From the NCBI GenBank assembly GCA_037917685.1, contig JAVCBU010000003.1:1941-65940 (forward strand): DNA of 64,000 nucleotides, in the 5' to 3' direction. The notes under the pieces are model-generated. The model searched no databases. It was not told the DNA's origin and worked only from the letters and a program-made list of their open reading frames with translations. Shown piece by piece: positions 1-64,000 of the stretch. Source of the stretch: Thermoproteota archaeon. GTDB lineage: Archaea; Korarchaeota; Korarchaeia; Korarchaeales; JAOZGB01. Numbering within the stretch: position 1 is the stretch's first letter; the number at the start of each line of letters is the position of its first letter. The position numbers and the translations under genes are program-made.

Positions 1-1336
1 TCTGGCTTCCAGCCTGTGTGATTGTGTAGTCGTCCCCGGTGTGATGTTGGACCTCCCATACGGATGGGCTGCCGTGGCCTCCGAAGTCTACGTATCCGTA
101 TCCGCTGTTTATCTCATTGTATACTATGGTTGAGGATACGTTTGAGCTTGAGGGCCTTTCATAGCGTTTTGTGACTGTGAAGTCGGCTGTTACATAGTTG
201 GATACAATGTAGTTTTTGAGTATTGCCCCCTCATCGTTGTAGAATGCGTCTACCCCTATCATTAGCATCCGCTGATACCACGCTGTCTCCTGGGGGTTGT
301 AGTTCTGTATTTTGTCTATTAGTATCTGCGCCTCCGCCTCGTTGCTTGCTGGCAGCCTGCCGAGGTAGACGTCCGGCACGCCGTCTACCTGGTCTTGGTC
401 CATTTCACCCCACCGCCCGTCGTCATCGTCGTCCCATGTGTAGTCTAGGTCTGCGTAGTAGAGGTCTGTTTCAAGGTAGGGGTCGTAGCTGTCTGTCCCG
501 TACACGTCTCTATGGGGGACCTGGTCTGAGTCTCCGAATATAATTAAGAACTGTGCGCCGTGGTTCTGAACCATGTCTTTTATATAGTTTCTTATCTTCT
601 CGGGATTATCCCTGCCGGTATACTCGCTATATATCTGTGTCACCGTTTTAACCTGGACTGTGAATCCTTGAGCCTCCTTTATGGATGCCAGCTGGTTAGC
701 ATATGACAGTAGGGTGTCGCTTGTCACTATTACCACGTCTATAGTCTGGAGGGGCTTCCGGATGGTCTGAGGCTGAACGTATGTGACGGTTACGGCTATG
801 TTGTCCGCAGCCATCAGGCTTCCATCCTCTGGGTTCCACTTAACAGGGTATATGGTTAACGCTAGGTAGGTGACTCTCCGCCCTGTTTCGGGGTCTATGC
901 CGTTTAAAACCCTGTACTCGTAGTCTCGGTATGGATACCATCCTCCACTATATATTTCAGGGTCTGGCTGTGAGACTCCTGGCTCCACCAGGCCTGGTAT
1001 CCCAGGCTTGAGAGCTGGCATCACATAGGCCGTCTCCTTGAGCGGCCTCCAGACGATGTCAACCCTGACCTCATCTATCCTCGAGCCATACGGGTACTTT
1101 CTAACAATAACTTTAACAGGAAGGGCTGGATGCCCAAGTCTTGCTATCTGTCCGCATCCCTGAATACTGATCGTATCGTAGATACCCCTGTAACCGCCTC
1201 TTCTCACAGCAGGCCTTGGAATGTTAATGTTGAAAGTGTCAACGTTTAATTGTACACCCGTAATATCAAGTAAGCCTGCAGTACCGACTAATAGAACTAA
1301 GAGTATACAAAACGCTAGGAGTCTATCGTTGCTCAT
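1..1336 (-). CDS. Secreted peptidase C25 (gingipain-like cysteine protease), N-terminal ~445 codons; the gene continues beyond the window start
   Basis: Absent from the ORF track because it runs off the edge. Manual minus-strand translation from ATG 1336-1334 stays open to position 1. Signal-like N-terminus MSNDRLLAFCILLVLLVGTAG. C25-type blocks IDVVIVTSD...QFLIIFGDSDQVP...DLYYADLD and the catalytic-His block VDFGGHGSPSVWE. Confidence 0.75.
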   Translation of the reverse strand, partial: MSNDRLLAFCILLVLLVGTAGLLDITGVQLNVDTFNINIPRPAVRRGGYRGIYDTISIQGCGQIARLGHPALPVKVIVRKYPYGSRIDEVRVDIVWRPLKETAYVMPALKPGIPGLVEPGVSQPDPEIYSGGWYPYRDYEYRVLNGIDPETGRRVTYLALTIYPVKWNPEDGSLMAADNIAVTVTYVQPQTIRKPLQTIDVVIVTSDTLLSYANQLASIKEAQGFTVQVKTVTQIYSEYTGRDNPEKIRNYIKDMVQNHGAQFLIIFGDSDQVPHRDVYGTDSYDPYLETDLYYADLDYTWDDDDDGRWGEMDQDQVDGVPDVYLGRLPASNEAEAQILIDKIQNYNPQETAWYQRMLMIGVDAFYNDEGAILKNYIVSNYVTADFTVTKRYERPSSSNVSSTIVYNEINSGYGYVDFGGHGSPSVWEVQHHTGDDYTITQAGSQ

Positions 1337-1367
1337 TTACCTCATCACCCTGATGAAACCACCAAAA

Positions 1368-1422
1368 AATAAAAACTTAAAATATGTAAAGTGTAAATAA
1401 AAACTTAAAATATCACAAGTGT
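1368..1422. repeat. 28-bp-period tandem duplication (2 copies) of an AT-rich promoter-like element upstream of the C25 gene
   Basis: aataaaaacttaaaatatgtaaagtgt (1368-1394) and aataaaaacttaaaatatcacaagtgt (1396-1422). A single related copy (aaaataaaaactaaacc) lies upstream of the C25 paralog fragment near 3066-3082. Confidence 0.6.
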
Positions 1423-1889
1423 GAAAGTCTAGCCGAACATTAATTGATCAACCATACCCCGCTAAACTAATATTAAAAACGTAGTTATAGTGATCCTAAG
1501 CTATTGCGGTGGTTTCATAAGAGTTTATTTTGCTGGTTTTATTGGCCTGATTGCTTTTTACACGATTTTTCGCTTGATTTTTGCTTTAAGGCTGTCTAAA
1601 TGCTTGTGTTTGATGTTACTGTTCATTTATCTATTTTTACCTTTCCATAGGTTTTATTGCTTCTCAAAATCCAGAGCGTGAAGGGTTAGATGACTTATTC
1701 TCAGCCTATCGTGAAATTGTGAACTTTCTCGTCACCTGCGCTTTTTGAGAACAACATCACAAGATTTTACCGACTGAAGATGTGGGGTTTCGTTCCCCTG
1801 AAAGCCCCTCGATGAAGAAGGGAGTGGGGAAGGTTGTCCGCTGCGACTATTTCGCTTGTTCCAATAGTAGCGGATAACTAGTACGGTTG

Positions 1890-2513
1890 TTATTCGATTA
1901 TGGATCCTGCTATTACTTCTATTCCTTGTTGTTTTGCGTATTGGTATGCTTCTTTGTCTATGTTTACTGCTACGAGTATTATTTTCTCTGCCTTTCTTCC
2001 GAGGATTTCCTCTACTATTGGTGCTTTGACTGTTAGCCATGTTACGTGGTCTGCTTCTGCTCTGGATTTAACTTCTATTAGGTATAGTTTGTCGTTGTGT
2101 ATATAGACGTCTAGCTCTATGTCTGAGCCTTTCTTTAGGTATCTTCCGTCTACGTCTCTGTACTTGAACTTCTCCACCATTCCAGGCTTTATTCCCCTCT
2201 CCTCAAGGGCGTGCTTGTATATTGCCAGTACAGTTTTTTCGAGGTCTTTTCCCCACCTTCTTCCAAGGGAGCCTAATGCAACTTTAACTTCAGCCATGCT
2301 TGTTGTGAGTTCTTCGAGTCTTTTGCCCTGTTCTTCTAGTCTCATGCTTAGTTCTTCGAGTCTTTTGCCCTGTTCTTCTAGTCTCATGCTTAGTTCTTCG
2401 AGTCTTTTGAGTATTTCCTGTAGGCCTATTAGCCCGCTAACTATGTATCTGAACTCTTCGTCTTCCTTTAGTAGGGTTATGATTTTTGTTCGTATTGCTT
2501 CTTTACTATGCAT
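1890..2513 (-). CDS. Coiled-coil plus PD-(D/E)XK nuclease-like protein (DUF3782-like family, recalled from memory)
   Basis: 207-aa ORF. The N-terminal half is heptad-rich with the duplicated 14-aa unit LEELSMRLEEQGKR. The C-terminal half carries ELDVYIHNDKLYLIEVK, a D...ExK restriction-endonuclease-like motif. Confidence 0.55.
   Translation of the reverse strand: MHSKEAIRTKIITLLKEDEEFRYIVSGLIGLQEILKRLEELSMRLEEQGKRLEELSMRLEEQGKRLEELTTSMAEVKVALGSLGRRWGKDLEKTVLAIYKHALEERGIKPGMVEKFKYRDVDGRYLKKGSDIELDVYIHNDKLYLIEVKSRAEADHVTWLTVKAPIVEEILGRKAEKIILVAVNIDKEAYQYAKQQGIEVIAGSIIE
2308..2409. repeat. Perfect 42-bp in-frame tandem repeat (2 full copies plus 18 nt) inside the coiled-coil region of the 1890-2513 gene
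   Basis: agttcttcgagtcttttgccctgttcttctagtctcatgctt occurs at 2308-2349 and 2350-2391, with a partial third copy at 2392-2409. It encodes LEELSMRLEEQGKR twice. Confidence 0.9.
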
Positions 2514-2685
2514 TTCAATGAATATGTGTGGTTCGTGGTTTAAAACTGTTTGGGATGGCCTATACTGTGTTGTTTATTTGTATGTTTCATTTACTTAGTC
2601 TTGGTTTGTTTAGTCTTGGTTTTGGCGTTGTGGCATGTTAGCTTTCCACGTGGCTTGGGTGATGAAGTGTTTTGTGGTTTATACG

Positions 2686-3053
2686 CCTGGCTCCACCAGG
2701 CCGGGGACTCCAGGCTTGAGGGCTGGCATCACGTAGGCTTTCTCCTTAAGCGGCTTCCAGGTGATGTCTACCTTAACCTCAGCTATCCCCGAACCAAACG
2801 GGTATTTTCTAACCACGCTTTTGACGGGAAGCGCTGGATGCCCTAGTCTGGTTATCTGGGTGCATCCCTGGATATTGATTGTATCATAGATGCCTCTGTA
2901 CCCCCTTTCTCATAGTCGGCTTTGGATTTTAATGTTGAAAGTGTCAACGTTAAACTGGACACCTGTTGTGGGAAAGTACCCTACAGCACTTGTAGATAGA
3001 ATTATAAGTATACAAAAAGATAGAAGCTTGTAACCGTTGCCCGTTTGCCTCAT
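2686..3053 (-). pseudogene. Truncated, frameshifted 5' fragment of a second C25-peptidase paralog
   Basis: DNA at 2686-3053 aligns with 978-1336, the 5' end of the intact C25 gene. Translation gives MRQTGNGYKLLSFCILIILS...NVDTFNIKIQSRL, then a stop. A shifted frame continues ERGYRGIYDTINIQGCTQITRLGHPALPVKSVVRKYPFGS...LVEPGV, then a stop. Homology ends abruptly at about 2686. Confidence 0.8.
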
Positions 3054-3209
3054 AGAATCGGGGCCCCTACAAAATAAAAACTAAACCAATCTTATGACAC
3101 GCCTGCTCAAAGTCTATTGAACACCAACAATAAAACTTCAGCACGCAGGCTAGGACCCGCCTGCCTAATAAAGTTTATATTTATATTCAGCTCTACAATG
3201 ACGATCGGT

Positions 3210-4895
3210 ATGTCGTCTTACAGGAAGGTCTTACTGCTTCTTGCCGTGTCGCTTCTCCTCTACAGCGGTGTAGTTGCGGCGCAGCCGAGGCCGAAGGATG
3301 ACCAGGCTGAGAGGACAGACCTCTCTAAGGTAGAGCCACCTATACCTTTCCAAGCTGGAACAGAGCTGTGGGTAAATACGGATGTGTCCGAAGAGCCTGC
3401 CTACAGGTGTATTGCCACGGGGGACATAAACGGGGATGGGATATTAGATGTGGTTGTAGGAGACTATGGTTCCCCATATAATATTTACGTGGTGGACGGG
3501 TCGAACGGTGCAACCCTCTGGTCGACATCGCATTATAGCGATGATGTTAGGGCTGTAGCTATCGGAGACGTTGATGGTGACGGCGGCCTTGATGTTGTCG
3601 CTGCATGGGACGGCGTCGGCATGTTCTGCGTGTATGACGGTGCTACTGGTACGCTTCTTGATGCTCAAAACACTTTAGGCGGTGATGTGTGTAGTAAGGC
3701 TATTGCGGTGGGCGACGTTAACGGCGATGGGGACGCGGAGGTGGCCGTTGGAACTGAGGGCTATACATTGGAACTCTGGGACTGGCAGGCTGGAGGAATG
3801 GTGCTCCAGTGGAATGTTAGCTTTGGCAACCGGGTGAGGCCTGTCGCCATGGGGGAGTTCGACGGTGATGCTGGGCTTGACGTTGTCGCTGCCTCCGACG
3901 ATCTAACGGTTATGGCGTACGACGGTGACACCAACACCCAGCTTTGGGCTGCTCCGTACTCGTTCAATGACTGGCCTTGTTATGAGTTTGCCATCGGAGA
4001 CCTTAACGGTGACGGCTATGATGACGTGGTCGGCGGCGAGTACACTGGCATGGTGTTCGCCCTGAACGGCAATACCGGAGCTGAGTTATGGTCCTACAAC
4101 GCTACGGATAATGCTTGCAGTGTTTACGTGGGCGACCTTGACGGCGACGGCGATCTTGATGTTGCCGCTGGCGACTACGATGACTACATCTATGGCCTTG
4201 ACGGCCAGGCAGGTACAGAGCTCTGGACGCCCTACCAGGGGACGGGTGGTGCATCCTATTGGATGCTTGATGTTGTGGTTGGCGACTTTGACAATGACGG
4301 TTTGAATGAGATTGCTGGGGTCAGCGACGACTACAACCTTTACATTGTTAATGGGGACGATGGAACCCTATTCGACTCCTACGCGGCTACTGACGATCTC
4401 GAGTGCGCTGACAAGGGGGACTTTAATAATGATGGTGTTGACGACGTGGTGTTTGGTGGTGGTTCTCTGATTGCATATGGATTTCCTGCAAACGGCCGGG
4501 TGTTGGCTGGTAGTATTACGTTTACCCCTGCTTCACCTCAGCCGCCGGGGACGACTGTGACGATTGAGGCTGACATCCGCAACACGGGTGCAGTAGACAT
4601 TTTATGCGACGTAGAGTTCTACTATGATGGGAACCTTATAGGTACCTTGTCCTCTGTAAATGTTCCAGCCTTCAGCGATGTACATGTGAGCATGGACTGG
4701 GATACTACCGGAGTTCCCCCTGGAGCATATACGGTTGAGGTCAGGCTCACCAATATTGCCCCAAGCGACTGGGATCCAGCAGATAACTCCGAGACTGCAC
4801 CCTACACTCTCCAGGCTATACCTGAGTTCCTATTCCTCATGCTGGCTGCTCTGGCGTCTGCCATGGTTGCGGTGCTGGCTGCTAGGCGCAGCTAG
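3210..4895 (+). CDS. Secreted FG-GAP/VCBS-repeat beta-propeller protein with a CARDB-like domain and a PEF-CTERM-like C-terminal anchor
   Basis: The track ORF is 3117-4895. The likely start is ATG 3210 (MSSYRKVLLLLAVSLLLYSGVVAAQP signal). Repeated GDxNGDGxxDVVxG units occur (GDINGDGILDVVVGD, GDVDGDGGLDVVAA, GDLDGDGDLDVAAGD and others). CARDB-like TVTIEADIRNTGAVD. The C-terminus is IPEFLFLMLAALASAMVAVLAARRS. Confidence 0.8.
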   Translation: MSSYRKVLLLLAVSLLLYSGVVAAQPRPKDDQAERTDLSKVEPPIPFQAGTELWVNTDVSEEPAYRCIATGDINGDGILDVVVGDYGSPYNIYVVDGSNGATLWSTSHYSDDVRAVAIGDVDGDGGLDVVAAWDGVGMFCVYDGATGTLLDAQNTLGGDVCSKAIAVGDVNGDGDAEVAVGTEGYTLELWDWQAGGMVLQWNVSFGNRVRPVAMGEFDGDAGLDVVAASDDLTVMAYDGDTNTQLWAAPYSFNDWPCYEFAIGDLNGDGYDDVVGGEYTGMVFALNGNTGAELWSYNATDNACSVYVGDLDGDGDLDVAAGDYDDYIYGLDGQAGTELWTPYQGTGGASYWMLDVVVGDFDNDGLNEIAGVSDDYNLYIVNGDDGTLFDSYAATDDLECADKGDFNNDGVDDVVFGGGSLIAYGFPANGRVLAGSITFTPASPQPPGTTVTIEADIRNTGAVDILCDVEFYYDGNLIGTLSSVNVPAFSDVHVSMDWDTTGVPPGAYTVEVRLTNIAPSDWDPADNSETAPYTLQAIPEFLFLMLAALASAMVAVLAARRS

Positions 4896-4900
4896 CCCTC

Positions 4901-4918
4901 CCATTTTTCCCATTTTTA
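4901..4918 (+). terminator. Twin oligo-T tracts (cccattttt x2) immediately after the FG-GAP gene stop; archaeal-type terminator candidate
   Basis: T5 runs at 4904-4908 and 4913-4917, 9-20 nt after the TAG at 4893-4895. Confidence 0.45.
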
Positions 4919-5650
4919 ACCTGTGGGTTGCTACTTTATCTTTCCCCACTGTTCTTCCTGAATCCCAAGCTGAGCCTCAGCTATGGAGACAGTGTTAGAC
5001 TTGGAGGCCCTATGATTCAGCCTGATGCCTGGCGTATATCTCCGGTTAGGTTTCTCGTGCGAAGCGTGAAACGGTGGCTATTATGTGGTTGAGTGTCCTG
5101 TTGGAGCTGGGACGATAATATTTGGCTTATCATTGCATGATTAATTAGACTTCTGCGTTGTTAAAGCTGGTAAGAACGGCTTCTCTATGAACATCCGTTT
5201 AGGCGGTGTTGCAAGGTGTGGGGCTGAAGCTGGGCTTCTCTGGCTTATAGAAGCTTCCCAGAAGCTAACCTGTAAGTATACTAAAATGGGGGTGGATGGT
5301 AGAGATGGAAGAGGTACCTATCATCGCAGAAGAGGACTGAATAGGCTCAAAGATAAAGATGTGTCATCATCCCCTTTATTTTGGGTTAGGCAAGTATGGC
5401 TTTCTCGGCGGTTGTCAGCTCACACTCTTTACTATTTTAAACTTGTCTAATGGACCGGGATCTTTGCGGAAACGCCTACTGGCTGTAGGTTGCTGGCTTG
5501 CCTGTGATGCTGATGTGTGTTGGCCTGTAGAGTATCATATGGCTTTTTAATGTGTCCAGTATGTTATCTTGCCTACTTCAGCTTTTACAGGGTTTATTGA
5601 AATAGAATCCGGGAATATGCTGTAGAATAGGCCTCTATTCTTTTAGGAGT

Positions 5651-6055
5651 CTAAGAGCTGTATATCTTTTCGATTTCACGTATTATCTTTTTGTCTCCGG
5701 CTAAGACTAGGCCGAACGTCAGTATTTCCCTTATTATCCTTCTCTTCTGGGCTGCAAGCCTGTATAGCTCCCTCCTGGTGTAGACCCTTGGCTCAACATC
5801 CAGCGGGAGATCGGACACCATGTAGTCTTTAAGCCTCTCAACAGGGTTTTCGGGTACATCGTCGGACACTATTAGGAGGTCCAGGTCTGATAATGGCGTG
5901 TAGTCTCCCCTTGCAAAGGAGCCGTAGAGGATCACAGCGTCGGCCTTCCCCTCCTCGACAAGCCTTCTAGCATGCTCCTTGGCAAGCCTGAGCACCTTTC
6001 TAGGCTCTATCCTGTGCACCCTTACTCCTGCAGAATTCGATGATTTCCCTTGCAT
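5651..6055 (-). CDS. Minimal nucleotidyltransferase (MNT), antitoxin-type partner of HEPN
   Basis: Motif AVILYGSFARGDYTPLSDLDLLIVSDD (GS...D.D). The start is uncertain (ATG 6112, ATG 6055 or GTG 6019). The gene overlaps or abuts the upstream HEPN ORF stop at 6000-6002. Confidence 0.75.
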   Translation of the reverse strand: MQGKSSNSAGVRVHRIEPRKVLRLAKEHARRLVEEGKADAVILYGSFARGDYTPLSDLDLLIVSDDVPENPVERLKDYMVSDLPLDVEPRVYTRRELYRLAAQKRRIIREILTFGLVLAGDKKIIREIEKIYSS

Positions 6056-6400
6056 ATTCGATCGCCCTATCAGCGTCAACCCTGCTGTAATAGTCCATAG
6101 GCGTCCCCTCACTGTGGAAATTTGGATACCTCGTCGGTATATAATGCCTATCCAACTCCTTAGCCTTAGATATTAGGCTTTCAGGGACAGATATCTCATT
6201 TTGTAGCTGTCTCAGCATTCTAGATATAGAATGGCCCCAGACCTCCATGTTTCTACTCTCATACAGCGCCTTAACAGCCTTTCCAGCGGCCTGCTGGGCT
6301 GAAAAGCACGCCCACTCGTAATGCCCATTCTCCATTGACAGCTGGGCATGGAGAGATCTCTTAATGCTTGCCTCATCCAGTCCTTAGCTCTGGAAACCAT
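6000..6400 (-). pseudogene. HEPN-domain protein, reading frame disrupted by an apparent 1-nt deletion near 6345-6352
   Basis: The N-terminus MVSRAKDWMRQALRDLS is in one frame (ATG 6400). The remainder, AQLSMENGHYEWACFSAQQAAGKAVKALYES...IPTRYPNF, is in the -1 frame. Adding one nt after 6348 would give RDLSMAQLSMENGHYEW. Confidence 0.65.
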
Positions 6401-6745
6401 TATACTACATGAGATAATCCTCCTACAGGTTATATATTTATCGTTGCAACATTACGGGCCGGGAGGTCTAGTTGGTCGGCTGATCGGCATCGTATCCATA
6501 TTAAGGCTGGTAGGATGTCGAGCTTGAAGCTATTGGTTACGGGGAGCATTGTGCTTATGGGTTCCAGGGTATGCATGTTTTAGTATTAGGGTCGCTGCTG
6601 GCCCCACTAACTTGGTAGGATAGTCAGCGTGCGCTGTTTGGATGGGCTAGCTGTTTATCAGTGTTTGTTTTATTTAGCCCCTTGGCGCTTTATTCTTTGA
6701 CGTTGCTGTAAAATTTTGGATGTGCTGGTTTGTGTTGGTGTCTTG

Positions 6746-6759
6746 TTAAAAATTTATTA
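6746..6759 (+). promoter_or_regulatory. TATA-box-like element for the tRNA gene
   Basis: ttaaaaatttatta lies 24-37 nt upstream of the tRNA 5' end at 6783. Confidence 0.5.
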
Positions 6760-6782
6760 GGTAGCTTTGGCTACTCATACTT

Positions 6783-6871
6783 GCCCCGGTGGCGTAGTCT
6801 GGTAGCGCGGCCGCCTCGTATCCCGGTGGCTGGTGAGCGGCAGGTCGAGGGTTCGAAGCCCTCCCGGGGCT
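6783..6871 (+). tRNA. tRNA-Thr (anticodon CGU) with a 15-nt intron at the canonical 37/38 position
   Basis: Hand-folded cloverleaf. Acceptor GCCCCGG/CCGGGGC. D arm GCGU-AGUCUGGUA-GCGC. Anticodon stem GCCGC/GCGGC with loop CU-CGU-A, then the intron UCCCGGUGGCUGGUG (6821-6835), then A. T arm GAGGG-UUCGAAG-CCCUC. Discriminator U. The anticodon is at 6817-6819. Confidence 0.85.
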
Positions 6872-6878
6872 TTCCAAG

Positions 6879-7721
6879 CTATTGCGTGGCCGAGGGGTGC
6901 CACCATTTTTTACCTTTCTGCTCTTTGGCCTTGTCCCACTCTGAGAGTATTTTAACTGCTTCGCATGCTGTTTTTGCGGCTTCTTCCTCCCCCTTTACTG
7001 CGAACTTGTTTCTTACTCTGTCTGCGTATACCGCGCATATTGCCCCGGCTCTTAGGCCGTATAGGGATGCTAGGGTTAGTATTGATGCTGCCTCCATTTC
7101 GAAGTTTAGTACTCTCGCCCTCTGAAGATCTGGTATGAGATTGTCCATCCAGGACTGCCAGTACCCATTGTAGCCTGGCCTTGCCTGCCCGCAGTAGAAG
7201 GAGTCTGTGGTTGCGGTTATCCCCACGTGATACCTATATCCTAGGGTTTCAGCTGCTTCTACGAGTGCTGCTACCACCTCGTAGGATGCTACCGCTGGGT
7301 ATTCTATTCTGACATACTGCTTGGTGGTTCCCTCCAGCCTTACGGCTCCTGTTGTTATTATCAGGTCTCCGAGCCTGATATCAGGCTGGATTGACCCGGT
7401 GCTTCCCACTCTTATCAGGGTGTCTGCTCCTATGTTTGCAAGTTCCTCTACAGCTATGGCTGCTGCTGGCGAGCCTATGCCGGTGCTGCAGGCCGATATC
7501 CTAACCCCTCTATAGTAGCCCGTGTGGGTTAGATACTCCCGGTGCCTCCCTACAACCTTGTAGCTGTCCCAGAGTGAGGATATTTTAGGAACCCTGTCCG
7601 GGTCTCCGGGGAGTAGTACATACCTGGATACATCGCCGGGTTTAAGAGCTATATGATACTGTATTCTCCCCCTAGCTTCAGGCCTTATGGCGGACTTGTA
7701 CTCCACGTGGGAACCATGCAT
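6879..7721 (-). CDS. Nucleoside phosphorylase, PNP/UDP family (uridine phosphorylase-like)
   Basis: Motifs LLPGDPDRV, STGIGSPAAAIAVEEL, IRVGSTGS and FEMEAASI. Confidence 0.75.
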   Translation of the reverse strand: MHGSHVEYKSAIRPEARGRIQYHIALKPGDVSRYVLLPGDPDRVPKISSLWDSYKVVGRHREYLTHTGYYRGVRISACSTGIGSPAAAIAVEELANIGADTLIRVGSTGSIQPDIRLGDLIITTGAVRLEGTTKQYVRIEYPAVASYEVVAALVEAAETLGYRYHVGITATTDSFYCGQARPGYNGYWQSWMDNLIPDLQRARVLNFEMEAASILTLASLYGLRAGAICAVYADRVRNKFAVKGEEEAAKTACEAVKILSEWDKAKEQKGKKWWHPSATQ

Positions 7722-7811
7722 ATGAAAGTATTAAGTTTAACTTTTAAGGTGCTTGGTAGAGCCTAACCTTCGCTGGGGCAGACTATGGTACCCTCTACAC
7801 TGTCACCTCGG

Positions 7812-8690
7812 CTATCTTCCACCGTAGATTGAGATTGCTTTTGCCGCTACCCTGCATCCCTCCCTTGCCGCCTGACATATGTCAAGCCCTTTTAATCTCG
7901 CCGCCAGGTATCCAGCTGCAAAGGCATCCCCAGCGCCTGTTGTATCCACTACTCTATCAGGCTTTACTGCTTTCACCCTGCACGTCCTACGGCCATCGTA
8001 GGCTAGGCAGCCTTCTTCTCCCATTGTTATTACGACCTCGCCGACAAGCCTCCCCAAAATCTTCGCCGATTTTTCCACGTCTCTATCTCCCGTCAGTGCT
8101 TCCGACTCATCTAGGTTTAGAATCAGGATGTTAAATCTCGTGAAGAGTTTAATATACCATTCTCTCTCCTGTGAGAGTAGTGATGCTGAAGAGCCGTTTA
8201 TGGCTACGACAGCCCCACTTCTAACCGCCTCCTCCAGGAGGAACCTGTATGCTTCACCAGGCTTCTCAGAGTGGTATGAGTATGCCTGGAGGTATAGTAG
8301 CCTATACCTCCCAGCCTTCGATAAAGCGTCTTTCATCTCCTCCATGGTGATCTCATCGTTTGCGCCTCTTAGAGCTATGAGTGTCCTGTCTCCATCAGGG
8401 TGGATAAGAGATATGCATATACCTGTCGGCTTTATCCCCCTATATGTGATGGGTTTTACGCCCTCTCTTCTTAGGTCTGAAATATACTCCTCACCGTGGC
8501 AGTCGCTTCCCACCTTGCCTATCAATCCGACTTTTAGCCCAAGCCTTGAAGCCCAGACAGCGGTGTTTCCAGCTGCACCTCCGAACACAACCTTAATATC
8601 GGAGAAGATACTTTCACCCTTTCTTACCTCCCCTACAGGGACTATGACATCCACTAGAAGGTCCCCCGCCACAAGTAGGTCAAGGCTCAT
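7812..8690 (-). CDS. PfkB-family carbohydrate/nucleoside kinase (ribokinase-like)
   Basis: Motifs GGAAGNTAVWASRLG and DTTGAGDAFAAGYL. There is a 4-nt overlap with the upstream gene. Confidence 0.8.
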   Translation of the reverse strand: MSLDLLVAGDLLVDVIVPVGEVRKGESIFSDIKVVFGGAAGNTAVWASRLGLKVGLIGKVGSDCHGEEYISDLRREGVKPITYRGIKPTGICISLIHPDGDRTLIALRGANDEITMEEMKDALSKAGRYRLLYLQAYSYHSEKPGEAYRFLLEEAVRSGAVVAINGSSASLLSQEREWYIKLFTRFNILILNLDESEALTGDRDVEKSAKILGRLVGEVVITMGEEGCLAYDGRRTCRVKAVKPDRVVDTTGAGDAFAAGYLAARLKGLDICQAAREGCRVAAKAISIYGGR

Positions 8691-9556
8691 TGCTTCTCCC
8701 TTACCTCCCTCGCCTTTCCAACCAGTTTTTTCACCCTTTCCGGGTCTACAGGATTCTGAGCTAAGCCTTCGTATTTTAGGCTTGTCCCCACGATAACTCC
8801 GTCAGCCACCCTTAGAAATTCGCCGATGTTTGAGTGGTCCACACCGCTCCCTACGATCACCGGCCTGTCTGGAGCTGCACGCTTAACCGTGTACACGTCT
8901 TCGATGCTTGGTGGTACGCCAGTCATGCTTCCGGTAACTATTAGGGCGTCTGCAAGGTAGAAATCACACCATTTTGCATGTACTTCAAGGTCTACTCCTG
9001 GGAACATTACAGAGTGCTTCTTTCGTACATCGGCGAATATTCTAATCCCGTGGCATCCAAGGTACTTTCTGGCTCTGAGGAGGTCGGCTGCGACCCCTGT
9101 GTCAAAGCCTCCCACATCCCACAAGGCTCCCCCTGTGAATAGGCATACCCTTATAAAGTCGGCACCAGCTGCCATTGCAGCTGTAAGCGTTGAGACACCA
9201 CCGTTATGGATTAAGTTAACTCCCACCGGAATGCCGACCGCCTTTACAACTTCCCTTGCGGCAACAGCCACGCATACTACATCCGCTAATGGCACACGGC
9301 TTCCAGCATAGTATGGAAGGCTCCACATGTTCTCTACTATAAGGCCGTCTACACCATTATCAGCTAGTACCCCTGCCTCTTCAACAGCCTTCTCCAAAAC
9401 CATTTCGAAGCTGTAGCCCTCAAACCCTGGGCTTCCAGGCAAAGGTGGCAGGTGAACCATGGCTATTACAGGCTTTTCAACCATAAAAACCTCGCTTAGG
9501 CTCTGTAGTCTCATGGAGTAAAGCTTACTCGCCCATTCAGACCTATACTTGGGCAT
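8687..9556 (-). CDS. BtpA/SgcQ-family TIM-barrel protein
   Basis: KPVIAMVHLPPLPGSPGFEG is characteristic of BtpA-family N-termini. The start may instead be the internal Met (MRLQSL...). Confidence 0.6.
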   Translation of the reverse strand: MPKYRSEWASKLYSMRLQSLSEVFMVEKPVIAMVHLPPLPGSPGFEGYSFEMVLEKAVEEAGVLADNGVDGLIVENMWSLPYYAGSRVPLADVVCVAVAAREVVKAVGIPVGVNLIHNGGVSTLTAAMAAGADFIRVCLFTGGALWDVGGFDTGVAADLLRARKYLGCHGIRIFADVRKKHSVMFPGVDLEVHAKWCDFYLADALIVTGSMTGVPPSIEDVYTVKRAAPDRPVIVGSGVDHSNIGEFLRVADGVIVGTSLKYEGLAQNPVDPERVKKLVGKAREVREKQ

Positions 9557-9618
9557 CCCAAATCATCCAAGCCATGCCATAGAGAACCTATAAATCTGAA
9601 CATTTATGCATTTATAGT

Positions 9619-10968
9619 GTGGGCATCTTTAAGGCATACGATATCAGAGGGGTATACCCTTCAGAACTCTCAGAGACCATTGCAAAACGTATAGGCATGG
9701 CCTATGGAACCTTCATCAACTCGGGTACAGTCGTAGTTGGGAGGGATGGTAGGGCTAGTAGCCCCAGCCTCCAAAAGGCGATTATAGAGGGTCTTATCGA
9801 AACTGGTTGCCAAGTATTAGATATTGGGCTTATCGCAACACCTGTGTTGTACTATGCGATTAAGAGGCTTAAGGCAGACGGAGGTGTGATGGTTACTGCA
9901 AGCCATAACCCTCCGGAGTGGAATGGGATAAAACTTTGTGATTCAAACTCGGATCTTATAGGGATGGGCTTCGGCCTGGAAAAGGTAGTAGAGATCTATA
10001 ACAAAGGCTCCTACACCAGAAGGCGTGGAAGTATTGAGGATTGTTCGTGGGTTCAAGAGGAATACGTAAGCAACCTTGTCAGAATGTTCAGTCTAGACCT
10101 GAAGGTGGTTATAGATGTCGGTGGAGGCTCAGCTTCATACGTGGCTTCAAGGGTTTACGAAGAGGCGGGGTGCGAGGTTAAACTTATAAACGAGGCTGTA
10201 GATCCATACTTTAGAACAAGATCTCCTGATCCGGACCCGTATGATCTCATGACGTTGAAACTGGCTGTTAAAAACTTCAACGCTGACCTCGGAGTTGCCT
10301 ATGATGGGGACGGAGACAGAGCTGTCTTTGTAGACGAAAATGGTCAGGGATATCTTGGAGACATACCTCTAGCCGTTTATGCATATAGCATCCTGAGGGA
10401 AACGGTTGGTGGAAAAGTGCTTTACGATGTTAGCTGCTCCAAAACAGTTGAAGACACAGTTAGGATGCTGGGAGGAATTCCAGTCATGGTGAGAGTGGGA
10501 CATTCATACATGATGAGGGAGATGGAGAAGCAAAAGGCAGTCCTAGGAGGTGAGATAGCATCCCACTTCTACTTTGGCGACAGCAAGGTTTTCAGCGATG
10601 CTACATACTCAGCTCTAAGGATGCTTACCATAATATCCAAGATAGACAGGCTCTCAAGGATAATAGCGAAGCTGCCAAAGTACTACTCAACACCGCTGAG
10701 ATCGATAATCGTAACCCAAGAGCTTAAGGAACCCATTATGAGGGAAGTAGAAAAGAAGATATCACGGCTGGAAGGAGAAGTAGTGAAGATTGATGGTGTG
10801 AAAGTCCTATTCGAAGATGGATGGATACTTGTAAGGCCTTCGAACACTAAGCCGGAGATAAAATACCGCGTTGAAGCTGTTTCGGAGAAGAAAACGCTAG
10901 AACTCGAAAAGTTAGTGCAAGGGGTCATCCAGGCTGCAGTCTCAAAATATGCCAAGAGAAGGGTCTAA
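9619..10968 (+). CDS. Phosphohexomutase superfamily enzyme (phosphomannomutase/phosphoglucomutase or phosphopentomutase)
   Basis: GTG start. N-terminus FKAYDIRG. Active-site loop TASHNPPEWNGIKL. Metal loop AYDGDGDR. Confidence 0.85.
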   Translation: MGIFKAYDIRGVYPSELSETIAKRIGMAYGTFINSGTVVVGRDGRASSPSLQKAIIEGLIETGCQVLDIGLIATPVLYYAIKRLKADGGVMVTASHNPPEWNGIKLCDSNSDLIGMGFGLEKVVEIYNKGSYTRRRGSIEDCSWVQEEYVSNLVRMFSLDLKVVIDVGGGSASYVASRVYEEAGCEVKLINEAVDPYFRTRSPDPDPYDLMTLKLAVKNFNADLGVAYDGDGDRAVFVDENGQGYLGDIPLAVYAYSILRETVGGKVLYDVSCSKTVEDTVRMLGGIPVMVRVGHSYMMREMEKQKAVLGGEIASHFYFGDSKVFSDATYSALRMLTIISKIDRLSRIIAKLPKYYSTPLRSIIVTQELKEPIMREVEKKISRLEGEVVKIDGVKVLFEDGWILVRPSNTKPEIKYRVEAVSEKKTLELEKLVQGVIQAAVSKYAKRRV

Positions 10969-11023
10969 TCTAAATTTTGAGAAGGCAGGTTCTTACATAT
11001 TATAGACATCAAGTTCGACATGT

Positions 11024-11200
11024 ATGTATGAGGATGGTAGATACTGGGTGGTGATAAACCCGGTGGTCAATATTCCTGGAGACGCGTACTATGGATATAG
11101 TCCTCCGCCAGGTGTTGCGTCGGTCACATTACATAGAATTGTAACTGTTACAGGGTTAGCGTACAACTTTGACTTCATACTTTGGAGTATGACAGACTGA
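11024..11200 (+). pseudogene. Remnant resembling the C-terminal end of the third gene (15236-16570) of the pilin-like operon
   Basis: Its translation ends ...GRYWVVINPVVNIPGDAYYGYSPPPGVASVTLHRIVTVTGLAYNFDFILWSMTD. The intact gene ends ...DWHVYVVPWGIPYLGREWSYGGRPTLFTVAVYYRAVRIGECTYRIKIEFWRTGG. Position and context match the intact locus. Confidence 0.45.
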
Positions 11201-11250
11201 ACTCGGAGGTTTTGCCGTTGGGAGGCCCTATATCTGCTTTGCATCGGGAT

Positions 11251-11442
11251 ATGGGTCAGGTTAGAGCTATAGAGGCTGTAGTTTCCCTCATTATAATCTT
11301 TTCAGCACTCGCTATTATCTCGCTCTACCTATTAACACCTGTCTCTATTGTGACGTTTGAAACAGCAGATCTTGAAAGGCTGGGCTTAACTACTTTACAC
11401 CCGAAGCTTGGGACTATTATAGTCCCTGTGGCAAGCATGTAG
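11251..11442 (+). pseudogene. Remnant of the 5' end of a paralog of the fourth pilin-like operon gene (16574-17857)
   Basis: The remnant reads MGQVRAIEAVVSLIIIFSALAIISLYLLTP...LERLGLTTLH. The intact gene reads MRRHGVVRVTEVLLTITLAISMILLMAYVSPLP...LKNLGMSALRIL. Similarity is lost after about 50 codons. Confidence 0.55.
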
Positions 11443-12000
11443 CGTGCTAAATGCCACAGCTATGACAGCCTGTTGCATAGCATCCCGCCTCTGCATCTGT
11501 GTCCCCAGGGGGAATATCCCCATCTCTTCCATGTATTTTCGTCGAGCATTCACTTTTCCACGTAGAGATTCAAGTGCAAGTCTGACTATACCCTCCTCTG
11601 ATCCTGAGGAGCTTTCGAATTCTACATTGGATGTTGAAGTATAGGCTAACGCTAAGCAGTATATAGCCATACTTCACTTTAATGTCTAGTCCAGTTTTTT
11701 AAACGCTTGAGATAATATGTTCCCAGTGCTGATAGTACTGAAGACCCCATAGAGGTTACTAGGGCTCCATATATTCGAAAGACCTTTGCTTAAGCCTTTA
11801 TGACTCAGATATCGTTGATCTATCGTCGGGCTTTACATCCATGGTCCTATCTAGATCCTGTCCCATATTCTATGGTGGTAGGCAGTTTAAATAAAACTAA
11901 GCTCGGGGAATCATTATTTTCAATGGGTAAGGATGGTTGAGCGCGCACATTGAGCTCCCTATAGACGATTGAGCGATACATTCGGATCATTTTTGACGTG
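11440..12000 (-). pseudogene. Degenerate 3' portion of a paralog of the PNP-like gene at 19937-20878
   Basis: DNA-level similarity: 11600-11700 aligns with 20075-20180 (ggatgttgaag...ggctaacg...agccatact.cacttt), and 11740-11790 aligns with 20235-20290 (ccatagaggtt...ccatatattcgaaagacct.tgcttaagcct). Translation contains TSNVEFESSSGSEEGIVRLALESL, compared with TSEVEFKVSPSSEENMVRLALESL in the intact gene. Frames are broken upstream. Confidence 0.75.
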
Positions 12001-12061
12001 GATCATAGAGAGGGGTTCAATAATTTTAAGTTGAAAGTTAGTGTTTCTATCTGGGAGATTA

Positions 12062-13156
12062 ATGGGGAAGATAACACTTTCTGTTATAAAAGCGGATATA
12101 GGTAGTCTAGCGGGGCATCACATCGTTCCTGAGGCGCTTATCAAGAAAGCAGGAGAAGAGCTTGAGTCAGCCAAGCAGCAAGGCCTCATAAAAGACTACT
12201 ATGTAACATCTGTCGGAGACGACCTTCAGCTGATCATCACCCACGGAAGGGGGGAACTGGACAGCGAGATCCATAGGCTTGCATGGGAAACCTTCAGAGA
12301 GGCTACCGAACTGGCGAGGAAACTCAAGCTTTACGGCGCCGGGCAGGACCTTCTTGTAGACTCGTTCTCCGGGAACCTGAAGGGGATGGGGCCTGGCTTC
12401 GCAGAGTTGGAGTTCGAGGAGAGGCCTTCAGAGCCTGTTGTAGTTTTCATGGCTGACAAGACAAGCCCCGGAGCTTTTAACCTGCCAATATACAGGATCT
12501 TCGCAGACCCATTTAACACGGCAGGGCTTGTCATCGACCCGAAGATGCATACAGGCTTCCAGTTCGAAGTAATGGATGTGAAAGAGGATAAGTCAGTGAT
12601 AATGTCAGCTCCCGAGGAACTATATGACCTGCTAGCCCTGATAGGTGATATTAGTAGATACGTTATAAGAAGGGTATGGAGGAAAGACGGACTTATAGCT
12701 GCAGCCGTAAGCACCACCAAGCTTAGCAAAATAGCGGGGAAGTATGTAGGTAAGGATGACCCCGTAGCCATAGTAAGAGCTCAACACGGCCTACCCGCCC
12801 TTGGAGAAATACTTGAAGCATTCTCGCACCCCCACCTAGTCCCGGGCTGGATGAGAGGCAGCCACTACGGCCCGCTAATGCCTGTTTCAATAAGGGATGC
12901 AAAGCCTACCAGGTTCGATGGGCTGCCAAGGATCTCTGCACTCGGCTTCAACATAGCAGACGGAAGACTTATAGGCCCAAGCGACCTTTTCGACGATGTG
13001 GCATTCGACTTGGCTAGGAATACAGCCAGCCTGATAGCAGACTACCTCAGAAGACACGGCCCATTCATGCCGCATAGGATCGAATCCCAGGAAATGGAGT
13101 ATACCACGTTGCCTCAGATACTTGAGAAGCTTAAGGAGAGGTTCAAAGGTGAATAA
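12062..13156 (+). CDS. fbp: Fructose-1,6-bisphosphate aldolase/phosphatase (class V FBPase)
   Basis: N-terminus MGKITLSVIKADIGSLAGHH is typical of the archaeal bifunctional FBP aldolase/phosphatase. About 365 aa. GGGAG SD before ATG 12062 (the track ORF starts at 12041). Confidence 0.9.
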   Translation: MGKITLSVIKADIGSLAGHHIVPEALIKKAGEELESAKQQGLIKDYYVTSVGDDLQLIITHGRGELDSEIHRLAWETFREATELARKLKLYGAGQDLLVDSFSGNLKGMGPGFAELEFEERPSEPVVVFMADKTSPGAFNLPIYRIFADPFNTAGLVIDPKMHTGFQFEVMDVKEDKSVIMSAPEELYDLLALIGDISRYVIRRVWRKDGLIAAAVSTTKLSKIAGKYVGKDDPVAIVRAQHGLPALGEILEAFSHPHLVPGWMRGSHYGPLMPVSIRDAKPTRFDGLPRISALGFNIADGRLIGPSDLFDDVAFDLARNTASLIADYLRRHGPFMPHRIESQEMEYTTLPQILEKLKERFKGE

Positions 13157-13825
13157 TTGTATCCCAAGATAATAGTAAATCTTAAAGCGTACAAGGAAGC
13201 CTCGGGAAGGAGGGCGTTAGAAATAGCCAAGGCTGCGGAGAAGGTCTATAGGGAGACGGGGGTCCTGGTTGCGGTGGCTCCCAACATGCTTGACGCAGCC
13301 CTTATAGCCGGAGAAGTTGAAATTCCTGTCTATGTGCAACATTTAGACCCTTATGGGTACGGGGCTCACACTGGTAGCATAGTGGTAGACATGCTCCCCG
13401 ACTACGGGATAAGTGGTAGCATTATAAACCACAGTGAGAGGAAGGTTCCACTTTACCATCTAAGCGCAGTCTTAGAGAGGCTCAGGGATCTAGGGCTTAC
13501 TTCTGTGGCGTGTGCGCAGACACCAGCGGAGGCCCTTGCCGTAGCTTCACTTAAACCCTCCATAGTTGCAGTAGAGCCACCGGAGCTTATAGGTACAGGT
13601 ATATCTGTTTCTAAAGCTAAACCTGAAATAATTGTATCATCGGTGCAGCCTATAGGAGATCACTTCCCCTCAGTTCTCGTCTACTGCGGCGCAGGTATAA
13701 CAACGGCTGAGGATGTCCAGAAAGCCATTGAACTTGGGGCGGATGGAGTTCTTCTAGCGTCGGCTGTTGCTAAGAGTTCAAACCCCTTTGCGAAGCTTAA
13801 GGAGCTTTCCTCATCCTTTATTTAA
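13157..13825 (+). CDS. tpiA: Triosephosphate isomerase (short archaeal type)
   Basis: TTG start directly after the fbp stop. Motifs IVNLKAY, IINHSERK and EPPELIGTG. 222 aa. Confidence 0.8.
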   Translation: MYPKIIVNLKAYKEASGRRALEIAKAAEKVYRETGVLVAVAPNMLDAALIAGEVEIPVYVQHLDPYGYGAHTGSIVVDMLPDYGISGSIINHSERKVPLYHLSAVLERLRDLGLTSVACAQTPAEALAVASLKPSIVAVEPPELIGTGISVSKAKPEIIVSSVQPIGDHFPSVLVYCGAGITTAEDVQKAIELGADGVLLASAVAKSSNPFAKLKELSSSFI

Positions 13826-13956
13826 ACCCCACTATTTCTTATGTTATATACTTGAAAATCTTAATTAAATTTTTCAATCTTTTTGCATTTATGTGATATC
13901 CATTTAGCAGGAATTTTTATAAACTTATAGAAGTTTAGAAGTAGTAGGGGGACCCG

Positions 13957-14745
13957 GTGGCCGGTAAAATTGGGCTTTCAGCGGTGTTATCTACGATAAT
14001 AGTATTTACTATAATCCTGGGGGCTGTAATAACTGTTTCTCTCTACTCAAATATGGTGTTGTTCAGCCAGCAGGGAGAAGGCGAGTTTAAAGCCGCTGAA
14101 TCAACAATGGTGGCCTTCGCCATGAACGTGGAAGATGCGGCATGGAATGTAGGTGCAACCCGGAGCATAGATTTCAACCCTAAATTCGGATATCTCCAAG
14201 TGGTAGAAGACGCATATGAGTACGTAATCACCATTAACGGCAACAACTTCCTACGGGTGGAAACAGACATACCTATGTTTAGGATGCCAATACGCAGGTA
14301 TACCAGGGGTAACCATTACCATTCAACATTATACCCCCTTATGAACAAGAGCTTCATAACGCTAGGAGCCGCAGACCCCACCGTTAGAGTAATAAGCGTT
14401 GAAGAACTCGACTACACCGACACCCTCGACGTTGCCCTGCTACCTAGAGTTAAAATATTAAGGTCTCAGTACGTGACCCCTGAGGGTGTAAAGGAGTCGA
14501 CAAGGGTCATGATAATATCCTTCTACTATGACAGGTCATTTTTACGTGCAAGCTCCAGGTACCTGATTGCGAACTGCACGATTACAAATACATCTATCAT
14601 TTCCGGGGACAATATGCAGATTGTCATAAGCGTTCACCCCCTCAACCTCCCTACAGAATATTTAGACTTTGACCCTATGAGTTACTCGTTCCGCACAGAT
14701 ATTCTTGTTGTGCACGTTGCATATGTTAAAATTGTGGTGTGGTAG
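13957..14745 (+). CDS. Pilin-like extracellular protein, operon gene 1 of 5 (class III signal-peptide-type N-terminus)
   Basis: GTG start preceded by GGGGG. MAGKIG/LSAVLSTIIVFTIILGAVITV has a K at -3 and G at -1, followed by a ~20-aa hydrophobic helix. Sequons NKS, NCT and NTS. I recognise no other domain. Confidence 0.55.
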   Translation: MAGKIGLSAVLSTIIVFTIILGAVITVSLYSNMVLFSQQGEGEFKAAESTMVAFAMNVEDAAWNVGATRSIDFNPKFGYLQVVEDAYEYVITINGNNFLRVETDIPMFRMPIRRYTRGNHYHSTLYPLMNKSFITLGAADPTVRVISVEELDYTDTLDVALLPRVKILRSQYVTPEGVKESTRVMIISFYYDRSFLRASSRYLIANCTITNTSIISGDNMQIVISVHPLNLPTEYLDFDPMSYSFRTDILVVHVAYVKIVVW

Positions 14746-14747
14746 CC

Positions 14748-15233
14748 ATGCCATATGTCGCCGTGTCCCAAGTCATATTGACTACAACCCTGATAGGTGT
14801 GTCCCTCTTCTTCGTGTATATGGCTTTCGCCACCTCAACTTTCCACCAGAATATAATAATCCGGGAGAGAATCAAAGATATAGCTTTTTTGATAGCGAAT
14901 GAGGTTTACCAGACAATTGTTATTGCCCAGAGCCCTGATCTTAAGAATGATACGGTGATGATCAAGGTTTTACTGTCCCCGCCGAAAACGGTTGGCAGAT
15001 ACACATATATGATAAACCTTGAACAGGTAAGCCAGCCTACGAGGGCTATAAGGGTGAGTGTAGAGTGTATAGGTGCTTCTCTAAGAGGAGAAAGCATGTT
15101 TCCCATAGGCAGGCACGTCGTCCTGTTGAGCGGGGGGCCTGTGCAAAGCACCCAGAACATAAGGCTCATCTGTCACCGGGTCACCCTGCCAAACAATACA
15201 AGGATAATCTATGTAAGTATAGAGGGTGAATAG
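14748..15233 (+). CDS. Small extracellular/membrane protein with an N-terminal hydrophobic helix, operon gene 2 of 5
   Basis: MPYVAVSQVILTTTLIGVSLFFVYMAF. An alternative GTG start at 14739 overlaps the gene 1 stop. The N-terminus is less canonical because it lacks a basic n-region. Confidence 0.45.
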   Translation: MPYVAVSQVILTTTLIGVSLFFVYMAFATSTFHQNIIIRERIKDIAFLIANEVYQTIVIAQSPDLKNDTVMIKVLLSPPKTVGRYTYMINLEQVSQPTRAIRVSVECIGASLRGESMFPIGRHVVLLSGGPVQSTQNIRLICHRVTLPNNTRIIYVSIEGE

Positions 15234-15235
15234 GG

Positions 15236-16570
15236 ATGCCTTCATCAGCGATAGACTACGTAATGTCAACCTTGGGCTTCATATCTATATTCGTGCTTCT
15301 CTCAGGCGCTGCCTTAACATTGATGCTTAGATCCATAAACTATGCTGAGAGCATGGTTTTCTTCGAGAGAACCAACCTTGTAGTAGACCAGTTTATTCTC
15401 TCCTACGGGGAGCCTTTAGACTGGTATAAACCATCCTCTACCCCGAATATCCCATGGCCTCCAGGCCACTGGGTGCTACCCACGTCGAACCCGTCTCCTC
15501 CCCCGCTTTTATACGTTGGGTATGAGTACCCCGAGGCATTTGGCCTCGGTAGATTTAACAAGACATCCTATATCCTAAACCCGTTTAAGGTTTGCAGGCT
15601 TCAAAAACCGAAAAACGTAACTCTGTATGGTCAAACTGTTCAAGCCTTTGAGGTTGACCCCTCTCATCCTTCCAATCCCCAGAACGAGTTTTATATTATT
15701 GTTGGTGAAAACTACCATGTTCCATACTCATATGTAATCTCCAACCTTGGGCTTGAAAGCGAGTATGGCTTCAGGTTAACCTTTACCCCAATATTAAATG
15801 CGTCCCTCTTACAGACAAGGATAAGTGGCAACTTCATAAACTTTACAATATATGTTTCGTCAATGGGTGAGCCTGTCTACCATGCTAAGATAAGAGGCCT
15901 GCTTCTATACGCAAACAAGCAGCCGGGGGATCAATACCCCACCCCCACTTCAGGGTATGCCAGGGCTTACACTTCTATCGAGGGGATTGGGCAGCTTTCA
16001 TTTAATGTAGACGTTGGACTCTACCCCTGGGTTTTATTCATATCCGTCTCAATGTTCGACACCACCAACTATTTTGTTTACACAGCAGATGACCCCCAAC
16101 TATCCCTGATCTACGTCTCTCCCCTTGGGGAATGTATAATCGTGTATCCATATCCACTAAGGGTTGAGTCGTACACGTTACTCAACGTTACAGCTTGGCA
16201 GCTTATTCTTTCAAAGGAGTCTCCAATGGGGTTCATCCCTGTAAACCTGACCGAAACACCGATAAAATTTATAGAAGTTGTACCACCAGGCGATAGAATA
16301 CTCAGCAAGTACGCAAGAATAAATCTTTCAGAGCCATGGGAGCAATCCTTTATTCTACTCGGCGTACTTACTGAGACTACCCTGCCAGATGACACTAAAA
16401 TCTACGACTGGCATGTTTACGTGGTTCCATGGGGAATCCCTTATCTTGGAAGGGAATGGTCCTACGGTGGGCGTCCCACACTTTTCACTGTCGCTGTCTA
16501 CTACAGAGCCGTAAGGATCGGTGAATGCACATATAGGATTAAAATAGAATTTTGGAGGACTGGTGGTTGA
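15236..16570 (+). CDS. Pilin-like/anchored extracellular glycoprotein, operon gene 3 of 5
   Basis: GAGGGTGA SD. The start is 2 nt after the gene 2 stop. N-terminus MPSSAIDYVMSTLGFISIFVLLSGAALTLML. Sequons NKT, NVT, NAS, NFT, NLT and NLS. Confidence 0.5.
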   Translation: MPSSAIDYVMSTLGFISIFVLLSGAALTLMLRSINYAESMVFFERTNLVVDQFILSYGEPLDWYKPSSTPNIPWPPGHWVLPTSNPSPPPLLYVGYEYPEAFGLGRFNKTSYILNPFKVCRLQKPKNVTLYGQTVQAFEVDPSHPSNPQNEFYIIVGENYHVPYSYVISNLGLESEYGFRLTFTPILNASLLQTRISGNFINFTIYVSSMGEPVYHAKIRGLLLYANKQPGDQYPTPTSGYARAYTSIEGIGQLSFNVDVGLYPWVLFISVSMFDTTNYFVYTADDPQLSLIYVSPLGECIIVYPYPLRVESYTLLNVTAWQLILSKESPMGFIPVNLTETPIKFIEVVPPGDRILSKYARINLSEPWEQSFILLGVLTETTLPDDTKIYDWHVYVVPWGIPYLGREWSYGGRPTLFTVAVYYRAVRIGECTYRIKIEFWRTGG

Positions 16571-16573
16571 AAA

Positions 16574-17857
16574 ATGCGGAGACACGGGGTTGTACGTGTA
16601 ACGGAAGTTCTCCTTACAATCACCCTTGCAATTTCCATGATCCTCTTAATGGCTTATGTCTCCCCCCTTCCAGAGTCGAGACTGTACTCATCACCCCCCT
16701 TAAAGAATCTTGGAATGAGCGCTCTCAGAATACTTGATGAAAGGGGATACCTCAGCTACTTCGTGTACGAGGAGAGATGGGACCTGCTTGAGAAAGAGCT
16801 AAACCTGTTAATACCGCCCAACATAGCATACAACCTTACAGTCTACATGTACAGTGAGAAAGCTTTCGAATCCACCCCGCAGGGCGTCACAAAGGCTGAA
16901 AACCTGATCTTAACAGTTAAGGGCTCAGCATCCAACTATGAGAAGCCACCCCGGAGATGGGCCGAAACAGTAACCTACTATCTTTCACCGAAGAATATAT
17001 CGTTCAAAGTTCTACCAGAACCTATAAACATGACCTGCTACATAATAGCATGCCAAGATGCTCCCGGATGGTGGATAACAGGATATACACCGGCTACGAT
17101 GGCCCAATCCCTCTACCAATATTTAGAACCATACTTCAAGGAAGTAGTAATTATAACGTCAACAGATATGCTCTACGAGGAACTATTCAACCCTAGACCT
17201 AAAAACGTCACCATTGTGAACTGCCACGGAGAAGTTATTCCAATTCCAAGACAATATGTTTCAGGCGCCCCACCTAATGGAAATCCACAGTGGATTAAAT
17301 ATTTAAGGCATATCCGTGAGGGGATAATCCAGGACGGCTGGATATGGGTAAGTATAGTTGGTTACCCATTCTACTATGTTTCTAACCGTGCGTATACCTC
17401 GTGGAAAGCTTGGGGTGTAACTGGACTTTACTGTATAGCTTGTAAAGGATTGTCCACAATAATCAGGGATAACCCTAACGATGGGACTTGGAGATGTAAA
17501 GACATAGGACTTGTCTATCTTACCGAAGAAGGATTCGAAGTCATGAACACCTATGGGATCCAGATTCCTCCGTACCAGAGTAGCTCAAGAGCACTAAGCA
17601 GGTCATGGGTTGAAGCTGGAGGGTGGAAAGTCGATATTCAAATATTCTACGAAGAACAGGGATACCTACCAGTTTCAGTGTTAATAAATGGTAAAGGAGC
17701 CTTCATACAAGTCGGACTCACTAGAACTCCCGACATAAGGGTTTCGGTTATCGCATTACTCTCATATCTCCGGCCTTCACTAAACGAATTGCTGGAGAAA
17801 GCAATCGTAGGATTGAGAGTGCTAGTGCTTAAGATGGCCTATATAGGAGGTGGGTAA
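16574..17857 (+). CDS. Pilin-like extracellular protein, operon gene 4 of 5
   Basis: MRRHG/VVRVTEVLLTITLAISMILLMAYV has a basic n-region, a Gly, then a hydrophobic helix with an early Glu. The start is 3 nt after the gene 3 stop. Sequons NLT, NIS, NMT and NVT. Confidence 0.55.
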   Translation: MRRHGVVRVTEVLLTITLAISMILLMAYVSPLPESRLYSSPPLKNLGMSALRILDERGYLSYFVYEERWDLLEKELNLLIPPNIAYNLTVYMYSEKAFESTPQGVTKAENLILTVKGSASNYEKPPRRWAETVTYYLSPKNISFKVLPEPINMTCYIIACQDAPGWWITGYTPATMAQSLYQYLEPYFKEVVIITSTDMLYEELFNPRPKNVTIVNCHGEVIPIPRQYVSGAPPNGNPQWIKYLRHIREGIIQDGWIWVSIVGYPFYYVSNRAYTSWKAWGVTGLYCIACKGLSTIIRDNPNDGTWRCKDIGLVYLTEEGFEVMNTYGIQIPPYQSSSRALSRSWVEAGGWKVDIQIFYEEQGYLPVSVLINGKGAFIQVGLTRTPDIRVSVIALLSYLRPSLNELLEKAIVGLRVLVLKMAYIGGG

Positions 17858-17858
17858 A

Positions 17859-19925
17859 ATGGCTAAGCGTAAAGGGCGGCGTGTTAAGGGGCAAACCTAC
17901 ATATTTACGGTTCTCCTCGTTTCACTAATATTCATATCATCACTCCTAATACTCAGAAGCCAAATCCTTGAGATAGTACCCAAAGCCACATACAGCCACA
18001 TCCCAATCGTAGACACCGTTAAAAACTCCCTGGAGAGGGCTGTCTCAGCATCCCTCGCCACCTATTCGGAGCTCCTCTGGTACTCGGGGAACGGAACATT
18101 CTCCAGGGAGAGAGCAATTCAGTACATGGAGGACTGCTTCGACACCATCTTTTCATCACTGACATCTTACGGGGTTGAATTTGCGTATTTCAGCGATGAA
18201 GTTATTATTGATCCCAGGCTGCCACGGAGACGTATATCTGAAGGAGAAGTTTTCAAGGCATACTGGTATCACCCTACAAGTGTAACCGCGGCGGCGATCA
18301 GGTTCAACTTTAACCTGACAACCATAGGCCTTTACAACTATGCTTTCAACGTTTTCGGACAAGCCTTCTACATGTTAAAGGTTGAGATCATAAGGTCCGG
18401 TATGGGTAAGCTTCGCCTTAAAGTTTTAAGGGAAGGAAACACACCTGTTCTCGGGCTGAACGAGAAGAACTTTAGAATATGGTACTTCGACGAAAGCAAG
18501 AGAATGTGGGTTGAAGGAACGGTAAGAATAGAGAACGTTTTCTCAGATGGAAGATACTACCTTAGGCATACCATTCTAGGTCCGAAGCTCGAAGACGGAA
18601 CAGTCCCCCTCCTGGTTATGGTTGAAGATATCAGGGGTATAAAGGTGGTTGCATTCTCCGTTAGAGGCTATGAATATTCAATACAACACTCTCAAACAGG
18701 ATCCCATGCCATCTACTCCGTAGAGGTCTTCAACGATGGAAAGTGGTACTTCATAGGGAGCGAAATAGCTTTTGAGGGTAGCGCAGAGCCGATGCCCCTG
18801 CCCCCCATACCAGGAAGACTTCTAAGAATAAACACCACAGATGGGAAGCCAATACCATTCCAGATAGAGGACTGGAGCTCCAACAACCTGTTCCCACTTG
18901 GGATAGCAAACCCTCACAACCACATAAACTACTACAATAGAATATGCTTCCCACTAAACTCAACAGTCTCAGGCGTTGATATTTGGTGGGTCGATGACAT
19001 GGACGCTGATCCACCCAGCTTTGTTACCGACCTCCACTGCATAGAGCAATCTCCAAACTCAAAATATTGGAACAGCAACTACTGGGCGCAAATAGTAGGA
19101 ACTGGGAGTTGGAGCGGGTGCACCCTTAACCCATTCCAGCTTAGACTTGCTAGAACCTCGTCAAGCAGCACCTACGAATATATAGAGTTCGCCAGAGCGA
19201 ATTACAAGGAAGCAGCAGCATGGGGATCCTATACTGATACAATAGTTGAAAACACCGCTAGGAATATGTTTCTAGTTGAATTAGAGTACCCGTATAGCAA
19301 CTGTCCCCCGCCCTACAATATACATGGAATACCAAACTCGCCAGATACCTACGTGCTCGTGATAGTTACGTTCCCAGCCTACACAAAATACATAACCTTC
19401 ACAGTTCACCTCATCCTTGACAGGGTAACCGAAAAGACGATTAGCGACTTTAGAGTAATATACCTCAAAACAGGATTCAAGAAGTTCGCGGCGGAGAATG
19501 GAACTCAAATAGTTACCAGGCTCCCGTCAGGCGAGAACTATGCTAAATTCTACAACGGATCTAGCAGCGGGGGAGGGGATCATAACTGGATAGTCCACTA
19601 CCATGAAAGGAAGAACCTTGGAATAGCACTAATGCTTACCGAGCAAAATCTGCAAGCGTTGTATAGCCAGAGCAATAAGGGTGGAATAGTGGTTGTTAGA
19701 TCTGGTAACAAATATATAATAGAGATGAAGCCTATAGATGGAAGCTACATACCTAAAACATCTCCAATATCATATCCGGCTGAGCCGCAGACGATAACGG
19801 TGATCACATGGTCAGGAATCCTCTGGGTGTACAATGGCAACGGGTATGGAGAGATAAACAACTATTCATTCATGGTTGAGAACCCTCCAGTAATAACTTC
19901 TGTAACAAGGTATATAGGTTCATAA
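17859..19925 (+). CDS. Large pilin-like extracellular protein, operon gene 5 of 5
   Basis: GGAGGTG SD followed by ATG 17859 (the track ORF starts at 17850). MAKRKGRRVKG/QTYIFTVLLVSLIFISSLLIL is a textbook KG/Q class III signal-peptide-like site. Sequons NGT, NLT, NTT, NST, NGS and NYS. Confidence 0.6.
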   Translation: MAKRKGRRVKGQTYIFTVLLVSLIFISSLLILRSQILEIVPKATYSHIPIVDTVKNSLERAVSASLATYSELLWYSGNGTFSRERAIQYMEDCFDTIFSSLTSYGVEFAYFSDEVIIDPRLPRRRISEGEVFKAYWYHPTSVTAAAIRFNFNLTTIGLYNYAFNVFGQAFYMLKVEIIRSGMGKLRLKVLREGNTPVLGLNEKNFRIWYFDESKRMWVEGTVRIENVFSDGRYYLRHTILGPKLEDGTVPLLVMVEDIRGIKVVAFSVRGYEYSIQHSQTGSHAIYSVEVFNDGKWYFIGSEIAFEGSAEPMPLPPIPGRLLRINTTDGKPIPFQIEDWSSNNLFPLGIANPHNHINYYNRICFPLNSTVSGVDIWWVDDMDADPPSFVTDLHCIEQSPNSKYWNSNYWAQIVGTGSWSGCTLNPFQLRLARTSSSSTYEYIEFARANYKEAAAWGSYTDTIVENTARNMFLVELEYPYSNCPPPYNIHGIPNSPDTYVLVIVTFPAYTKYITFTVHLILDRVTEKTISDFRVIYLKTGFKKFAAENGTQIVTRLPSGENYAKFYNGSSSGGGDHNWIVHYHERKNLGIALMLTEQNLQALYSQSNKGGIVVVRSGNKYIIEMKPIDGSYIPKTSPISYPAEPQTITVITWSGILWVYNGNGYGEINNYSFMVENPPVITSVTRYIGS

Positions 19926-19936
19926 GGCTTCATGGT

Positions 19937-20878
19937 TTAGCATAGCCTGTGGTATAGCATCCAGCCAACTGCCTCGCTATCCAAGGGTTCCACGTCCCTC
20001 CTGCCATCCAGATACTTCTCGTCAAGCATCCTCTTCCTATTGAGAGACTCAAGCGCAAGTCTTACCATGTTTTCCTCCGAGCTGGGTGAGACTTTAAATT
20101 CCACCTCGGATGTTGAAGCGTAGTATGGGCTAACGACAAGTAGTATGCAGCCATACTCCACTTTGACATCCAGCCCTATCCTCCTGAAAGCCTGGGTGTA
20201 ATATGTTGCAAGTGCCGACAACGCCGAAGACTCCATAGAGGTTGCAAGGGCACCCATATATTCGAAAGACCTCTGCTTAAGCCTCTGCAGCTCAGGTATT
20301 GTTGACCTGTTGTTAGGGCTTTCATCAGCATACAGCGCGTCCTTACATATCCCAGGCCCTATCCAAACCCTATCCCTAAATCCATGGTGGTATGCGGTTT
20401 CAATAAGAACGAGACTCATAAGATCGCTATTTACGATCGGGAAGGCCGGGTGGGCGATCTTATGACTCACACCGTCGTCTCTAACAACACCCCTCTCTAT
20501 GACAAGATCGTTGGGCTTAACATGAGGCTGCCAGCTCCCACAGGTTCCAGCCCTGACAACAGAGACTCTTCTAAACCTTTTAAAGTCGATGTTAAGAAGA
20601 ACCTCGGTGAAAACTATCTCGGCTGAGGAAGGCCCGATTCCCGTGGTAAAAACAGTTATAGGGGTATCCCTGTAGTAACCGTTCACCACTAGAAGGCCTC
20701 TCCTTCTACTTGCGATTCTAGCATCACTAAGCATCCCTCTAGCCATCTCTACACGTTCAGGGCTTCCACAAGTAAGTAGATAACCATTTAGCTCCCCTCT
20801 CCTGGCTCTTACATGATATGAGTATCCCTCAGGATCCCTGAAAACGTCGTATCGATTATAAAACTCTTCAAGGGGCAT
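19937..20878 (-). CDS. PNP/UDP-family nucleoside phosphorylase-like protein with a C-terminal extension
   Basis: Motifs TCGSPERVEMA, FTTGIGPSSAEIVFTEVL, VRAGTCGS and TSMESSAL. Confidence 0.65.
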   Translation of the reverse strand: MPLEEFYNRYDVFRDPEGYSYHVRARRGELNGYLLTCGSPERVEMARGMLSDARIASRRRGLLVVNGYYRDTPITVFTTGIGPSSAEIVFTEVLLNIDFKRFRRVSVVRAGTCGSWQPHVKPNDLVIERGVVRDDGVSHKIAHPAFPIVNSDLMSLVLIETAYHHGFRDRVWIGPGICKDALYADESPNNRSTIPELQRLKQRSFEYMGALATSMESSALSALATYYTQAFRRIGLDVKVEYGCILLVVSPYYASTSEVEFKVSPSSEENMVRLALESLNRKRMLDEKYLDGRRDVEPLDSEAVGWMLYHRLC

Positions 20879-20888
20879 GATGAGTCAC

Positions 20889-22139
20889 CTATACACCGTA
20901 AATTACGGGTTTAAGCCCGAGAATGTCACATACAGTCCTAAGAGCTTTCCTATGGTCGCCATATGCAAGGGCAAGATGGTTGCCGACACTGTTTTCAAGA
21001 AACCAGCCAACCCCGGAGTCAAGCCTAACCTCAGCTTGGACCCGGCACATATTCTTGAACTTCATGTTACTCCTAACTATCTCCCCTGTAACAGCAAACA
21101 TAGAGTCAAGCTTCCTCCCCCCTATCCTAGCCAGCGTAACCCTTCCCTGTTCCACACGGCCGCGTACAGCCACACCGAGGCCTGATTCATAGTGTGTCTG
21201 GAGCTCTATATCAGAGAGCATTGCAAGAGGCGCAGTGCAATGTGCAAGGGTTAGTACATCCTCTCCACTTATTCTTACGGGATTCGCCATCCACACCGGT
21301 CCTCCGGCTAACGTGGATAGAAGCTTCATTGTTAATAGCATGTTAACATCTCCCTCACAACTGGCAATGATATCTTCACTATTCATGATGGCAAGGGGGA
21401 GACAGGCCGTAATGCCAACCAGCCCTATAGGGTCGAAGCACTTAATAGTTACCCCGCTGAAATCTCCACCATCAATAATCCCCTTAAGTGCAAGATACAT
21501 CCTTAGTGAGTCAATAAGGGCTTTATCGTCGAAAGACAGCCCTCGAAACCTTTGATATAGTTTATGTTTCAACACAGACTCCTCATCTATCTTCTTATAC
21601 TCTTCTATCAGCCTTTCCATACTAACTGTTACAATCTCCGACCCTAGCCTTCCAAGACTTGTCGTGTCATCCGCCGAAGCGACGAGCCACGGCGATGGCC
21701 CTCCTACTGAGACAGCTCTAAACCCTTTGAGGCTCAGGCTCCCCCTGAAACCATTGTAAAAATCCGTCAGCAAGTCTGGCAGGTCGGAGGGCGACTCGTA
21801 GTAGACAAGCCTTGGCTTATAACCTTCCTCCATAAGCCTAGCCTTAGCTTCCAAAGCTGCGGCAAGACTGTTAGCATTTCCACATGTAGCAATAACAGAG
21901 TACCGTATCTTCCTGTAGGACCCCACTATGAGCTTCTCAGTACCTCCTGTGGCAACGTTGATAACAACAAAATCTTCACTGCCAACCTTAACATCCTCCG
22001 GTTTACAGGCTAAAACTCCGGAGCAGCTTTTGAACTGTTTACTGACACTTTCAAGCACTGCCTCATGGAGTGACTTCGCGTAAGCTTCTACTTCCCTTGA
22101 GAGAGCCGAATAAACAGTTAATATTGTTATGTGCTCCAT
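20889..22139 (-). CDS. Sugar isomerase of the L-fucose/L-arabinose isomerase-like family (tentative)
   Basis: About 416 aa. The C-terminal block LAHCTAPL...HYESGLGVAVRG...GNHLALAYGDHRKALRTVCDILGLKPV resembles the FucI/AraA C-terminal domain as I recall it. Confidence 0.5.
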   Translation of the reverse strand: MEHITILTVYSALSREVEAYAKSLHEAVLESVSKQFKSCSGVLACKPEDVKVGSEDFVVINVATGGTEKLIVGSYRKIRYSVIATCGNANSLAAALEAKARLMEEGYKPRLVYYESPSDLPDLLTDFYNGFRGSLSLKGFRAVSVGGPSPWLVASADDTTSLGRLGSEIVTVSMERLIEEYKKIDEESVLKHKLYQRFRGLSFDDKALIDSLRMYLALKGIIDGGDFSGVTIKCFDPIGLVGITACLPLAIMNSEDIIASCEGDVNMLLTMKLLSTLAGGPVWMANPVRISGEDVLTLAHCTAPLAMLSDIELQTHYESGLGVAVRGRVEQGRVTLARIGGRKLDSMFAVTGEIVRSNMKFKNMCRVQAEVRLDSGVGWFLENSVGNHLALAYGDHRKALRTVCDILGLKPVIYGV

Positions 22140-22141
22140 CG

Positions 22142-22699
22142 TTACACCATGTATCTCAAGCTAACCACAATATTATAAACTCCGATGAGAACATGTAGCG
22201 ACGACACACAAAGAGCCTTACCCCAGTTGAGGATGTAGTAATGCCTTGCAGCCGTGACAGTTAAAATCAGACTCCACACCGCTGAAAATACAACTACGAT
22301 CTTATACACTGGGAGGAGCCCCCATGGCACGGCAAGTATGAGCCTAGGGCCTGTTGACGCTGATGTAAACGTAAGCCAGCCTCTAAGCCCAGCCTCCCCA
22401 GCTATGACTCTAGCGATGAGCCATGAAAGCACCGACAGTACGATCCACGAGAGCAGCGAAATTAGCGGTCTCAACAGGAACCCCAGAATATAGGCTTTCA
22501 GATCCCATGTTTTAAGAACCCAGCCCACCCCGGGAATATAGGCCTCCGGCTGGAAAATAGATGTGATATAAGCTCCCATACTCCCAGCCACAGAGGTTAG
22601 GATGACGTAGAATGCCGGCGTTACCATGCCATGCTTCTCTTTAATCCTTTTGAATCCGCTATCCGGCCTAAACATAACCATAAGATAGTCCTTCAACAA
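22142..22699 (-). CDS. Polytopic membrane protein (Yip1-domain-like, tentative)
   Basis: 185 aa with about 5 hydrophobic helices. The N-terminal segment FRPDSGFKRIKEKHGMVTPAFYVILTSV resembles the start of a Yip1 domain. Confidence 0.4.
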   Translation of the reverse strand: MLKDYLMVMFRPDSGFKRIKEKHGMVTPAFYVILTSVAGSMGAYITSIFQPEAYIPGVGWVLKTWDLKAYILGFLLRPLISLLSWIVLSVLSWLIARVIAGEAGLRGWLTFTSASTGPRLILAVPWGLLPVYKIVVVFSAVWSLILTVTAARHYYILNWGKALCVSSLHVLIGVYNIVVSLRYMV

Positions 22700-22771
22700 G
22701 GCCGGAGACTACCAAACAAAATATAAGTATTACTTAAGGTATATTCAAGGAGACCGTACAGGTGAACAGTA

Positions 22772-23305
22772 ATGCTCGAATCTAAAGAGCTATCCCTAAC
22801 AGCTATCCTCACAGCCATCTATACGCTGGCATCCTACGTTCCCTTCATTCCTCTTCTCATAACACCCATGCTTATGAAAAGCGTAAATGTTAAAATACTC
22901 TTTGTGAGCGCTGTGATTGGTGACCTTATATCCTCAATCTACGCTTCGCCAAACATACCCCTTTCACTCATGCTCGCAGGCCTATCTGTGATTCAACAAT
23001 ACTCGACAATTATCAACCTTACAGAGAATCTCTCCGAGTCAAAGAAGCTTTTAAAACATCTGGTTATACTTTCACTGACCTTTGCAGCCGTAATCTACGC
23101 CTTCAAAGGAATATTCCTCTCAACCATAAGGCAAACCCTGGAGAATATGGGTGTAGAAATAATAGCAGAGGCAGTAGCCATAGTTGGAGGTGCTGTGGCA
23201 TCCCTTTTCCTTGGTGCAGTAACACTTATGATCCAGCTGGTAATACTGAAATATGTGGCTGGATCAATAGGCAAAATACTACCTCTATTCCAGAAAAGAG
23301 GTTAA
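22772..23305 (+). CDS. Small polytopic membrane protein; possible ECF S-component (weak)
   Basis: 177 aa with 5-6 predicted helices. It lies near the ECF A/T genes. No diagnostic motif was recognised. Confidence 0.3.
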   Translation: MLESKELSLTAILTAIYTLASYVPFIPLLITPMLMKSVNVKILFVSAVIGDLISSIYASPNIPLSLMLAGLSVIQQYSTIINLTENLSESKKLLKHLVILSLTFAAVIYAFKGIFLSTIRQTLENMGVEIIAEAVAIVGGAVASLFLGAVTLMIQLVILKYVAGSIGKILPLFQKRG

Positions 23306-23316
23306 GGAACGATACA

Positions 23317-24576
23317 TCAAGATTTTCTTACCCTAGATATTAAGGCCAGCGATATTAAGGCTACAAGGACCGCAGAGTAGCATCTCAAAACCTTGAATAA
23401 CACTCTATTTCTGATGAGAATAACTCCATACCTATATGTTTCACTCCACAAAGGCTCGATTTTATCTTCCCCAATCAATGCAGGGTCTAAGGCCGGGAAT
23501 AATATTAGGCCTTCCGAGTTCCTCGGCGGATCTAATCCTAGAAGGAAGCATGCGGTTGGGGCTAAGTCAATGATGGTTGCAGACTGAAGTCTAAATCCTT
23601 TCCTAAGGCCTGGCCCATACATAACTATTGGTACGCATAGAACATCACATAATGGGATAACATTGTGGTGCTTATTTCCCATCATACCATGATCGGAGGT
23701 GAGGAAAATAAGTGTCTCATTAAGGATTCCAGCCTGTTCGAGTTCGTTAACTATTCTGCCAAGCTGTCTATCCTGAAACTCTATGGCAGCCCTGTACTGT
23801 AGGCTGCTGTCACCGTATAGGTGGCCCATGCTGTCAGACTCAGCCATATGAACTGCAAGGAAAAATCTCTCATCATGGTATCTCTCTATGAATGCTATTG
23901 CATGATCCGCGGATTTGTCGGGGGATAACATGCCAACCTCAACCATGTCTCCTCCAACACCGATAACTGTGTTCCTGAGGAAATAGCCTCCGACAACCCC
24001 GATCCTGAACCCATGAGACTTCAATAGCTGCATTATGGTCTCAAACTTCATACAGGCAATCCTCATGATGTCGCCCTCATTTTCATGGACGCCGTGGACC
24101 TCCGGGCTTACACCAGTGAACAAGGACGTGTGTGCAGGGTACGTCACTGTTGGAAACACAGTGTAGAATGTTTCAGCAGATACTCCGTTTTCACCAAGCC
24201 ATCTTGCTGTAGTAACATTTGAACTCCAGAAGACATCCGCCCTTACACCGTCAAATGTAACTATAATTAGATTCTTCGCAGCCTGTACAGGCGTGACAGG
24301 TACCGGTGTGCTCCCTGCTCCGGCTTTGAAAGGCACTATTGGGATAATGGCTAAAACTACAACTACTATCAGTAGCGTTTTATCTATACGTCTTTTAATC
24401 AGGCTATACGTGGCGGATACCACTGCCAACACGAAACCTACAGCGGTTAGAGGTCCATCTACCCATGCTAGAAAGACATTTAGACGCCAGTACTTGCTAC
24501 GATCTCCAATCGTAAGGGTGCCCGCTGTTAGCAATACTGCGAGAATCACAAAGGCTATAAGCCGTCTCTTAGACAT
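23317..24576 (-). CDS. Membrane-anchored alkaline-phosphatase-superfamily enzyme (nucleotide pyrophosphatase/phosphodiesterase-like)
   Basis: Motifs IIVTFDGVRADVFW, TVFPTVTYPAHTSLFTGVSPEVHGV, ESDSMGHLYG and FLTSDHGM. TM helices are present at both termini. Confidence 0.7.
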   Translation of the reverse strand: MSKRRLIAFVILAVLLTAGTLTIGDRSKYWRLNVFLAWVDGPLTAVGFVLAVVSATYSLIKRRIDKTLLIVVVVLAIIPIVPFKAGAGSTPVPVTPVQAAKNLIIVTFDGVRADVFWSSNVTTARWLGENGVSAETFYTVFPTVTYPAHTSLFTGVSPEVHGVHENEGDIMRIACMKFETIMQLLKSHGFRIGVVGGYFLRNTVIGVGGDMVEVGMLSPDKSADHAIAFIERYHDERFFLAVHMAESDSMGHLYGDSSLQYRAAIEFQDRQLGRIVNELEQAGILNETLIFLTSDHGMMGNKHHNVIPLCDVLCVPIVMYGPGLRKGFRLQSATIIDLAPTACFLLGLDPPRNSEGLILFPALDPALIGEDKIEPLWSETYRYGVILIRNRVLFKVLRCYSAVLVALISLALISRVRKS

Positions 24577-24680
24577 TACATCCCACCTTACTGGGGTTAT
24601 CCATTAGCTTTATTATTATTTTAATAGTCCATTGCATGTATCAACCTTGAACAACGGTTCTCGGCTGAGAGTGATTGACA

Positions 24681-26405
24681 ATGGACTGGGCTGTACAGAT
24701 TCAAAATTTAACCTTTAAGTATCCTGGAGGGGAAAAACCCGTATTAGAAAACCTCAGCTTGAACATTGGAAGAAACGAGTTTGTGCTACTGGTTGGCCCG
24801 AGCGGCTGCGGTAAGACAACCCTTGTAAATTGTATTAACGGGATCATACCCCATGTAATAGAGGAAGAGATGGGTGGAAAGGTCATTGTTGAAGGGTTAG
24901 ACACCAGGGAAACTCCGCTGTCCGTTCTTTCGCAGCATGTGGGTACAGTGTTCCAGAACCCTGACGATCAAATATTCAACCTAACAGTGGAGGAGGAGGT
25001 TGCGTTCGGACCTGAGAACCTTGCACTCCCCACAGGCGAGATAAGAAAGCGTGTCGATGACGCACTTAGAAGTGTTGGGATAGAACATTTAAGAGACAGG
25101 GAGATAGCGACGCTCTCAGGTGGCCAGAAACAGAGGGTTGCGATAGCCTCGATTCTGGCGATGAAGCCTAAAATACTAATCCTTGATGAGCCTACCTCGG
25201 ACCTAGACCCCCTGGGTACTGACGAGGTGCTATCAGTCGTTAAAAGGATAAACAGAGAGTATAAGTCGACAATAATCCTAGTGGAACACAAGCTTGAGGA
25301 TGTGGCGAAATATGTTGACAGAGTATTACTGATGCACCAGGGGAGGATAATAGCAGACTCTGATCCAAGAAGCGTATTTGGAGACTTAGAACTCCTAAAT
25401 AAGCTTGGCGTGAGAGGGCCTGAGGTTGCTGAGGCCTCGGTGAAGCTTCAAGTTAAAGGTTTAAAGTACGATAGGGTTAAGACCCCGTTAACCGTAGACG
25501 AAGCTAGGGATCTCCTGGTTAAGAGTAGGGATTCATGGTCTGTAAGGCCGGATTTAAAACTTGAAGACGAAGAGGTAAAAGTTGGAGATCCAATTATAGA
25601 AGTGGAGGATTTATGGCATATATATCCAAATGGTGTAAAGGCGTTAAAAGGGATAAATCTAACCATCTATAAGGGGGAATATGTAGGAATAATTGGACAG
25701 AACGGTGCGGGGAAGTCAACCCTTGTCTCCCACTTCCTAGGCTTACTTAAACCCACCAAGGGAAGGGTGTTAGTGGCTGGAATAGATACCCGGGAAGCAT
25801 CTGTGGGGTTCCTCGCGAAAAAGGTGGGCTATATATTTCAGAATCCTGACTTCATGCTCTTCAACAATACGGTGTGGAGCGAGGTTGCGTTCGGCCTGAA
25901 AAATATAGGCTTACCTAAAGACGAAATAGAAGAAAGGGTTAGAGAAGCTATTGAAATAATGGAACTAGAGGGATTCGAGGATAGACATCCCCATGCGTTG
26001 AGCAGAGGGCAAAGACACCGTGTTGCTGTTGCCTCCGTTCTAGCAATGCACCCTGAAATACTAATAATGGATGAGCCGACGAACGGGCAGGACTACGGCC
26101 ATACTAGAATGTTTATGGAGCTGGCTGAAAGGCTAAACAGTCGAGGGACAACGATAATTGTGATCTCCCACGACATGAGGGTGATAGCAGAGTACACAAG
26201 GCGCACCATCGTCCTAAAGGATGGAGAGGTGTTCGCCGACGGCCCAACTAGAAGAGTGCTACCTATGGAGAAGCTTAGGGAAACAATGATTAAGCCGCCT
26301 GCTATAGTTGAGCTCTCACAATCCCTCACGAAATATGGGCTACCCCCAAACATCCTGACGGTAGACGAGTTTGTAAACTGTATTATGGTAGGTGGTAACC
26401 AATGA
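24681..26405 (+). CDS. ecfA: Fused tandem ABC ATPase of an ECF/CbiO-type transporter (EcfA1-EcfA2-like)
   Basis: Two Walker A motifs (GPSGCGKTT and GQNGAGKST). Two signature motifs (LSGGQKQRV and LSRGQRHRV). Two Walker B motifs (ILILDEPT and ILIMDEPT). Confidence 0.85.
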   Translation: MDWAVQIQNLTFKYPGGEKPVLENLSLNIGRNEFVLLVGPSGCGKTTLVNCINGIIPHVIEEEMGGKVIVEGLDTRETPLSVLSQHVGTVFQNPDDQIFNLTVEEEVAFGPENLALPTGEIRKRVDDALRSVGIEHLRDREIATLSGGQKQRVAIASILAMKPKILILDEPTSDLDPLGTDEVLSVVKRINREYKSTIILVEHKLEDVAKYVDRVLLMHQGRIIADSDPRSVFGDLELLNKLGVRGPEVAEASVKLQVKGLKYDRVKTPLTVDEARDLLVKSRDSWSVRPDLKLEDEEVKVGDPIIEVEDLWHIYPNGVKALKGINLTIYKGEYVGIIGQNGAGKSTLVSHFLGLLKPTKGRVLVAGIDTREASVGFLAKKVGYIFQNPDFMLFNNTVWSEVAFGLKNIGLPKDEIEERVREAIEIMELEGFEDRHPHALSRGQRHRVAVASVLAMHPEILIMDEPTNGQDYGHTRMFMELAERLNSRGTTIIVISHDMRVIAEYTRRTIVLKDGEVFADGPTRRVLPMEKLRETMIKPPAIVELSQSLTKYGLPPNILTVDEFVNCIMVGGNQ

Positions 26406-27481
26406 GATTATGGGAGAAAATTGCGACGGCTGCCATAGTTGCCGCGATAGCCCTGGTCACCCTCGCCCTGTGGGTTAAGGGAATACTCGTACAGTTCCTC
26501 TGGGTCATGGTAAACTTCACTGCATTCATGATTGGGCCGATAAGCATCATAGGACTCATAATGCTTAAATTGCTCGGGCTCAGAGGGATAAGAAGCGTAC
26601 TAACCTATGAGAAGAAGGACAGTCTGGTTCACAGAACAGACCCAAGGGTAAAGTTCCTATATGTCCTATGCGTCTCACTACTTTCAGCACTGCTAGGCTG
26701 GTATCCCCTACTTATAGGGCTGTCACTGGCAACCCTAATACCCTGGCTCTATGCTAGACCATCAAAGACACGTGCGAAGGCAGTACTATACCTCTGCATC
26801 CTCCCACTGTTTGGAATGGCATGGGGGCAAGGCCTATACTTCGGACTTGGCTTCGACTGGCCTGTCACCATAATATACAGAATCCCCCAGTTGAAATTTA
26901 ACCTGTCAGGGACGCACTCCTTCCCTGCAATGATAGGCCTCGAGAGAATAACTATTGAAGGCTTAAGATACGGTTTTCTCCAAGGCTTTAGAGTCGTAGC
27001 AGTAAACAGCGCGGCACTCCTCGTGCTGATAACCACCAGACCCTCAGATCTCGTATTCGGCCTAACAAAGATGTTCCTACCATACGAGATCGGGTTCATG
27101 GTTCTAACAGCTATAAGATTTATTCCCAAGTTCCTACATGACGCTGGAATAGTGCTAAACGCTGAAAAGGCAAGGGGGCTTGACATGTCGGTGAAGAAAA
27201 GCTACAATCCCGTAGTCCTAGCTGGGACGCTTGGCAGGGTAATAAGGGGCTTATCCTACGTAACGATCCCCGTTGTTATATCAGCCATGAGAAGTGGGAA
27301 AAACCTAGCTGTAGCCGCAGAAACAAGAGCATTTAGAGCAAAGTCTAAGAGGACATATCTCAGGGAAATCAAAATGAAAAGGACAGACAAGATCCTAAGC
27401 ATAATTCTCATAGCAATAATGATAGCTGGGGTAATACTATCATACCTAGGCTATGGAGCACCCCCGGGAGGTGTAACCTAA
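26402..27481 (+). CDS. ecfT: ECF transporter transmembrane (T) component, CbiQ/EcfT family
   Basis: ATGA overlap with ecfA. Polytopic. Contains NAEKARGLD, the conserved ARG-type coupling motif. Confidence 0.7.
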   Translation: MRLWEKIATAAIVAAIALVTLALWVKGILVQFLWVMVNFTAFMIGPISIIGLIMLKLLGLRGIRSVLTYEKKDSLVHRTDPRVKFLYVLCVSLLSALLGWYPLLIGLSLATLIPWLYARPSKTRAKAVLYLCILPLFGMAWGQGLYFGLGFDWPVTIIYRIPQLKFNLSGTHSFPAMIGLERITIEGLRYGFLQGFRVVAVNSAALLVLITTRPSDLVFGLTKMFLPYEIGFMVLTAIRFIPKFLHDAGIVLNAEKARGLDMSVKKSYNPVVLAGTLGRVIRGLSYVTIPVVISAMRSGKNLAVAAETRAFRAKSKRTYLREIKMKRTDKILSIILIAIMIAGVILSYLGYGAPPGGVT

Positions 27482-27664
27482 AAGACGAACGCTAAGCTTC
27501 CATCCTTTCTGTGCCTATCAACAATATATGATTGGGACGGCTTCTCTATGAGTCGTTCAAAGTCACAATGAGTAGTTTAAAGCCGGAACGGTAAGCTTTT
27601 AAGCATAAAACTGCTTGGCAACATTTAACAGAAATATCGGTAATCCATTTGGAGGTGTCAAATA

Positions 27665-28834
27665 ATGGATGTAAAGGCGCATGTTCTACTGATAATGGGC
27701 TTCATGTCAGCTGCTCTAATGCTTCCCGTAATCATCCCATCAGCTAGCCAAGAGGGAATCTCAATAACAATAATTGCACCAGCTGATAAAAACCTTAAAG
27801 ATGGAGTAATGATTTCAGGCAGGTACAGCCACATAGTTAGAATCATAGTTACTAATAACCTTGGGAGAAGCCTAAGCAACGTTGAGATAACCTGCACCAT
27901 ACCAAGCCCTATTACCGGCTATACTGATAGAACCCCTGTGATCCTGAAAGGGGATCCGACAGACATAGATAAGCTTCTGAAATATGGGGAGATGAGCACT
28001 GGAGAATGGAAAGCTGGGAAGCCATACATACTCCTAGAAAGCTTAGAGCCGGGAATACAAAATAGCATAGTAATGCAATTCTACATAAGACCCCCCGAGT
28101 CCGGAGAGATAAAAGAAAAGACAACAGTAACATTTACAGCTACCGTTACCGCTGAGGGTGAGACGTATACAGCTTCTAAACAGGTTGACATATTACCTCC
28201 ACCAATGTGGAGGGTTTACGCTACAGCGGGAATCTCACTAATAATGATACCACTGATCTACGCGGCAGGGACAAAATACCTGAAAAGGCTTGGAACCATA
28301 GACCTCATATACATGTCAATCTTCTCTGCATTAATGGTTGTCTGGGTCTGGCTGGGAAGAATGTTCATATTCCCACTGGTAAACAGAATCCCCTTCACCT
28401 ATGAGTTTGCAGTAGCCGATACTCCTTACATAATAATACTCGTCTCGGGAGCTATGGTCATCGCGAAACCGCTTTCAGTTAGCGGAATGCTGTTCATATA
28501 CAACATCGTCATGGAAGTAATCTACTACGGCATCAACCCTCTATGGTGGTCATATCCGTTTATTGAGGGGCTACCCTCAGATCTATGGCTTCTCATCAGG
28601 GGTAAAGGCGCGTTCAAGGGAAAACTAAAGTACCTTGACGGCTTTACCGTCGCAGGGCTACGTGGAGTATTCATGCAGCTAGGCCTGTTCCTGGTTTACA
28701 GGCCAGCCCTGCAACACCTCTACTTCCCATGGGGGAGGGTTCTTTTTGTCACCCTTTCATGGGCGCTAGGGAACGCGATAGCAGGTATAATAAGTGTACC
28801 AATAGGTGAAAAAATAAAGCAAGCCCTAATATAG
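27665..28834 (+). CDS. Membrane protein: N-terminal extracytoplasmic beta-sandwich (CARDB/NEW3-like) domain fused to a ~200-aa six-helix bundle (possible S-component)
   Basis: GGAGGTG SD. Signal peptide. The block VEITCTIPSP...LESLEPGIQNSIVMQFYIRPPESG...TFTATVTAEG is beta-rich. The C-terminal ~205 aa contain about 6 TM helices. Confidence 0.45.
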   Translation: MDVKAHVLLIMGFMSAALMLPVIIPSASQEGISITIIAPADKNLKDGVMISGRYSHIVRIIVTNNLGRSLSNVEITCTIPSPITGYTDRTPVILKGDPTDIDKLLKYGEMSTGEWKAGKPYILLESLEPGIQNSIVMQFYIRPPESGEIKEKTTVTFTATVTAEGETYTASKQVDILPPPMWRVYATAGISLIMIPLIYAAGTKYLKRLGTIDLIYMSIFSALMVVWVWLGRMFIFPLVNRIPFTYEFAVADTPYIIILVSGAMVIAKPLSVSGMLFIYNIVMEVIYYGINPLWWSYPFIEGLPSDLWLLIRGKGAFKGKLKYLDGFTVAGLRGVFMQLGLFLVYRPALQHLYFPWGRVLFVTLSWALGNAIAGIISVPIGEKIKQALI

Positions 28835-28844
28835 GTGAGATAAA

Positions 28845-30605
28845 ATGTCGAGGAAAGAAGCCTTGTTACTGGTGTTTATGCTAGCATTAACTCCAATGGC
28901 ATTGTCAAGGGGTCAAGGAGGCCTCGTACTTATAGATTCAACCCACGGACAGACCTACTACACATTTATGACCCTTCAACAATATCTTGAACACTACTAC
29001 GGTCTAACAGTCCAAATCCTGGAAGAAACCATATCAGAGGAAACACTGGCTGGAGCATCGGTTCTCTTCATCCCCTGCCCTGCTGAAAATACAAGCTTTA
29101 CCCCTGAAGAGCTAGATGCAATAGTAAACTTTGTGAATGGTGGAGGAGGCCTGCTACTCGGCTGTGACTCACAGTACACGTACGGAGGGAGAAACTATAC
29201 TTACGGACAGCCTTCGACACTTAACACAGTTCTCGATGCGCTTGGGATATCAGACAAAGTCAGATATACGGGAACCAACACACTTGGGGATCAGCTGCTT
29301 GACGAGTATGAAAATACTGGGAGAGAGTTTGAACCAGTAATTTCAGATTTCCCCGAACACCCAGTTACAGCCTTTATGAAGGACAAGAAGATGGTTTACT
29401 ATGGCTGTACGTTGCAGGTTGAAGATGAATCCGTAATTGTTCTGAGAGGCGGCCCGAATGCTTATAGCGTTGATATAGCAGGTAGAAAGACGTACGAGGA
29501 GGGATCAAAGCCACCGGTTGTTGCCGCAGTGGAGGTGGGAGAGGGGAGAGTCGTGATTTCAGGTAGTACAAGGCTTTTCTCGGACAGGAAGACTTACGGA
29601 GCTGCCACATCAACATACATACTTTACGAGCAAACCTATCAATTTGCATGCAACGTCTTCGCATGGCTCTCAGGGATCGAACCCATCGAGGTGGAGTTCC
29701 TTGCACCTAAAAAGCCTGTTAAGCAGCCTACCGAGAACATTATAGAGACCGCTGCCGTGCCTGAAACGGAAATCAAGGCTAAAATACTGGTAGACGCGGC
29801 GCATGGCGAATACTTCAAACCACTCCCGACAGCCCAGCTACCACAGAGTCCCCTGGCAAGGTGGGCTCAGATAATGGCTGAAAACGGCTTCCAGGTAGAC
29901 CAGCTATCAGACGGCTACATAACTACTGAACTGCTTCAGAACTATGATGTTCTGGTTATAGGTGAGCCTCAAGACATAATGTTTTCGGACGAGGAAATAC
30001 AGGCAATCCACAAATTCGTTGAGAACGGCGGTGGCCTCCTGCTGGGAACCTCCTGGTACAGGTACAACCAGCCGGACATTCTAAACCCGATCTCAGATGT
30101 TTTCGGCGTCAAGTTCAGGCTTGACGAGATAATGGATGACACGAACAACAATGGACGGGCATACTATCCAATAATCAGTGACTTCGCAGACCATCCTATA
30201 TGTCAGGGTATTTCTGCAATAGTTTACAATGGCGGATCCCTCGAAATATACGGTGAAGCCGAGCCAGTCGCGTGGGGAGACGATGACTCATATGCGCTCG
30301 ATGCGAGTGGCGTCTTCACAGTAAGAATAGGAGAGAAGCCTGTAGCCATCGCAGTAGCCACATACGGGGCTGGAAGAGTCGTTCTTACAGGAGGACTCTC
30401 ACCTTATACGGATAACAGCATCGACTTCGAAGATAATGCTAGAATGGCTGTGAACATGATAGTCTGGCTAGCAACAGGGGAGGCGCCTGAGCAGGTTGAA
30501 GTTCCTATAACAATACCCAAAGAGCTGATGATTGGCATTCCCATGCTAGTTATAGGATTCCTACTACTTTACATAGTGAAACGCAGACAGAAAGCATCCT
30601 CGTAA
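28845..30605 (+). CDS. Secreted, C-terminally anchored protein with two DUF4350/GldG-like domains
   Basis: Internal duplication: ...ELDAIVNFVNGGGGLLLGCDSQY... and ...EIQAIHKFVENGGGLLLGTSWYRY.... Both halves end in (G)AGRVV(I/L)(S/T)G. The C-terminal TM is MIGIPMLVIGFLLLYIVKRRQK. Confidence 0.55.
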   Translation: MSRKEALLLVFMLALTPMALSRGQGGLVLIDSTHGQTYYTFMTLQQYLEHYYGLTVQILEETISEETLAGASVLFIPCPAENTSFTPEELDAIVNFVNGGGGLLLGCDSQYTYGGRNYTYGQPSTLNTVLDALGISDKVRYTGTNTLGDQLLDEYENTGREFEPVISDFPEHPVTAFMKDKKMVYYGCTLQVEDESVIVLRGGPNAYSVDIAGRKTYEEGSKPPVVAAVEVGEGRVVISGSTRLFSDRKTYGAATSTYILYEQTYQFACNVFAWLSGIEPIEVEFLAPKKPVKQPTENIIETAAVPETEIKAKILVDAAHGEYFKPLPTAQLPQSPLARWAQIMAENGFQVDQLSDGYITTELLQNYDVLVIGEPQDIMFSDEEIQAIHKFVENGGGLLLGTSWYRYNQPDILNPISDVFGVKFRLDEIMDDTNNNGRAYYPIISDFADHPICQGISAIVYNGGSLEIYGEAEPVAWGDDDSYALDASGVFTVRIGEKPVAIAVATYGAGRVVLTGGLSPYTDNSIDFEDNARMAVNMIVWLATGEAPEQVEVPITIPKELMIGIPMLVIGFLLLYIVKRRQKASS

Positions 30606-30828
30606 CCCCTTCTTTGCCTTTCAAGCAGGAGAGTCGTTATTTCCACCTTCCGGTAGCATTAACGTCACCTTCTCGTAGAAATTTAACGATTGAAAAATCC
30701 ACCTAAAGATTACTCCTTATTCACCTATATAGATGTTTAAGGATTTATTTTTAATCCACATGTATATTTTAGTGATATTTGTGACCATCTCATTGTATGC
30801 TTAGAATGATAAAATTTATCTTTAAAAC

Positions 30829-30848
30829 CACTACTATATAGAGTAGTG
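30829..30848 (+). promoter_or_regulatory. Palindrome CACTAC-N8-GTAGTG between an AT-rich TATA-like stretch and the RHH gene start; candidate autoregulatory operator
   Basis: The sequence cactactatatagagtagtg ends 8 nt before ATG 30856. aaaatttatcttta lies upstream at 30811-30824. Confidence 0.4.
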
Positions 30849-30855
30849 ATGCGAG

Positions 30856-31050
30856 ATGCCTAGGAGTAAAGGTGTCCATAAGGAGGCTCTAATATCCACT
30901 AGGGTGGTTTCAAAGATCGCCGAAGCCGTCGAAGACGCCGCTAACGCGGAGGGACTAACGGTTTCAGAGTGGGTGAGAAACCTAATAATAAAAGAGCTTA
31001 AGGATAGGGGCCTCCTAGGCATGGAAAGAAGGATTTTCAGGGCTAGATAA
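30856..31050 (+). CDS. Small ribbon-helix-helix (CopG/Arc-like) DNA-binding protein
   Basis: 64 aa. ALISTRVVSKIAEAVEDAANAEGLTVSEWVRNLIIKEL fits a beta-strand, helix, helix pattern. Confidence 0.5.
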   Translation: MPRSKGVHKEALISTRVVSKIAEAVEDAANAEGLTVSEWVRNLIIKELKDRGLLGMERRIFRAR

Positions 31051-31086
31051 CATTAAAACCTTGAAATAAGGATTATACATAGAAAC

Positions 31087-33759
31087 TTGACTGAAAGCAT
31101 AAAGTACGCAAGGGAAGAACTCAGCTTCACTGAAGCATTAGACCTCCTGAACCCTTACGTTTCGGAATGGTTTAGGCAGAAATTCAAGAGTTTAACCCCA
31201 CCTCAAAAGCTAGCCCTCAAACCAATCTCAGAGGGCGAAAACACTCTTATTTCATCCCCTACAGGAACAGGGAAAACTCTTTCAGCGTTTCTAATGGTTA
31301 TTAGTAAGCTTTTCGACCTTGCAGCCTCCGGGGAGCTTGAAGACCAAGTTTACTGTCTGTACGTTTCTCCACTGAAAGCTCTTGGGAACGACATTCATAG
31401 AAACCTGTCCGAGCCACTAAGGGAGATATATAGTCTAGCTTCTACCAGGAACTCCCAGCTCCCGATGATCAGACATCTCGTTAGAACTGGCGATACACCA
31501 AGTAGTGTTAGGCAGGCGATGCTTAGAAAACCGCCGCATATCCTAATCACTACGCCAGAATCTCTAGCTATAATGTTAAATGCGCCAAAGTTCAGATTCA
31601 AACTATCCGGGATCAACTGGGTAATAGTAGATGAGATTCACTCCCTATACGAGTCTAAACGTGGAACTCATCTTAGTCTCTCTCTTGAAAGACTCTCCAA
31701 CCTTGTCGATAAGGAACCTGTAAGGATAGGGCTGTCTGCAACCATACACCCGTTAGAAGAGGTTGCAAAGTTCCTCGTAGGATACAATGAGGATGGAAGG
31801 CTTAGGAACTGTGTAATTGTTGATGCAAGCTATGTTAAAAAGAAGGATCTCCTAGTACTGAGCCCTGTTGAGGATCTGATATACACTCCCGCATCAGTAG
31901 TGTCGGAGGAAATGTATAAGATGCTTCTATACCTGATTAGAAGCCACAGAACCACTCTGATATTTACAAACACTAGGAGTGGAACTGAAAGGGTGTCATT
32001 CCATCTTAAACACCTAGGAGAGAAGGCTACTCTCCTCGGGGAGGACGTTGGGGCGCATCATAGCTCTCTTTCACGAGACGTGAGGCTTGACGTAGAACAG
32101 AAGCTTAAAGAGGGAAAACTAAAGGCTGTGGTAAGTTCAACGTCCCTGGAGCTTGGAATAGATATAGGTTATATAGACCTTGTCGTTCAGCTTGGCTCTC
32201 CAAAGTCTGTTACACGATGCCTTCAAAGAGTTGGCAGGTCAGGACATAAACTCCACGACACTGTTAAGGGCAGGTTTATATGTATGGATAGAGACGACCT
32301 GGTAGAAGTAGCCGTAATGGTTAGAGAAGCATACCGGAACAGGCTTGACAGGACAAGGATGCCTAGAAACTGTCTTGACGTACTTGCCCAGCATATCGTC
32401 GGGATGGCTATCGAGCGTAAGTGGGATGCCATAGAGGCTTACAAACTGGTTAGGAGAGCATATCCCTACCGCGAACTATCCTGGGAGGATTTCGAGGAAG
32501 TGCTGAAATATCTAAGCGGCGGCTACCAGACGCTTGAGAAATTTAAGGTGTACGGTAAGATATGGTACGACCCGGAGGAGAAAGTATTCGGAAGAAGGGG
32601 CAAGTACGCTAGGGTAATCTATAGCCTTAACATAGGTACGATACCAGACCACGTCGCCGTAAAGGTCTACGGGGAGGACGGCAGCTACATAGGGAAGATA
32701 GAGGAGGAGTTCCTTGAGAGACTTGTCCCAGGAGACAGGTTTGTCCTTGGTGGAAAAGTGTACGAGTTCGTTAGGGCAAGGGGGATGAAGGCATACGTCA
32801 AGCCTGCATTCGACATGAAGCCGACAGTTCCAAGCTGGTTCTCCGAGATGCTACCTTTAAGCTTCGACCTTGCAATCCAGATCTCCAAGTTTAGAGAGGA
32901 CTACTTCAAGAAGCTGGAAGCTGGCATGGATGAGGAAGAAATAGAAAGATACGTGGAGAACTTCAGGGTTGAGGAGAAAGCAGCAAAGGCGATTCACAGA
33001 TACCTCAAGCTCCAATATCAATTTCTGAGATCCATTGGTGTCAAAAACCCAAGACCATATGCTAAAATCTACATTGAAAATTATCTAGACGAGTATGGAA
33101 GGAGAAACATAATATTTCACACACTATTCGGCAGAAGAGTAAACGACGCACTTTCAAGGGCCTACGCATACGTCTTGGGCAGAAAAATAAACAGAAACGT
33201 TGGAGTAACAGTGACCGACAACGGGTTCTCCCTAATAGTCCCAGCTAATGTTAAAATAGACTGGGGATTCCTTAGGGAAGTCACAAGCAAGAACATAAGA
33301 GAACTATTAGAACAGGTTGTCGGGAAAACAGAACTCATGGCACGCAGGTTCAGACATTGCGCGGCAAGAGCGTTCATGATACTCAGAAACTACAAGGGCC
33401 ACGAAATCAAGGTTAGCAGGCAGCAGATCAGCGCTGCCAAACTACTCGAAATATGCAGAGAGATACCTAACTTTCCAATAGTTAAAGAAACATTCAGAGA
33501 GATTACTGAGGACCTAATGGATGTCGAAAACGCTGTTAAAGTACTCAAAATGCTGGAAAGCGGGCGGATAAGTTTCCACCTGCTTCCAGAGCTGAGTGTT
33601 CCAAGCCCATTTGCGCATAACATAGTGTTACAAGGTTTATCCGATGTTATACTTATGGAAGATAAGAGATCCATGCTGGAAAGATTTCACAGACAGGTTC
33701 TATCAATAATTTCAGAGAAGCACGTGGTTAAAGGCCAACAAGCTATATCTCTCTCATAG
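31087..33759 (+). CDS. lhr: Lhr-family (Lhr-core, COG1201-type) superfamily 2 DNA/RNA helicase
   Basis: TTG start. Motifs SSPTGTGKTLSAF, VIVDEIHSL, LSATI, HHSSLSRDVRLDVEQKLKEGKLKAVVSSTSLELGIDIG and RVGRSGH. The long C-terminal region is DEAD-associated-like. Confidence 0.85.
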   Translation: MTESIKYAREELSFTEALDLLNPYVSEWFRQKFKSLTPPQKLALKPISEGENTLISSPTGTGKTLSAFLMVISKLFDLAASGELEDQVYCLYVSPLKALGNDIHRNLSEPLREIYSLASTRNSQLPMIRHLVRTGDTPSSVRQAMLRKPPHILITTPESLAIMLNAPKFRFKLSGINWVIVDEIHSLYESKRGTHLSLSLERLSNLVDKEPVRIGLSATIHPLEEVAKFLVGYNEDGRLRNCVIVDASYVKKKDLLVLSPVEDLIYTPASVVSEEMYKMLLYLIRSHRTTLIFTNTRSGTERVSFHLKHLGEKATLLGEDVGAHHSSLSRDVRLDVEQKLKEGKLKAVVSSTSLELGIDIGYIDLVVQLGSPKSVTRCLQRVGRSGHKLHDTVKGRFICMDRDDLVEVAVMVREAYRNRLDRTRMPRNCLDVLAQHIVGMAIERKWDAIEAYKLVRRAYPYRELSWEDFEEVLKYLSGGYQTLEKFKVYGKIWYDPEEKVFGRRGKYARVIYSLNIGTIPDHVAVKVYGEDGSYIGKIEEEFLERLVPGDRFVLGGKVYEFVRARGMKAYVKPAFDMKPTVPSWFSEMLPLSFDLAIQISKFREDYFKKLEAGMDEEEIERYVENFRVEEKAAKAIHRYLKLQYQFLRSIGVKNPRPYAKIYIENYLDEYGRRNIIFHTLFGRRVNDALSRAYAYVLGRKINRNVGVTVTDNGFSLIVPANVKIDWGFLREVTSKNIRELLEQVVGKTELMARRFRHCAARAFMILRNYKGHEIKVSRQQISAAKLLEICREIPNFPIVKETFREITEDLMDVENAVKVLKMLESGRISFHLLPELSVPSPFAHNIVLQGLSDVILMEDKRSMLERFHRQVLSIISEKHVVKGQQAISLS

Positions 33760-34084
33760 TGTCGATCAGTTTCCTGTAAAGCTTGAATTCTTCCTCGTTA
33801 ACTATGTGAAATTCGAACGGCTCATCGAACCCCGAATCCCTAAGTAACGCAATTGCAAATTTAGGCTTCAGCCTCGTCTTAACAAGGATATCAATATCAC
33901 TTAAGAGGCAGCTATTGTTCTTCGCTACAGAGCCGAAAATGTAAATCCTGCAGTCTCTATCATGTTCTCTAAGGATTCTCTTCATCTTTTCCAGGTATGA
34001 TGGCAAGTTCCTAAAATATTCAGCACGTTTCTTAGCCTCTCTTACCAATAGCTTTTCTAACAAACTCCTCAACCTCCACGGCAA
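33743..34084 (-). CDS. Minimal nucleotidyltransferase (MNT), second copy
   Basis: IYIFGSVAKNNSCLLSDIDILV. The start is uncertain (ATG 34084 or TTG 34048). It overlaps the end of the upstream HEPN gene and the 3' end of lhr (convergent). Confidence 0.7.
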   Translation of the reverse strand: MPWRLRSLLEKLLVREAKKRAEYFRNLPSYLEKMKRILREHDRDCRIYIFGSVAKNNSCLLSDIDILVKTRLKPKFAIALLRDSGFDEPFEFHIVNEEEFKLYRKLIDTMREI

Positions 34085-34433
34085 AATCCTTCAGCCTTTC
34101 AGCTTCATCCCTTTCAAACTCCCTCGGGAAATATCTAGCTGTTATGTAGGCATCCTCCAAGCTTGAAAATTCTATTGACCTCTTTCTCGCGAATTGTTCA
34201 AACTCATCTTTAAGCTCAAGGTACTCTCCAAGAAGTAGAAAAAGTTTCCTTAACATATGGGTTTTAGGGAATTCTAACCCGCATTCGAGCAGTTTTGCCT
34301 TAAGAAATAGCTGCAGCGACTGTTCTATGTTGAAAATAGCTAGATCATAGTCGCCTTTAGAATAGTGGTACTCAGCCGCACCCATAAACTTCCTAGATCT
34401 CTCAAGGAGTATGGAGATCTCCTCTTTCCTCAC
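34032..34433 (-). CDS. HEPN-domain protein, second copy (intact)
   Basis: Motifs ERSRKFMGAAEYHYSKGDYDLAIFNIEQSLQLFLKAKLL and EDAYITARYFPREF. The track ORF (to 34637) is over-extended. GTG 34433 or TTG 34454 lies just downstream of TTAATATAT (34455-34464, minus sense), suggesting a leaderless transcript. Confidence 0.7.
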   Translation of the reverse strand: MRKEEISILLERSRKFMGAAEYHYSKGDYDLAIFNIEQSLQLFLKAKLLECGLEFPKTHMLRKLFLLLGEYLELKDEFEQFARKRSIEFSSLEDAYITARYFPREFERDEAERLKDFAVEVEEFVRKAIGKRG

Positions 34434-34462
34434 ATCTTTTAAATACCACGACAAATATATTA

Positions 34463-35242
34463 ATGGTACCAGACAGAGCAGGAACATACTCTGGTGGTTT
34501 CCATTTGAGCCCATACATAACACGAGGCGTTCGGATAGTAGATGGTGGAGGGCTGTACCTTGAAGACGTGGACACCCTATTATTCTCTGATCTCCATATA
34601 GGGTATGAGCAGGCATTAGAGAAGATGGGGGTGTCAATACCGAGAAGCCAATATGGAAAGATAAAGAAAACCATACTTAACGGTATCGAAAGTCTGAATC
34701 CCTCCAGCCTATTTATCCTTGGCGATGTAAAACACGAGTTTGGGGAGTCCACAGCCCAGGAGTGGGTTGAAACAAGAGACCTCCTTGAAACACTCTTGGG
34801 AACCGGGGTTAAAATATCCGTAATTAGGGGCAACCATGACAACTATCTTATCCCAATCCTCCAAAAGCTGGGCGTCTCAATGTACGATCCAGACCAGATC
34901 GTCGAGAAATACCAGTTTATACATGGCCATAAACCTGTAGAGCTGAGGGGAGAAGTGGTCATCATGGGCCATGAACACCCCGTTTTCGCTGTAAGGGATG
35001 AGATAGGAGTTAAAGTCAGGTTTAAAGCCTACATGTACGGCAAGGTTTCAGGCCGGCTTTTGATCGTCCTCCCAGCGGTCAACCCTATTTCAACCGGAAC
35101 CGAGATAAACACTGTCCCCAAAGAAGACTTCCTCTCCCCAATCCTTAAAAACCTAAGCCTTGAAGATTTTAAAGCATTAGTATGCTACGGCGGAAAAGTT
35201 TACAATTTCCCACTTTTAATCAAAGAGACAGTGATAGACTGA
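34463..35242 (+). CDS. Metallophosphoesterase related to SbcD/Mre11 (PdeM/MPE-like, archaeal TIGR00024-type as recalled)
   Basis: Motifs SDLHIGYE, LGDVKHEF, RGNHD, IHGH and MGHEHP. Confidence 0.7.
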   Translation: MVPDRAGTYSGGFHLSPYITRGVRIVDGGGLYLEDVDTLLFSDLHIGYEQALEKMGVSIPRSQYGKIKKTILNGIESLNPSSLFILGDVKHEFGESTAQEWVETRDLLETLLGTGVKISVIRGNHDNYLIPILQKLGVSMYDPDQIVEKYQFIHGHKPVELRGEVVIMGHEHPVFAVRDEIGVKVRFKAYMYGKVSGRLLIVLPAVNPISTGTEINTVPKEDFLSPILKNLSLEDFKALVCYGGKVYNFPLLIKETVID

Positions 35243-35246
35243 ATAA

Positions 35247-35553
35247 CTCAGGCAATGCTTACTGCCTTGCATCCTTCTAAATGCACAAATCTTAGCTGAG
35301 GAGACACTTACACTATATATCGGCGATTCAGCGGTGGTGGATGACTTCACTATAACCCTAAACGACATCTATGAGGCGAAAGGAGAGCTTAGGCCATCTA
35401 TATCAGTAGAGAAGGAGGGAGTAACCCTGTCCCTTTAATCTCGTCTGAACATAGTCCAACTTCGCATCTTCTGTACCAGAGTTCAGCATGTTCTACATCT
35501 TTCTGCTCTCAATTGTGGCTGTTGCTGTGCTTTTAGTACTTAAAGGGCAATAA
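35247..35553 (+). pseudogene. Decayed 3' end of a PEF-CTERM surface-protein gene
   Basis: One start-less open frame (35247-35438) reads ...LAEETLTLYIGDSAVVDDFTITLNDIYEAKGELRPSISVEKEGVTLSL. A second frame (35455-35553) reads SNFASSVPEFSMFYIFLLSIVAVAVLLVLKGQ, which is a PEF motif, a TM helix and a basic tail. Confidence 0.5.
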
Positions 35554-35684
35554 TCTCCTCCCTTTTTGTTAGACTGGTCTGATGGGCTGGAGCCACGCGA
35601 GCCTGTGGCGTGCGTGGTTTCCCACTTTTGGTTGGAGGAGTAGTTTTAAGAGATACTGTGTGGTATTGATAGTTTAGGATTTCA

Positions 35685-37064
35685 ATGTATGCAGGAGATT
35701 CTGAAGCCATATGCCCCAGCTGCGGCAGGTATATTGGTCCAAGGGATGTCTGCCCATACTGTGGTGCACGCGTTAAGAAGAGGCTGAGCGTTAGACTTCT
35801 TAAGATAGCTGCAGTCCTGCTAGCGGTTGTAGGCCTTCTAACTGTGAGGTTCGTAGCAGTGTATATTCAAACTCCTGTTGTAAAGGTTTCAGAGATAAAG
35901 CCTTCCATGAACTATGCACACATAAAAATGACAGGCATAGTTACCCGCTATCCCTCGCTGTACAGCGATGGTTCCCTGTCATTCTGGATAGATGACGGGA
36001 CAGGGGAGATCATGGTTAAAGCATATCGCTTTGAGGCCCAGGAGCTGCTTCAGTCCGGAAATGTTCCGGCCATGGGAGACAGGGTAGAAGTAGAAGGGAG
36101 TATTAGAATTAGAGAGGATTTCCAGTACTTGGTAATAGATCTCCCAAGCAAACTTGTTGTTGTAAAGCCCAATGTTTCAGGAAGCTATAGCCCAGCTGAA
36201 ATAGGGCTCGAACACCTAGGCCTAAAGGTTGAAGTGGTTGGGACAGCGTCTGGTGTAAGAGAAACAAGCAGCGGAGGTATAATCCTCTACCTTGAGGATG
36301 TTGGGGGGAACATTCAGGTTTACATACCTCCAATACTCCGTGTTCTAGGCTTCAACGAAACCATAATGGACGGTGTAAGGCTCAAAGTCGTAGGCTACGT
36401 CTCCCTATACCAGGGGGAGCTTGAAGTAGTCCCGGGAATGCCTCAAGAAATAATAGTGCTATCCCAGGTATTTGAATACGGCAGGGTAAGCATAGGCATG
36501 GTCAACGAGACCCTAGTCGGATCAATAATCGAGATAGAGGGTGAAATAGTGGAGGTTAGAACCTACAGCTCCGGCACACTTGTGAAAATAGACGACGGAA
36601 CCGGAACCCTCGACGTGTGGATACCAGTAGAGATCTACAGCGAGCACCCTAAAGTTGCCATGATAGCGCCCACAGCCAGGGCAAGGGCCAAAGGGCTATT
36701 GGCTGTCTACAAGGACAAGCTTGAAATTAAGGTTTCCAGGGTTGAAGACTTCCAGCTGCTGGAGGAGCCCGCCATAGAGATAACATCAATAGCCTCCATA
36801 ACGGAGTCAGACGAGGGGAGACTATTCATGATACAGGCTGAAATAACAGATGTGGTTCAGCTCTCAGCAGGACTTAAACTAGTAGTATCAGATGGCACAG
36901 GGACGATAGCTGTCTGGATATGGAACGACCTTCTAGAACAGATTATGATAGCAGACCAGTTTAAGCCGGGCGTGAAGATAAGGATCATAGGACAGCTTGT
37001 CATCTACAAGGGGACACTTGAACTGCAGCCTCTAAGCCCTGAATCAATAGAAATAATAGGGTAG
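35685..37064 (+). CDS. Membrane-tethered protein: N-terminal zinc ribbon, one TM helix, four tandem OB-fold-like domains
   Basis: CPSCGRYIGPRDVCPYCGARV, then KKRLSVRLLK, then the TM helix IAAVLLAVVGLLTVRFVAV. Four repeats follow of the pattern G.V....SG...(I/V)DDGTG.I.VW... (FWIDDGTGEIMVKAY, YLEDVGGNIQVYIP, KIDDGTGTLDVWIP, VVSDGTGTIAVWIW). Confidence 0.6.
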   Translation: MYAGDSEAICPSCGRYIGPRDVCPYCGARVKKRLSVRLLKIAAVLLAVVGLLTVRFVAVYIQTPVVKVSEIKPSMNYAHIKMTGIVTRYPSLYSDGSLSFWIDDGTGEIMVKAYRFEAQELLQSGNVPAMGDRVEVEGSIRIREDFQYLVIDLPSKLVVVKPNVSGSYSPAEIGLEHLGLKVEVVGTASGVRETSSGGIILYLEDVGGNIQVYIPPILRVLGFNETIMDGVRLKVVGYVSLYQGELEVVPGMPQEIIVLSQVFEYGRVSIGMVNETLVGSIIEIEGEIVEVRTYSSGTLVKIDDGTGTLDVWIPVEIYSEHPKVAMIAPTARARAKGLLAVYKDKLEIKVSRVEDFQLLEEPAIEITSIASITESDEGRLFMIQAEITDVVQLSAGLKLVVSDGTGTIAVWIWNDLLEQIMIADQFKPGVKIRIIGQLVIYKGTLELQPLSPESIEIIG

Positions 37065-38393
37065 GTGGCGAAAATGCCGGATTTCATGGCCTACGTGCTA
37101 TTCACACTTCTGGGGACGCTTATAGGCTCCATACTAAGCCTCATACCGTCACTCCACGTGTACAACGTCCTAGGAATACTTGTAATGTTTTCTGAAACCA
37201 TTGCTGTACATGTAAGCCTCGACAGGATAGCATTCATGCTTATAGGAATGGTTGTGGCATACGGCTTTCTCAATACCTTATCAACAGTTTACATCGGAGC
37301 CCCAGACGACAGCACGATATTCGTAGTATTCCCAAGCCAGAAGTACCTACTGGTGAGGAGGGGTCATGAAGCCACCCTCCTAGTAGGAATAGGAGGGCTT
37401 GCAGGCATAGCATTCCTCGTAGCCTTCTCCCCCCTAGCTGTGACGATATTCCCACCCCTACGCCAGCTCCTATCAGACCACCTACTCTGGATTCTCGTAG
37501 CCATCACAATATACATGTTTATGACAGAGTTTCCAAGGGAGACAGACAGGCCTAAGACGAGAAAGGGAAGGCTCTGGGAGGCGTGGAGAAGCCTGATAAT
37601 GGGGTGGATGGTTTTCGGGCTTTCAGGTTTGCTAGGCTTCATAACGTTCAACAAGCCTATAACACCGTTCCAGAACGCGTTCCAAAATCTTCTACCAGTA
37701 TTCATAGGGCTGTTTGCAATACCATGGATGCTTCTAAACATAATATCAAGGGTAAAGGTGCCAGAGCAGTATATAGCAGAGAGCGTAGACGTCGACCCAG
37801 TAGAGATATTCAGGGGAGCCTCAGCAGGATGCCTTGGAGGAATATTTGCAGCCTTCTTTCCGATGGTGACGGGCGGGATAGGGGCATTCCTGGCAGGCCA
37901 CGCTACAGCTCAGAAGGGAGATAGGCCATTCCTGATATCGCAGGGTGCAAACCGCGTAGTATACTATGTCGGAAGCTTCCTCCTACTATTCGTGCCAACA
38001 CTACACCTAACAAGGGGAGGGGCTGCATGGATACTCACAACCATGTACCAGCCTAAGACATGGCAGGAATACTACACAGCAGTAGCCATGATCGCCCTCT
38101 CAGGCGGAATATCCTTCATACTCCTAGTATACGCATCCAAGCTCTATGCAAGACTCGTCTCAAAGGTTAGCTACCGAAAGCTCTCAGCACTAGGCCTAAC
38201 GGCGGTAATAGCAATAGTCCTAATATTCACAGGGCCAGCAGGACTACTCGTAGCCATGACCGCTGCTGGAATAGGTCTAATGGCAAACCTGTTCCACACA
38301 AGAAGGATGAACCTCCTAGGATGCCTACTTCTACCAATGATCCTTGACCTATCAGGATACACAGGAACCTTAGCAAACCTCTTAGGACTATAA
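37065..38393 (+). CDS. TctA/DUF112-like polytopic permease
   Basis: The start abuts the upstream stop (GTG 37065 or ATG 37074). About 10-12 helices. The segments GSILSLIPSLHVYNVLG and YIGAPDDSTIFVVFPSQKYLLVRRGHEATLLVGIGGLAG resemble TctA signature regions as recalled. Confidence 0.45.
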   Translation: MAKMPDFMAYVLFTLLGTLIGSILSLIPSLHVYNVLGILVMFSETIAVHVSLDRIAFMLIGMVVAYGFLNTLSTVYIGAPDDSTIFVVFPSQKYLLVRRGHEATLLVGIGGLAGIAFLVAFSPLAVTIFPPLRQLLSDHLLWILVAITIYMFMTEFPRETDRPKTRKGRLWEAWRSLIMGWMVFGLSGLLGFITFNKPITPFQNAFQNLLPVFIGLFAIPWMLLNIISRVKVPEQYIAESVDVDPVEIFRGASAGCLGGIFAAFFPMVTGGIGAFLAGHATAQKGDRPFLISQGANRVVYYVGSFLLLFVPTLHLTRGGAAWILTTMYQPKTWQEYYTAVAMIALSGGISFILLVYASKLYARLVSKVSYRKLSALGLTAVIAIVLIFTGPAGLLVAMTAAGIGLMANLFHTRRMNLLGCLLLPMILDLSGYTGTLANLLGL

Positions 38394-38825
38394 CCGTAAT
38401 AGAAGTGGAAAGGATGCTCCATCACGTCTAAAACATAGACCTATGATCTAATAGAGTTCTAGCCACTATGGCGGAGAGTCTACGCTCACTTGCACGACAG
38501 ATGACAAGATGACTGATGAATATCTGTTGCTTAGAGAAAACCGACAGGTGATATCCCCTACTATTTGGTATACTCCCGATTAGAGCATACTGGATAATAA
38601 AGAGAAAGCGGAAAATACCAAGCGAAGAGGCAGCATCATCCATAGTAGACTTCATAGAAAGGTACGACGTTCCCAAGATTTCGCTGGAGAGGGGGACAAT
38701 TATACCTAACGGAGGTTAGGTATAATTTAGACATGCTGTAATTTGCCTGCAACCTTTAAGCTGTTCTTAGGGAAATTCTTTATTTAAGCCTTGCGTACTC
38801 ATAGTTAAGGGGTTGTAGGTTGAAG

Positions 38826-39842
38826 ATGATTACACACTTCAGCCTTGGGCTTGCGATTGCCAGCTTCTTTAAGGAGATAGTTTTAAAGTCCACCATGGAT
38901 GTTCCTTTGCTTGCTCTTGGTGGTGCATTCGCTCTCCTACCTGACTTTCTGGATTTTAAATTCTGGAAGTTTATGGAAAAGTACGACTATGTAGCCGATC
39001 CTGACCCCAACGATCCTGACCCTAAGATGGTGGCGGAAACTATCGCCAGGGCAATCGACGAGGCATACGAGACTGAAAGGATGGTGAGGGTTAAGCTACA
39101 TACCATGCAGCTTGGCTTCGACCACTGGCGTCAGTACCAGGTTGAATTCGACCAGGAGGAGAGGAAGATCCGTGTGAGAATAGGCCCGGTTGTTAGTACT
39201 GGTAAGGTTCCCTACCCAGAGACCGAGCCTCCCGAGGACAAGGCTTTGGGCGAGGCGGAGACTAAGCATCCTTTCCTAAAAATATATCCTAAGCCGACTG
39301 TGATAGACATCTTCACAGGGCCATCGATGGGGTTCAAGAGAGAGGGAGATTTGGTAAAGATACATTTCATACCGTTCCATAGGGAGTGGAGCCACAGCTT
39401 CACGGTTGGGGCTCTGATAGGTGCTATTGTAGCGCTCCTTGGAGGATTAAGCCTTGGATTGATGGCTATGATCGCGTTTTGGAGCCATGTGCTCTCAGAT
39501 CAGGTGGGCTTCTTAGGCTGTAACCTGCTCTGGCCATTTACCAAGGAGAGAACTCCTGGGTTCAAGCTTGCAGAGAGCGCCCATCCAGCTGCGAACTTTT
39601 CAACCGTATGGGCGTCTATAACAACAGTGATATGGAACCTTAACAGGTACGCCGAGCAGCAGGTATTATTCATCGATCCCTCTAAGTATTTCACAATGGT
39701 TGTCTTTCTACCGCCGGCATTGATCATAGGGGCAACATCCCTATACTACCGTAGAATAGGGCGGCCTGTAAGAACAGAGCTGGAACTGGAGGCTGAGGAG
39801 GCGCTGACAGAGGAGGAAGGACCATTTAAAGAGGGAGGATAG
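38826..39842 (+). CDS. Membrane-bound metal-dependent hydrolase-like protein (YdjM/DUF457-like) with a soluble insert
   Basis: Motifs MITHFSLGLAI, LLPDFLDF and HREWSHSF. The track ORF starts at TTG 38820. Confidence 0.5.
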   Translation: MITHFSLGLAIASFFKEIVLKSTMDVPLLALGGAFALLPDFLDFKFWKFMEKYDYVADPDPNDPDPKMVAETIARAIDEAYETERMVRVKLHTMQLGFDHWRQYQVEFDQEERKIRVRIGPVVSTGKVPYPETEPPEDKALGEAETKHPFLKIYPKPTVIDIFTGPSMGFKREGDLVKIHFIPFHREWSHSFTVGALIGAIVALLGGLSLGLMAMIAFWSHVLSDQVGFLGCNLLWPFTKERTPGFKLAESAHPAANFSTVWASITTVIWNLNRYAEQQVLFIDPSKYFTMVVFLPPALIIGATSLYYRRIGRPVRTELELEAEEALTEEEGPFKEGG

Positions 39843-39843
39843 A

Positions 39844-40442
39844 CTGGGAAAGCTTGGAAGAGAATTCTACCGTAGAGATGCTGTTACGGTTGCAAGGGAC
39901 CTACTTGGGAAACTTCTAGTGCATAGCTCGTCTGAGGGCTTGACATCGGGGATAATCGCCGAGACAGAGGCATACATGGGCGTTCATGACAGGGCATCCC
40001 ACACATATGGGGTAGAAGGACGAAGAGGACTGAAACGCTCTACGGACCCCCTGGGACCCTCTATGTCTACCTGGCATATGGAATCCACAGCCTTCTAAAC
40101 ATAGTGGTAGGCCCTGAAGAGGAGCCTATGGCTGTACTCCTGAGATCACTTATCCCATTTGAAGGCCTAGATATTATGGCTAAAAGAAGGGGGGTAGTGA
40201 TTAGGGGGGAGAAGGATGTTTCCAAGCTGTGCCGTGGACCTGGAAACCTGACCAGGGCGATGGGAATAACGGTTGATCATAATGGTGTAGATATCACTGG
40301 GGATAAAATCTACATTGTAGATATTGGCTACAGGGATTTCGACCTGGGGATAAGTAGCAGGATTGGTGTCGACTATGCAGGTGAGGATGCACTTAGACCT
40401 TGGAGATTCTATTTTAAGAACTCACCCTATGTATCAAAGTAG
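39844..40442 (+). pseudogene. mpg: 3-methyladenine DNA glycosylase (Mpg/AAG family), frameshifted at a G4 run and without a canonical start codon
   Basis: Frame A reads (L)GKLGREFYRRDAVTVARDLLGKLLVH...IIAETEAYMGVHDRASHTYG. After GGGG at 40009-40012 the family sequence continues in another frame: GRRTKRTETLYGPPGTLYVYLAYGIHSLLNIVVGPEEEPMAVLLRSL.... A fifth G would restore the frame. The only in-frame upstream candidate start is CTG 39844. Confidence 0.75.
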
Positions 40443-40483
40443 CCCCATTAGGAGAATAAAATATGGCTGGGTAGGGTGTACCT

Positions 40484-41125
40484 ATGGAGGTTGAAAGGAT
40501 TGTTGTAGGCATGTTAGGAGCGAACTGCTACATCATATATTGCCCCGGCACCAGGGAAGCTATGATCGTTGACCCAGGCGGCGACGGTGACAAGATCCTG
40601 GGAGTGGTTAAGTCGCTCGGGCTTTCAGTAAGGTATATTGTGAATACTCATGGGCACGCCGATCATACCGCGGCTAATAGCATTGTAAAGGCGGCTACTG
40701 GGGCACCAATAGCTATACATAGGGATGATGCATACCTGCTTAAGGATTTAACTCAGAAATACTGGTATCCGGAATTCAAAACCTCCAAGCCGGATATTCT
40801 ATTAGAGGATGGGATGGTTTTAGGGTTCGAATCTAAACATGGCCAGGTCAAATTCAAGATCATACATACGCCTGGCCACACTGCCGGGAGTATCTGCCTA
40901 TACCGGTCTAGAAGGCTGTTTTCAGGAGACACCGTCTTTAGGGGAGGCATAGGAAGAGTAGACCTAGCCTCTTCAAGGCCTAAACTCATGCCTGCATCCC
41001 TCAAAAAGATACTGTCCCTGCCCGCTGAAACCAGGATATACCCCGGCCACGGGCCTGAGACCACAGTAGAGATAGAAGAAAGAAATATCAGGGCAATAAT
41101 CCTAAGCCTCCAGCCGGACCTGTAA
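40484..41125 (+). CDS. MBL-fold metallo-hydrolase (glyoxalase II-like)
   Basis: Motifs NTHGHADH, IHTPGHTAGS, GDTVF and PGHG. Confidence 0.8.
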   Translation: MEVERIVVGMLGANCYIIYCPGTREAMIVDPGGDGDKILGVVKSLGLSVRYIVNTHGHADHTAANSIVKAATGAPIAIHRDDAYLLKDLTQKYWYPEFKTSKPDILLEDGMVLGFESKHGQVKFKIIHTPGHTAGSICLYRSRRLFSGDTVFRGGIGRVDLASSRPKLMPASLKKILSLPAETRIYPGHGPETTVEIEERNIRAIILSLQPDL

Positions 41126-41132
41126 AGTATGT

Positions 41133-41462
41133 CTATCCAACATCTGACTTGCTTTCTATCCTTTTTAGGAAGAGTTTCAAAGTTAGGTCTCTAAGCTCCT
41201 CTGACAGCCTTTCATACTCATTCCTCCTCCAGAGGTACACTAGGAACAGAAGCATAAATGGCATCATTGCTATCCCAAGTATCCAGATTACAAAGATAAG
41301 TATGCTTAAAGATTTAAACGTGAAAGCTCCAACTGTTAGACTCCAGACAAGCAATATTACCAGGCCGGATTTTATTATTGCCCATCGCTCCCTCCTTATT
41401 TCTAGACATCTCGCTTCAAGGGTTTCTATTCTACTTCTAAGTGTTTCCATGTCTTCCATCAT
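41133..41462 (-). CDS. Small membrane protein with flanking coiled-coil segments (function unknown)
   Basis: 109 aa. Two hydrophobic helices lie between charged helical ends. The opposite-strand ORF 41149-41481 is Ser/Leu-rich and looks antisense. Confidence 0.45.
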   Translation of the reverse strand: MMEDMETLRSRIETLEARCLEIRRERWAIIKSGLVILLVWSLTVGAFTFKSLSILIFVIWILGIAMMPFMLLFLVYLWRRNEYERLSEELRDLTLKLFLKRIESKSDVG

Positions 41463-41510
41463 ATCTATACACTTACAATAAATGTAATAAACCTACCGCA
41501 TCACCCCTGA

Positions 41511-42011
41511 TCATGGCTTAAGTCTACCGATTTTCTCATCCATTAAAACATCAAAATCGTCTCTCAATCCCCTTAGTCTGAAAGAAATGTAACCATCTTT
41601 GTCTATAAGTACGAACTCAGGCGTACCAGTTACGCCGTAAAGCTTGGAGATTGTTCCGTTGTCAACGATTATCTTCCAGCTTATATTCCTAATTTCAACA
41701 TAGTTTCTAGCCATCGTTACATTCTGATCTAAACATACCCCTACAATTATCATGCCTTTATACATGTCAGAAAGCCTCTTAATACTCTCCACGGCTTTCA
41801 TGCTAGGTATACATTTAATCCTCCAAAAGTAGAGCAGTACAACTTTCCCCCTATACTGTTTTAGCGAGAATGGTTTCCCATTTATGTCTATGGTCTGAAA
41901 GTTGGGTGCCTTCGTTTTGCCCAGTTCATATATTACTATCAGACTGAATGCGGCTACGAGCAGTATAGATAGCTTTAATGCTTTTTTACCGCTCTTCTTC
42001 AACTCAACCAT
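41511..42011 (-). CDS. Membrane-anchored thioredoxin-fold protein (TlpA/redoxin-like) with a CxxS active-site variant
   Basis: The likely start is Met45 of the track ORF (MVELKKSGKKALKLSILLVAAFSLIVIY). Motifs GKVVLLYFWRIKCIPSMKA and GVTGTPEFVLIDKDG. Confidence 0.6.
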   Translation of the reverse strand: MVELKKSGKKALKLSILLVAAFSLIVIYELGKTKAPNFQTIDINGKPFSLKQYRGKVVLLYFWRIKCIPSMKAVESIKRLSDMYKGMIIVGVCLDQNVTMARNYVEIRNISWKIIVDNGTISKLYGVTGTPEFVLIDKDGYISFRLRGLRDDFDVLMDEKIGRLKP

Positions 42012-42078
42012 ATATTGTGTGTGATAAAACTTTAATTCTAACCCTCCATGTAATGGTTTGAAGCTGGAGGGTACAGCG

Positions 42079-42696
42079 ATGGGTGCATGGCCAATATTAT
42101 TTGAAGCGTGCATGGAGGCTTTTAACGGCCTTGTAGCCATCACAGTGGGATATTATGCCTTCAAGGGGTACAGATTATTCTCCTCACGAAACCTATTCCT
42201 ACTTCATCTAAGCTTTATTCTGCAGGGTGCGGGGATGCTGACCCATAGTACTGCAAAAATACATTTCTTCCTTGCAAGCATGTCATCGCATGTGCCACCG
42301 AAACTTATCAGGGAAGCATTACTCAACAAAATATATACTGTGTACTTTGCAGCCCTTCTATCAGGATATCTAATACTGATATATGCTCACCTTTTACAGT
42401 CGAGGAAGCTACAGTATGGCATATTCCTGCCGCTACTTAGGGCATATGCGCCTGAGACGGAGGCGATACTGTTTCTAGCTTCGGTAGTACTTGCTGGCTT
42501 CTCATACTCTAACTATGGTGTCAGGGGGGACAGGAACAGCTTTCTTGTTTTCCTAGGTTTTCTCATGGTCTCCCTGAGTCATCTCATCCTCTTCTTGACC
42601 CCCACCGCCAGGTTAATCCCCTTATCAACCCTTCTAAGGGGTTCTGGATTCATATGCTTCCTGATAATGCTTAGCAGGGTGAAGAGGGCTGGCTGA
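42079..42696 (+). CDS. Polytopic membrane protein, function unknown
   Basis: About 205 aa with 6-7 hydrophobic helices. The track ORF starts at TTG 42058. Confidence 0.4.
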   Translation: MGAWPILFEACMEAFNGLVAITVGYYAFKGYRLFSSRNLFLLHLSFILQGAGMLTHSTAKIHFFLASMSSHVPPKLIREALLNKIYTVYFAALLSGYLILIYAHLLQSRKLQYGIFLPLLRAYAPETEAILFLASVVLAGFSYSNYGVRGDRNSFLVFLGFLMVSLSHLILFLTPTARLIPLSTLLRGSGFICFLIMLSRVKRAG

Positions 42697-42742
42697 GCCA
42701 AAATATAGGTCTAAGGTTAGAATTTGTGTAGATATACTCAAA

Positions 42743-42970
42743 GTGATAGAGGAGCACGGCAAGGCCAGACCTACAAGAATACTTTACTTGGCTAACCTCA
42801 GCCATGACAGGCTTAAAAGGTATATTGATGACCTGCTGTCGAAAAACCTAATAGAGGAAGATAAAGAGAACATCCATGTCACATATGTCTTGACAAATAA
42901 GGGTAGAAGGTTCCTTGTCGAGTTTAGGAAGGTTGAAGAACTTCTAAACGCCTTTGGCTTCGCCATATAG
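42743..42970 (+). CDS. Winged-helix DNA-binding protein (HTH_45-like); the conserved N-terminal helix extends upstream of the first canonical start
   Basis: ARPTRILYLANLSHDRLKRYIDDLLSKNLIEE...YVLTNKGRRFL. The in-frame upstream sequence (open from 42683) encodes RSKVRICVDILKV, which looks like the family's first helix. No ATG/GTG/TTG occurs there. Confidence 0.6.
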   Translation: MIEEHGKARPTRILYLANLSHDRLKRYIDDLLSKNLIEEDKENIHVTYVLTNKGRRFLVEFRKVEELLNAFGFAI

Positions 42971-42977
42971 AGGTGAC

Positions 42978-43427
42978 ATGTTGGGTTTCAAAGGTGCTTA
43001 TAACCTTGAGGAAATCTTCAGCTCAGCCCATAAGATCCTAGTTATAAGCTATAGTAAGGATAACCTTCAAGCAATCCTTAATAGAATAATTGAGCGCCAA
43101 GCCAGGGGGAAAATTACAGTGATACTAAGGAGCGATAATGGGAAGGTTCAAATACGTAATAACAGCTGTGGAGAAACAAGTGATGTAGCTGTCTCCGAAA
43201 TTCTGGATAGACTTGAGGGTGGGTGGCTTCTCGTAGTAGACGACATAACACTTTTTATCACTGAGGAAATGACAGACAAGTTCTTAAATACGATTAACAA
43301 TTACAGCAGATTCCTAGGTGGATGTAAATATCCTGTGGAGAATAACCTACAGGAAGGGTTGCGCCGGGTAGCAATGTACATGGATGTGGTTCTCTTTATT
43401 CCCTACGAAGTTCACTTGGAGGTTTAA
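42978..43427 (+). CDS. Uncharacterized protein (DUF835-like, tentative)
   Basis: About 149 aa. GGWLLVVDDITLFITEEMTDKFLNTINNY resembles the DUF835 core as recalled. The gene is adjacent to the wHTH gene. Confidence 0.3.
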   Translation: MLGFKGAYNLEEIFSSAHKILVISYSKDNLQAILNRIIERQARGKITVILRSDNGKVQIRNNSCGETSDVAVSEILDRLEGGWLLVVDDITLFITEEMTDKFLNTINNYSRFLGGCKYPVENNLQEGLRRVAMYMDVVLFIPYEVHLEV

Positions 43428-44526
43428 TGCCCAGCTGCTCCGCCAATAAGTTCATCATCCTCATCGTTTTAACATGGATGGGAATCCCTGTTTTAAGCCT
43501 TGTTTTAGCTGTCAACCAGGATTTTTCCCCATGTATCCAAATCCTACCAAAGTCTGGATGTAACTTAGATGATTTCAATATCTCCTTGTATCTCTCCATT
43601 TCTCTCTTGAACTTTGAAACATCTATAAAAGATTCCACCTTAATGGCGGCGAAGAAGTGCCCAACCCTACTTGGTTCAGGCCCCTGGGTAGGCCCAACCC
43701 TCACACCCCAGTTCGACCCTGAGAGCAAGCCTGAAAGGATGTCAACCATCAGGCTAAGCCCATAACCCTTGTGCCCTCCAAAAAGCTCTCCTAGCCCTCC
43801 AAGAGGGAGAAGAGCACCGGAAACTATGACCCTATCAGGGTTTGTCTCGTAGTCTCCACGCCTGTTTATAGCCCAGCCCTCAGGGATCTCCTTGCCAAGC
43901 CTTCTGTAAACTTCGAGCTTTCCAATTGGAACAATACTGGTAGCCATGTCTAGGACAAACGGGGGCTCTCTTTCGGTAGGTGCGGCGAAAGCTATCGGGT
44001 TTGTTCCTATGAGCCTTTCTACCGAGCCAGTTGGCGCGACGAGAGGCCTAGAATTAGTGAGAGATAGTCCTATCATATCTCTTTCCAACGCCATCATCGC
44101 ATAGTATCCCGCTATACCATAGTGGTTACTGTTTCTCACCGTAACAACGCCTACACCGTTTTCGTCGGCTTTTTTGATAGCCAGCTTCATAGCCCTGTAC
44201 GACACAGGCTGCCCGAGCCCGTAGTCCGCGTCTAAAACAGCGTAGACAGACCCCTCTCTTACAGTCTCAACCTTAGGATTAACCTTTACAACCCCGTTTA
44301 CTATACCGTCCACGTATCTTTTAAGCCTAGCAATACCATGGGAGCTTATCCCTCTAAGGTCAGCTGTAACTAGAACCTCCGCTGTTATCTCAGCATCCTC
44401 CCTTGGAACATTAAGGCTTACGAAAGTGTCGACTGCGAATCTTTCAAGCTCTTTGTGACTGTAATATCTGAACTCCGATCTTGGCCGCGGTGGAGACTTA
44501 TCGAAATCCTCCTCCAAGAACGCCAC
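43396..44526 (-). CDS. Ldh_2-family NAD(P)H-dependent 2-hydroxyacid dehydrogenase (malate/L-sulfolactate dehydrogenase-like)
   Basis: Motifs GISSHGIARLKRYV, VRNSNHYGIAGYYAMMA and GGHKGYGLS. GTG start. Confidence 0.8.
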   Translation of the reverse strand: MAFLEEDFDKSPPRPRSEFRYYSHKELERFAVDTFVSLNVPREDAEITAEVLVTADLRGISSHGIARLKRYVDGIVNGVVKVNPKVETVREGSVYAVLDADYGLGQPVSYRAMKLAIKKADENGVGVVTVRNSNHYGIAGYYAMMALERDMIGLSLTNSRPLVAPTGSVERLIGTNPIAFAAPTEREPPFVLDMATSIVPIGKLEVYRRLGKEIPEGWAINRRGDYETNPDRVIVSGALLPLGGLGELFGGHKGYGLSLMVDILSGLLSGSNWGVRVGPTQGPEPSRVGHFFAAIKVESFIDVSKFKREMERYKEILKSSKLHPDFGRIWIHGEKSWLTAKTRLKTGIPIHVKTMRMMNLLAEQLGIKPPSELRRE

Positions 44527-44550
44527 CTAAAAATAGGAGGGTAGGGAAAG

Positions 44551-45858
44551 CTACTCTTGATAGACAATCTGGAAGCTGTCTCCGGCTGAGACATCCCCGT
44601 TACCGTCGGCGTCAGCCCACCTTATGACTATAGTGTGAAGGCCAGAAAGCTCAGTGTAATGGTCTTTCAGGTAGTATGCTGCGGCATAAGTGCCGTATCT
44701 TGTGCATCCCTCGATTGCAAGTACGTATCTCCCACCTTGCATTGCTAGGAATATGACTGCGTAGTCAACAGCCTTCCAGTCTGCTTTCATCCATTTGAAG
44801 CTCTGCCCTTTAACCTTCAGTGTGATGTAGTCTGATCCTATCAGAAATGAGACGTCCGCCAGACCATTTACCTCAAGACTTGCACTGTTAGCTATGGGGC
44901 CACCACATACTAGTACATTGTCCTGCTGTGCCGCTTCGAACTGGTTGTCCTTTATTGAATTCTTAATGTTAAAGACCGCTGAGAGCAGGCTTCCAGCCCT
45001 TGCATCAAGCTGATTGGCTGCCTGACCTGTGACGAGAACAACATTATTCAACGCGTTGATATTGCCCAGCGTGTATACCGGAGCCGGGCCTCCAGCGGCT
45101 GCAAGCCATGCGATCACATTCTCCACAAACTGCTGGTTGTGTTCGAAATATCCGTACTTTGTTCTCCACATGCACGAGCTGCCAGTAGCTACCACTCTGC
45201 CCTTGCCTGGCTGAGCAACCGCCACGAGAACTATCTTTTCACCGGTCTTCTCACCAGGCCCGGCTTTGTGGTCTCCATCCTCATCAGCGAAGGAGTCAAC
45301 GTCTCCCAGGACAACCCCGACAGCCGACCCTGAAAGGGTAAGCGTACCCCCGTTATATTGCAGGCTCTCCACACCTTCAGTGATCGCGTGGGGCTTTATG
45401 TTAACAGCATAGGCATAGTATGGCTGTCCAGTATTATCGGTGGGGTCGTGATAGCTGTCAACGTTGAATGTTATTCCAAAATCTTCTGTTACCCTGTTAA
45501 GGGACTCAGAGTTCACATATTTCGCCCAGTCCCCGGTTATCAAGAGGCCTCCTCCACTGGTTACATAGGACTTTATTGCTTCAGCCTCATCCCTTGTTAT
45601 GTCGGTTGCGGGATTCGTTATTATCACAACCTTATACTGCGAGAGCAAATCAAGGGTTAAAGGTCTGTCGTTTATCTCAACAATGTAGCCGAGAGACTGG
45701 ATAAACGCGAGAAACTCGTCGCACTTACTGCTGTCATAGTACTGGTTGTGAGACTCATCAAACAACACCTTGTCCTGAGCCTGCACCCTTGTAGCCGATG
45801 CGAACACGGATAGGACAGCTACTAGAACTAGGCAAGCAGCAATACTCCTCATATACAA
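44551..45858 (-). CDS. Secreted protein: DUF4350-like N-terminal domain plus a C-terminal module shared with the 50556-51836 gene
   Basis: Signal peptide MYMRSIAACLVLVAVLSVFASATRVQA. Motifs VVIITNPATDITRDEAEAIKSYVTSGGGLLITGDW and GKGRVVATGSS. C-terminal block VLVCGGPIANS...LAIEGCTRYGTYAAAYYL...WADADGNGDVSAGD. Confidence 0.55.
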   Translation of the reverse strand: MYMRSIAACLVLVAVLSVFASATRVQAQDKVLFDESHNQYYDSSKCDEFLAFIQSLGYIVEINDRPLTLDLLSQYKVVIITNPATDITRDEAEAIKSYVTSGGGLLITGDWAKYVNSESLNRVTEDFGITFNVDSYHDPTDNTGQPYYAYAVNIKPHAITEGVESLQYNGGTLTLSGSAVGVVLGDVDSFADEDGDHKAGPGEKTGEKIVLVAVAQPGKGRVVATGSSCMWRTKYGYFEHNQQFVENVIAWLAAAGGPAPVYTLGNINALNNVVLVTGQAANQLDARAGSLLSAVFNIKNSIKDNQFEAAQQDNVLVCGGPIANSASLEVNGLADVSFLIGSDYITLKVKGQSFKWMKADWKAVDYAVIFLAMQGGRYVLAIEGCTRYGTYAAAYYLKDHYTELSGLHTIVIRWADADGNGDVSAGDSFQIVYQE

Positions 45859-45959
45859 CCCTACATAAGCCTTAGCACATATAAGTTATTAACTTAACCG
45901 TTCTCAGAGAATCCGAAACCTAACAATTAATAACTTTAAACCCCTAATAATTGTAGAGA

Positions 45960-46853
45960 TTGCAGATTCACACTATATACCTAAAGATAATTCTCCTTCA
46001 GCTAATACTTTCAAGCTCCTACGCTCAGGAGGGGGTGTTCGCTAGTGATGTCAATATACAGATCAAGCTTGATGGTTTTACCTGTAATGTCTGGATCAAC
46101 ATAACCATCGTAAACATAGGAGACAAACCTTTCACAGGTACCATGATCCCTCTGTTTAGAAGCCCAACAAACGTCGAGGCATACTTTAACAATGTGAAAG
46201 TTCCAATGATGCTATCAGTCATAAATAACACGCCATACCTTGTTTTTGCGCTCTTAGAACCATTGAACCCAGGGGAATCGGGGAACCTCTCCGTGAAATT
46301 CAAAACAGGCGAGTTAATAATAGTCGAGGAAGATCTTAATGTGCTAACCCTAGACTATTTCCTCCCTGTTGGAGCTGAAAACTTCACCCTCCAAGTGATT
46401 ATACCTAAAGGCACGGGAGTAGTGTTTAGCTACCCAGAGGCAGCCGTCATAGTTCAGCAAGATGAAGCATTAAAACTTGAATATTATAAGAAGAACCTCT
46501 ATGAAAATTCAACTATACACCTTACAATAGGGTTCAGAAGGTTCACCAACGTTCACAGAAAGATATTAAGAGACATAGTGGCAATCATCGCAGTCACCAC
46601 CCCACTCATAGCATATAAGCTTGCCATACCTTATTTAAAGCTTCGTAAAGCCGTTTCAACCCTTACAAAAGACGAAGCTAAAGTTATACGGTTCCTTTAC
46701 AAGAGTGGGGGTAAGGCTTTGCAATCAGACCTCGTGGATAAGCTTGGATTTTCAAAGGCTAAGGCGAGCAGCATCGTTTCAAAACTCGCGGATAAGGGTT
46801 TTTTGGAGAAAAAACCTTCGGGGAGAACGAATCTTTTAATCCTAAAAATATAA
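45960..46853 (+). CDS. Single-pass membrane protein with an extracytoplasmic N-terminal domain and a cytoplasmic winged-helix (MarR/TrmB-like) DNA-binding domain
   Basis: Signal-like N-terminus. The ~190-aa beta-rich domain carries sequons. TM helix ILRDIVAIIAVTTPLIAYKLAI. This is followed by LTKDEAKVIRFLYKSGGKALQSDLVDKLGFSKAKASSIVSKLADKGFLEKK. Confidence 0.6.
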   Translation: MQIHTIYLKIILLQLILSSSYAQEGVFASDVNIQIKLDGFTCNVWINITIVNIGDKPFTGTMIPLFRSPTNVEAYFNNVKVPMMLSVINNTPYLVFALLEPLNPGESGNLSVKFKTGELIIVEEDLNVLTLDYFLPVGAENFTLQVIIPKGTGVVFSYPEAAVIVQQDEALKLEYYKKNLYENSTIHLTIGFRRFTNVHRKILRDIVAIIAVTTPLIAYKLAIPYLKLRKAVSTLTKDEAKVIRFLYKSGGKALQSDLVDKLGFSKAKASSIVSKLADKGFLEKKPSGRTNLLILKI

Positions 46854-46985
46854 TGAACATTATGGAACCATCTTAAACCACGGAGGTATGGTCTTATACA
46901 ATTTAGAAACCATGTGATACCTATTTAAACGAATGCGGTAAGGAAACAGTTTTAAACATCCCCTGGGGCATAGGTTGAGGTTGAA

Positions 46986-49742
46986 ATGAAAAATAAGAAC
47001 GGGATAACAGTCCTATTAGTCATCCTCGCTTTAGCGTCCGGCGCGGCTAACATGGTGAAGGCAAATCCTGACCCTTCAATAAGCCTCCTAGAGACAGACA
47101 GCTCAGAATACAACCCCCTGGATAGCGTCATAATATCTGCAGTGGTGTCGAATCCCGATCCCACCGGGTACGATCTCCAGATACAGTTCACAGTCATCAA
47201 TCCCTCCCTTGACATTGTTCACAGCGACGTTCAAGACTTCTACTTAGACGGAGCCAGTGATACAATAAGAAGTACAATGTTCCAGTTACAGCCATACGCT
47301 GAGCCAGGGACTTACACGGTTGAGGCGGTACTATTATTACTTGGGACGCCAGTAGATACCAGGACTACAAGTTTCACAGTTAAAACTGTGGAGGAAGGGA
47401 TAATAACCCATCTTTCAACAGATAAGGGTAGCTATAACCAGGGTGAGACAGCTTCTGTTATGTGCCAGGTTAAAAATATAGGAAACGTGCAGATGGACTA
47501 TAAGCTCATTTTCGAGGTTATAAGCTCGTCAGACGTAATTGTGTACACTGAGACTAAGTATGTGTCAAACATCGACCCTGGAGATACGGCGAACACAGGC
47601 ATCGTATTTTCGATAACATCCAGCTATGCACCTGGCACCTATACCCTTAACGTGTCGCTCTACACAGTAAGCGATACATTCCTAGACTACTCATACGTAA
47701 CCTTCGGCGTTGAAACAGCCCCATCATACCAGCTCTCATTAGACGTTGAGACCCCCGTGAAGACATGTAATGTAGGGGACAGCGTTCCAATAACAGTTAC
47801 TCTCAGAAACTTTAATGGAGATGTAACTGGAGTCTTAACAGTTAAGGCTGGGTTAAAGATCGTATCATCTCAGATCGTATCCCTTTCTGCAGGGGATAGT
47901 GAAACATACATGTTTACATGGACAGCTGAAGGGCAGGGTACAGTAATAATCATGGCCATATTCCAGGCGGGAGACTATACTGTCACCGACAAAACCTTCG
48001 TCTATGTTAGTTCTAAGCCCAATGTTCAGATATTGAGCGTTATTGTTGAACCTTCAATTGTCGGGCAGAACCAGTACGTAGAGCTAAGTATTATAGTCAA
48101 AAACTATGATACTGCAACTGTCAACGCCATTGCACACGTTACCATAACAAAGTGCGGTGTTCATAAGGTTTATGAGCAGGATTACTGCTTAACGATACCT
48201 CCATGTCGGCATGAGTTCTTCCTTGGTAGAGTCAACACTAACTGCTGGGAGCCGGGAGAATACAAGGTTAAGGTAGAACTCTACCAGTACGAGTGCCACA
48301 ACCTGCTCTCTACATGCACTGGCAGTTTCATACTGGAGGCTTGTGAGGGCAAGATTACTGTTCATACAGATAAAGATCAGTACAGGCAGGGACAGGAGGT
48401 ACACATAACTGTGGTCACAGAGGTTAGCGGCTTCAAGCCGGAAGTTCTTGTTGAGATTCTGTCACCCAGCGGCTCAAAGCTTACCAGCCTCACCTATACA
48501 GGTGAGGAGGGGACATACACGAAAGACTTAACCTATAAGCTTCCTTCAAACGCGGAACTCGGCATCTACACGGTTAGGGGTGTCATAACCCAGTGTAATA
48601 TAGAGTCAAAAACGACTTTTCGGGTTAGAGTATACGATCCATTAATAGTTAACGTGATGATCCCCGAGAGGGTTAAAGCTGGGCAGCAGGGTAAAATATC
48701 GGTGAATCTAAGAAACATAGGAGAGGAAAACCTTGATAGTCTAACCATAGAGCTTAACCTTCAATTTCCAGAATGGTTGCAGGATGAAGGGTCGAAAAGG
48801 ATGTCAATGAGGCCCTACGATGAGAAAGATGTTACATTCTACTTTAAAATACCATTTGAAACAAACATCTCTCAGCTTTCAGCATCAATAACACTCTACA
48901 TCGATGGTCGTGTGATATCAAGATACACAGCTAACATAATGATTGAAAGGCCAACCATAATACTTAATGTAGAAAAACATATTTCCGAGATAGATGGGAC
49001 AACAGTTGAGATAACACTGGAAAACATGGGAGACATAACAGTAGAGAACGTAATAGTCGAAGATCAGCTTCCAGAAGGATTCAAACCGTTAAACGTGGTG
49101 GAGGGAACCGTTAAAGGCGATACTATAGAATGGGTTGTAAGCCTGAACCCTTTGGAAACTCTAACCCTCAGATATAGCATAGTACAGGAAGAACCTTTAA
49201 GCGAGGGGCTGCTTGAACTTCCAGCAGCCACGGCATATATCCCGTTAACCGGGGAGACTGTTGAGTCTAATACTGTTACCCTCCACATGAAGTCCCAGAT
49301 AAAGATTGAAGAAACAAGAAGGTCCTCACTTATGACAATTGAGGGCGTTATGATTATAGAGAACACCGGAAATGCTACCGGGACGATCCACCAGGAAGTT
49401 AAGGTACCCGTACTGTCCCTAACACTTGGAAATCCCAGCCCATCGCTTAGCATAGGCACTATTAAATGGGACGTAACCGTTGACCCGGGTGGGAAAAAGG
49501 TTTTAAGCTATAAAACGTACAGACTAGAAATCCCGGTAGCTACGGTGATTCTACTAGCAATCTCCGGAAGGCTTATTTCCCATAGAAAGTCCAGGAAGGC
49601 AGTAGCTCATGAGGCGTTAGATGTTAAGAGAGAAAAGCTCAGGAGGTTAGAGAAGCTCTACGTAAAGGGAGAGATATCAAGGGAAACGTACCTAAGGCTT
49701 AAGGAGGAGCTTGAAACCAGGGATAAGAATTTAAGCAACTAA
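46986..49742 (+). CDS. Large surface protein with many tandem CARDB/Ig-like beta-sandwich domains, a C-terminal TM helix and a SHOCT-like cytoplasmic tail
   Basis: 918 aa with a signal peptide. Repeated modules of ~100 aa occur (for example GETASVMCQVKNIGNVQMD, GDSVPITVTLRNFNGDV, GQQGKISVNLRNIGEENLD, TTVEITLENMGDITVENV). TM helix IPVATVILLAISGRLI. Tail LRRLEKLYVKGEISRETYLRLKEEL. Confidence 0.65.
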   Translation: MKNKNGITVLLVILALASGAANMVKANPDPSISLLETDSSEYNPLDSVIISAVVSNPDPTGYDLQIQFTVINPSLDIVHSDVQDFYLDGASDTIRSTMFQLQPYAEPGTYTVEAVLLLLGTPVDTRTTSFTVKTVEEGIITHLSTDKGSYNQGETASVMCQVKNIGNVQMDYKLIFEVISSSDVIVYTETKYVSNIDPGDTANTGIVFSITSSYAPGTYTLNVSLYTVSDTFLDYSYVTFGVETAPSYQLSLDVETPVKTCNVGDSVPITVTLRNFNGDVTGVLTVKAGLKIVSSQIVSLSAGDSETYMFTWTAEGQGTVIIMAIFQAGDYTVTDKTFVYVSSKPNVQILSVIVEPSIVGQNQYVELSIIVKNYDTATVNAIAHVTITKCGVHKVYEQDYCLTIPPCRHEFFLGRVNTNCWEPGEYKVKVELYQYECHNLLSTCTGSFILEACEGKITVHTDKDQYRQGQEVHITVVTEVSGFKPEVLVEILSPSGSKLTSLTYTGEEGTYTKDLTYKLPSNAELGIYTVRGVITQCNIESKTTFRVRVYDPLIVNVMIPERVKAGQQGKISVNLRNIGEENLDSLTIELNLQFPEWLQDEGSKRMSMRPYDEKDVTFYFKIPFETNISQLSASITLYIDGRVISRYTANIMIERPTIILNVEKHISEIDGTTVEITLENMGDITVENVIVEDQLPEGFKPLNVVEGTVKGDTIEWVVSLNPLETLTLRYSIVQEEPLSEGLLELPAATAYIPLTGETVESNTVTLHMKSQIKIEETRRSSLMTIEGVMIIENTGNATGTIHQEVKVPVLSLTLGNPSPSLSIGTIKWDVTVDPGGKKVLSYKTYRLEIPVATVILLAISGRLISHRKSRKAVAHEALDVKREKLRRLEKLYVKGEISRETYLRLKEELETRDKNLSN

Positions 49743-49759
49743 TTCCCCCCTATTTTGGG

Positions 49760-50587
49760 TTGAATACTGTAGTACTCAAGCTTGGGGGAAGCCTGATAAC
49801 GTGGAAGGAGAAGCCTCTAAAACCAAGGGTAGAAGTCATATCGAGGATTTCCAGGGAGGTAGGCCGAGCCCTTAAAGAAAGGGAATATCTTAAACTTGTT
49901 ATAGTCCACGGAGGAGGATCATACGGTCATCCATACGCGTACAGGTATGAGATCCACGAAGGATTAAAGCCGGGCAAGTTTAAATATCAGGTTTACGGGC
50001 TCGGGCAGACCACGGATGCCATGAGAAAGCTAAGCCTCATAATCTCCGAGTCTCTAAGGAGAGAAGGCATTCCAGTATTCCCAATACAAGCATCCTCAAT
50101 ATCCATCCTAAAAGACGGCAGAATATATAAGTTCTTCAACGAACCATTAGAGATGCTCCTAAAGCTTGGGGCAGTCCCCTTGCTATGGGGGGATGTAGCC
50201 TTAGATGTGGATAAAGGGTTTGGCATAGTCTCTGGCGATGAGCTGTCTGTGAAGCTTGCGGTGACACTAAAAGCGTCGAAGATAATTTTCGCCCTAGACG
50301 TCGACGGTGTATACACTAAGCCCCCGGGAACAAGAGGTGCCCGGCTTATAAGACGCCTAAGGCCTGGGATGGAGAAAATAGATTACTCAGTTAAAGAGGG
50401 AGATGTAACGGGAGGGGTGATGAGGAAAATAGCAGAGGTGGAACCCCTGGTGTCCGCTGGTAGGCTGGAGGTTCTCTTTATAAACGGGCTTGTTAAGGGC
50501 CGTATTGAGAAGGCATTAATAGGAAAAAGGGTGGTTGGAACGATCTATTCAAGTTCTAGCCCCTCTCTAAAACCCCGATCTCACTGA
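49760..50587 (+). CDS. ipk: Isopentenyl phosphate kinase (amino-acid-kinase fold; archaeal mevalonate pathway)
   Basis: TTG start. Motifs VVLKLGGSLIT, VIVHGGGSYGH and IVSGDEL. Confidence 0.7.
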   Translation: MNTVVLKLGGSLITWKEKPLKPRVEVISRISREVGRALKEREYLKLVIVHGGGSYGHPYAYRYEIHEGLKPGKFKYQVYGLGQTTDAMRKLSLIISESLRREGIPVFPIQASSISILKDGRIYKFFNEPLEMLLKLGAVPLLWGDVALDVDKGFGIVSGDELSVKLAVTLKASKIIFALDVDGVYTKPPGTRGARLIRRLRPGMEKIDYSVKEGDVTGGVMRKIAEVEPLVSAGRLEVLFINGLVKGRIEKALIGKRVVGTIYSSSSPSLKPRSH

Positions 50588-51836
50588 TATCTACCTTTCC
50601 ATCACCATTTATGTCCTCCCAGAGGACTAGCGCCCACTTATAGCCTTCAAGAGTATATGGATAGTTTAAAGCGTACAGTACGGAGGCTAACGTCCCATAT
50701 CTTGTGCACCCCTCAAATATCAAAACGTTGATATCATTCTCCTCATCGTATGCGAGAAGTACAACACCATAATCCCTAACACTATAGTCTTCGCCTGATA
50801 CTTCAAACATGGTGCCATCAACAGATATTCTCAGTCTGAAAGGCTTCATAGACAAGATGTCAAAGGAAACATTGAACATTGAGTTGTAACGGTCAACATA
50901 CTTGTTTGCGATGGGGCCGCCCACAAGTATTATGTCCCCATCTGTGTTGAACTTTCCACCTATACCCCTAAGTGGGCATATCGTCCTTTCTATCTCCTTA
51001 ACAGCATCTGCATCCTTGATTACGGAACCAGTGCAAACATAGCTGAATCTGGAATTGTACCTTAAGAACTCCATAGCATCAGGCTTCTCTGGAAGAGTAC
51101 ACTCGTCACTCCCAGAATTCACCATGTCGCCTTTCTCGTCGTATACTACAATTACGAGGTGAACCTCGTCAGGATTATAATAGTGTACCCTTACCGGTTT
51201 CACGTTGAAACTTACGCTTCCTCCAGCACCAATAGTTACCTGCTCTTCCAGTGATACCGCCCTAAAAACATGGTCGTAGATTCTGTCCCTCCCGGTAACC
51301 CTACTCTTAGCCTTGATGTTATTCTCTACTAAAAGGCCCACTACCCTAACGGAGGCTTGTTCTTTCTCATAACTTCTAACCGTGACATCAAACTCCGCCT
51401 CTCCATTGTTTACGCTTTTTGTAACCTCGATAGCTATCTTTATTACATCCCTTCCAGCAGCTTCCCTTATAGCACTCGTTAGGTCAGACTTTATCTCCGC
51501 TCCTGCACCCTCAATTCTCTTGTACCCGGCATCTATGACGTATGTTGGGATTGCATCCACGTTATACCTATTAACAATGTCTCCTACCCCATATCCTTCT
51601 GGGGCTGTACTTCCCCAGATGTGATATTCTACAACCACCCACATGTGGTATTCCTCTTCATTCCACATGTCTTTTACAGCTGAGTGACCGTAAAGCTCGC
51701 ATGGAGGACACCATGTAGCTGTAAATACCTCTAGAAGAGGTCTATGGGTCCATCTTCCTATAGGATTCCTCTGAATTGCAAAACTTGGCAGGGGAGATAT
51801 GACAAGTAGTGCTATGATAACACCTACATTTCTCAT
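50556..51836 (-). CDS. Secreted thioredoxin-like (WCPPC) protein fused to the shared C-terminal surface module
   Basis: The likely start is Met28 of the track ORF (MRNVGVIIALLVISPLPSFA signal). LLEVFTATWCPPCELYGH. C-terminal block IILVGGPIANK...LIFEGCTRYGTLASVLYAL...WEDINGDGKVDISE. There is a 32-nt convergent overlap with ipk. Confidence 0.6.
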   Translation of the reverse strand: MRNVGVIIALLVISPLPSFAIQRNPIGRWTHRPLLEVFTATWCPPCELYGHSAVKDMWNEEEYHMWVVVEYHIWGSTAPEGYGVGDIVNRYNVDAIPTYVIDAGYKRIEGAGAEIKSDLTSAIREAAGRDVIKIAIEVTKSVNNGEAEFDVTVRSYEKEQASVRVVGLLVENNIKAKSRVTGRDRIYDHVFRAVSLEEQVTIGAGGSVSFNVKPVRVHYYNPDEVHLVIVVYDEKGDMVNSGSDECTLPEKPDAMEFLRYNSRFSYVCTGSVIKDADAVKEIERTICPLRGIGGKFNTDGDIILVGGPIANKYVDRYNSMFNVSFDILSMKPFRLRISVDGTMFEVSGEDYSVRDYGVVLLAYDEENDINVLIFEGCTRYGTLASVLYALNYPYTLEGYKWALVLWEDINGDGKVDISEIGVLERG

Positions 51837-52035
51837 AGGGGTATTAACATATGAAATAAATATTAAGGTTAAGAAGGGTGTTAACCATTTATAGCCTGAT
51901 GTTACATTATAACGCAAAAGAAGAATGATGATATCAATACTCAGGTAGTAGATGCCATTATCTAATATTATTCATTATTTCCGATGCGATACTTTGAATT
52001 TTCTCAGACTTGTAGTAAGTCGTGGGTTAATACTC

Positions 52036-52575
52036 ATGGAATGGAGTCATCTTAACGGTAGGGTTAAAGTTCTAGTTCTCGGGAGGCACGGGGTTGGAAA
52101 GACAACTCTTATGAGGAGACTTATTGGTTCAAAAGTCTTGACAATAGATGATAAGGACGGCTCAACCATAGCACTCGACTACGGCAAGCTTACTTATGGT
52201 GGAGTAAACTTTCACTTCTTCGGATCACCGGGGCATGAAAGGTTCCGCTTTATGGTGGACATATTAGCGAGAGGTGCAAATATATCTCTTCTTGTAATCG
52301 ACTCCGCAGCAGGCATCTCGAGGAAGGACCTGGAGTATGCTGTGATAGCAAAGCAGATAGGAGCGCCGATAATAGTTGCCGCCAATAAACAAGATATACC
52401 CGGGGCAGCGTCAGCTGAAAAAATAGCTGAAGCTTTAAGCCCATGGATTGGTAGGCCTGGTGTAGTTCCGGTCTCGGCTAGAACCGGCTATGGATGTTTA
52501 AATCTTCTCTGTAATCTTGTTGATCTTGCCTCTATAATGCTTAAGGAGAAGATTACGTGTAAGGTTGAAATTTAA
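52036..52575 (+). CDS. Small Ras/Arf-superfamily-like GTPase
   Basis: G1 GRHGVGKTT, G3 FFGSPGHERF and G4 ANKQDI. The start is taken at the internal Met (MEWSHLNGRVKVLVLG); the track ORF starts at 51952. Confidence 0.7.
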   Translation: MEWSHLNGRVKVLVLGRHGVGKTTLMRRLIGSKVLTIDDKDGSTIALDYGKLTYGGVNFHFFGSPGHERFRFMVDILARGANISLLVIDSAAGISRKDLEYAVIAKQIGAPIIVAANKQDIPGAASAEKIAEALSPWIGRPGVVPVSARTGYGCLNLLCNLVDLASIMLKEKITCKVEI

Positions 52576-52594
52576 TCCATGGACATAGTTTAAC

Positions 52595-53734
52595 GTGACT
52601 TTAAGGTTTTCTGCAAGCACGACTAAGGGCCTTGAAGACGTATCCGCACGTGAAATAAGTAGTATTATAGGAGAATCAAATATAGAACTTGGAGATGGGA
52701 GGATATTCTTTGAAGGAGAGATAGCAGATATATATAGGGTTAATCTTAGAGCGAGAACAATCTCAAGACTGTACATTGTCCTTTACATGGGTGATGCTTC
52801 CAGCCTCTCCGACATCTACAGGGGGGCTTTGACGCCAGAATACCAAAAAATTCTGGGGGTTGACTTCACCTTCGCCGTGAGAGGGGTCAGAATCGGATCC
52901 CACAGTTTCACAAGCATGGACATTGCATCTGCCGTGGGTAAAGCCGTTCAGGACTATTATATGAGGCACTTCGGCTTTAAACCTAGGGTGAACTTGGACT
53001 GGCCTGATCTTGAGATATACGCGTTTCTAATAGGTGACAACTTTTGGCTTGGAGTTAACACTACAGGAGAGTCTTTACATAGGAGAAACTACCGTATATA
53101 TCAGCATCCAGCCAGCCTTAAGACGATAATAGCGGCAGGGTTGCTGATGCATTCAGGATGGGGATTCCAGGAGATACTCGTGGATCCTATGTGTGGTGGA
53201 GGTACAATACCGATAGAAGCGGCGAGAATGGCCAGGGGCATGCCCCCCTGCCTATCAAGAATATACTATCCCTTCATGAGGCTCCAAATACATGACGAAA
53301 AATTGTACAAGGAAGAACTGGAAGCCACGCAGCAGGGAATTACCAAAGAGGAGTTTAAAATATTTGGGGTTGACATATCAAAGAAGCATGTACAGGGGGC
53401 AATGTTCAATTCTTACGAGGCTGGAGTCTCAGATACCGTAAAGTTTGTAGTGGGGGATTCCACAAAGCTCTACAAATATTTAGATCTGGCACCTGAGCTT
53501 GTTGTTGTAAATCCACCGTATGGGATAAAATCCTCAAGACAGAAGGTTATAGGGAAGCTGTACCTCGACCTACTGAAGACTCTAAGCGAAATGGGATGTG
53601 AAACATTTGTTTCAATAACAGCAGCGGGAAGAGCAATGGAGGAAGCAATTTTAAACGCCGGATTCAAAATAGTAGATAAAAGAGTGGTATATCATGGCTC
53701 TCTCAAAGGATGGGTGTTCAGGGCTGAAAGATGA
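52595..53734 (+). CDS. THUMP-domain RNA methyltransferase (Trm14/TrmN-like tRNA guanine-N2 methyltransferase)
   Basis: The N-terminal region is THUMP-like. SAM motif VDPMCGGGTIPIEAA. Catalytic motif VVNPPYG. Confidence 0.7.
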   Translation: MTLRFSASTTKGLEDVSAREISSIIGESNIELGDGRIFFEGEIADIYRVNLRARTISRLYIVLYMGDASSLSDIYRGALTPEYQKILGVDFTFAVRGVRIGSHSFTSMDIASAVGKAVQDYYMRHFGFKPRVNLDWPDLEIYAFLIGDNFWLGVNTTGESLHRRNYRIYQHPASLKTIIAAGLLMHSGWGFQEILVDPMCGGGTIPIEAARMARGMPPCLSRIYYPFMRLQIHDEKLYKEELEATQQGITKEEFKIFGVDISKKHVQGAMFNSYEAGVSDTVKFVVGDSTKLYKYLDLAPELVVVNPPYGIKSSRQKVIGKLYLDLLKTLSEMGCETFVSITAAGRAMEEAILNAGFKIVDKRVVYHGSLKGWVFRAER

Positions 53735-53750
53735 GATATTTAAGAAGGAG

Positions 53751-54656
53751 ATGCTTGAGAAATACTCCACCTTCATTGATGATATGGACTTGTTTATCAA
53801 GTACATGATGGAATATCCACCCCAAACTGTGAGGGTCAACACTTTAAAGGCCGGCCTAGATGTTGTAGTGAAAAGTTTAGAGTCTCAAGGTTTAAAACTC
53901 GAAAGACTACCCTGGTGCAGCTATGGATTCAAAGTTGAGGGGGATACCCTTATTTCTAAAACCTTGGAACACACGCTCGGCTACATATACATTCAGGATG
54001 GGGCCTCGATGATACCACCGATAGTCCTGGACCTAGAGCCGGGTTTGAAAGTCTTAGACCTGTGCGCTGCACCAGGGTCGAAGACTACCCAGATAGCCCA
54101 GATAATGGGTAACTCCGGGTGTATTGTGGCGAACGACGTTAAAATTTCAAGGATTAAAGCTCTGACATCCAATATTCAAAGACTTGGAGTTGTTAATACT
54201 ATCGTAACAATGGTTGATGGTAGGAGCATGCCGAGGAGGACGTCAACGAGGTTCGACAGGGTTCTTGTCGATGTTCCATGCTCTGGTATAGGGGAAGCTA
54301 GGAGGAACTGGGCTCCTCTTAGACAGTGGGGTCAAAGAAGGGTTGAGTCGTATATGAGGCTTCAGAAAATGCTTGTAATCGCGGGGTTCGACCTTCTCAA
54401 ACCCGGCGGTATAATGGTTTATTCTACGTGCACGCTAGACCCTGAGGAAAACGAGTTTGTAATACAGCATTTAATTGAGAATCGGAGGGATGCGGTAATA
54501 CTCGAGTTCAACTTAAATCTGAAATGTGAGAGGGGTTTAACCGAATGGCGTGGTAGACGCCTGCATGGGGACCTGTCAAAGACTATAAGGGTCTATCCAC
54601 ATCACAATGATACTCAAGGGTTTTACATAGCAAAGATTGGGAGGGAGGAAGCGTGA
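53751..54656 (+). CDS. NOL1/NOP2/Sun-family RNA cytosine-C5 methyltransferase (archaeal Trm4/NSUN-like)
   Basis: Motifs VLDLCAAPGSKTT, VDVPCSGIG and MVYSTCTLDPEENE. The track ORF start at 53694 overlaps the upstream gene, so ATG 53751 is preferred. Confidence 0.85.
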   Translation: MLEKYSTFIDDMDLFIKYMMEYPPQTVRVNTLKAGLDVVVKSLESQGLKLERLPWCSYGFKVEGDTLISKTLEHTLGYIYIQDGASMIPPIVLDLEPGLKVLDLCAAPGSKTTQIAQIMGNSGCIVANDVKISRIKALTSNIQRLGVVNTIVTMVDGRSMPRRTSTRFDRVLVDVPCSGIGEARRNWAPLRQWGQRRVESYMRLQKMLVIAGFDLLKPGGIMVYSTCTLDPEENEFVIQHLIENRRDAVILEFNLNLKCERGLTEWRGRRLHGDLSKTIRVYPHHNDTQGFYIAKIGREEA

Positions 54657-55084
54657 TAAAGGTTTTAAAGGGGCGTGAGAGGAGAACGTTGGAGCAAAGG
54701 CTAAGAATCCGTTATGGTGTCAGGATACCGGAGAGCCTAGAGGTAGTGCTACAGTCTAAAAAAGAGTTCCGTTTAACAACCTGTGAAGCTTTACAGGTTG
54801 ACATTGAAAGGCTTAATCCTCAAGGGATTGGTCTTAAGATAGCTAAAGAAACTAAACATGGGATTATGCTTTCGATAGAGGGGGCTCAGCTGCTTAAACC
54901 AGATGCGAATGTTGCCCGTTTGAACCTGAACCAAGCATACTGTTGGGTTAAAGGAGGAAACCTTGAGATTAAAGCTTCAAGAGGATATGTCGTGTTGAAA
55001 TATGGCGAGTACTACCTTGGATGTGGGCTTTCCACCGGGGAGCATATTAAAAATCTCTACCCCAAGCATAGGAGAATACTATAA
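54653..55084 (+). CDS. Small protein translationally coupled to the m5C methyltransferase; possibly a PUA-like RNA-binding partner (tentative)
   Basis: There is a 4-nt overlap with the upstream gene. 143 aa. The C-terminal segment GYVVLKYGEYYLGCGLSTGEHIKNLYPKHRR is reminiscent of PUA/NIP7-type ends. It lacks the archease EHTADI motif. Confidence 0.3.
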   Translation: MIKVLKGRERRTLEQRLRIRYGVRIPESLEVVLQSKKEFRLTTCEALQVDIERLNPQGIGLKIAKETKHGIMLSIEGAQLLKPDANVARLNLNQAYCWVKGGNLEIKASRGYVVLKYGEYYLGCGLSTGEHIKNLYPKHRRIL

Positions 55085-55085
55085 T

Positions 55086-55748
55086 TTAGAATATGTAGGC
55101 TAAAGATACTGCTATACAATTGTTAATACAGTGGGCGGCTATAGAGAATGCTAGCCCTTTCTTATGATACCCGAGCCCTAACAGCAGGCCAACGATAAAG
55201 GCTGGGATAGCTCTCCATAACAGGTCTGGCCCCGCGTGGACAGCGCCGAAGATCGCTGACGCTACAAACACGCCGGGCAGCCCAATCCATTCAGTTAGTG
55301 TTTTTTGTAGGAAATGTCTAAAGAGAAATTCCTCACATATCGCGGTTATCAACCCGACGGTTAAGAGGTATAGCAAAAAGTCAACTGTACTCTTTGGTGT
55401 GAGAGCCTTTACATACCATTCAGGAATCTCGAATTTAAGCATGTAATGTAAGAAAACAGAGGTTGCTGATCCTATTGTGTAGGTGGCGAACCCGTAGAGG
55501 GAGCCAATTGTAATGTTCGCCAGTCTAAAGTTAAGTGGATAAAGAGGGCTTCTCTTAAGGATGAGGAATCTGCCTGACACCGCAAATAGCAACAGTATGA
55601 TCCCGCCTACAACGGCTATGCCTGGTAGATATGCTTGTTCAAGGCTTTCCCAGCCCATCTGCTTTGATAGGTAGTACTCTCCACCCCCTGATAAGGCTAA
55701 GGCTATAAGAACCCACAATACTGAGGCCAAAGCCCTTCTAGCATTCAT
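55086..55748 (-). CDS. CPBP-family intramembrane glutamic endopeptidase (CAAX protease/Abi-like)
   Basis: Motifs CEEFLFRHF, FGAVH and HCINN in a polytopic protein. Confidence 0.75.
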   Translation of the reverse strand: MNARRALASVLWVLIALALSGGGEYYLSKQMGWESLEQAYLPGIAVVGGIILLLFAVSGRFLILKRSPLYPLNFRLANITIGSLYGFATYTIGSATSVFLHYMLKFEIPEWYVKALTPKSTVDFLLYLLTVGLITAICEEFLFRHFLQKTLTEWIGLPGVFVASAIFGAVHAGPDLLWRAIPAFIVGLLLGLGYHKKGLAFSIAAHCINNCIAVSLAYIF

Positions 55749-55790
55749 ATATTCTCAAACTTCCCGACACTTAAAAATCAACCTCTGGCC

Positions 55791-57830
55791 CTACACGTTT
55801 CTCACAGAAACTACTCTCCCAGACTCCAGCTGTATATGAGTGTAACCTCCCGGAAGGAAGCCTGAGATGTGGGTGATTATAATTATCTGGTCATAGTACT
55901 TTGTAAGGTACCTTGATATAAGCCTCGCAATGTTTCTCCTCCTGTACCTGTCAGAAGACGCAAAAGGCTCATCTAGAAACAGAAACCTAGGTCTTATACC
56001 TTTCCTGGAGGGTAGAAGGGAAAGGGAAAATGCAAGCCTCATAGATAGTAGTAGCTGGTCCACCGTTCCACCGCTGAAAATGTTCCTCCTAAGATATCTT
56101 CCAGCCCTGCTATCCCAGACTTTGAGGTCGTAGTCCTCAGTTAGCTTAACATTTTTGTACCTTCCAGATGTTATCCTTGAAACTATTCTCGCCATGTAGC
56201 TCTCAAGAGGCCGAATAAACATAGTCCTAATGCTCCTTGAAACTCCGCCTATAACTTCTATCGTCTTATCAAAGGCCTTGCTGGTTTTCTCCAGCTCTTC
56301 AACGATAGATCTCTGGCTATTCAGCCTTTCATTCACGTCTGCGAGTTCCTTAAGCCTTCTCCTACCTTCCTCTATCTTTCTCCTGTACCCCTCTATTTCG
56401 GTGTTCAGCTTCTCCTTGTATCTCCCAAGCTCGAACTTCCTATCCCTATAATGTGTATAGGCTTTTTCAGAGTATTCTATTCCCTCCGGCAGCCGGGGAA
56501 GCTCTATGCCTCCAAGTTCGGAGTCAATCTTAGAAATTTCTTCGTCCATCCTTCTAATTTCCTCCCGGATTTCGTCCACCTCTATAGACAGGGATTCCAA
56601 TTCTCTTATAGCTCCCTCAGCCCTATGCTTCTCTTTCTCGATGCTCTCTATTTCGTCTTGAAGTTTCCTGTTCTTTTCTATCTCTGTGGAAAGCTTACTT
56701 TCAGTGGAAAGCTTTGACATTCTTTTCCTAAAAGTTTGGTGAAAGGATATTAGGGCAAATGGTAGAAAGAATAGTGCTTTAAGTCCGTAGGTGAGGAATG
56801 TTCGGAGAGCCACCAGTAGAATTATAACTGAGAAGCACAGATACGCTATATACGCTCCGTTTACTCTTGAAAGGTTCTTTTTCAGGTTTTCGATGTTCGC
56901 CGTTGTTGTTTCAAGAGTCTTCCTTTTGGTGTCGATAACCTTCGAAAGACCCTCTACTTTGGTTTGCAGCGTGTTAAGCCTTTCCCGGTCTTTCAACGCC
57001 TTTTTTAGTCTTTTTTCAGCCTGTTCTCTCCTTTTTTCCAAGAACTCCCTGCGGGTTCTTAGTTTATCTATGATATTCCAAACCTTCCTGTATTCATCTA
57101 AGGCTTCAAATATCCTTGTTACACTGTTAAACTCTGGTATAACCTCCTTAAGCTTTGATTCAGCCTCTTTTAGCCTTTCAGTCGCCTCTTCGACGTCTTT
57201 TTCTATTCTCTCCTTTTCCTCCTTGTCTCTCTCTATTCTTCTAAGCTTTTCTATCTCAACCTCAAGCTGTCTAATGACGTCCTTTCTCTTGTCTTTCAAC
57301 ATGTCTGTTGCCTTGTTGAAGCTTTCGAGGTTAAGAAATGCATTTATAACCTTTTCCCTGCTCGACCGGCCCATTTCGATTATTCTGTCCAGGTCTTTTT
57401 GGGCTACAACGTTGCTTGTAAGGATTTCGTCGAGGGTTACCCCGCCTATAAGCCTAAGTATCTCCTTGTTAACCTGGCTAACTGTGCTGGCTATAAGCCT
57501 ATTCTTGGGATCAATCTGCCAGAGAGTAGCTCTACTCCATCCTCTCTTTGATAGTTGTCTATTGACCCTGTACTTTTTCCCGTTTACCTCGAATTCAAGG
57601 GTTAGGGAGGATAATGTGGCAAAATGGTTTATTGCATCCTCTATTTTCGCTCCCTGACCATACCTCTTTTTAAGGATGCTACTACCATAAAGGGAGTAGA
57701 GAACAGCTTCTAGAATAGTAGATTTCCCAGCCTCGTTCTCCCCCGTTATTACAGTTACTCCCATTGGGAACTTTATGTCAACCTCGCTGAGAAGCCTGTA
57801 GTTTATAGCTTTCAAACTTATTAGCTTCAC
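55791..57830 (-). CDS. rad50: Rad50/SbcC-family SMC-like ATPase, short form without a zinc hook and with a central hydrophobic hairpin
   Basis: Walker A GENEAGKST. Signature FSGGTVDQL. Walker B FLFLDEPF. H-loop IIITH. Charged coiled-coil arms. Residues 326-366 (nt 56733-56855) read AYIAYLCFSVIILLVALRTFLTYGLKALFFLPFALISFHQT. There is only one Cys in the whole protein and no CxxC. Confidence 0.7.
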   Translation of the reverse strand: MKLISLKAINYRLLSEVDIKFPMGVTVITGENEAGKSTILEAVLYSLYGSSILKKRYGQGAKIEDAINHFATLSSLTLEFEVNGKKYRVNRQLSKRGWSRATLWQIDPKNRLIASTVSQVNKEILRLIGGVTLDEILTSNVVAQKDLDRIIEMGRSSREKVINAFLNLESFNKATDMLKDKRKDVIRQLEVEIEKLRRIERDKEEKERIEKDVEEATERLKEAESKLKEVIPEFNSVTRIFEALDEYRKVWNIIDKLRTRREFLEKRREQAEKRLKKALKDRERLNTLQTKVEGLSKVIDTKRKTLETTTANIENLKKNLSRVNGAYIAYLCFSVIILLVALRTFLTYGLKALFFLPFALISFHQTFRKRMSKLSTESKLSTEIEKNRKLQDEIESIEKEKHRAEGAIRELESLSIEVDEIREEIRRMDEEISKIDSELGGIELPRLPEGIEYSEKAYTHYRDRKFELGRYKEKLNTEIEGYRRKIEEGRRRLKELADVNERLNSQRSIVEELEKTSKAFDKTIEVIGGVSRSIRTMFIRPLESYMARIVSRITSGRYKNVKLTEDYDLKVWDSRAGRYLRRNIFSGGTVDQLLLSMRLAFSLSLLPSRKGIRPRFLFLDEPFASSDRYRRRNIARLISRYLTKYYDQIIIITHISGFLPGGYTHIQLESGRVVSVRNV

Positions 57831-58972
57831 CAGGCACCCCCCTCCCTAAGGGCTTCAAGGCCTATCTTTTTCGCCATAATGAGGATTTCCCTCTCCTTTT
57901 CGTCTTTCTCTTCAAGTATAAGTTTGTCAATATATTCCTGGAATGCTTTGAGGGGGGATGTGAACTTTACAGTTGGAATCTTCTCTTCCTGTGGTAGAAG
58001 GTCCGCATCATCCAGAATGAACAGGAAATATTTATCTTCATACTCTTTTAAGATGTCTTCCCTCCTGTAAGCGTCTATTACCTTTCTCGGCACGAACCCT
58101 GAGATCTTAACCTTAACCATTGCTTCGCTGCCGGTTAAACTTGTGAGTTTACTTCTTATGGCAGATTGGATGCTCTCGCTACCCTCAACTTTTATCTTAA
58201 CACTGATCATTGGCCTAGTTTTAACCTTGATGAATCTGACTTCTTTCACCCCGTTCTCGTCGAGGGTTAAGTGGACAAATCCCTTTTCATCATCGCATTC
58301 CCTAAAGCTTGTCCTTTCAGTACTCCCAGGGTAACATACGGTTGCACCTGAAACCTTGTCAACCTGGTGCTTGTGGAGGTGTCCTGCCGCGACATAGTGG
58401 AGCCCCCTGGGGAAGCTGTCTGCTCCTATTACAGGCTCAGACTCGTAATAGCTTGGAAAACCCTGGATATTACCATGCACCATGAAGATGTTAATGTCAC
58501 CGTCGGTGGGTATGCCTGGAATGCTATAGACCCCCGGCTTCCACCCGTGGGGGTAGGACATGCCTGAAACGCAGACGTAAAAGCCCCTAATATTCAACCT
58601 TTCATCTTCCACTTCATCCACTTTTTTGAACAGTCTGCCGTATCCTGCCTCCTCTATAACCGCTAAAGGGGATAAACCTTCGACTTCGCTCTTTGGGGTG
58701 TCATGGTGCCCTCCAACCATGAAGATCCTAGTGTTCTTGGTGATCATCCTGAAATATCTGAGAACCTGTGCTCTAGGCGGGTTTCTCGGGTTAATTCTAT
58801 GGTAGAGATCTCCAGAGATTAGGAAAAGATCCGGTTTAACCCTTAAAACATAGTCTAAAACCTCTTTAAAGCTCCTCCAGAAATCCCGCTTCCTGTCCAT
58901 AAGCCTATGCCTATACTTAAACGAATAGTCAAGGTGGTTATCCGCAGTGTGCACAACTGAGATCTCAGCCAT
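57827..58972 (-). CDS. mre11: Mre11/SbcD-family nuclease
   Basis: Motifs HTADNHLD, SGDLYH, GGHHD (a GNHD variant), VHGN and AAGHLH. There is a 4-nt overlap with the rad50-like gene. Confidence 0.8.
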   Translation of the reverse strand: MAEISVVHTADNHLDYSFKYRHRLMDRKRDFWRSFKEVLDYVLRVKPDLFLISGDLYHRINPRNPPRAQVLRYFRMITKNTRIFMVGGHHDTPKSEVEGLSPLAVIEEAGYGRLFKKVDEVEDERLNIRGFYVCVSGMSYPHGWKPGVYSIPGIPTDGDINIFMVHGNIQGFPSYYESEPVIGADSFPRGLHYVAAGHLHKHQVDKVSGATVCYPGSTERTSFRECDDEKGFVHLTLDENGVKEVRFIKVKTRPMISVKIKVEGSESIQSAIRSKLTSLTGSEAMVKVKISGFVPRKVIDAYRREDILKEYEDKYFLFILDDADLLPQEEKIPTVKFTSPLKAFQEYIDKLILEEKDEKEREILIMAKKIGLEALREGGAW

Positions 58973-58976
58973 GGCA

Positions 58977-60599
58977 CTACACCTCTGATGAGATTGTTCC
59001 AGGTTGCGTTTCTATCTCCGCCTTCATATCTCTTCTAGCCATCTTCAAGGCTTCAACAACATCTATGTCAGCACCCCCCTCTCTGGTGTTTCTCCTTCTG
59101 AACTTGACCATTACCGGAATCTTTGTAACCTCCCCGACTATTATCCCCTCCCCCGGGTTTAGGCCTGGGAGGTCCCTTAGGAGGTCGTCGCTCATCCGCT
59201 CGCTAGCCTGCCTTATAGCATTCTGATCATGTGGGTTAGTCGTTTTCATTACAATCTGGCTGTTACACTGGCTAAGACTGTCACTGTCAAGCTTGCAAGG
59301 CCTCTGAGTTATAAGTACAAGGAAAATGCCGAATTTTCTCCCCTCACTGGCTATCGTGTTTATAATTCTTCTAGTAAATGTTCTAACCCCTGACCTTCTG
59401 GGCGGAACGAAGGTGTGAGCCTCCTCCACGAATACGAAAACCGGATAGGGGAACCTCCCGGTTCTAACCGAGTCGTAAACCTCGCTTAGGATCCGGAAGG
59501 CTATATAATCCATACTCCTGTCCTCTAAGCCTGAAAGATCTATGACTGAGACATGCATTGGCTTTAAGATTTCCTCTATCGGAACTGACCTGTCACCGAA
59601 CACTTTAAGCTCGGTAAGCCTATACAGGTACTTTAAGGCCCTTGAAGCCGACGCCGACATTTCTTTCTTAATGTTTTCTCCGCCACTACTGATTCTCTCA
59701 ACCTCTTTATACAGGTCTCTGGGGGTATAGCTTACACCAGCGGCTCTAAGCCTTTCAAGAGCTTTCTTCAAAACCTCTCTTATCCTAGAATACCTTTCTG
59801 GTATGTTTGCTATCTCAAATATTTCAAATGGCCTAAGTTCCGAGAATTTAACAACATACTCTCTAAGATTATCTATGTCATTTTCGCTATACCTACCAGT
59901 ACTGTTAGGGTTTCTAAACACTGTTATTCGGTCATAATGTCTATACCTAGAATTGTCCGGCGTTCGGCTAAGGAAAACGTAGTCTGCGTGTGGGTCTATA
60001 ACTATTATGGTTGCACCCTTATCCAGAAGCTCCTCTATAAGTATTCCCGCGGTGTAAGACTTGCCGGCACCCGTCTGGGCAAGTATTGCAAGGTGCCTTC
60101 TTAAGCCGTTGATAGATATTTCAACTGGAACATCCTCCCTGAGGATTAGGCTCCCAACACGGAGGCCTTCTCCCTCAGGGTATGTGAAGAACTTTTTAAG
60201 AAGGCTGGATGGGGCAATATACACGCTACTTCCAGGGGTTACAGACCTCCTAGGCATCCTAACCTTTATTCTCCCGTCCTTTTCAACTATGAAGCCTAGG
60301 ATTTTTGCGTAGCCGACTACGTTTACATCGTCTATGTTGTAGTATCTAATTCTATCCACGGTTTCAACACTTGTATCCTCCGAGAGTACAAGGCTCTTTG
60401 AGACGATTCTTTTCACCTGTGAAAGCACGTAGACCTCTCTAAGCTGTCCGTCAACATACTCCTGTGACTTGACGATAAGATACTCGTGTTTAGCAGGATA
60501 ATTGTTTCTATAGGCTACAAACATGAACTCGTCACTGCTAGCCTCTCCTATAATTCTTCCAACCTCAGGGGTATCTAACACGCCTGTATCGCCTCTCAT
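58977..60599 (-). CDS. herA: HerA-type hexameric DNA translocase/helicase (DUF87 ATPase)
   Basis: Walker A AILAQTGAGKSYTAG. Walker B VFVFVEEAH. The N-terminal region is HAS-barrel-like. Confidence 0.85.
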   Translation of the reverse strand: MRGDTGVLDTPEVGRIIGEASSDEFMFVAYRNNYPAKHEYLIVKSQEYVDGQLREVYVLSQVKRIVSKSLVLSEDTSVETVDRIRYYNIDDVNVVGYAKILGFIVEKDGRIKVRMPRRSVTPGSSVYIAPSSLLKKFFTYPEGEGLRVGSLILREDVPVEISINGLRRHLAILAQTGAGKSYTAGILIEELLDKGATIIVIDPHADYVFLSRTPDNSRYRHYDRITVFRNPNSTGRYSENDIDNLREYVVKFSELRPFEIFEIANIPERYSRIREVLKKALERLRAAGVSYTPRDLYKEVERISSGGENIKKEMSASASRALKYLYRLTELKVFGDRSVPIEEILKPMHVSVIDLSGLEDRSMDYIAFRILSEVYDSVRTGRFPYPVFVFVEEAHTFVPPRRSGVRTFTRRIINTIASEGRKFGIFLVLITQRPCKLDSDSLSQCNSQIVMKTTNPHDQNAIRQASERMSDDLLRDLPGLNPGEGIIVGEVTKIPVMVKFRRRNTREGGADIDVVEALKMARRDMKAEIETQPGTISSEV

Positions 60600-61881
60600 G
60601 GGCTATAATTATGTCGAGTTCCCTTTCAAGGATTCTTTCGTAAATCCTGTCAAATACTCTTCGTGTGATCCTAACCCTACCATCAACCCTTGAGAGTAAA
60701 ACATTATAGTTTTTCGGTCCAGCATACATTGACAAAACAACTCCTAAAACCTTCCTGAAACCGTCAAGACCTGGATCCAGGGGGGTTAACCCGCGGATAT
60801 TGCTTAATTTCTCCTTTAAGCCCACAACCCACGCTGGAAGATCTATCCTTAAAGGTATGTCCCCTACGTCGGGGATTAAATACATGGTTATAATTGCTGG
60901 CATGTTTAGAAGCCGCCTAATCTGCTTTACAGCCCACCTAATATATGACTCGTCCCTTCCATGGATGCTCCGAGGAAAACCTGTTTTAATATAGCTTTCG
61001 GCCTTCCTAAGCCTATCCCACCTCTTAGCCATGTGCATCGTTAAGCCAAGTAGCAATGGAGTAGTGTAGCCAGGCTTTCTACTAACCATTTGTATAAGCC
61101 TAAAGTCTGGGAGGTGGCTCATATAGATGAGGAAAAGCTCCCTGAACCATTGCGGTGCCTCCCCAAGGGATTGAAGCTCCCTTAAAGCCCTACTTTTATG
61201 CATCTTAGCCTGAAACCATATACCTTTCAGTCTATCTTGAAGCTCGCCCGTGACTTCGCCTATTCTATGGTTAAATATCTGGTCTAAGACGTGATTTTTT
61301 ATGATCTGAGACCTGGAGTCCTTGCTGACCCCAACGGGCCATACGCCAAGCTTCATGCATCCCCTCATAAACCTCCAGTATGACTCTATAAACCTTAGAT
61401 GAAGGTCGAAACTGCCCTCAACAGGCATGTCCTTAGGCACATGTAAAAGCCTACCATAAAGACTTCCGTCTACAAAAACCAGCCGTAGACCCTCACCGCC
61501 GATTTCCCTGGCAGCCTTATATGCAGCCTTAAACTCCAAGTACTCCCTCCAAATCCCATAGTAAGACGAAAGCTGGGTAGACCCGCCGCAGTAGTAGAAC
61601 CTCTCAACATAGAGCAGGCGAACTGGCTCACCCCTGGTTGGAAGAGCCATAGCCCTTGAAAGATGAATAATAGAACCATCGGAAAGTCTCCTAGAAGCAG
61701 TACTACTATCAACAGCTACAGCCTCAAAAGATGAAGGCTTTAGGCTTGGGACCTCATTCCAACAGTCAGAAATAGCATGGCGGATATCATCTATAATAGA
61801 AAGTTCAAGAGATCTATCAGGCAGAAGTTTATCCCTATACTTCCTAATAAAATTCACAAATAGATCAATGAACTCAGGCAT
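60565..61881 (-). CDS. nurA: NurA-domain nuclease
   Basis: Motifs AVAVDSSTA and VFVDGSLYGRL (DxS/DGS-type NurA motifs as recalled). GGAGGGGAG SD before ATG 61881 (the track ORF starts at GTG 61902). Its 3' end overlaps the herA start. Confidence 0.7.
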   Translation of the reverse strand: MPEFIDLFVNFIRKYRDKLLPDRSLELSIIDDIRHAISDCWNEVPSLKPSSFEAVAVDSSTASRRLSDGSIIHLSRAMALPTRGEPVRLLYVERFYYCGGSTQLSSYYGIWREYLEFKAAYKAAREIGGEGLRLVFVDGSLYGRLLHVPKDMPVEGSFDLHLRFIESYWRFMRGCMKLGVWPVGVSKDSRSQIIKNHVLDQIFNHRIGEVTGELQDRLKGIWFQAKMHKSRALRELQSLGEAPQWFRELFLIYMSHLPDFRLIQMVSRKPGYTTPLLLGLTMHMAKRWDRLRKAESYIKTGFPRSIHGRDESYIRWAVKQIRRLLNMPAIITMYLIPDVGDIPLRIDLPAWVVGLKEKLSNIRGLTPLDPGLDGFRKVLGVVLSMYAGPKNYNVLLSRVDGRVRITRRVFDRIYERILERELDIIIAHERRYRRVRYP

Positions 61882-62273
61882 CTCCCCTCCAACAATACCC
61901 ACAAGAAAATATAACTTTTCATCAGCACTACAACCTACCCTATACTATAAGCTCAGGAAAGGGCCTTAATCTAACTCTACATACCAACTATAACATTTCA
62001 TCCTCAGACTGTAGATTGGTAGTAAAATACAGCCTCTCAGCCGGTTTGAGACCCTACCAAGAAGAGCAAAAAACGACTTGCCTATGAAGAGCTGAGAATA
62101 ATAACCCTCTAAATTATATCCAGAACAAAAGCGGAATCCCCAAGATAGTAAGGTGATGGTAATACTGTTATCCGTCACTACTACACTACTATTCAATTAT
62201 TCTTCATATAGTAGGTGTAGTCTGATGCTGTGCGGTATGTTTATAATTATGATCGGCTCATCCAAAGGTTGAT

Positions 62274-63149
62274 ATGAGCTGGGAATACGTTGTTGAAACC
62301 CTGAAATACTATGTTAGGGCTATGAGATCAACGATCATCATAATTGGCGGTATAATTGTTCTCCTCGTGATGAGCTGGGTTCTCGGGAAGGTTGAGATTT
62401 CAGATGTTTTCTCCCTGCTCTCGATGTTGAAGACTCCTGGAAACAGGTATGAATGGGGGATTTATATTTCAGCTGTGCTCCTGAGGATTGCGCCTATCCT
62501 CGGGTTTGTTGAGATAAAGAGTCTCACCATAGATGAGAAGAACAGGATTAGAGCGTCAACGATGTCTGACCATACAATAGTTATAGGCTTAGGCCACCTT
62601 GGCCTGAAGATTCTTAGAGCATTGCTTGGTAGAGGAGAGAAAATAGTCCTAATAGTGGATAAGAGCCACGCAGAAAGGGAAGAGGTTATAGAGTTGAAGG
62701 AAAAACTGCCTGTTATCGTTGGAGATCCTTCCCTGTCTTCAACCCTTGTGAAAGCAGGCATTAAAAATGCCAAAGCCTTGATAATCACCTTGGACAACGA
62801 CCTCTTAAACGCAGTTATAGCGGGTAAAGCTAAGGATCTAAATCCGGACATCAGGGTTACCGCAAGGATATTCCGGGAGGAAGTGTCTAAACTCCTAATT
62901 GAGAGCGGTAAGATAGATGTTGCAGTCAGCACAAGCCAGGCATCGGTACCACTATTCATAACAGGTGAAAAGTTCGACATAGAAACCGAAGCCCCACCCA
63001 CGATACCTGTCAAGATCAGAAAAGATATAAGCGTAGAGGAAATAGAAAATATGGGGTTCAGGATAGTCGCTGTACTTGAGAACGGCCTGTGGAAGCCCTT
63101 TAAAGGAAGCTTTAAGGACGGAAAAGCCCTGCTGTTACAACCAGTATGA
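62274..63149 (+). CDS. Membrane protein with a TrkA-N/RCK NAD-binding domain (no obvious K+ selectivity filter)
   Basis: Two N-terminal helices precede TIVIGLGHLGLKILRALLGRGEKIVLIVD (GxGxxG Rossmann fold). No TVGYG-like motif was seen. Confidence 0.6.
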   Translation: MSWEYVVETLKYYVRAMRSTIIIIGGIIVLLVMSWVLGKVEISDVFSLLSMLKTPGNRYEWGIYISAVLLRIAPILGFVEIKSLTIDEKNRIRASTMSDHTIVIGLGHLGLKILRALLGRGEKIVLIVDKSHAEREEVIELKEKLPVIVGDPSLSSTLVKAGIKNAKALIITLDNDLLNAVIAGKAKDLNPDIRVTARIFREEVSKLLIESGKIDVAVSTSQASVPLFITGEKFDIETEAPPTIPVKIRKDISVEEIENMGFRIVAVLENGLWKPFKGSFKDGKALLLQPV

Positions 63150-63185
63150 GTATGATTTATATAAATAGTATGAGACTTCCTCAAC

Positions 63186-64000
63186 GTGGACATAGTAGAA
63201 CTTTTATGCAAGCTGGTAGAGGTTGATACAACATCAAGGGACAGGAAAAACTACGACGTAATGGTAGATCTCATTTCAAACATCGCTGGAAACCTTGGCC
63301 TTAAAGCTGAGACCATACAGGGAAGCAATGGAATTCAACATTTAATGGTTACACTTCCAAATCAGCCCTCTAAAGGTAGGAAAATAGTGTTCTTAACACA
63401 TTACGACGTTGTATCACCCGGTGATGGATGGACTACAGACCCCTTTAAGCCTGTTGTCAAGGACGGCAAGGTTTATGGTAGGGGATCGTCAGACGACAAG
63501 TCATCGATAGCAGCTGCCCTTATGGCATTCCACGAAGCCCTGAAGGAAGGAATAACCCCTAAATTCAAGTCTGAACTTATAATTGCAGGTGGGGAGGAGA
63601 CCGGCGAGTCAGAGGAATTTTTCAGAAATATAGAAGCTGATATCGGTGTAGTATTGGATGTAGGCCCTGAGGGGCTCTCAATAGGGGCATCTGGCGCGGC
63701 AAGGATAGAAGTGCAGATACAGGGAAGCGGATGCCATTCGGCCTATCCTTACAAATGTGAAAACCCAATATACTTTGCAGCAGGCCTTATAAGAATGCTT
63801 GAGGGCTACGGCAGGTGGCTCGTCGAAAATATCAAGTCTAAATACGACGCTCCATGCTACTATGGAAAGCTACCGGCGAGGCTAAGTGTTACGGTCGTCA
63901 ACGCTGGGTACGAGTTCAATAGGATACCATCAAAAGCCACAATAATAATTGATAGAAGAACAATCCCGGAGGAAGACGCTCTAAAAGCCGGGGAGGAAAT
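63186..64000 (+). CDS. M20-family metallopeptidase/deacylase (ArgE/DapE/LysK-like), N-terminal part; continues beyond the window end
   Basis: Absent from the ORF track because the frame is open to the edge. GTG start at 63186. Motifs LVEVDTTS, VFLTHYDVV, GRGSSDDKSSIAAAL and GGEETG. Confidence 0.7.
   Translation, partial: MDIVELLCKLVEVDTTSRDRKNYDVMVDLISNIAGNLGLKAETIQGSNGIQHLMVTLPNQPSKGRKIVFLTHYDVVSPGDGWTTDPFKPVVKDGKVYGRGSSDDKSSIAAALMAFHEALKEGITPKFKSELIIAGGEETGESEEFFRNIEADIGVVLDVGPEGLSIGASGAARIEVQIQGSGCHSAYPYKCENPIYFAAGLIRMLEGYGRWLVENIKSKYDAPCYYGKLPARLSVTVVNAGYEFNRIPSKATIIIDRRTIPEEDALKAGEE

Follow-up and report, generated by a model that had tools for sequence, protein, structure and literature searches.

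A hook-less Rad50-family ATPase with a putative membrane hairpin at its apex in an archaeal nurA–herA–mre11–rad50 operon

The stretch of DNA analysed here (64,000 nucleotides; the window) carries four genes on its minus strand in the order nurA–herA–mre11–rad50, a context that the original prediction had read from the letters and that profile searches bear out gene by gene. The first gene of the operon, nurA (60565..61902), matches the NurA family (PF09376, E = 3.3e-12), and its 3′ end overlaps the start of herA by 35 nucleotides (nt). HerA (58977..60599) contains DUF87 (E = 2.3e-39), HAS-barrel and HerA_C domains, and its best NCBIfam match is the HerA model for double-strand break (DSB) repair (222 bits), with the anti-phage HerA models at 105 and 91 bits. 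The mre11 gene (57827..58972) encodes a metallophosphoesterase (Metallophos, E = 2.3e-12) whose top NCBIfam matches are Mre11 models and in which all four phosphoesterase motifs are found: HTADNHL (residue 8), GDLYH (54), GHHD (88) and GHLH (197). The third of these reads GHHD in place of the canonical GNHD. The operon ends with the subject of this study, a Rad50-like, hook-less ATPase of 679 amino acids (aa) encoded by a single uninterrupted open reading frame with a GTG start (55791..57830, stop codon included). This start and the TGA stop of mre11 share the sequence GTGA, and the two genes are probably translationally coupled. A gene for a CPBP/Rce1-like intramembrane protease (PF02517, E = 5.6e-18) follows on the same strand 42 nt downstream of rad50 (55086..55748). 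It is probably not part of the Rad50 system, and we rejected it as a functional partner because only the closest relative (L001) shares this neighbourhood. Scans of the window for sigma-70 promoters and terminators were uninformative, the host being an archaeon.

By both sequence and fold, the head of the protein is an intact Rad50-type ABC ATPase. Its N-terminal half (residues 1–168; 57327..57830, minus strand), modelled by AlphaFold2 (AF2) with a pLDDT of about 90, contains the Walker A motif GENEAGKST (residues 30–38; nt 57743–57717) and the Q-loop (Q144), and its C-terminal half (residues 554–679; 55794..56171, minus strand) contains the signature FSGGTVDQL (residues 585–593; nt 56078–56052), Walker B FLFLDEPF (residues 616–623; nt 55985–55962), the D-loop (D627) and the H-loop (H654). 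The original prediction had called the Walker A, signature and Walker B motifs intact, and all three are present at these residues. In the family alignment (A1), G30, N32, E33, G35, K36, S37, T38 and Q144 of the N-terminal half and S586, G587, T589, D591, Q592, D620, E621, D627 and H654 of the C-terminal half are invariant. A profile of the family matched the M. jannaschii Rad50 head in the PDB with E = 4.7e-43, the Rad50 proteins of M. jannaschii, P. furiosus and T. maritima with E = 1e-43 to 1e-28, and E. coli SbcC with E = 3.5e-16; the top Foldseek matches were without exception Rad50. The best NCBIfam matches of the 679-aa protein are likewise Rad50 models, the three best-scoring of which gave 108–148 bits against curated cut-offs of 700–1000; the highest score (148.2 bits; NF003034, cut-off 700) comes from an alignment limited to the heads and the beginning of the arm. 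The model for Archaea-specific SMC-related proteins (ASRP; NF045487) reached 75.5 bits, below its cut-off of 300. PF13514 (AAA_27), the domain named for YhaN in InterPro, scored 26.9 bits, above its gathering score of 22, over residues 1–49 only.

Between the two head halves, the zinc hook is missing. As had been noted from the letters, the protein has a single cysteine (C332) and no CxxC motif, and a Pfam profile search gave no match to the zinc hook (PF04423). The hook site is instead predicted to hold a nearly uncharged, hydrophobic helix–turn–helix of 42 aa (residues 326–367), which AF2 builds in two orthologs. It comprises helix 1 (residues 326–346, AYIAYLCFSVIILLVALRTFL; 56793..56855, minus strand), the turn TYGLK (residues 347–351; 56778..56792, minus strand) and helix 2 (residues 352–367, ALFFLPFALISFHQTF; 56730..56777, minus strand), which is followed by the net positive flank RKRMSK. 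The two hydrophobic segments around TYGLK thus lie where the original prediction had placed them, except that its range of nt 56733–56855 stops 3 nt short at one end. Helix 1 has the Kyte–Doolittle 19-mer maximum of the protein (2.38, centred on residue 337) and a Hessa apparent dG of −2.5 kcal/mol over residues 326–342. Helix 2 by itself is marginal (dG +2.5), with 16 residues that include P357, H364 and Q365, and two charged residues, R343 and K351, lie close to the turn. When the protein was shuffled, a 19-mer of equal hydrophobicity arose in 333 of 20000 shuffles, a weak statistic, and we therefore adopted whole-segment statistics: a 42-mer of equal hydrophobicity arose 22 times in 20000 and a 45-mer window with at most two charged residues 4 times in 20000. 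The AF2 models of the window protein and of its Thermofilum pendens ortholog (pLDDT 83.8 and 84.2) both turn at this point. In the former the turn is tight (non-helical at 348–350) and confidence is at its lowest at the hairpin (pLDDT 55–65); in the latter a first hairpin helix of 20 residues (394–413) is followed by a turn at 414 and a return helix from 415. The shortness and marginal score of helix 2 in the window protein and the low AF2 confidence at the hairpin speak for a rival reading, that the apex is a soluble dimerisation hinge in which hairpins of two Rad50 molecules form a cytoplasmic four-helix bundle that replaces the hook and makes no contact with the membrane. We regard that reading as quite improbable for reasons of composition that emerge from the family.

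The hairpin lies in the exact middle of the protein, where it joins arms some 155 and 185 residues long. The outgoing coiled-coil arm (residues 169–325; 56856..57326, minus strand) is part of a single AF2 helix (169–347), and the return arm (residues 368–553; 56172..56729, minus strand) is modelled as helices 351–415, 418–441, 455–495 and 499–553, giving the long antiparallel intramolecular coiled coil between head halves that is characteristic of Rad50 (helices 169–347 and 351–553). The return arm is interrupted by a conserved break (residues 442–454, LPRLPEGIEYSEK; 56469..56507, minus strand) that is non-helical in the model, at which P445, L447, P448 and S454 show a conservation of 90% or more in alignment A1 and whose AF2 counterpart in T. 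pendens is 583–605. The lengths on the N side and the C side covary across the family (r = 0.94, n = 309, related sequences being counted as independent). The protein had been described as about 200 aa shorter than archaeal Rad50, which is true of the NCBIfam Rad50 models (872–895 positions); most members of its own family have 756–803 aa and those of the window clade 671–684 aa, with matching stretches missing from both arms.

A trivial explanation would be that a frameshift, a misassembly or a wrong gene call hides a true CxxC hook. The window does come from the assembly of an uncultured organism, and a relative (L011) shows a local assembly glitch in the C-terminal arm, but the gene keeps both head halves in frame without interruption and its arms are symmetric about the hairpin. 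Moreover, a contig from an independent Logan assembly holds the exact HerA product alongside nurA and mre11, the latter followed by a 679-aa gene, and the same architecture recurs in hundreds of independent assemblies and in the finished genomes of cultured Thermofilaceae. We give this explanation practically no credence.

As judged from homologous sequences, the hairpin design recurs throughout a family with thousands of members in archaea and bacteria. Among close homologs (E ≤ 1e-31), none of 97 has a CxxC motif and all 97 have the central hydrophobic stretch. An exhaustive profile search returned 3,597 clusters at E ≤ 1e-30. Of the best 150 representatives, 97 are full-length, and 95 of these showed the hook-less, hydrophobic-apex design (these counts ignore phylogenetic relatedness); the CxxC hook is absent from the 97. 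Replacement of the hook, suspected from one gene, is hence no peculiarity of that gene. Archaeal carriers include Bathyarchaeia, Nitrososphaeria and cultured Thermofilaceae, and bacterial carriers include Chloroflexota and Actinomycetota; the closest relative is the metagenome-assembled genome GCA_027492015.1 (67–68% identity). A contig of 3.4 kb carries a related protein under the label Aenigmatarchaeota, which is unreliable. T. pendens Hrk5 has the same operon, with a hairpin-type protein that contains no cysteine at all and is annotated merely as an SMC/Rad50 ATPase in a long-public genome. Nearly all archaeal relatives, and most of those in bacteria, have an mre11 homolog immediately upstream, and herA and nurA are present in many; the co-encoding with Mre11 that marks a Rad50 is thus seen both in the GTGA overlap and in the relatives. 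In agreement with the original prediction, which knew of no such protein, we found no archaeal description of a hairpin-apex Rad50 in full-text literature searches, which did not extend to the ABC-ATPase classification of Krishnan et al. (2020).

The composition of the apex across 90 members bears directly on whether it meets lipid or protein. The apex (median 45 aa) contains 1.5% charged residues against 38.9% in the arms and 70% hydrophobic residues against 31%, with 0.07 acidic residues per segment, and it is centred on 0.501 ± 0.009 of the length of the protein. Its two halves have mean best 17-mer dG values of −1.5 and −0.3, the arms one of +13.3, and the flanks of the apex carry net charges of +2.2 and +1.3. 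On the Eisenberg scale the apex has a mean hydrophobicity of 0.8 and a hydrophobic moment of only 0.15, and its helices are therefore not amphipathic, whereas soluble helical bundles are. A four-helix bundle in the cytoplasm also sits poorly with a stretch of about 45 residues that is essentially free of acidic residues, with flanks that are positive on both sides, and with an apex that keeps its hydrophobicity but not its sequence in alignment A1, the pattern of lipid-facing helices. The hinge reading does draw support from the apex of every Rad50/SMC protein being a dimerisation module, with a hook that can be swapped, and from those members with only 30–37 hydrophobic residues, short of two full spans. 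Bacillus subtilis SbcE, a bacterial protein with a comparable central domain, points both ways: SbcE–YFP is described as foci on nucleoids as well as at poles, and yet the isolated central domain is completely insoluble, according to the paper that describes it.

From this composition we infer, in line with the original prediction, and consider likely, that the apex inserts into the membrane in place of the hook and tethers Mre11–Rad50, together with HerA–NurA, to it. The hairpin would sit in the cytoplasmic membrane with both arms on the cytoplasmic side, and the heads, Mre11 and HerA–NurA would therefore be cytoplasmic. It would span the membrane twice, with an outer turn of 1–5 residues; in the members with 30–37 hydrophobic residues it may be a re-entrant wedge. 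Given an arm of 155 residues at 0.15 nm per residue, the catalytic heads would act within about 23 nm of the membrane. More speculatively, we conjecture that in an Mre11(2)–Rad50(2) complex one hairpin packs onto the other within the bilayer, an in-membrane dimerisation that would hold the apices together as stably as the hook. In yeast, the MukB hinge can take the place of the Rad50 hook, and the apex therefore needs only stable dimerisation (PMC6969161). On this more speculative view, DNA ends would be clamped and resected at the membrane. Candidate substrates are chromosomal breaks at the nucleoid periphery or incoming DNA, as suggested by the polar SbcE of competent B. subtilis.

How far the hairpin-bearing protein stands in for canonical Rad50 is a separate matter. 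We advance only tentatively the broader proposal that in Thermofilaceae, Bathyarchaeia, Nitrososphaeria and the lineage of the window the sole Mre11-partnered Rad50 is an integral membrane protein, whose transmembrane (TM) hairpin closes the ring by in-membrane dimerisation and pins Mre11–Rad50–HerA–NurA to the membrane. Rather unlikely, in our estimate, is that it is instead a specialised, SbcE-like membrane paralog for incoming or foreign DNA, with a canonical hook-bearing Rad50 elsewhere in the genome; this reading bears on the role of the protein and not on its structure, and a membrane hairpin would be consistent with it. Such a division of labour has a precedent in B. subtilis, which carries both SbcCD and SbcEF and uses SbcE in competence. 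The head residues of the hairpin (TM-type) proteins (Walker A GxNExGKS and signature SxGTxDQ) are absent from hook-type Rad50 and SMC, the DNA-import (Ted) loci of Thermoproteales contain rad50 and herA-like genes, and the best PADLOC match of the window protein is the Rad50-derived Lamassu protein LmuB (125 bits). But the gene fills the rad50 slot of nurA–herA–mre11–rad50, with start–stop overlap, in the window, in T. pendens, in Bathyarchaeia and in one Chloroflexota, and its HerA partner scores best as the repair type and not as the anti-phage type. Mre11 and NurA have no match at all to PADLOC defence models, neither LmuA nor LmuC is present, no relatives were found on phages, and matches on plasmids were weak and partial. 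We accordingly rejected a defence system, the matches to LmuB, PbeC and JetC reflecting shared Rad50/SMC ancestry. The 64-kb window contains no second Rad50/SMC-like gene; a candidate returned by tblastn with canonical Rad50 (25.1–25.3 kb) proved to be the ATPase of an ECF-type ABC transporter beside CbiQ.

The archaeal family is recovered with a bootstrap of 84/100, and the archaeal family together with the Chloroflexota and Rubrobacter proteins with 87/100. A neighbour-joining tree of the heads had grouped all TM-type proteins, but this clade has a bootstrap of 0/100 and is contradicted by profile scores, and we withdrew it: with the archaeal family profile the Firmicutes TM-types score 60–140 bits, below some hook-bearing Rad50 proteins (205–228 bits). 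A proposed bridge from a Brevibacillus locus (L068) to yhaO–yhaN–yhaM was also dropped, its downstream gene being lipA with no yhaM, so that the B. subtilis synteny is not seen.

The zinc hook of Rad50 is treated as a hallmark of Mre11–Rad50 in all domains of life, and its purpose is debated, either as a bridge between DNA ends held by different complexes or simply as the closure of the ring. A large natural clade that has kept the Rad50 head, Mre11 and, in archaea, HerA–NurA and has swapped the hook would amount to a natural experiment on this question, and would fit the finding that a dimerisation module of another kind can take the place of the hook (PMC6969161). Such a clade would add a spatial element, with breaks or incoming DNA being processed at the membrane, and would explain in structural terms why B. 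subtilis SbcE has a 'unique insoluble central domain'. Should a membrane protein be the sole Rad50 of its carriers, the zinc hook would not be universal to Rad50, DSB processing in these organisms would be membrane-associated, and the hairpin clade would be of ancient origin, with bacteria (Chloroflexota and possibly SbcE) sharing in it. Cultured carriers (T. pendens, T. adornatum, Infirmifilum and Thermogemmatispora) make the protein tractable for direct study. There is no curated model for these proteins, which existing annotations label Rad50, SbcC, SMC-family or AAA ATPase, so that the distinction is invisible in surveys of archaeal repair.

Among known systems, the closest in setting is canonical archaeal Rad50 (P. 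furiosus, M. jannaschii and Sulfolobus), which shares the head in sequence and fold, the long antiparallel coiled coil, the adjoining or overlapping mre11 gene and the same four-gene repair cluster. It differs in having a CxxC zinc hook where the window protein has the hydrophobic hairpin, SGGE instead of SGGT in the signature and GxNGxGKS instead of GxNExGKS in Walker A, and each of its arms is about 50–70 residues longer. Lamassu LmuB is also a short Rad50-like ATPase without a zinc hook, and its PADLOC match covers the full length of the protein; unlike LmuB, which acts with LmuA (the effector) and LmuC, the window protein is encoded with Mre11, HerA and NurA, and we know of no membrane hairpin in LmuB. 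The parallel with SbcE (YhaN), partner of SbcF (YhaO), which the original prediction had raised, gains substance from the SbcE paper: SbcE lacks CxxC, has a deviant Walker A and a conserved central domain with a conserved proline, of which the first half is hydrophobic and insoluble, and is encoded beside the SbcD-like SbcF, which it binds; it has a role in DSB repair and is polar in competent cells. The likeness is one of kind and not of aligned sequence, namely a hook-less SMC/Rad50-like ATPase with a hydrophobic central domain and an adjacent SbcD/Mre11-like nuclease. SbcE differs in coexisting with SbcCD, in being without HerA–NurA partners and in never having been described as transmembrane; the authors of the paper do not present it as a membrane protein. 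SbcD-linked homologs in Firmicutes bear the same central hairpin and an N-terminal PF13514 domain (41–44 bits), and share three diagnostic head residues, a comparison partly affected by the search patterns with which these loci were fished. The closest bacterial relatives are the TM-type Rad50 proteins of Chloroflexota and Actinomycetota (Thermogemmatispora, Ktedonobacteria, Caldilineae and Rubrobacter; 280–363 bits with the archaeal profile), uncharacterised proteins annotated only as SbcC or AAA ATPase. They have the central hairpin and mre11 upstream, with a complete nurA–herA–mre11–rad50 cluster in one Chloroflexota genome (L024), but differ from the window protein in mostly having much longer arms (1,000–1,390 aa), the Rubrobacter protein being short at about 650 aa.

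The 679-amino-acid (aa) Rad50-like ATPase of the window (55791–57830, minus strand) lies in a four-gene cluster on one strand, with nurA (60565–61902) identified by Pfam, and herA (58977–60599; best match, repair-type HerA), mre11 (57827–58972) and the SMC/Rad50-type ATPase itself by Pfam and NCBIfam, as the original prediction had it. The TGA stop of mre11 and the GTG start of the rad50-like gene share the tetranucleotide GTGA, an overlap that suggests coupled expression. Among curated NCBIfam models, those for Rad50 rank top (148 bits; cut-off 700). The predicted head motifs are all in place (Walker A, residues 30–38; signature, 585–593; Walker B, 616–623), C332 is the sole cysteine and there is no CxxC. 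The two adjacent hydrophobic segments proposed for the hook site correspond to strong hydrophobicity at residues 326–346 and 352–367; in whole-segment shuffles of this one protein, the chance of such a segment was about 1e-3 to 2e-4, and a 19-mer shuffle test, taken alone, is weak.

Other features of the window were also recorded. Motif III of the Mre11 (residues 88–91) reads GHHD in place of the canonical GNHD, a variant shared by 10 of the 56 partner Mre11 proteins compared, each of which belongs to the window lineage or to a locus labelled Bathyarchaeota, Nitrososphaeria or unclassified archaeon; Thermofilaceae and bacterial partner Mre11 proteins retain GNHD. A CPBP/Rce1-like intramembrane protease (55086–55748, minus strand) shares its strand with the rad50-like gene and lies 42 nt 3′ of it, an adjacency kept only in the closest relative. 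The window also holds a further DNA-repair gene, an Lhr-type large helicase (31087–33759, plus strand; domains DEAD, WH_Lhr and DEAD_assoc), and an 89-nt tRNA-like gene (6783–6871, plus strand) with a 4-base anticodon and no amino-acid identity from ARAGORN, probably an archaeal tRNA that contains an intron and was misread with bacterial settings.

The hook-less hydrophobic apex is a family-wide trait and not a peculiarity of this gene. Among 5.8 billion proteins searched, 97 homologs came up at E = 1e-31 or better, all with a central hydrophobic stretch (97/97) and none with CxxC (0/97); the first hook-bearing (CPxC) Rad50s appeared at E = 1e-26, with none better. An exhaustive profile search yielded 3,597 representatives of 50%-identity clusters at E ≤ 1e-30. 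Among the 97 full-length proteins within the best 150 of these, the central hydrophobic segment and the signature-motif threonine each occurred in 95, and an apex CxxC in none. Alignment shows that the apex keeps its hydrophobicity while varying in sequence, and that the window clade (671–684 aa), set beside the usual 756–803 aa, is missing corresponding stretches in each arm. Three proteins of about 801–811 aa (P0105, P0108 and P0112, the last from a 2-Mb 'Methanobacteriota archaeon' contig) look like a third apex type, hook-less yet not hairpin-type, with an SGGE signature, one cysteine, no CxxC and no hydrophobic centre.

The head is an intact Rad50-type head. Against the Rad50 heads of M. 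jannaschii, P. furiosus and T. maritima the family profile gave E = 1e-43 to 1e-28, for E. coli SbcC the value was 3.5e-16, and the best Foldseek matches were all Rad50. It is less likely that the gene is a specialised paralog and that a canonical Rad50 is encoded elsewhere in the genome: the gene sits in the repair operon across lineages, and the 64-kb window holds no second Rad50. A role as a defence system, for which the best match was LmuB (125 bits), is disfavoured, as the partner genes do not fit, no phage relatives were found and plasmid matches were weak and partial only.

Across 90 family members, the centre of the apex falls at 0.501 ± 0.009 of protein length. The apex (median length 45 aa; 0.07 acidic residues per segment) is 1.5% charged and 70% hydrophobic versus 38.9% and 31% for the arms, and has flanks of net charge +2.2 and +1.3. 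Symmetric arms and an uncharged hydrophobic apex hairpin are conserved family-wide. The mean best 17-mer insertion energies of the apex halves are −1.5 and −0.3 kcal/mol, versus +13.3 for the arms. The apex combines a low hydrophobic moment (0.15) with high mean hydrophobicity (0.8), a signature of lipid-exposed helices rather than of an amphipathic soluble bundle. The lack of both amphipathicity and charge speaks against a soluble hydrophobic hinge. Consistent with a hairpin capping an antiparallel coiled coil, the Walker A–hairpin and hairpin–signature distances covary (r = 0.94, n = 309, uncorrected for relatedness). AlphaFold2 models place helix 169–347, a turn at 348–350 and a return helix from 351 in the window protein (pLDDT 83.8; 55–65 at the hairpin), and a 20-residue helix (394–413), a one-residue turn (414) and a return helix from 415 in the Thermofilum pendens ortholog (pLDDT 84.2). 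The second hairpin helix of the window protein is short (16 aa) and marginal, and some members have only 30–37 hydrophobic residues, a better fit to a re-entrant hairpin than to two full spans.

The models also show a conserved, non-helical break in the return arm (residues 442–454, LPRLPEGIEYSEK; nt 56469–56507, minus strand; T. pendens equivalent, 583–605), in which conservation of P445, L447, P448 and S454 reaches 90% or more in the family. L244 and Y247 on the opposite arm (residues about 244–247) are near-invariant. The break keeps a constant spacing of about 80 residues (roughly 12 nm) to the head and may serve as an elbow or joint, or as a site where a partner binds.

The closest relative, MAG GCA_027492015.1, shows full synteny, at 67–68% identity. 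More distant members occur in nurA–herA–mre11–rad50 clusters of uncultured archaea, Bathyarchaeia, Thermofilaceae and one Chloroflexota genome, and in mre11–rad50 pairs in Nitrososphaeria and soil archaea. A sequence artefact is excluded, because the design is conserved in finished genomes of cultured carriers, among them T. pendens Hrk5 (840 aa, zero cysteines, all four genes of the cluster), T. adornatum (annotated 'DNA double-strand break repair Rad50 ATPase') and Infirmifilum lucidum. Two head-motif patterns collected 79 reference-genome loci (Chloroflexota, Actinomycetota, Bacillota, Gammaproteobacteria, Binatia and Methanobrevibacter), of which 71 have a hydrophobic hairpin at the centre of the encoded protein, most with an SbcD/Mre11-like gene 5′.

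Individual loci showed further features. The Chloroflexota MAG JAJPGV010000023.1 (about 579–7842) carries an archaeal-style nurA–herA–mre11–rad50 cluster with a 1,037-aa hairpin-type Rad50, which suggests that the module as a whole moved between domains. In a Methanobrevibacter sp. MAG, a euryarchaeal methanogen, a 1,322-aa hairpin-type Rad50-like protein (3867–7847; hydrophobic 614–657) is encoded beside mre11; its score with the archaeal family profile is 277 bits, yet it falls outside the supported archaeal clade. The XXX run between copies of a 27-residue stretch (RDLAVEVLKRVAARRRAAFAPSVENN) in the C-terminal arm of a Thermofilaceae MAG Rad50 (ORF 4289–6895) stems from assembly or masking and has no biological meaning.

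Hairpin-type sequences are already public under generic annotation, and curated NCBIfam models include none specific to them. In line with the original prediction, a full-text literature search, outside which lies the 2020 ABC-ATPase classification (the likeliest place for an earlier account), turned up no archaeal Rad50 described as hook-less or membrane-anchored. A 2020 review of Mre11–Rad50 coiled coils and hinges contains neither 'hydrophobic' nor 'SbcE', and mentions 'membrane' solely for ABC transporters. The hook-less hairpin Rad50 is real, widespread and apparently undescribed for archaea, with membrane insertion putative.

With the hairpin in the membrane, as its composition suggests, both arms would be cytoplasmic, and the heads, Mre11 and the HerA–NurA resection motor would be kept no more than about 23 nm from the membrane here and farther away in longer-armed relatives. 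More speculatively, paired hairpins in the bilayer might provide the constitutive apex dimerisation normally given by the hook, which is plausible because a MukB hinge can replace the yeast Rad50 hook (PMC6969161). The complex could act on breaks in the chromosome at the edge of the nucleoid or on DNA that crosses the membrane; SbcE's role in competence and the rad50 and herA-like genes of Thermoproteales DNA-import loci suggest the second.

The anticipated parallel with bacterial YhaN/SbcE holds for architecture. A neighbour-joining tree of heads put all hairpin types together, but that clade had bootstrap 0/100; the archaeal family had 84/100, and this family plus Chloroflexota/Rubrobacter 87/100. 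Firmicutes hairpin types reach 60–140 bits with the archaeal profile, less than some hook-bearing Rad50s do (205–228 bits), and common descent with SbcE/YhaN is not established. In the hairpin family, Walker A reads GxNExGKS and the signature SxGTxDQ, whereas hook-type Rad50 and SMC proteins have G in place of the Walker A glutamate, and E and a variable residue in the signature. That hairpin types share these three diagnostic residues favours a single origin, although the bacterial loci were collected with patterns that hold some of them. A 2009 study described SbcE as lacking CxxC, with a deviant Walker A and a conserved central domain, never termed transmembrane, that has a conserved proline and a hydrophobic, completely insoluble first half. 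SbcE binds the SbcD-like SbcF, has roles in the mending of double-strand breaks and in competence, and is polar in competent cells; these features match hairpin-type Rad50 in kind.
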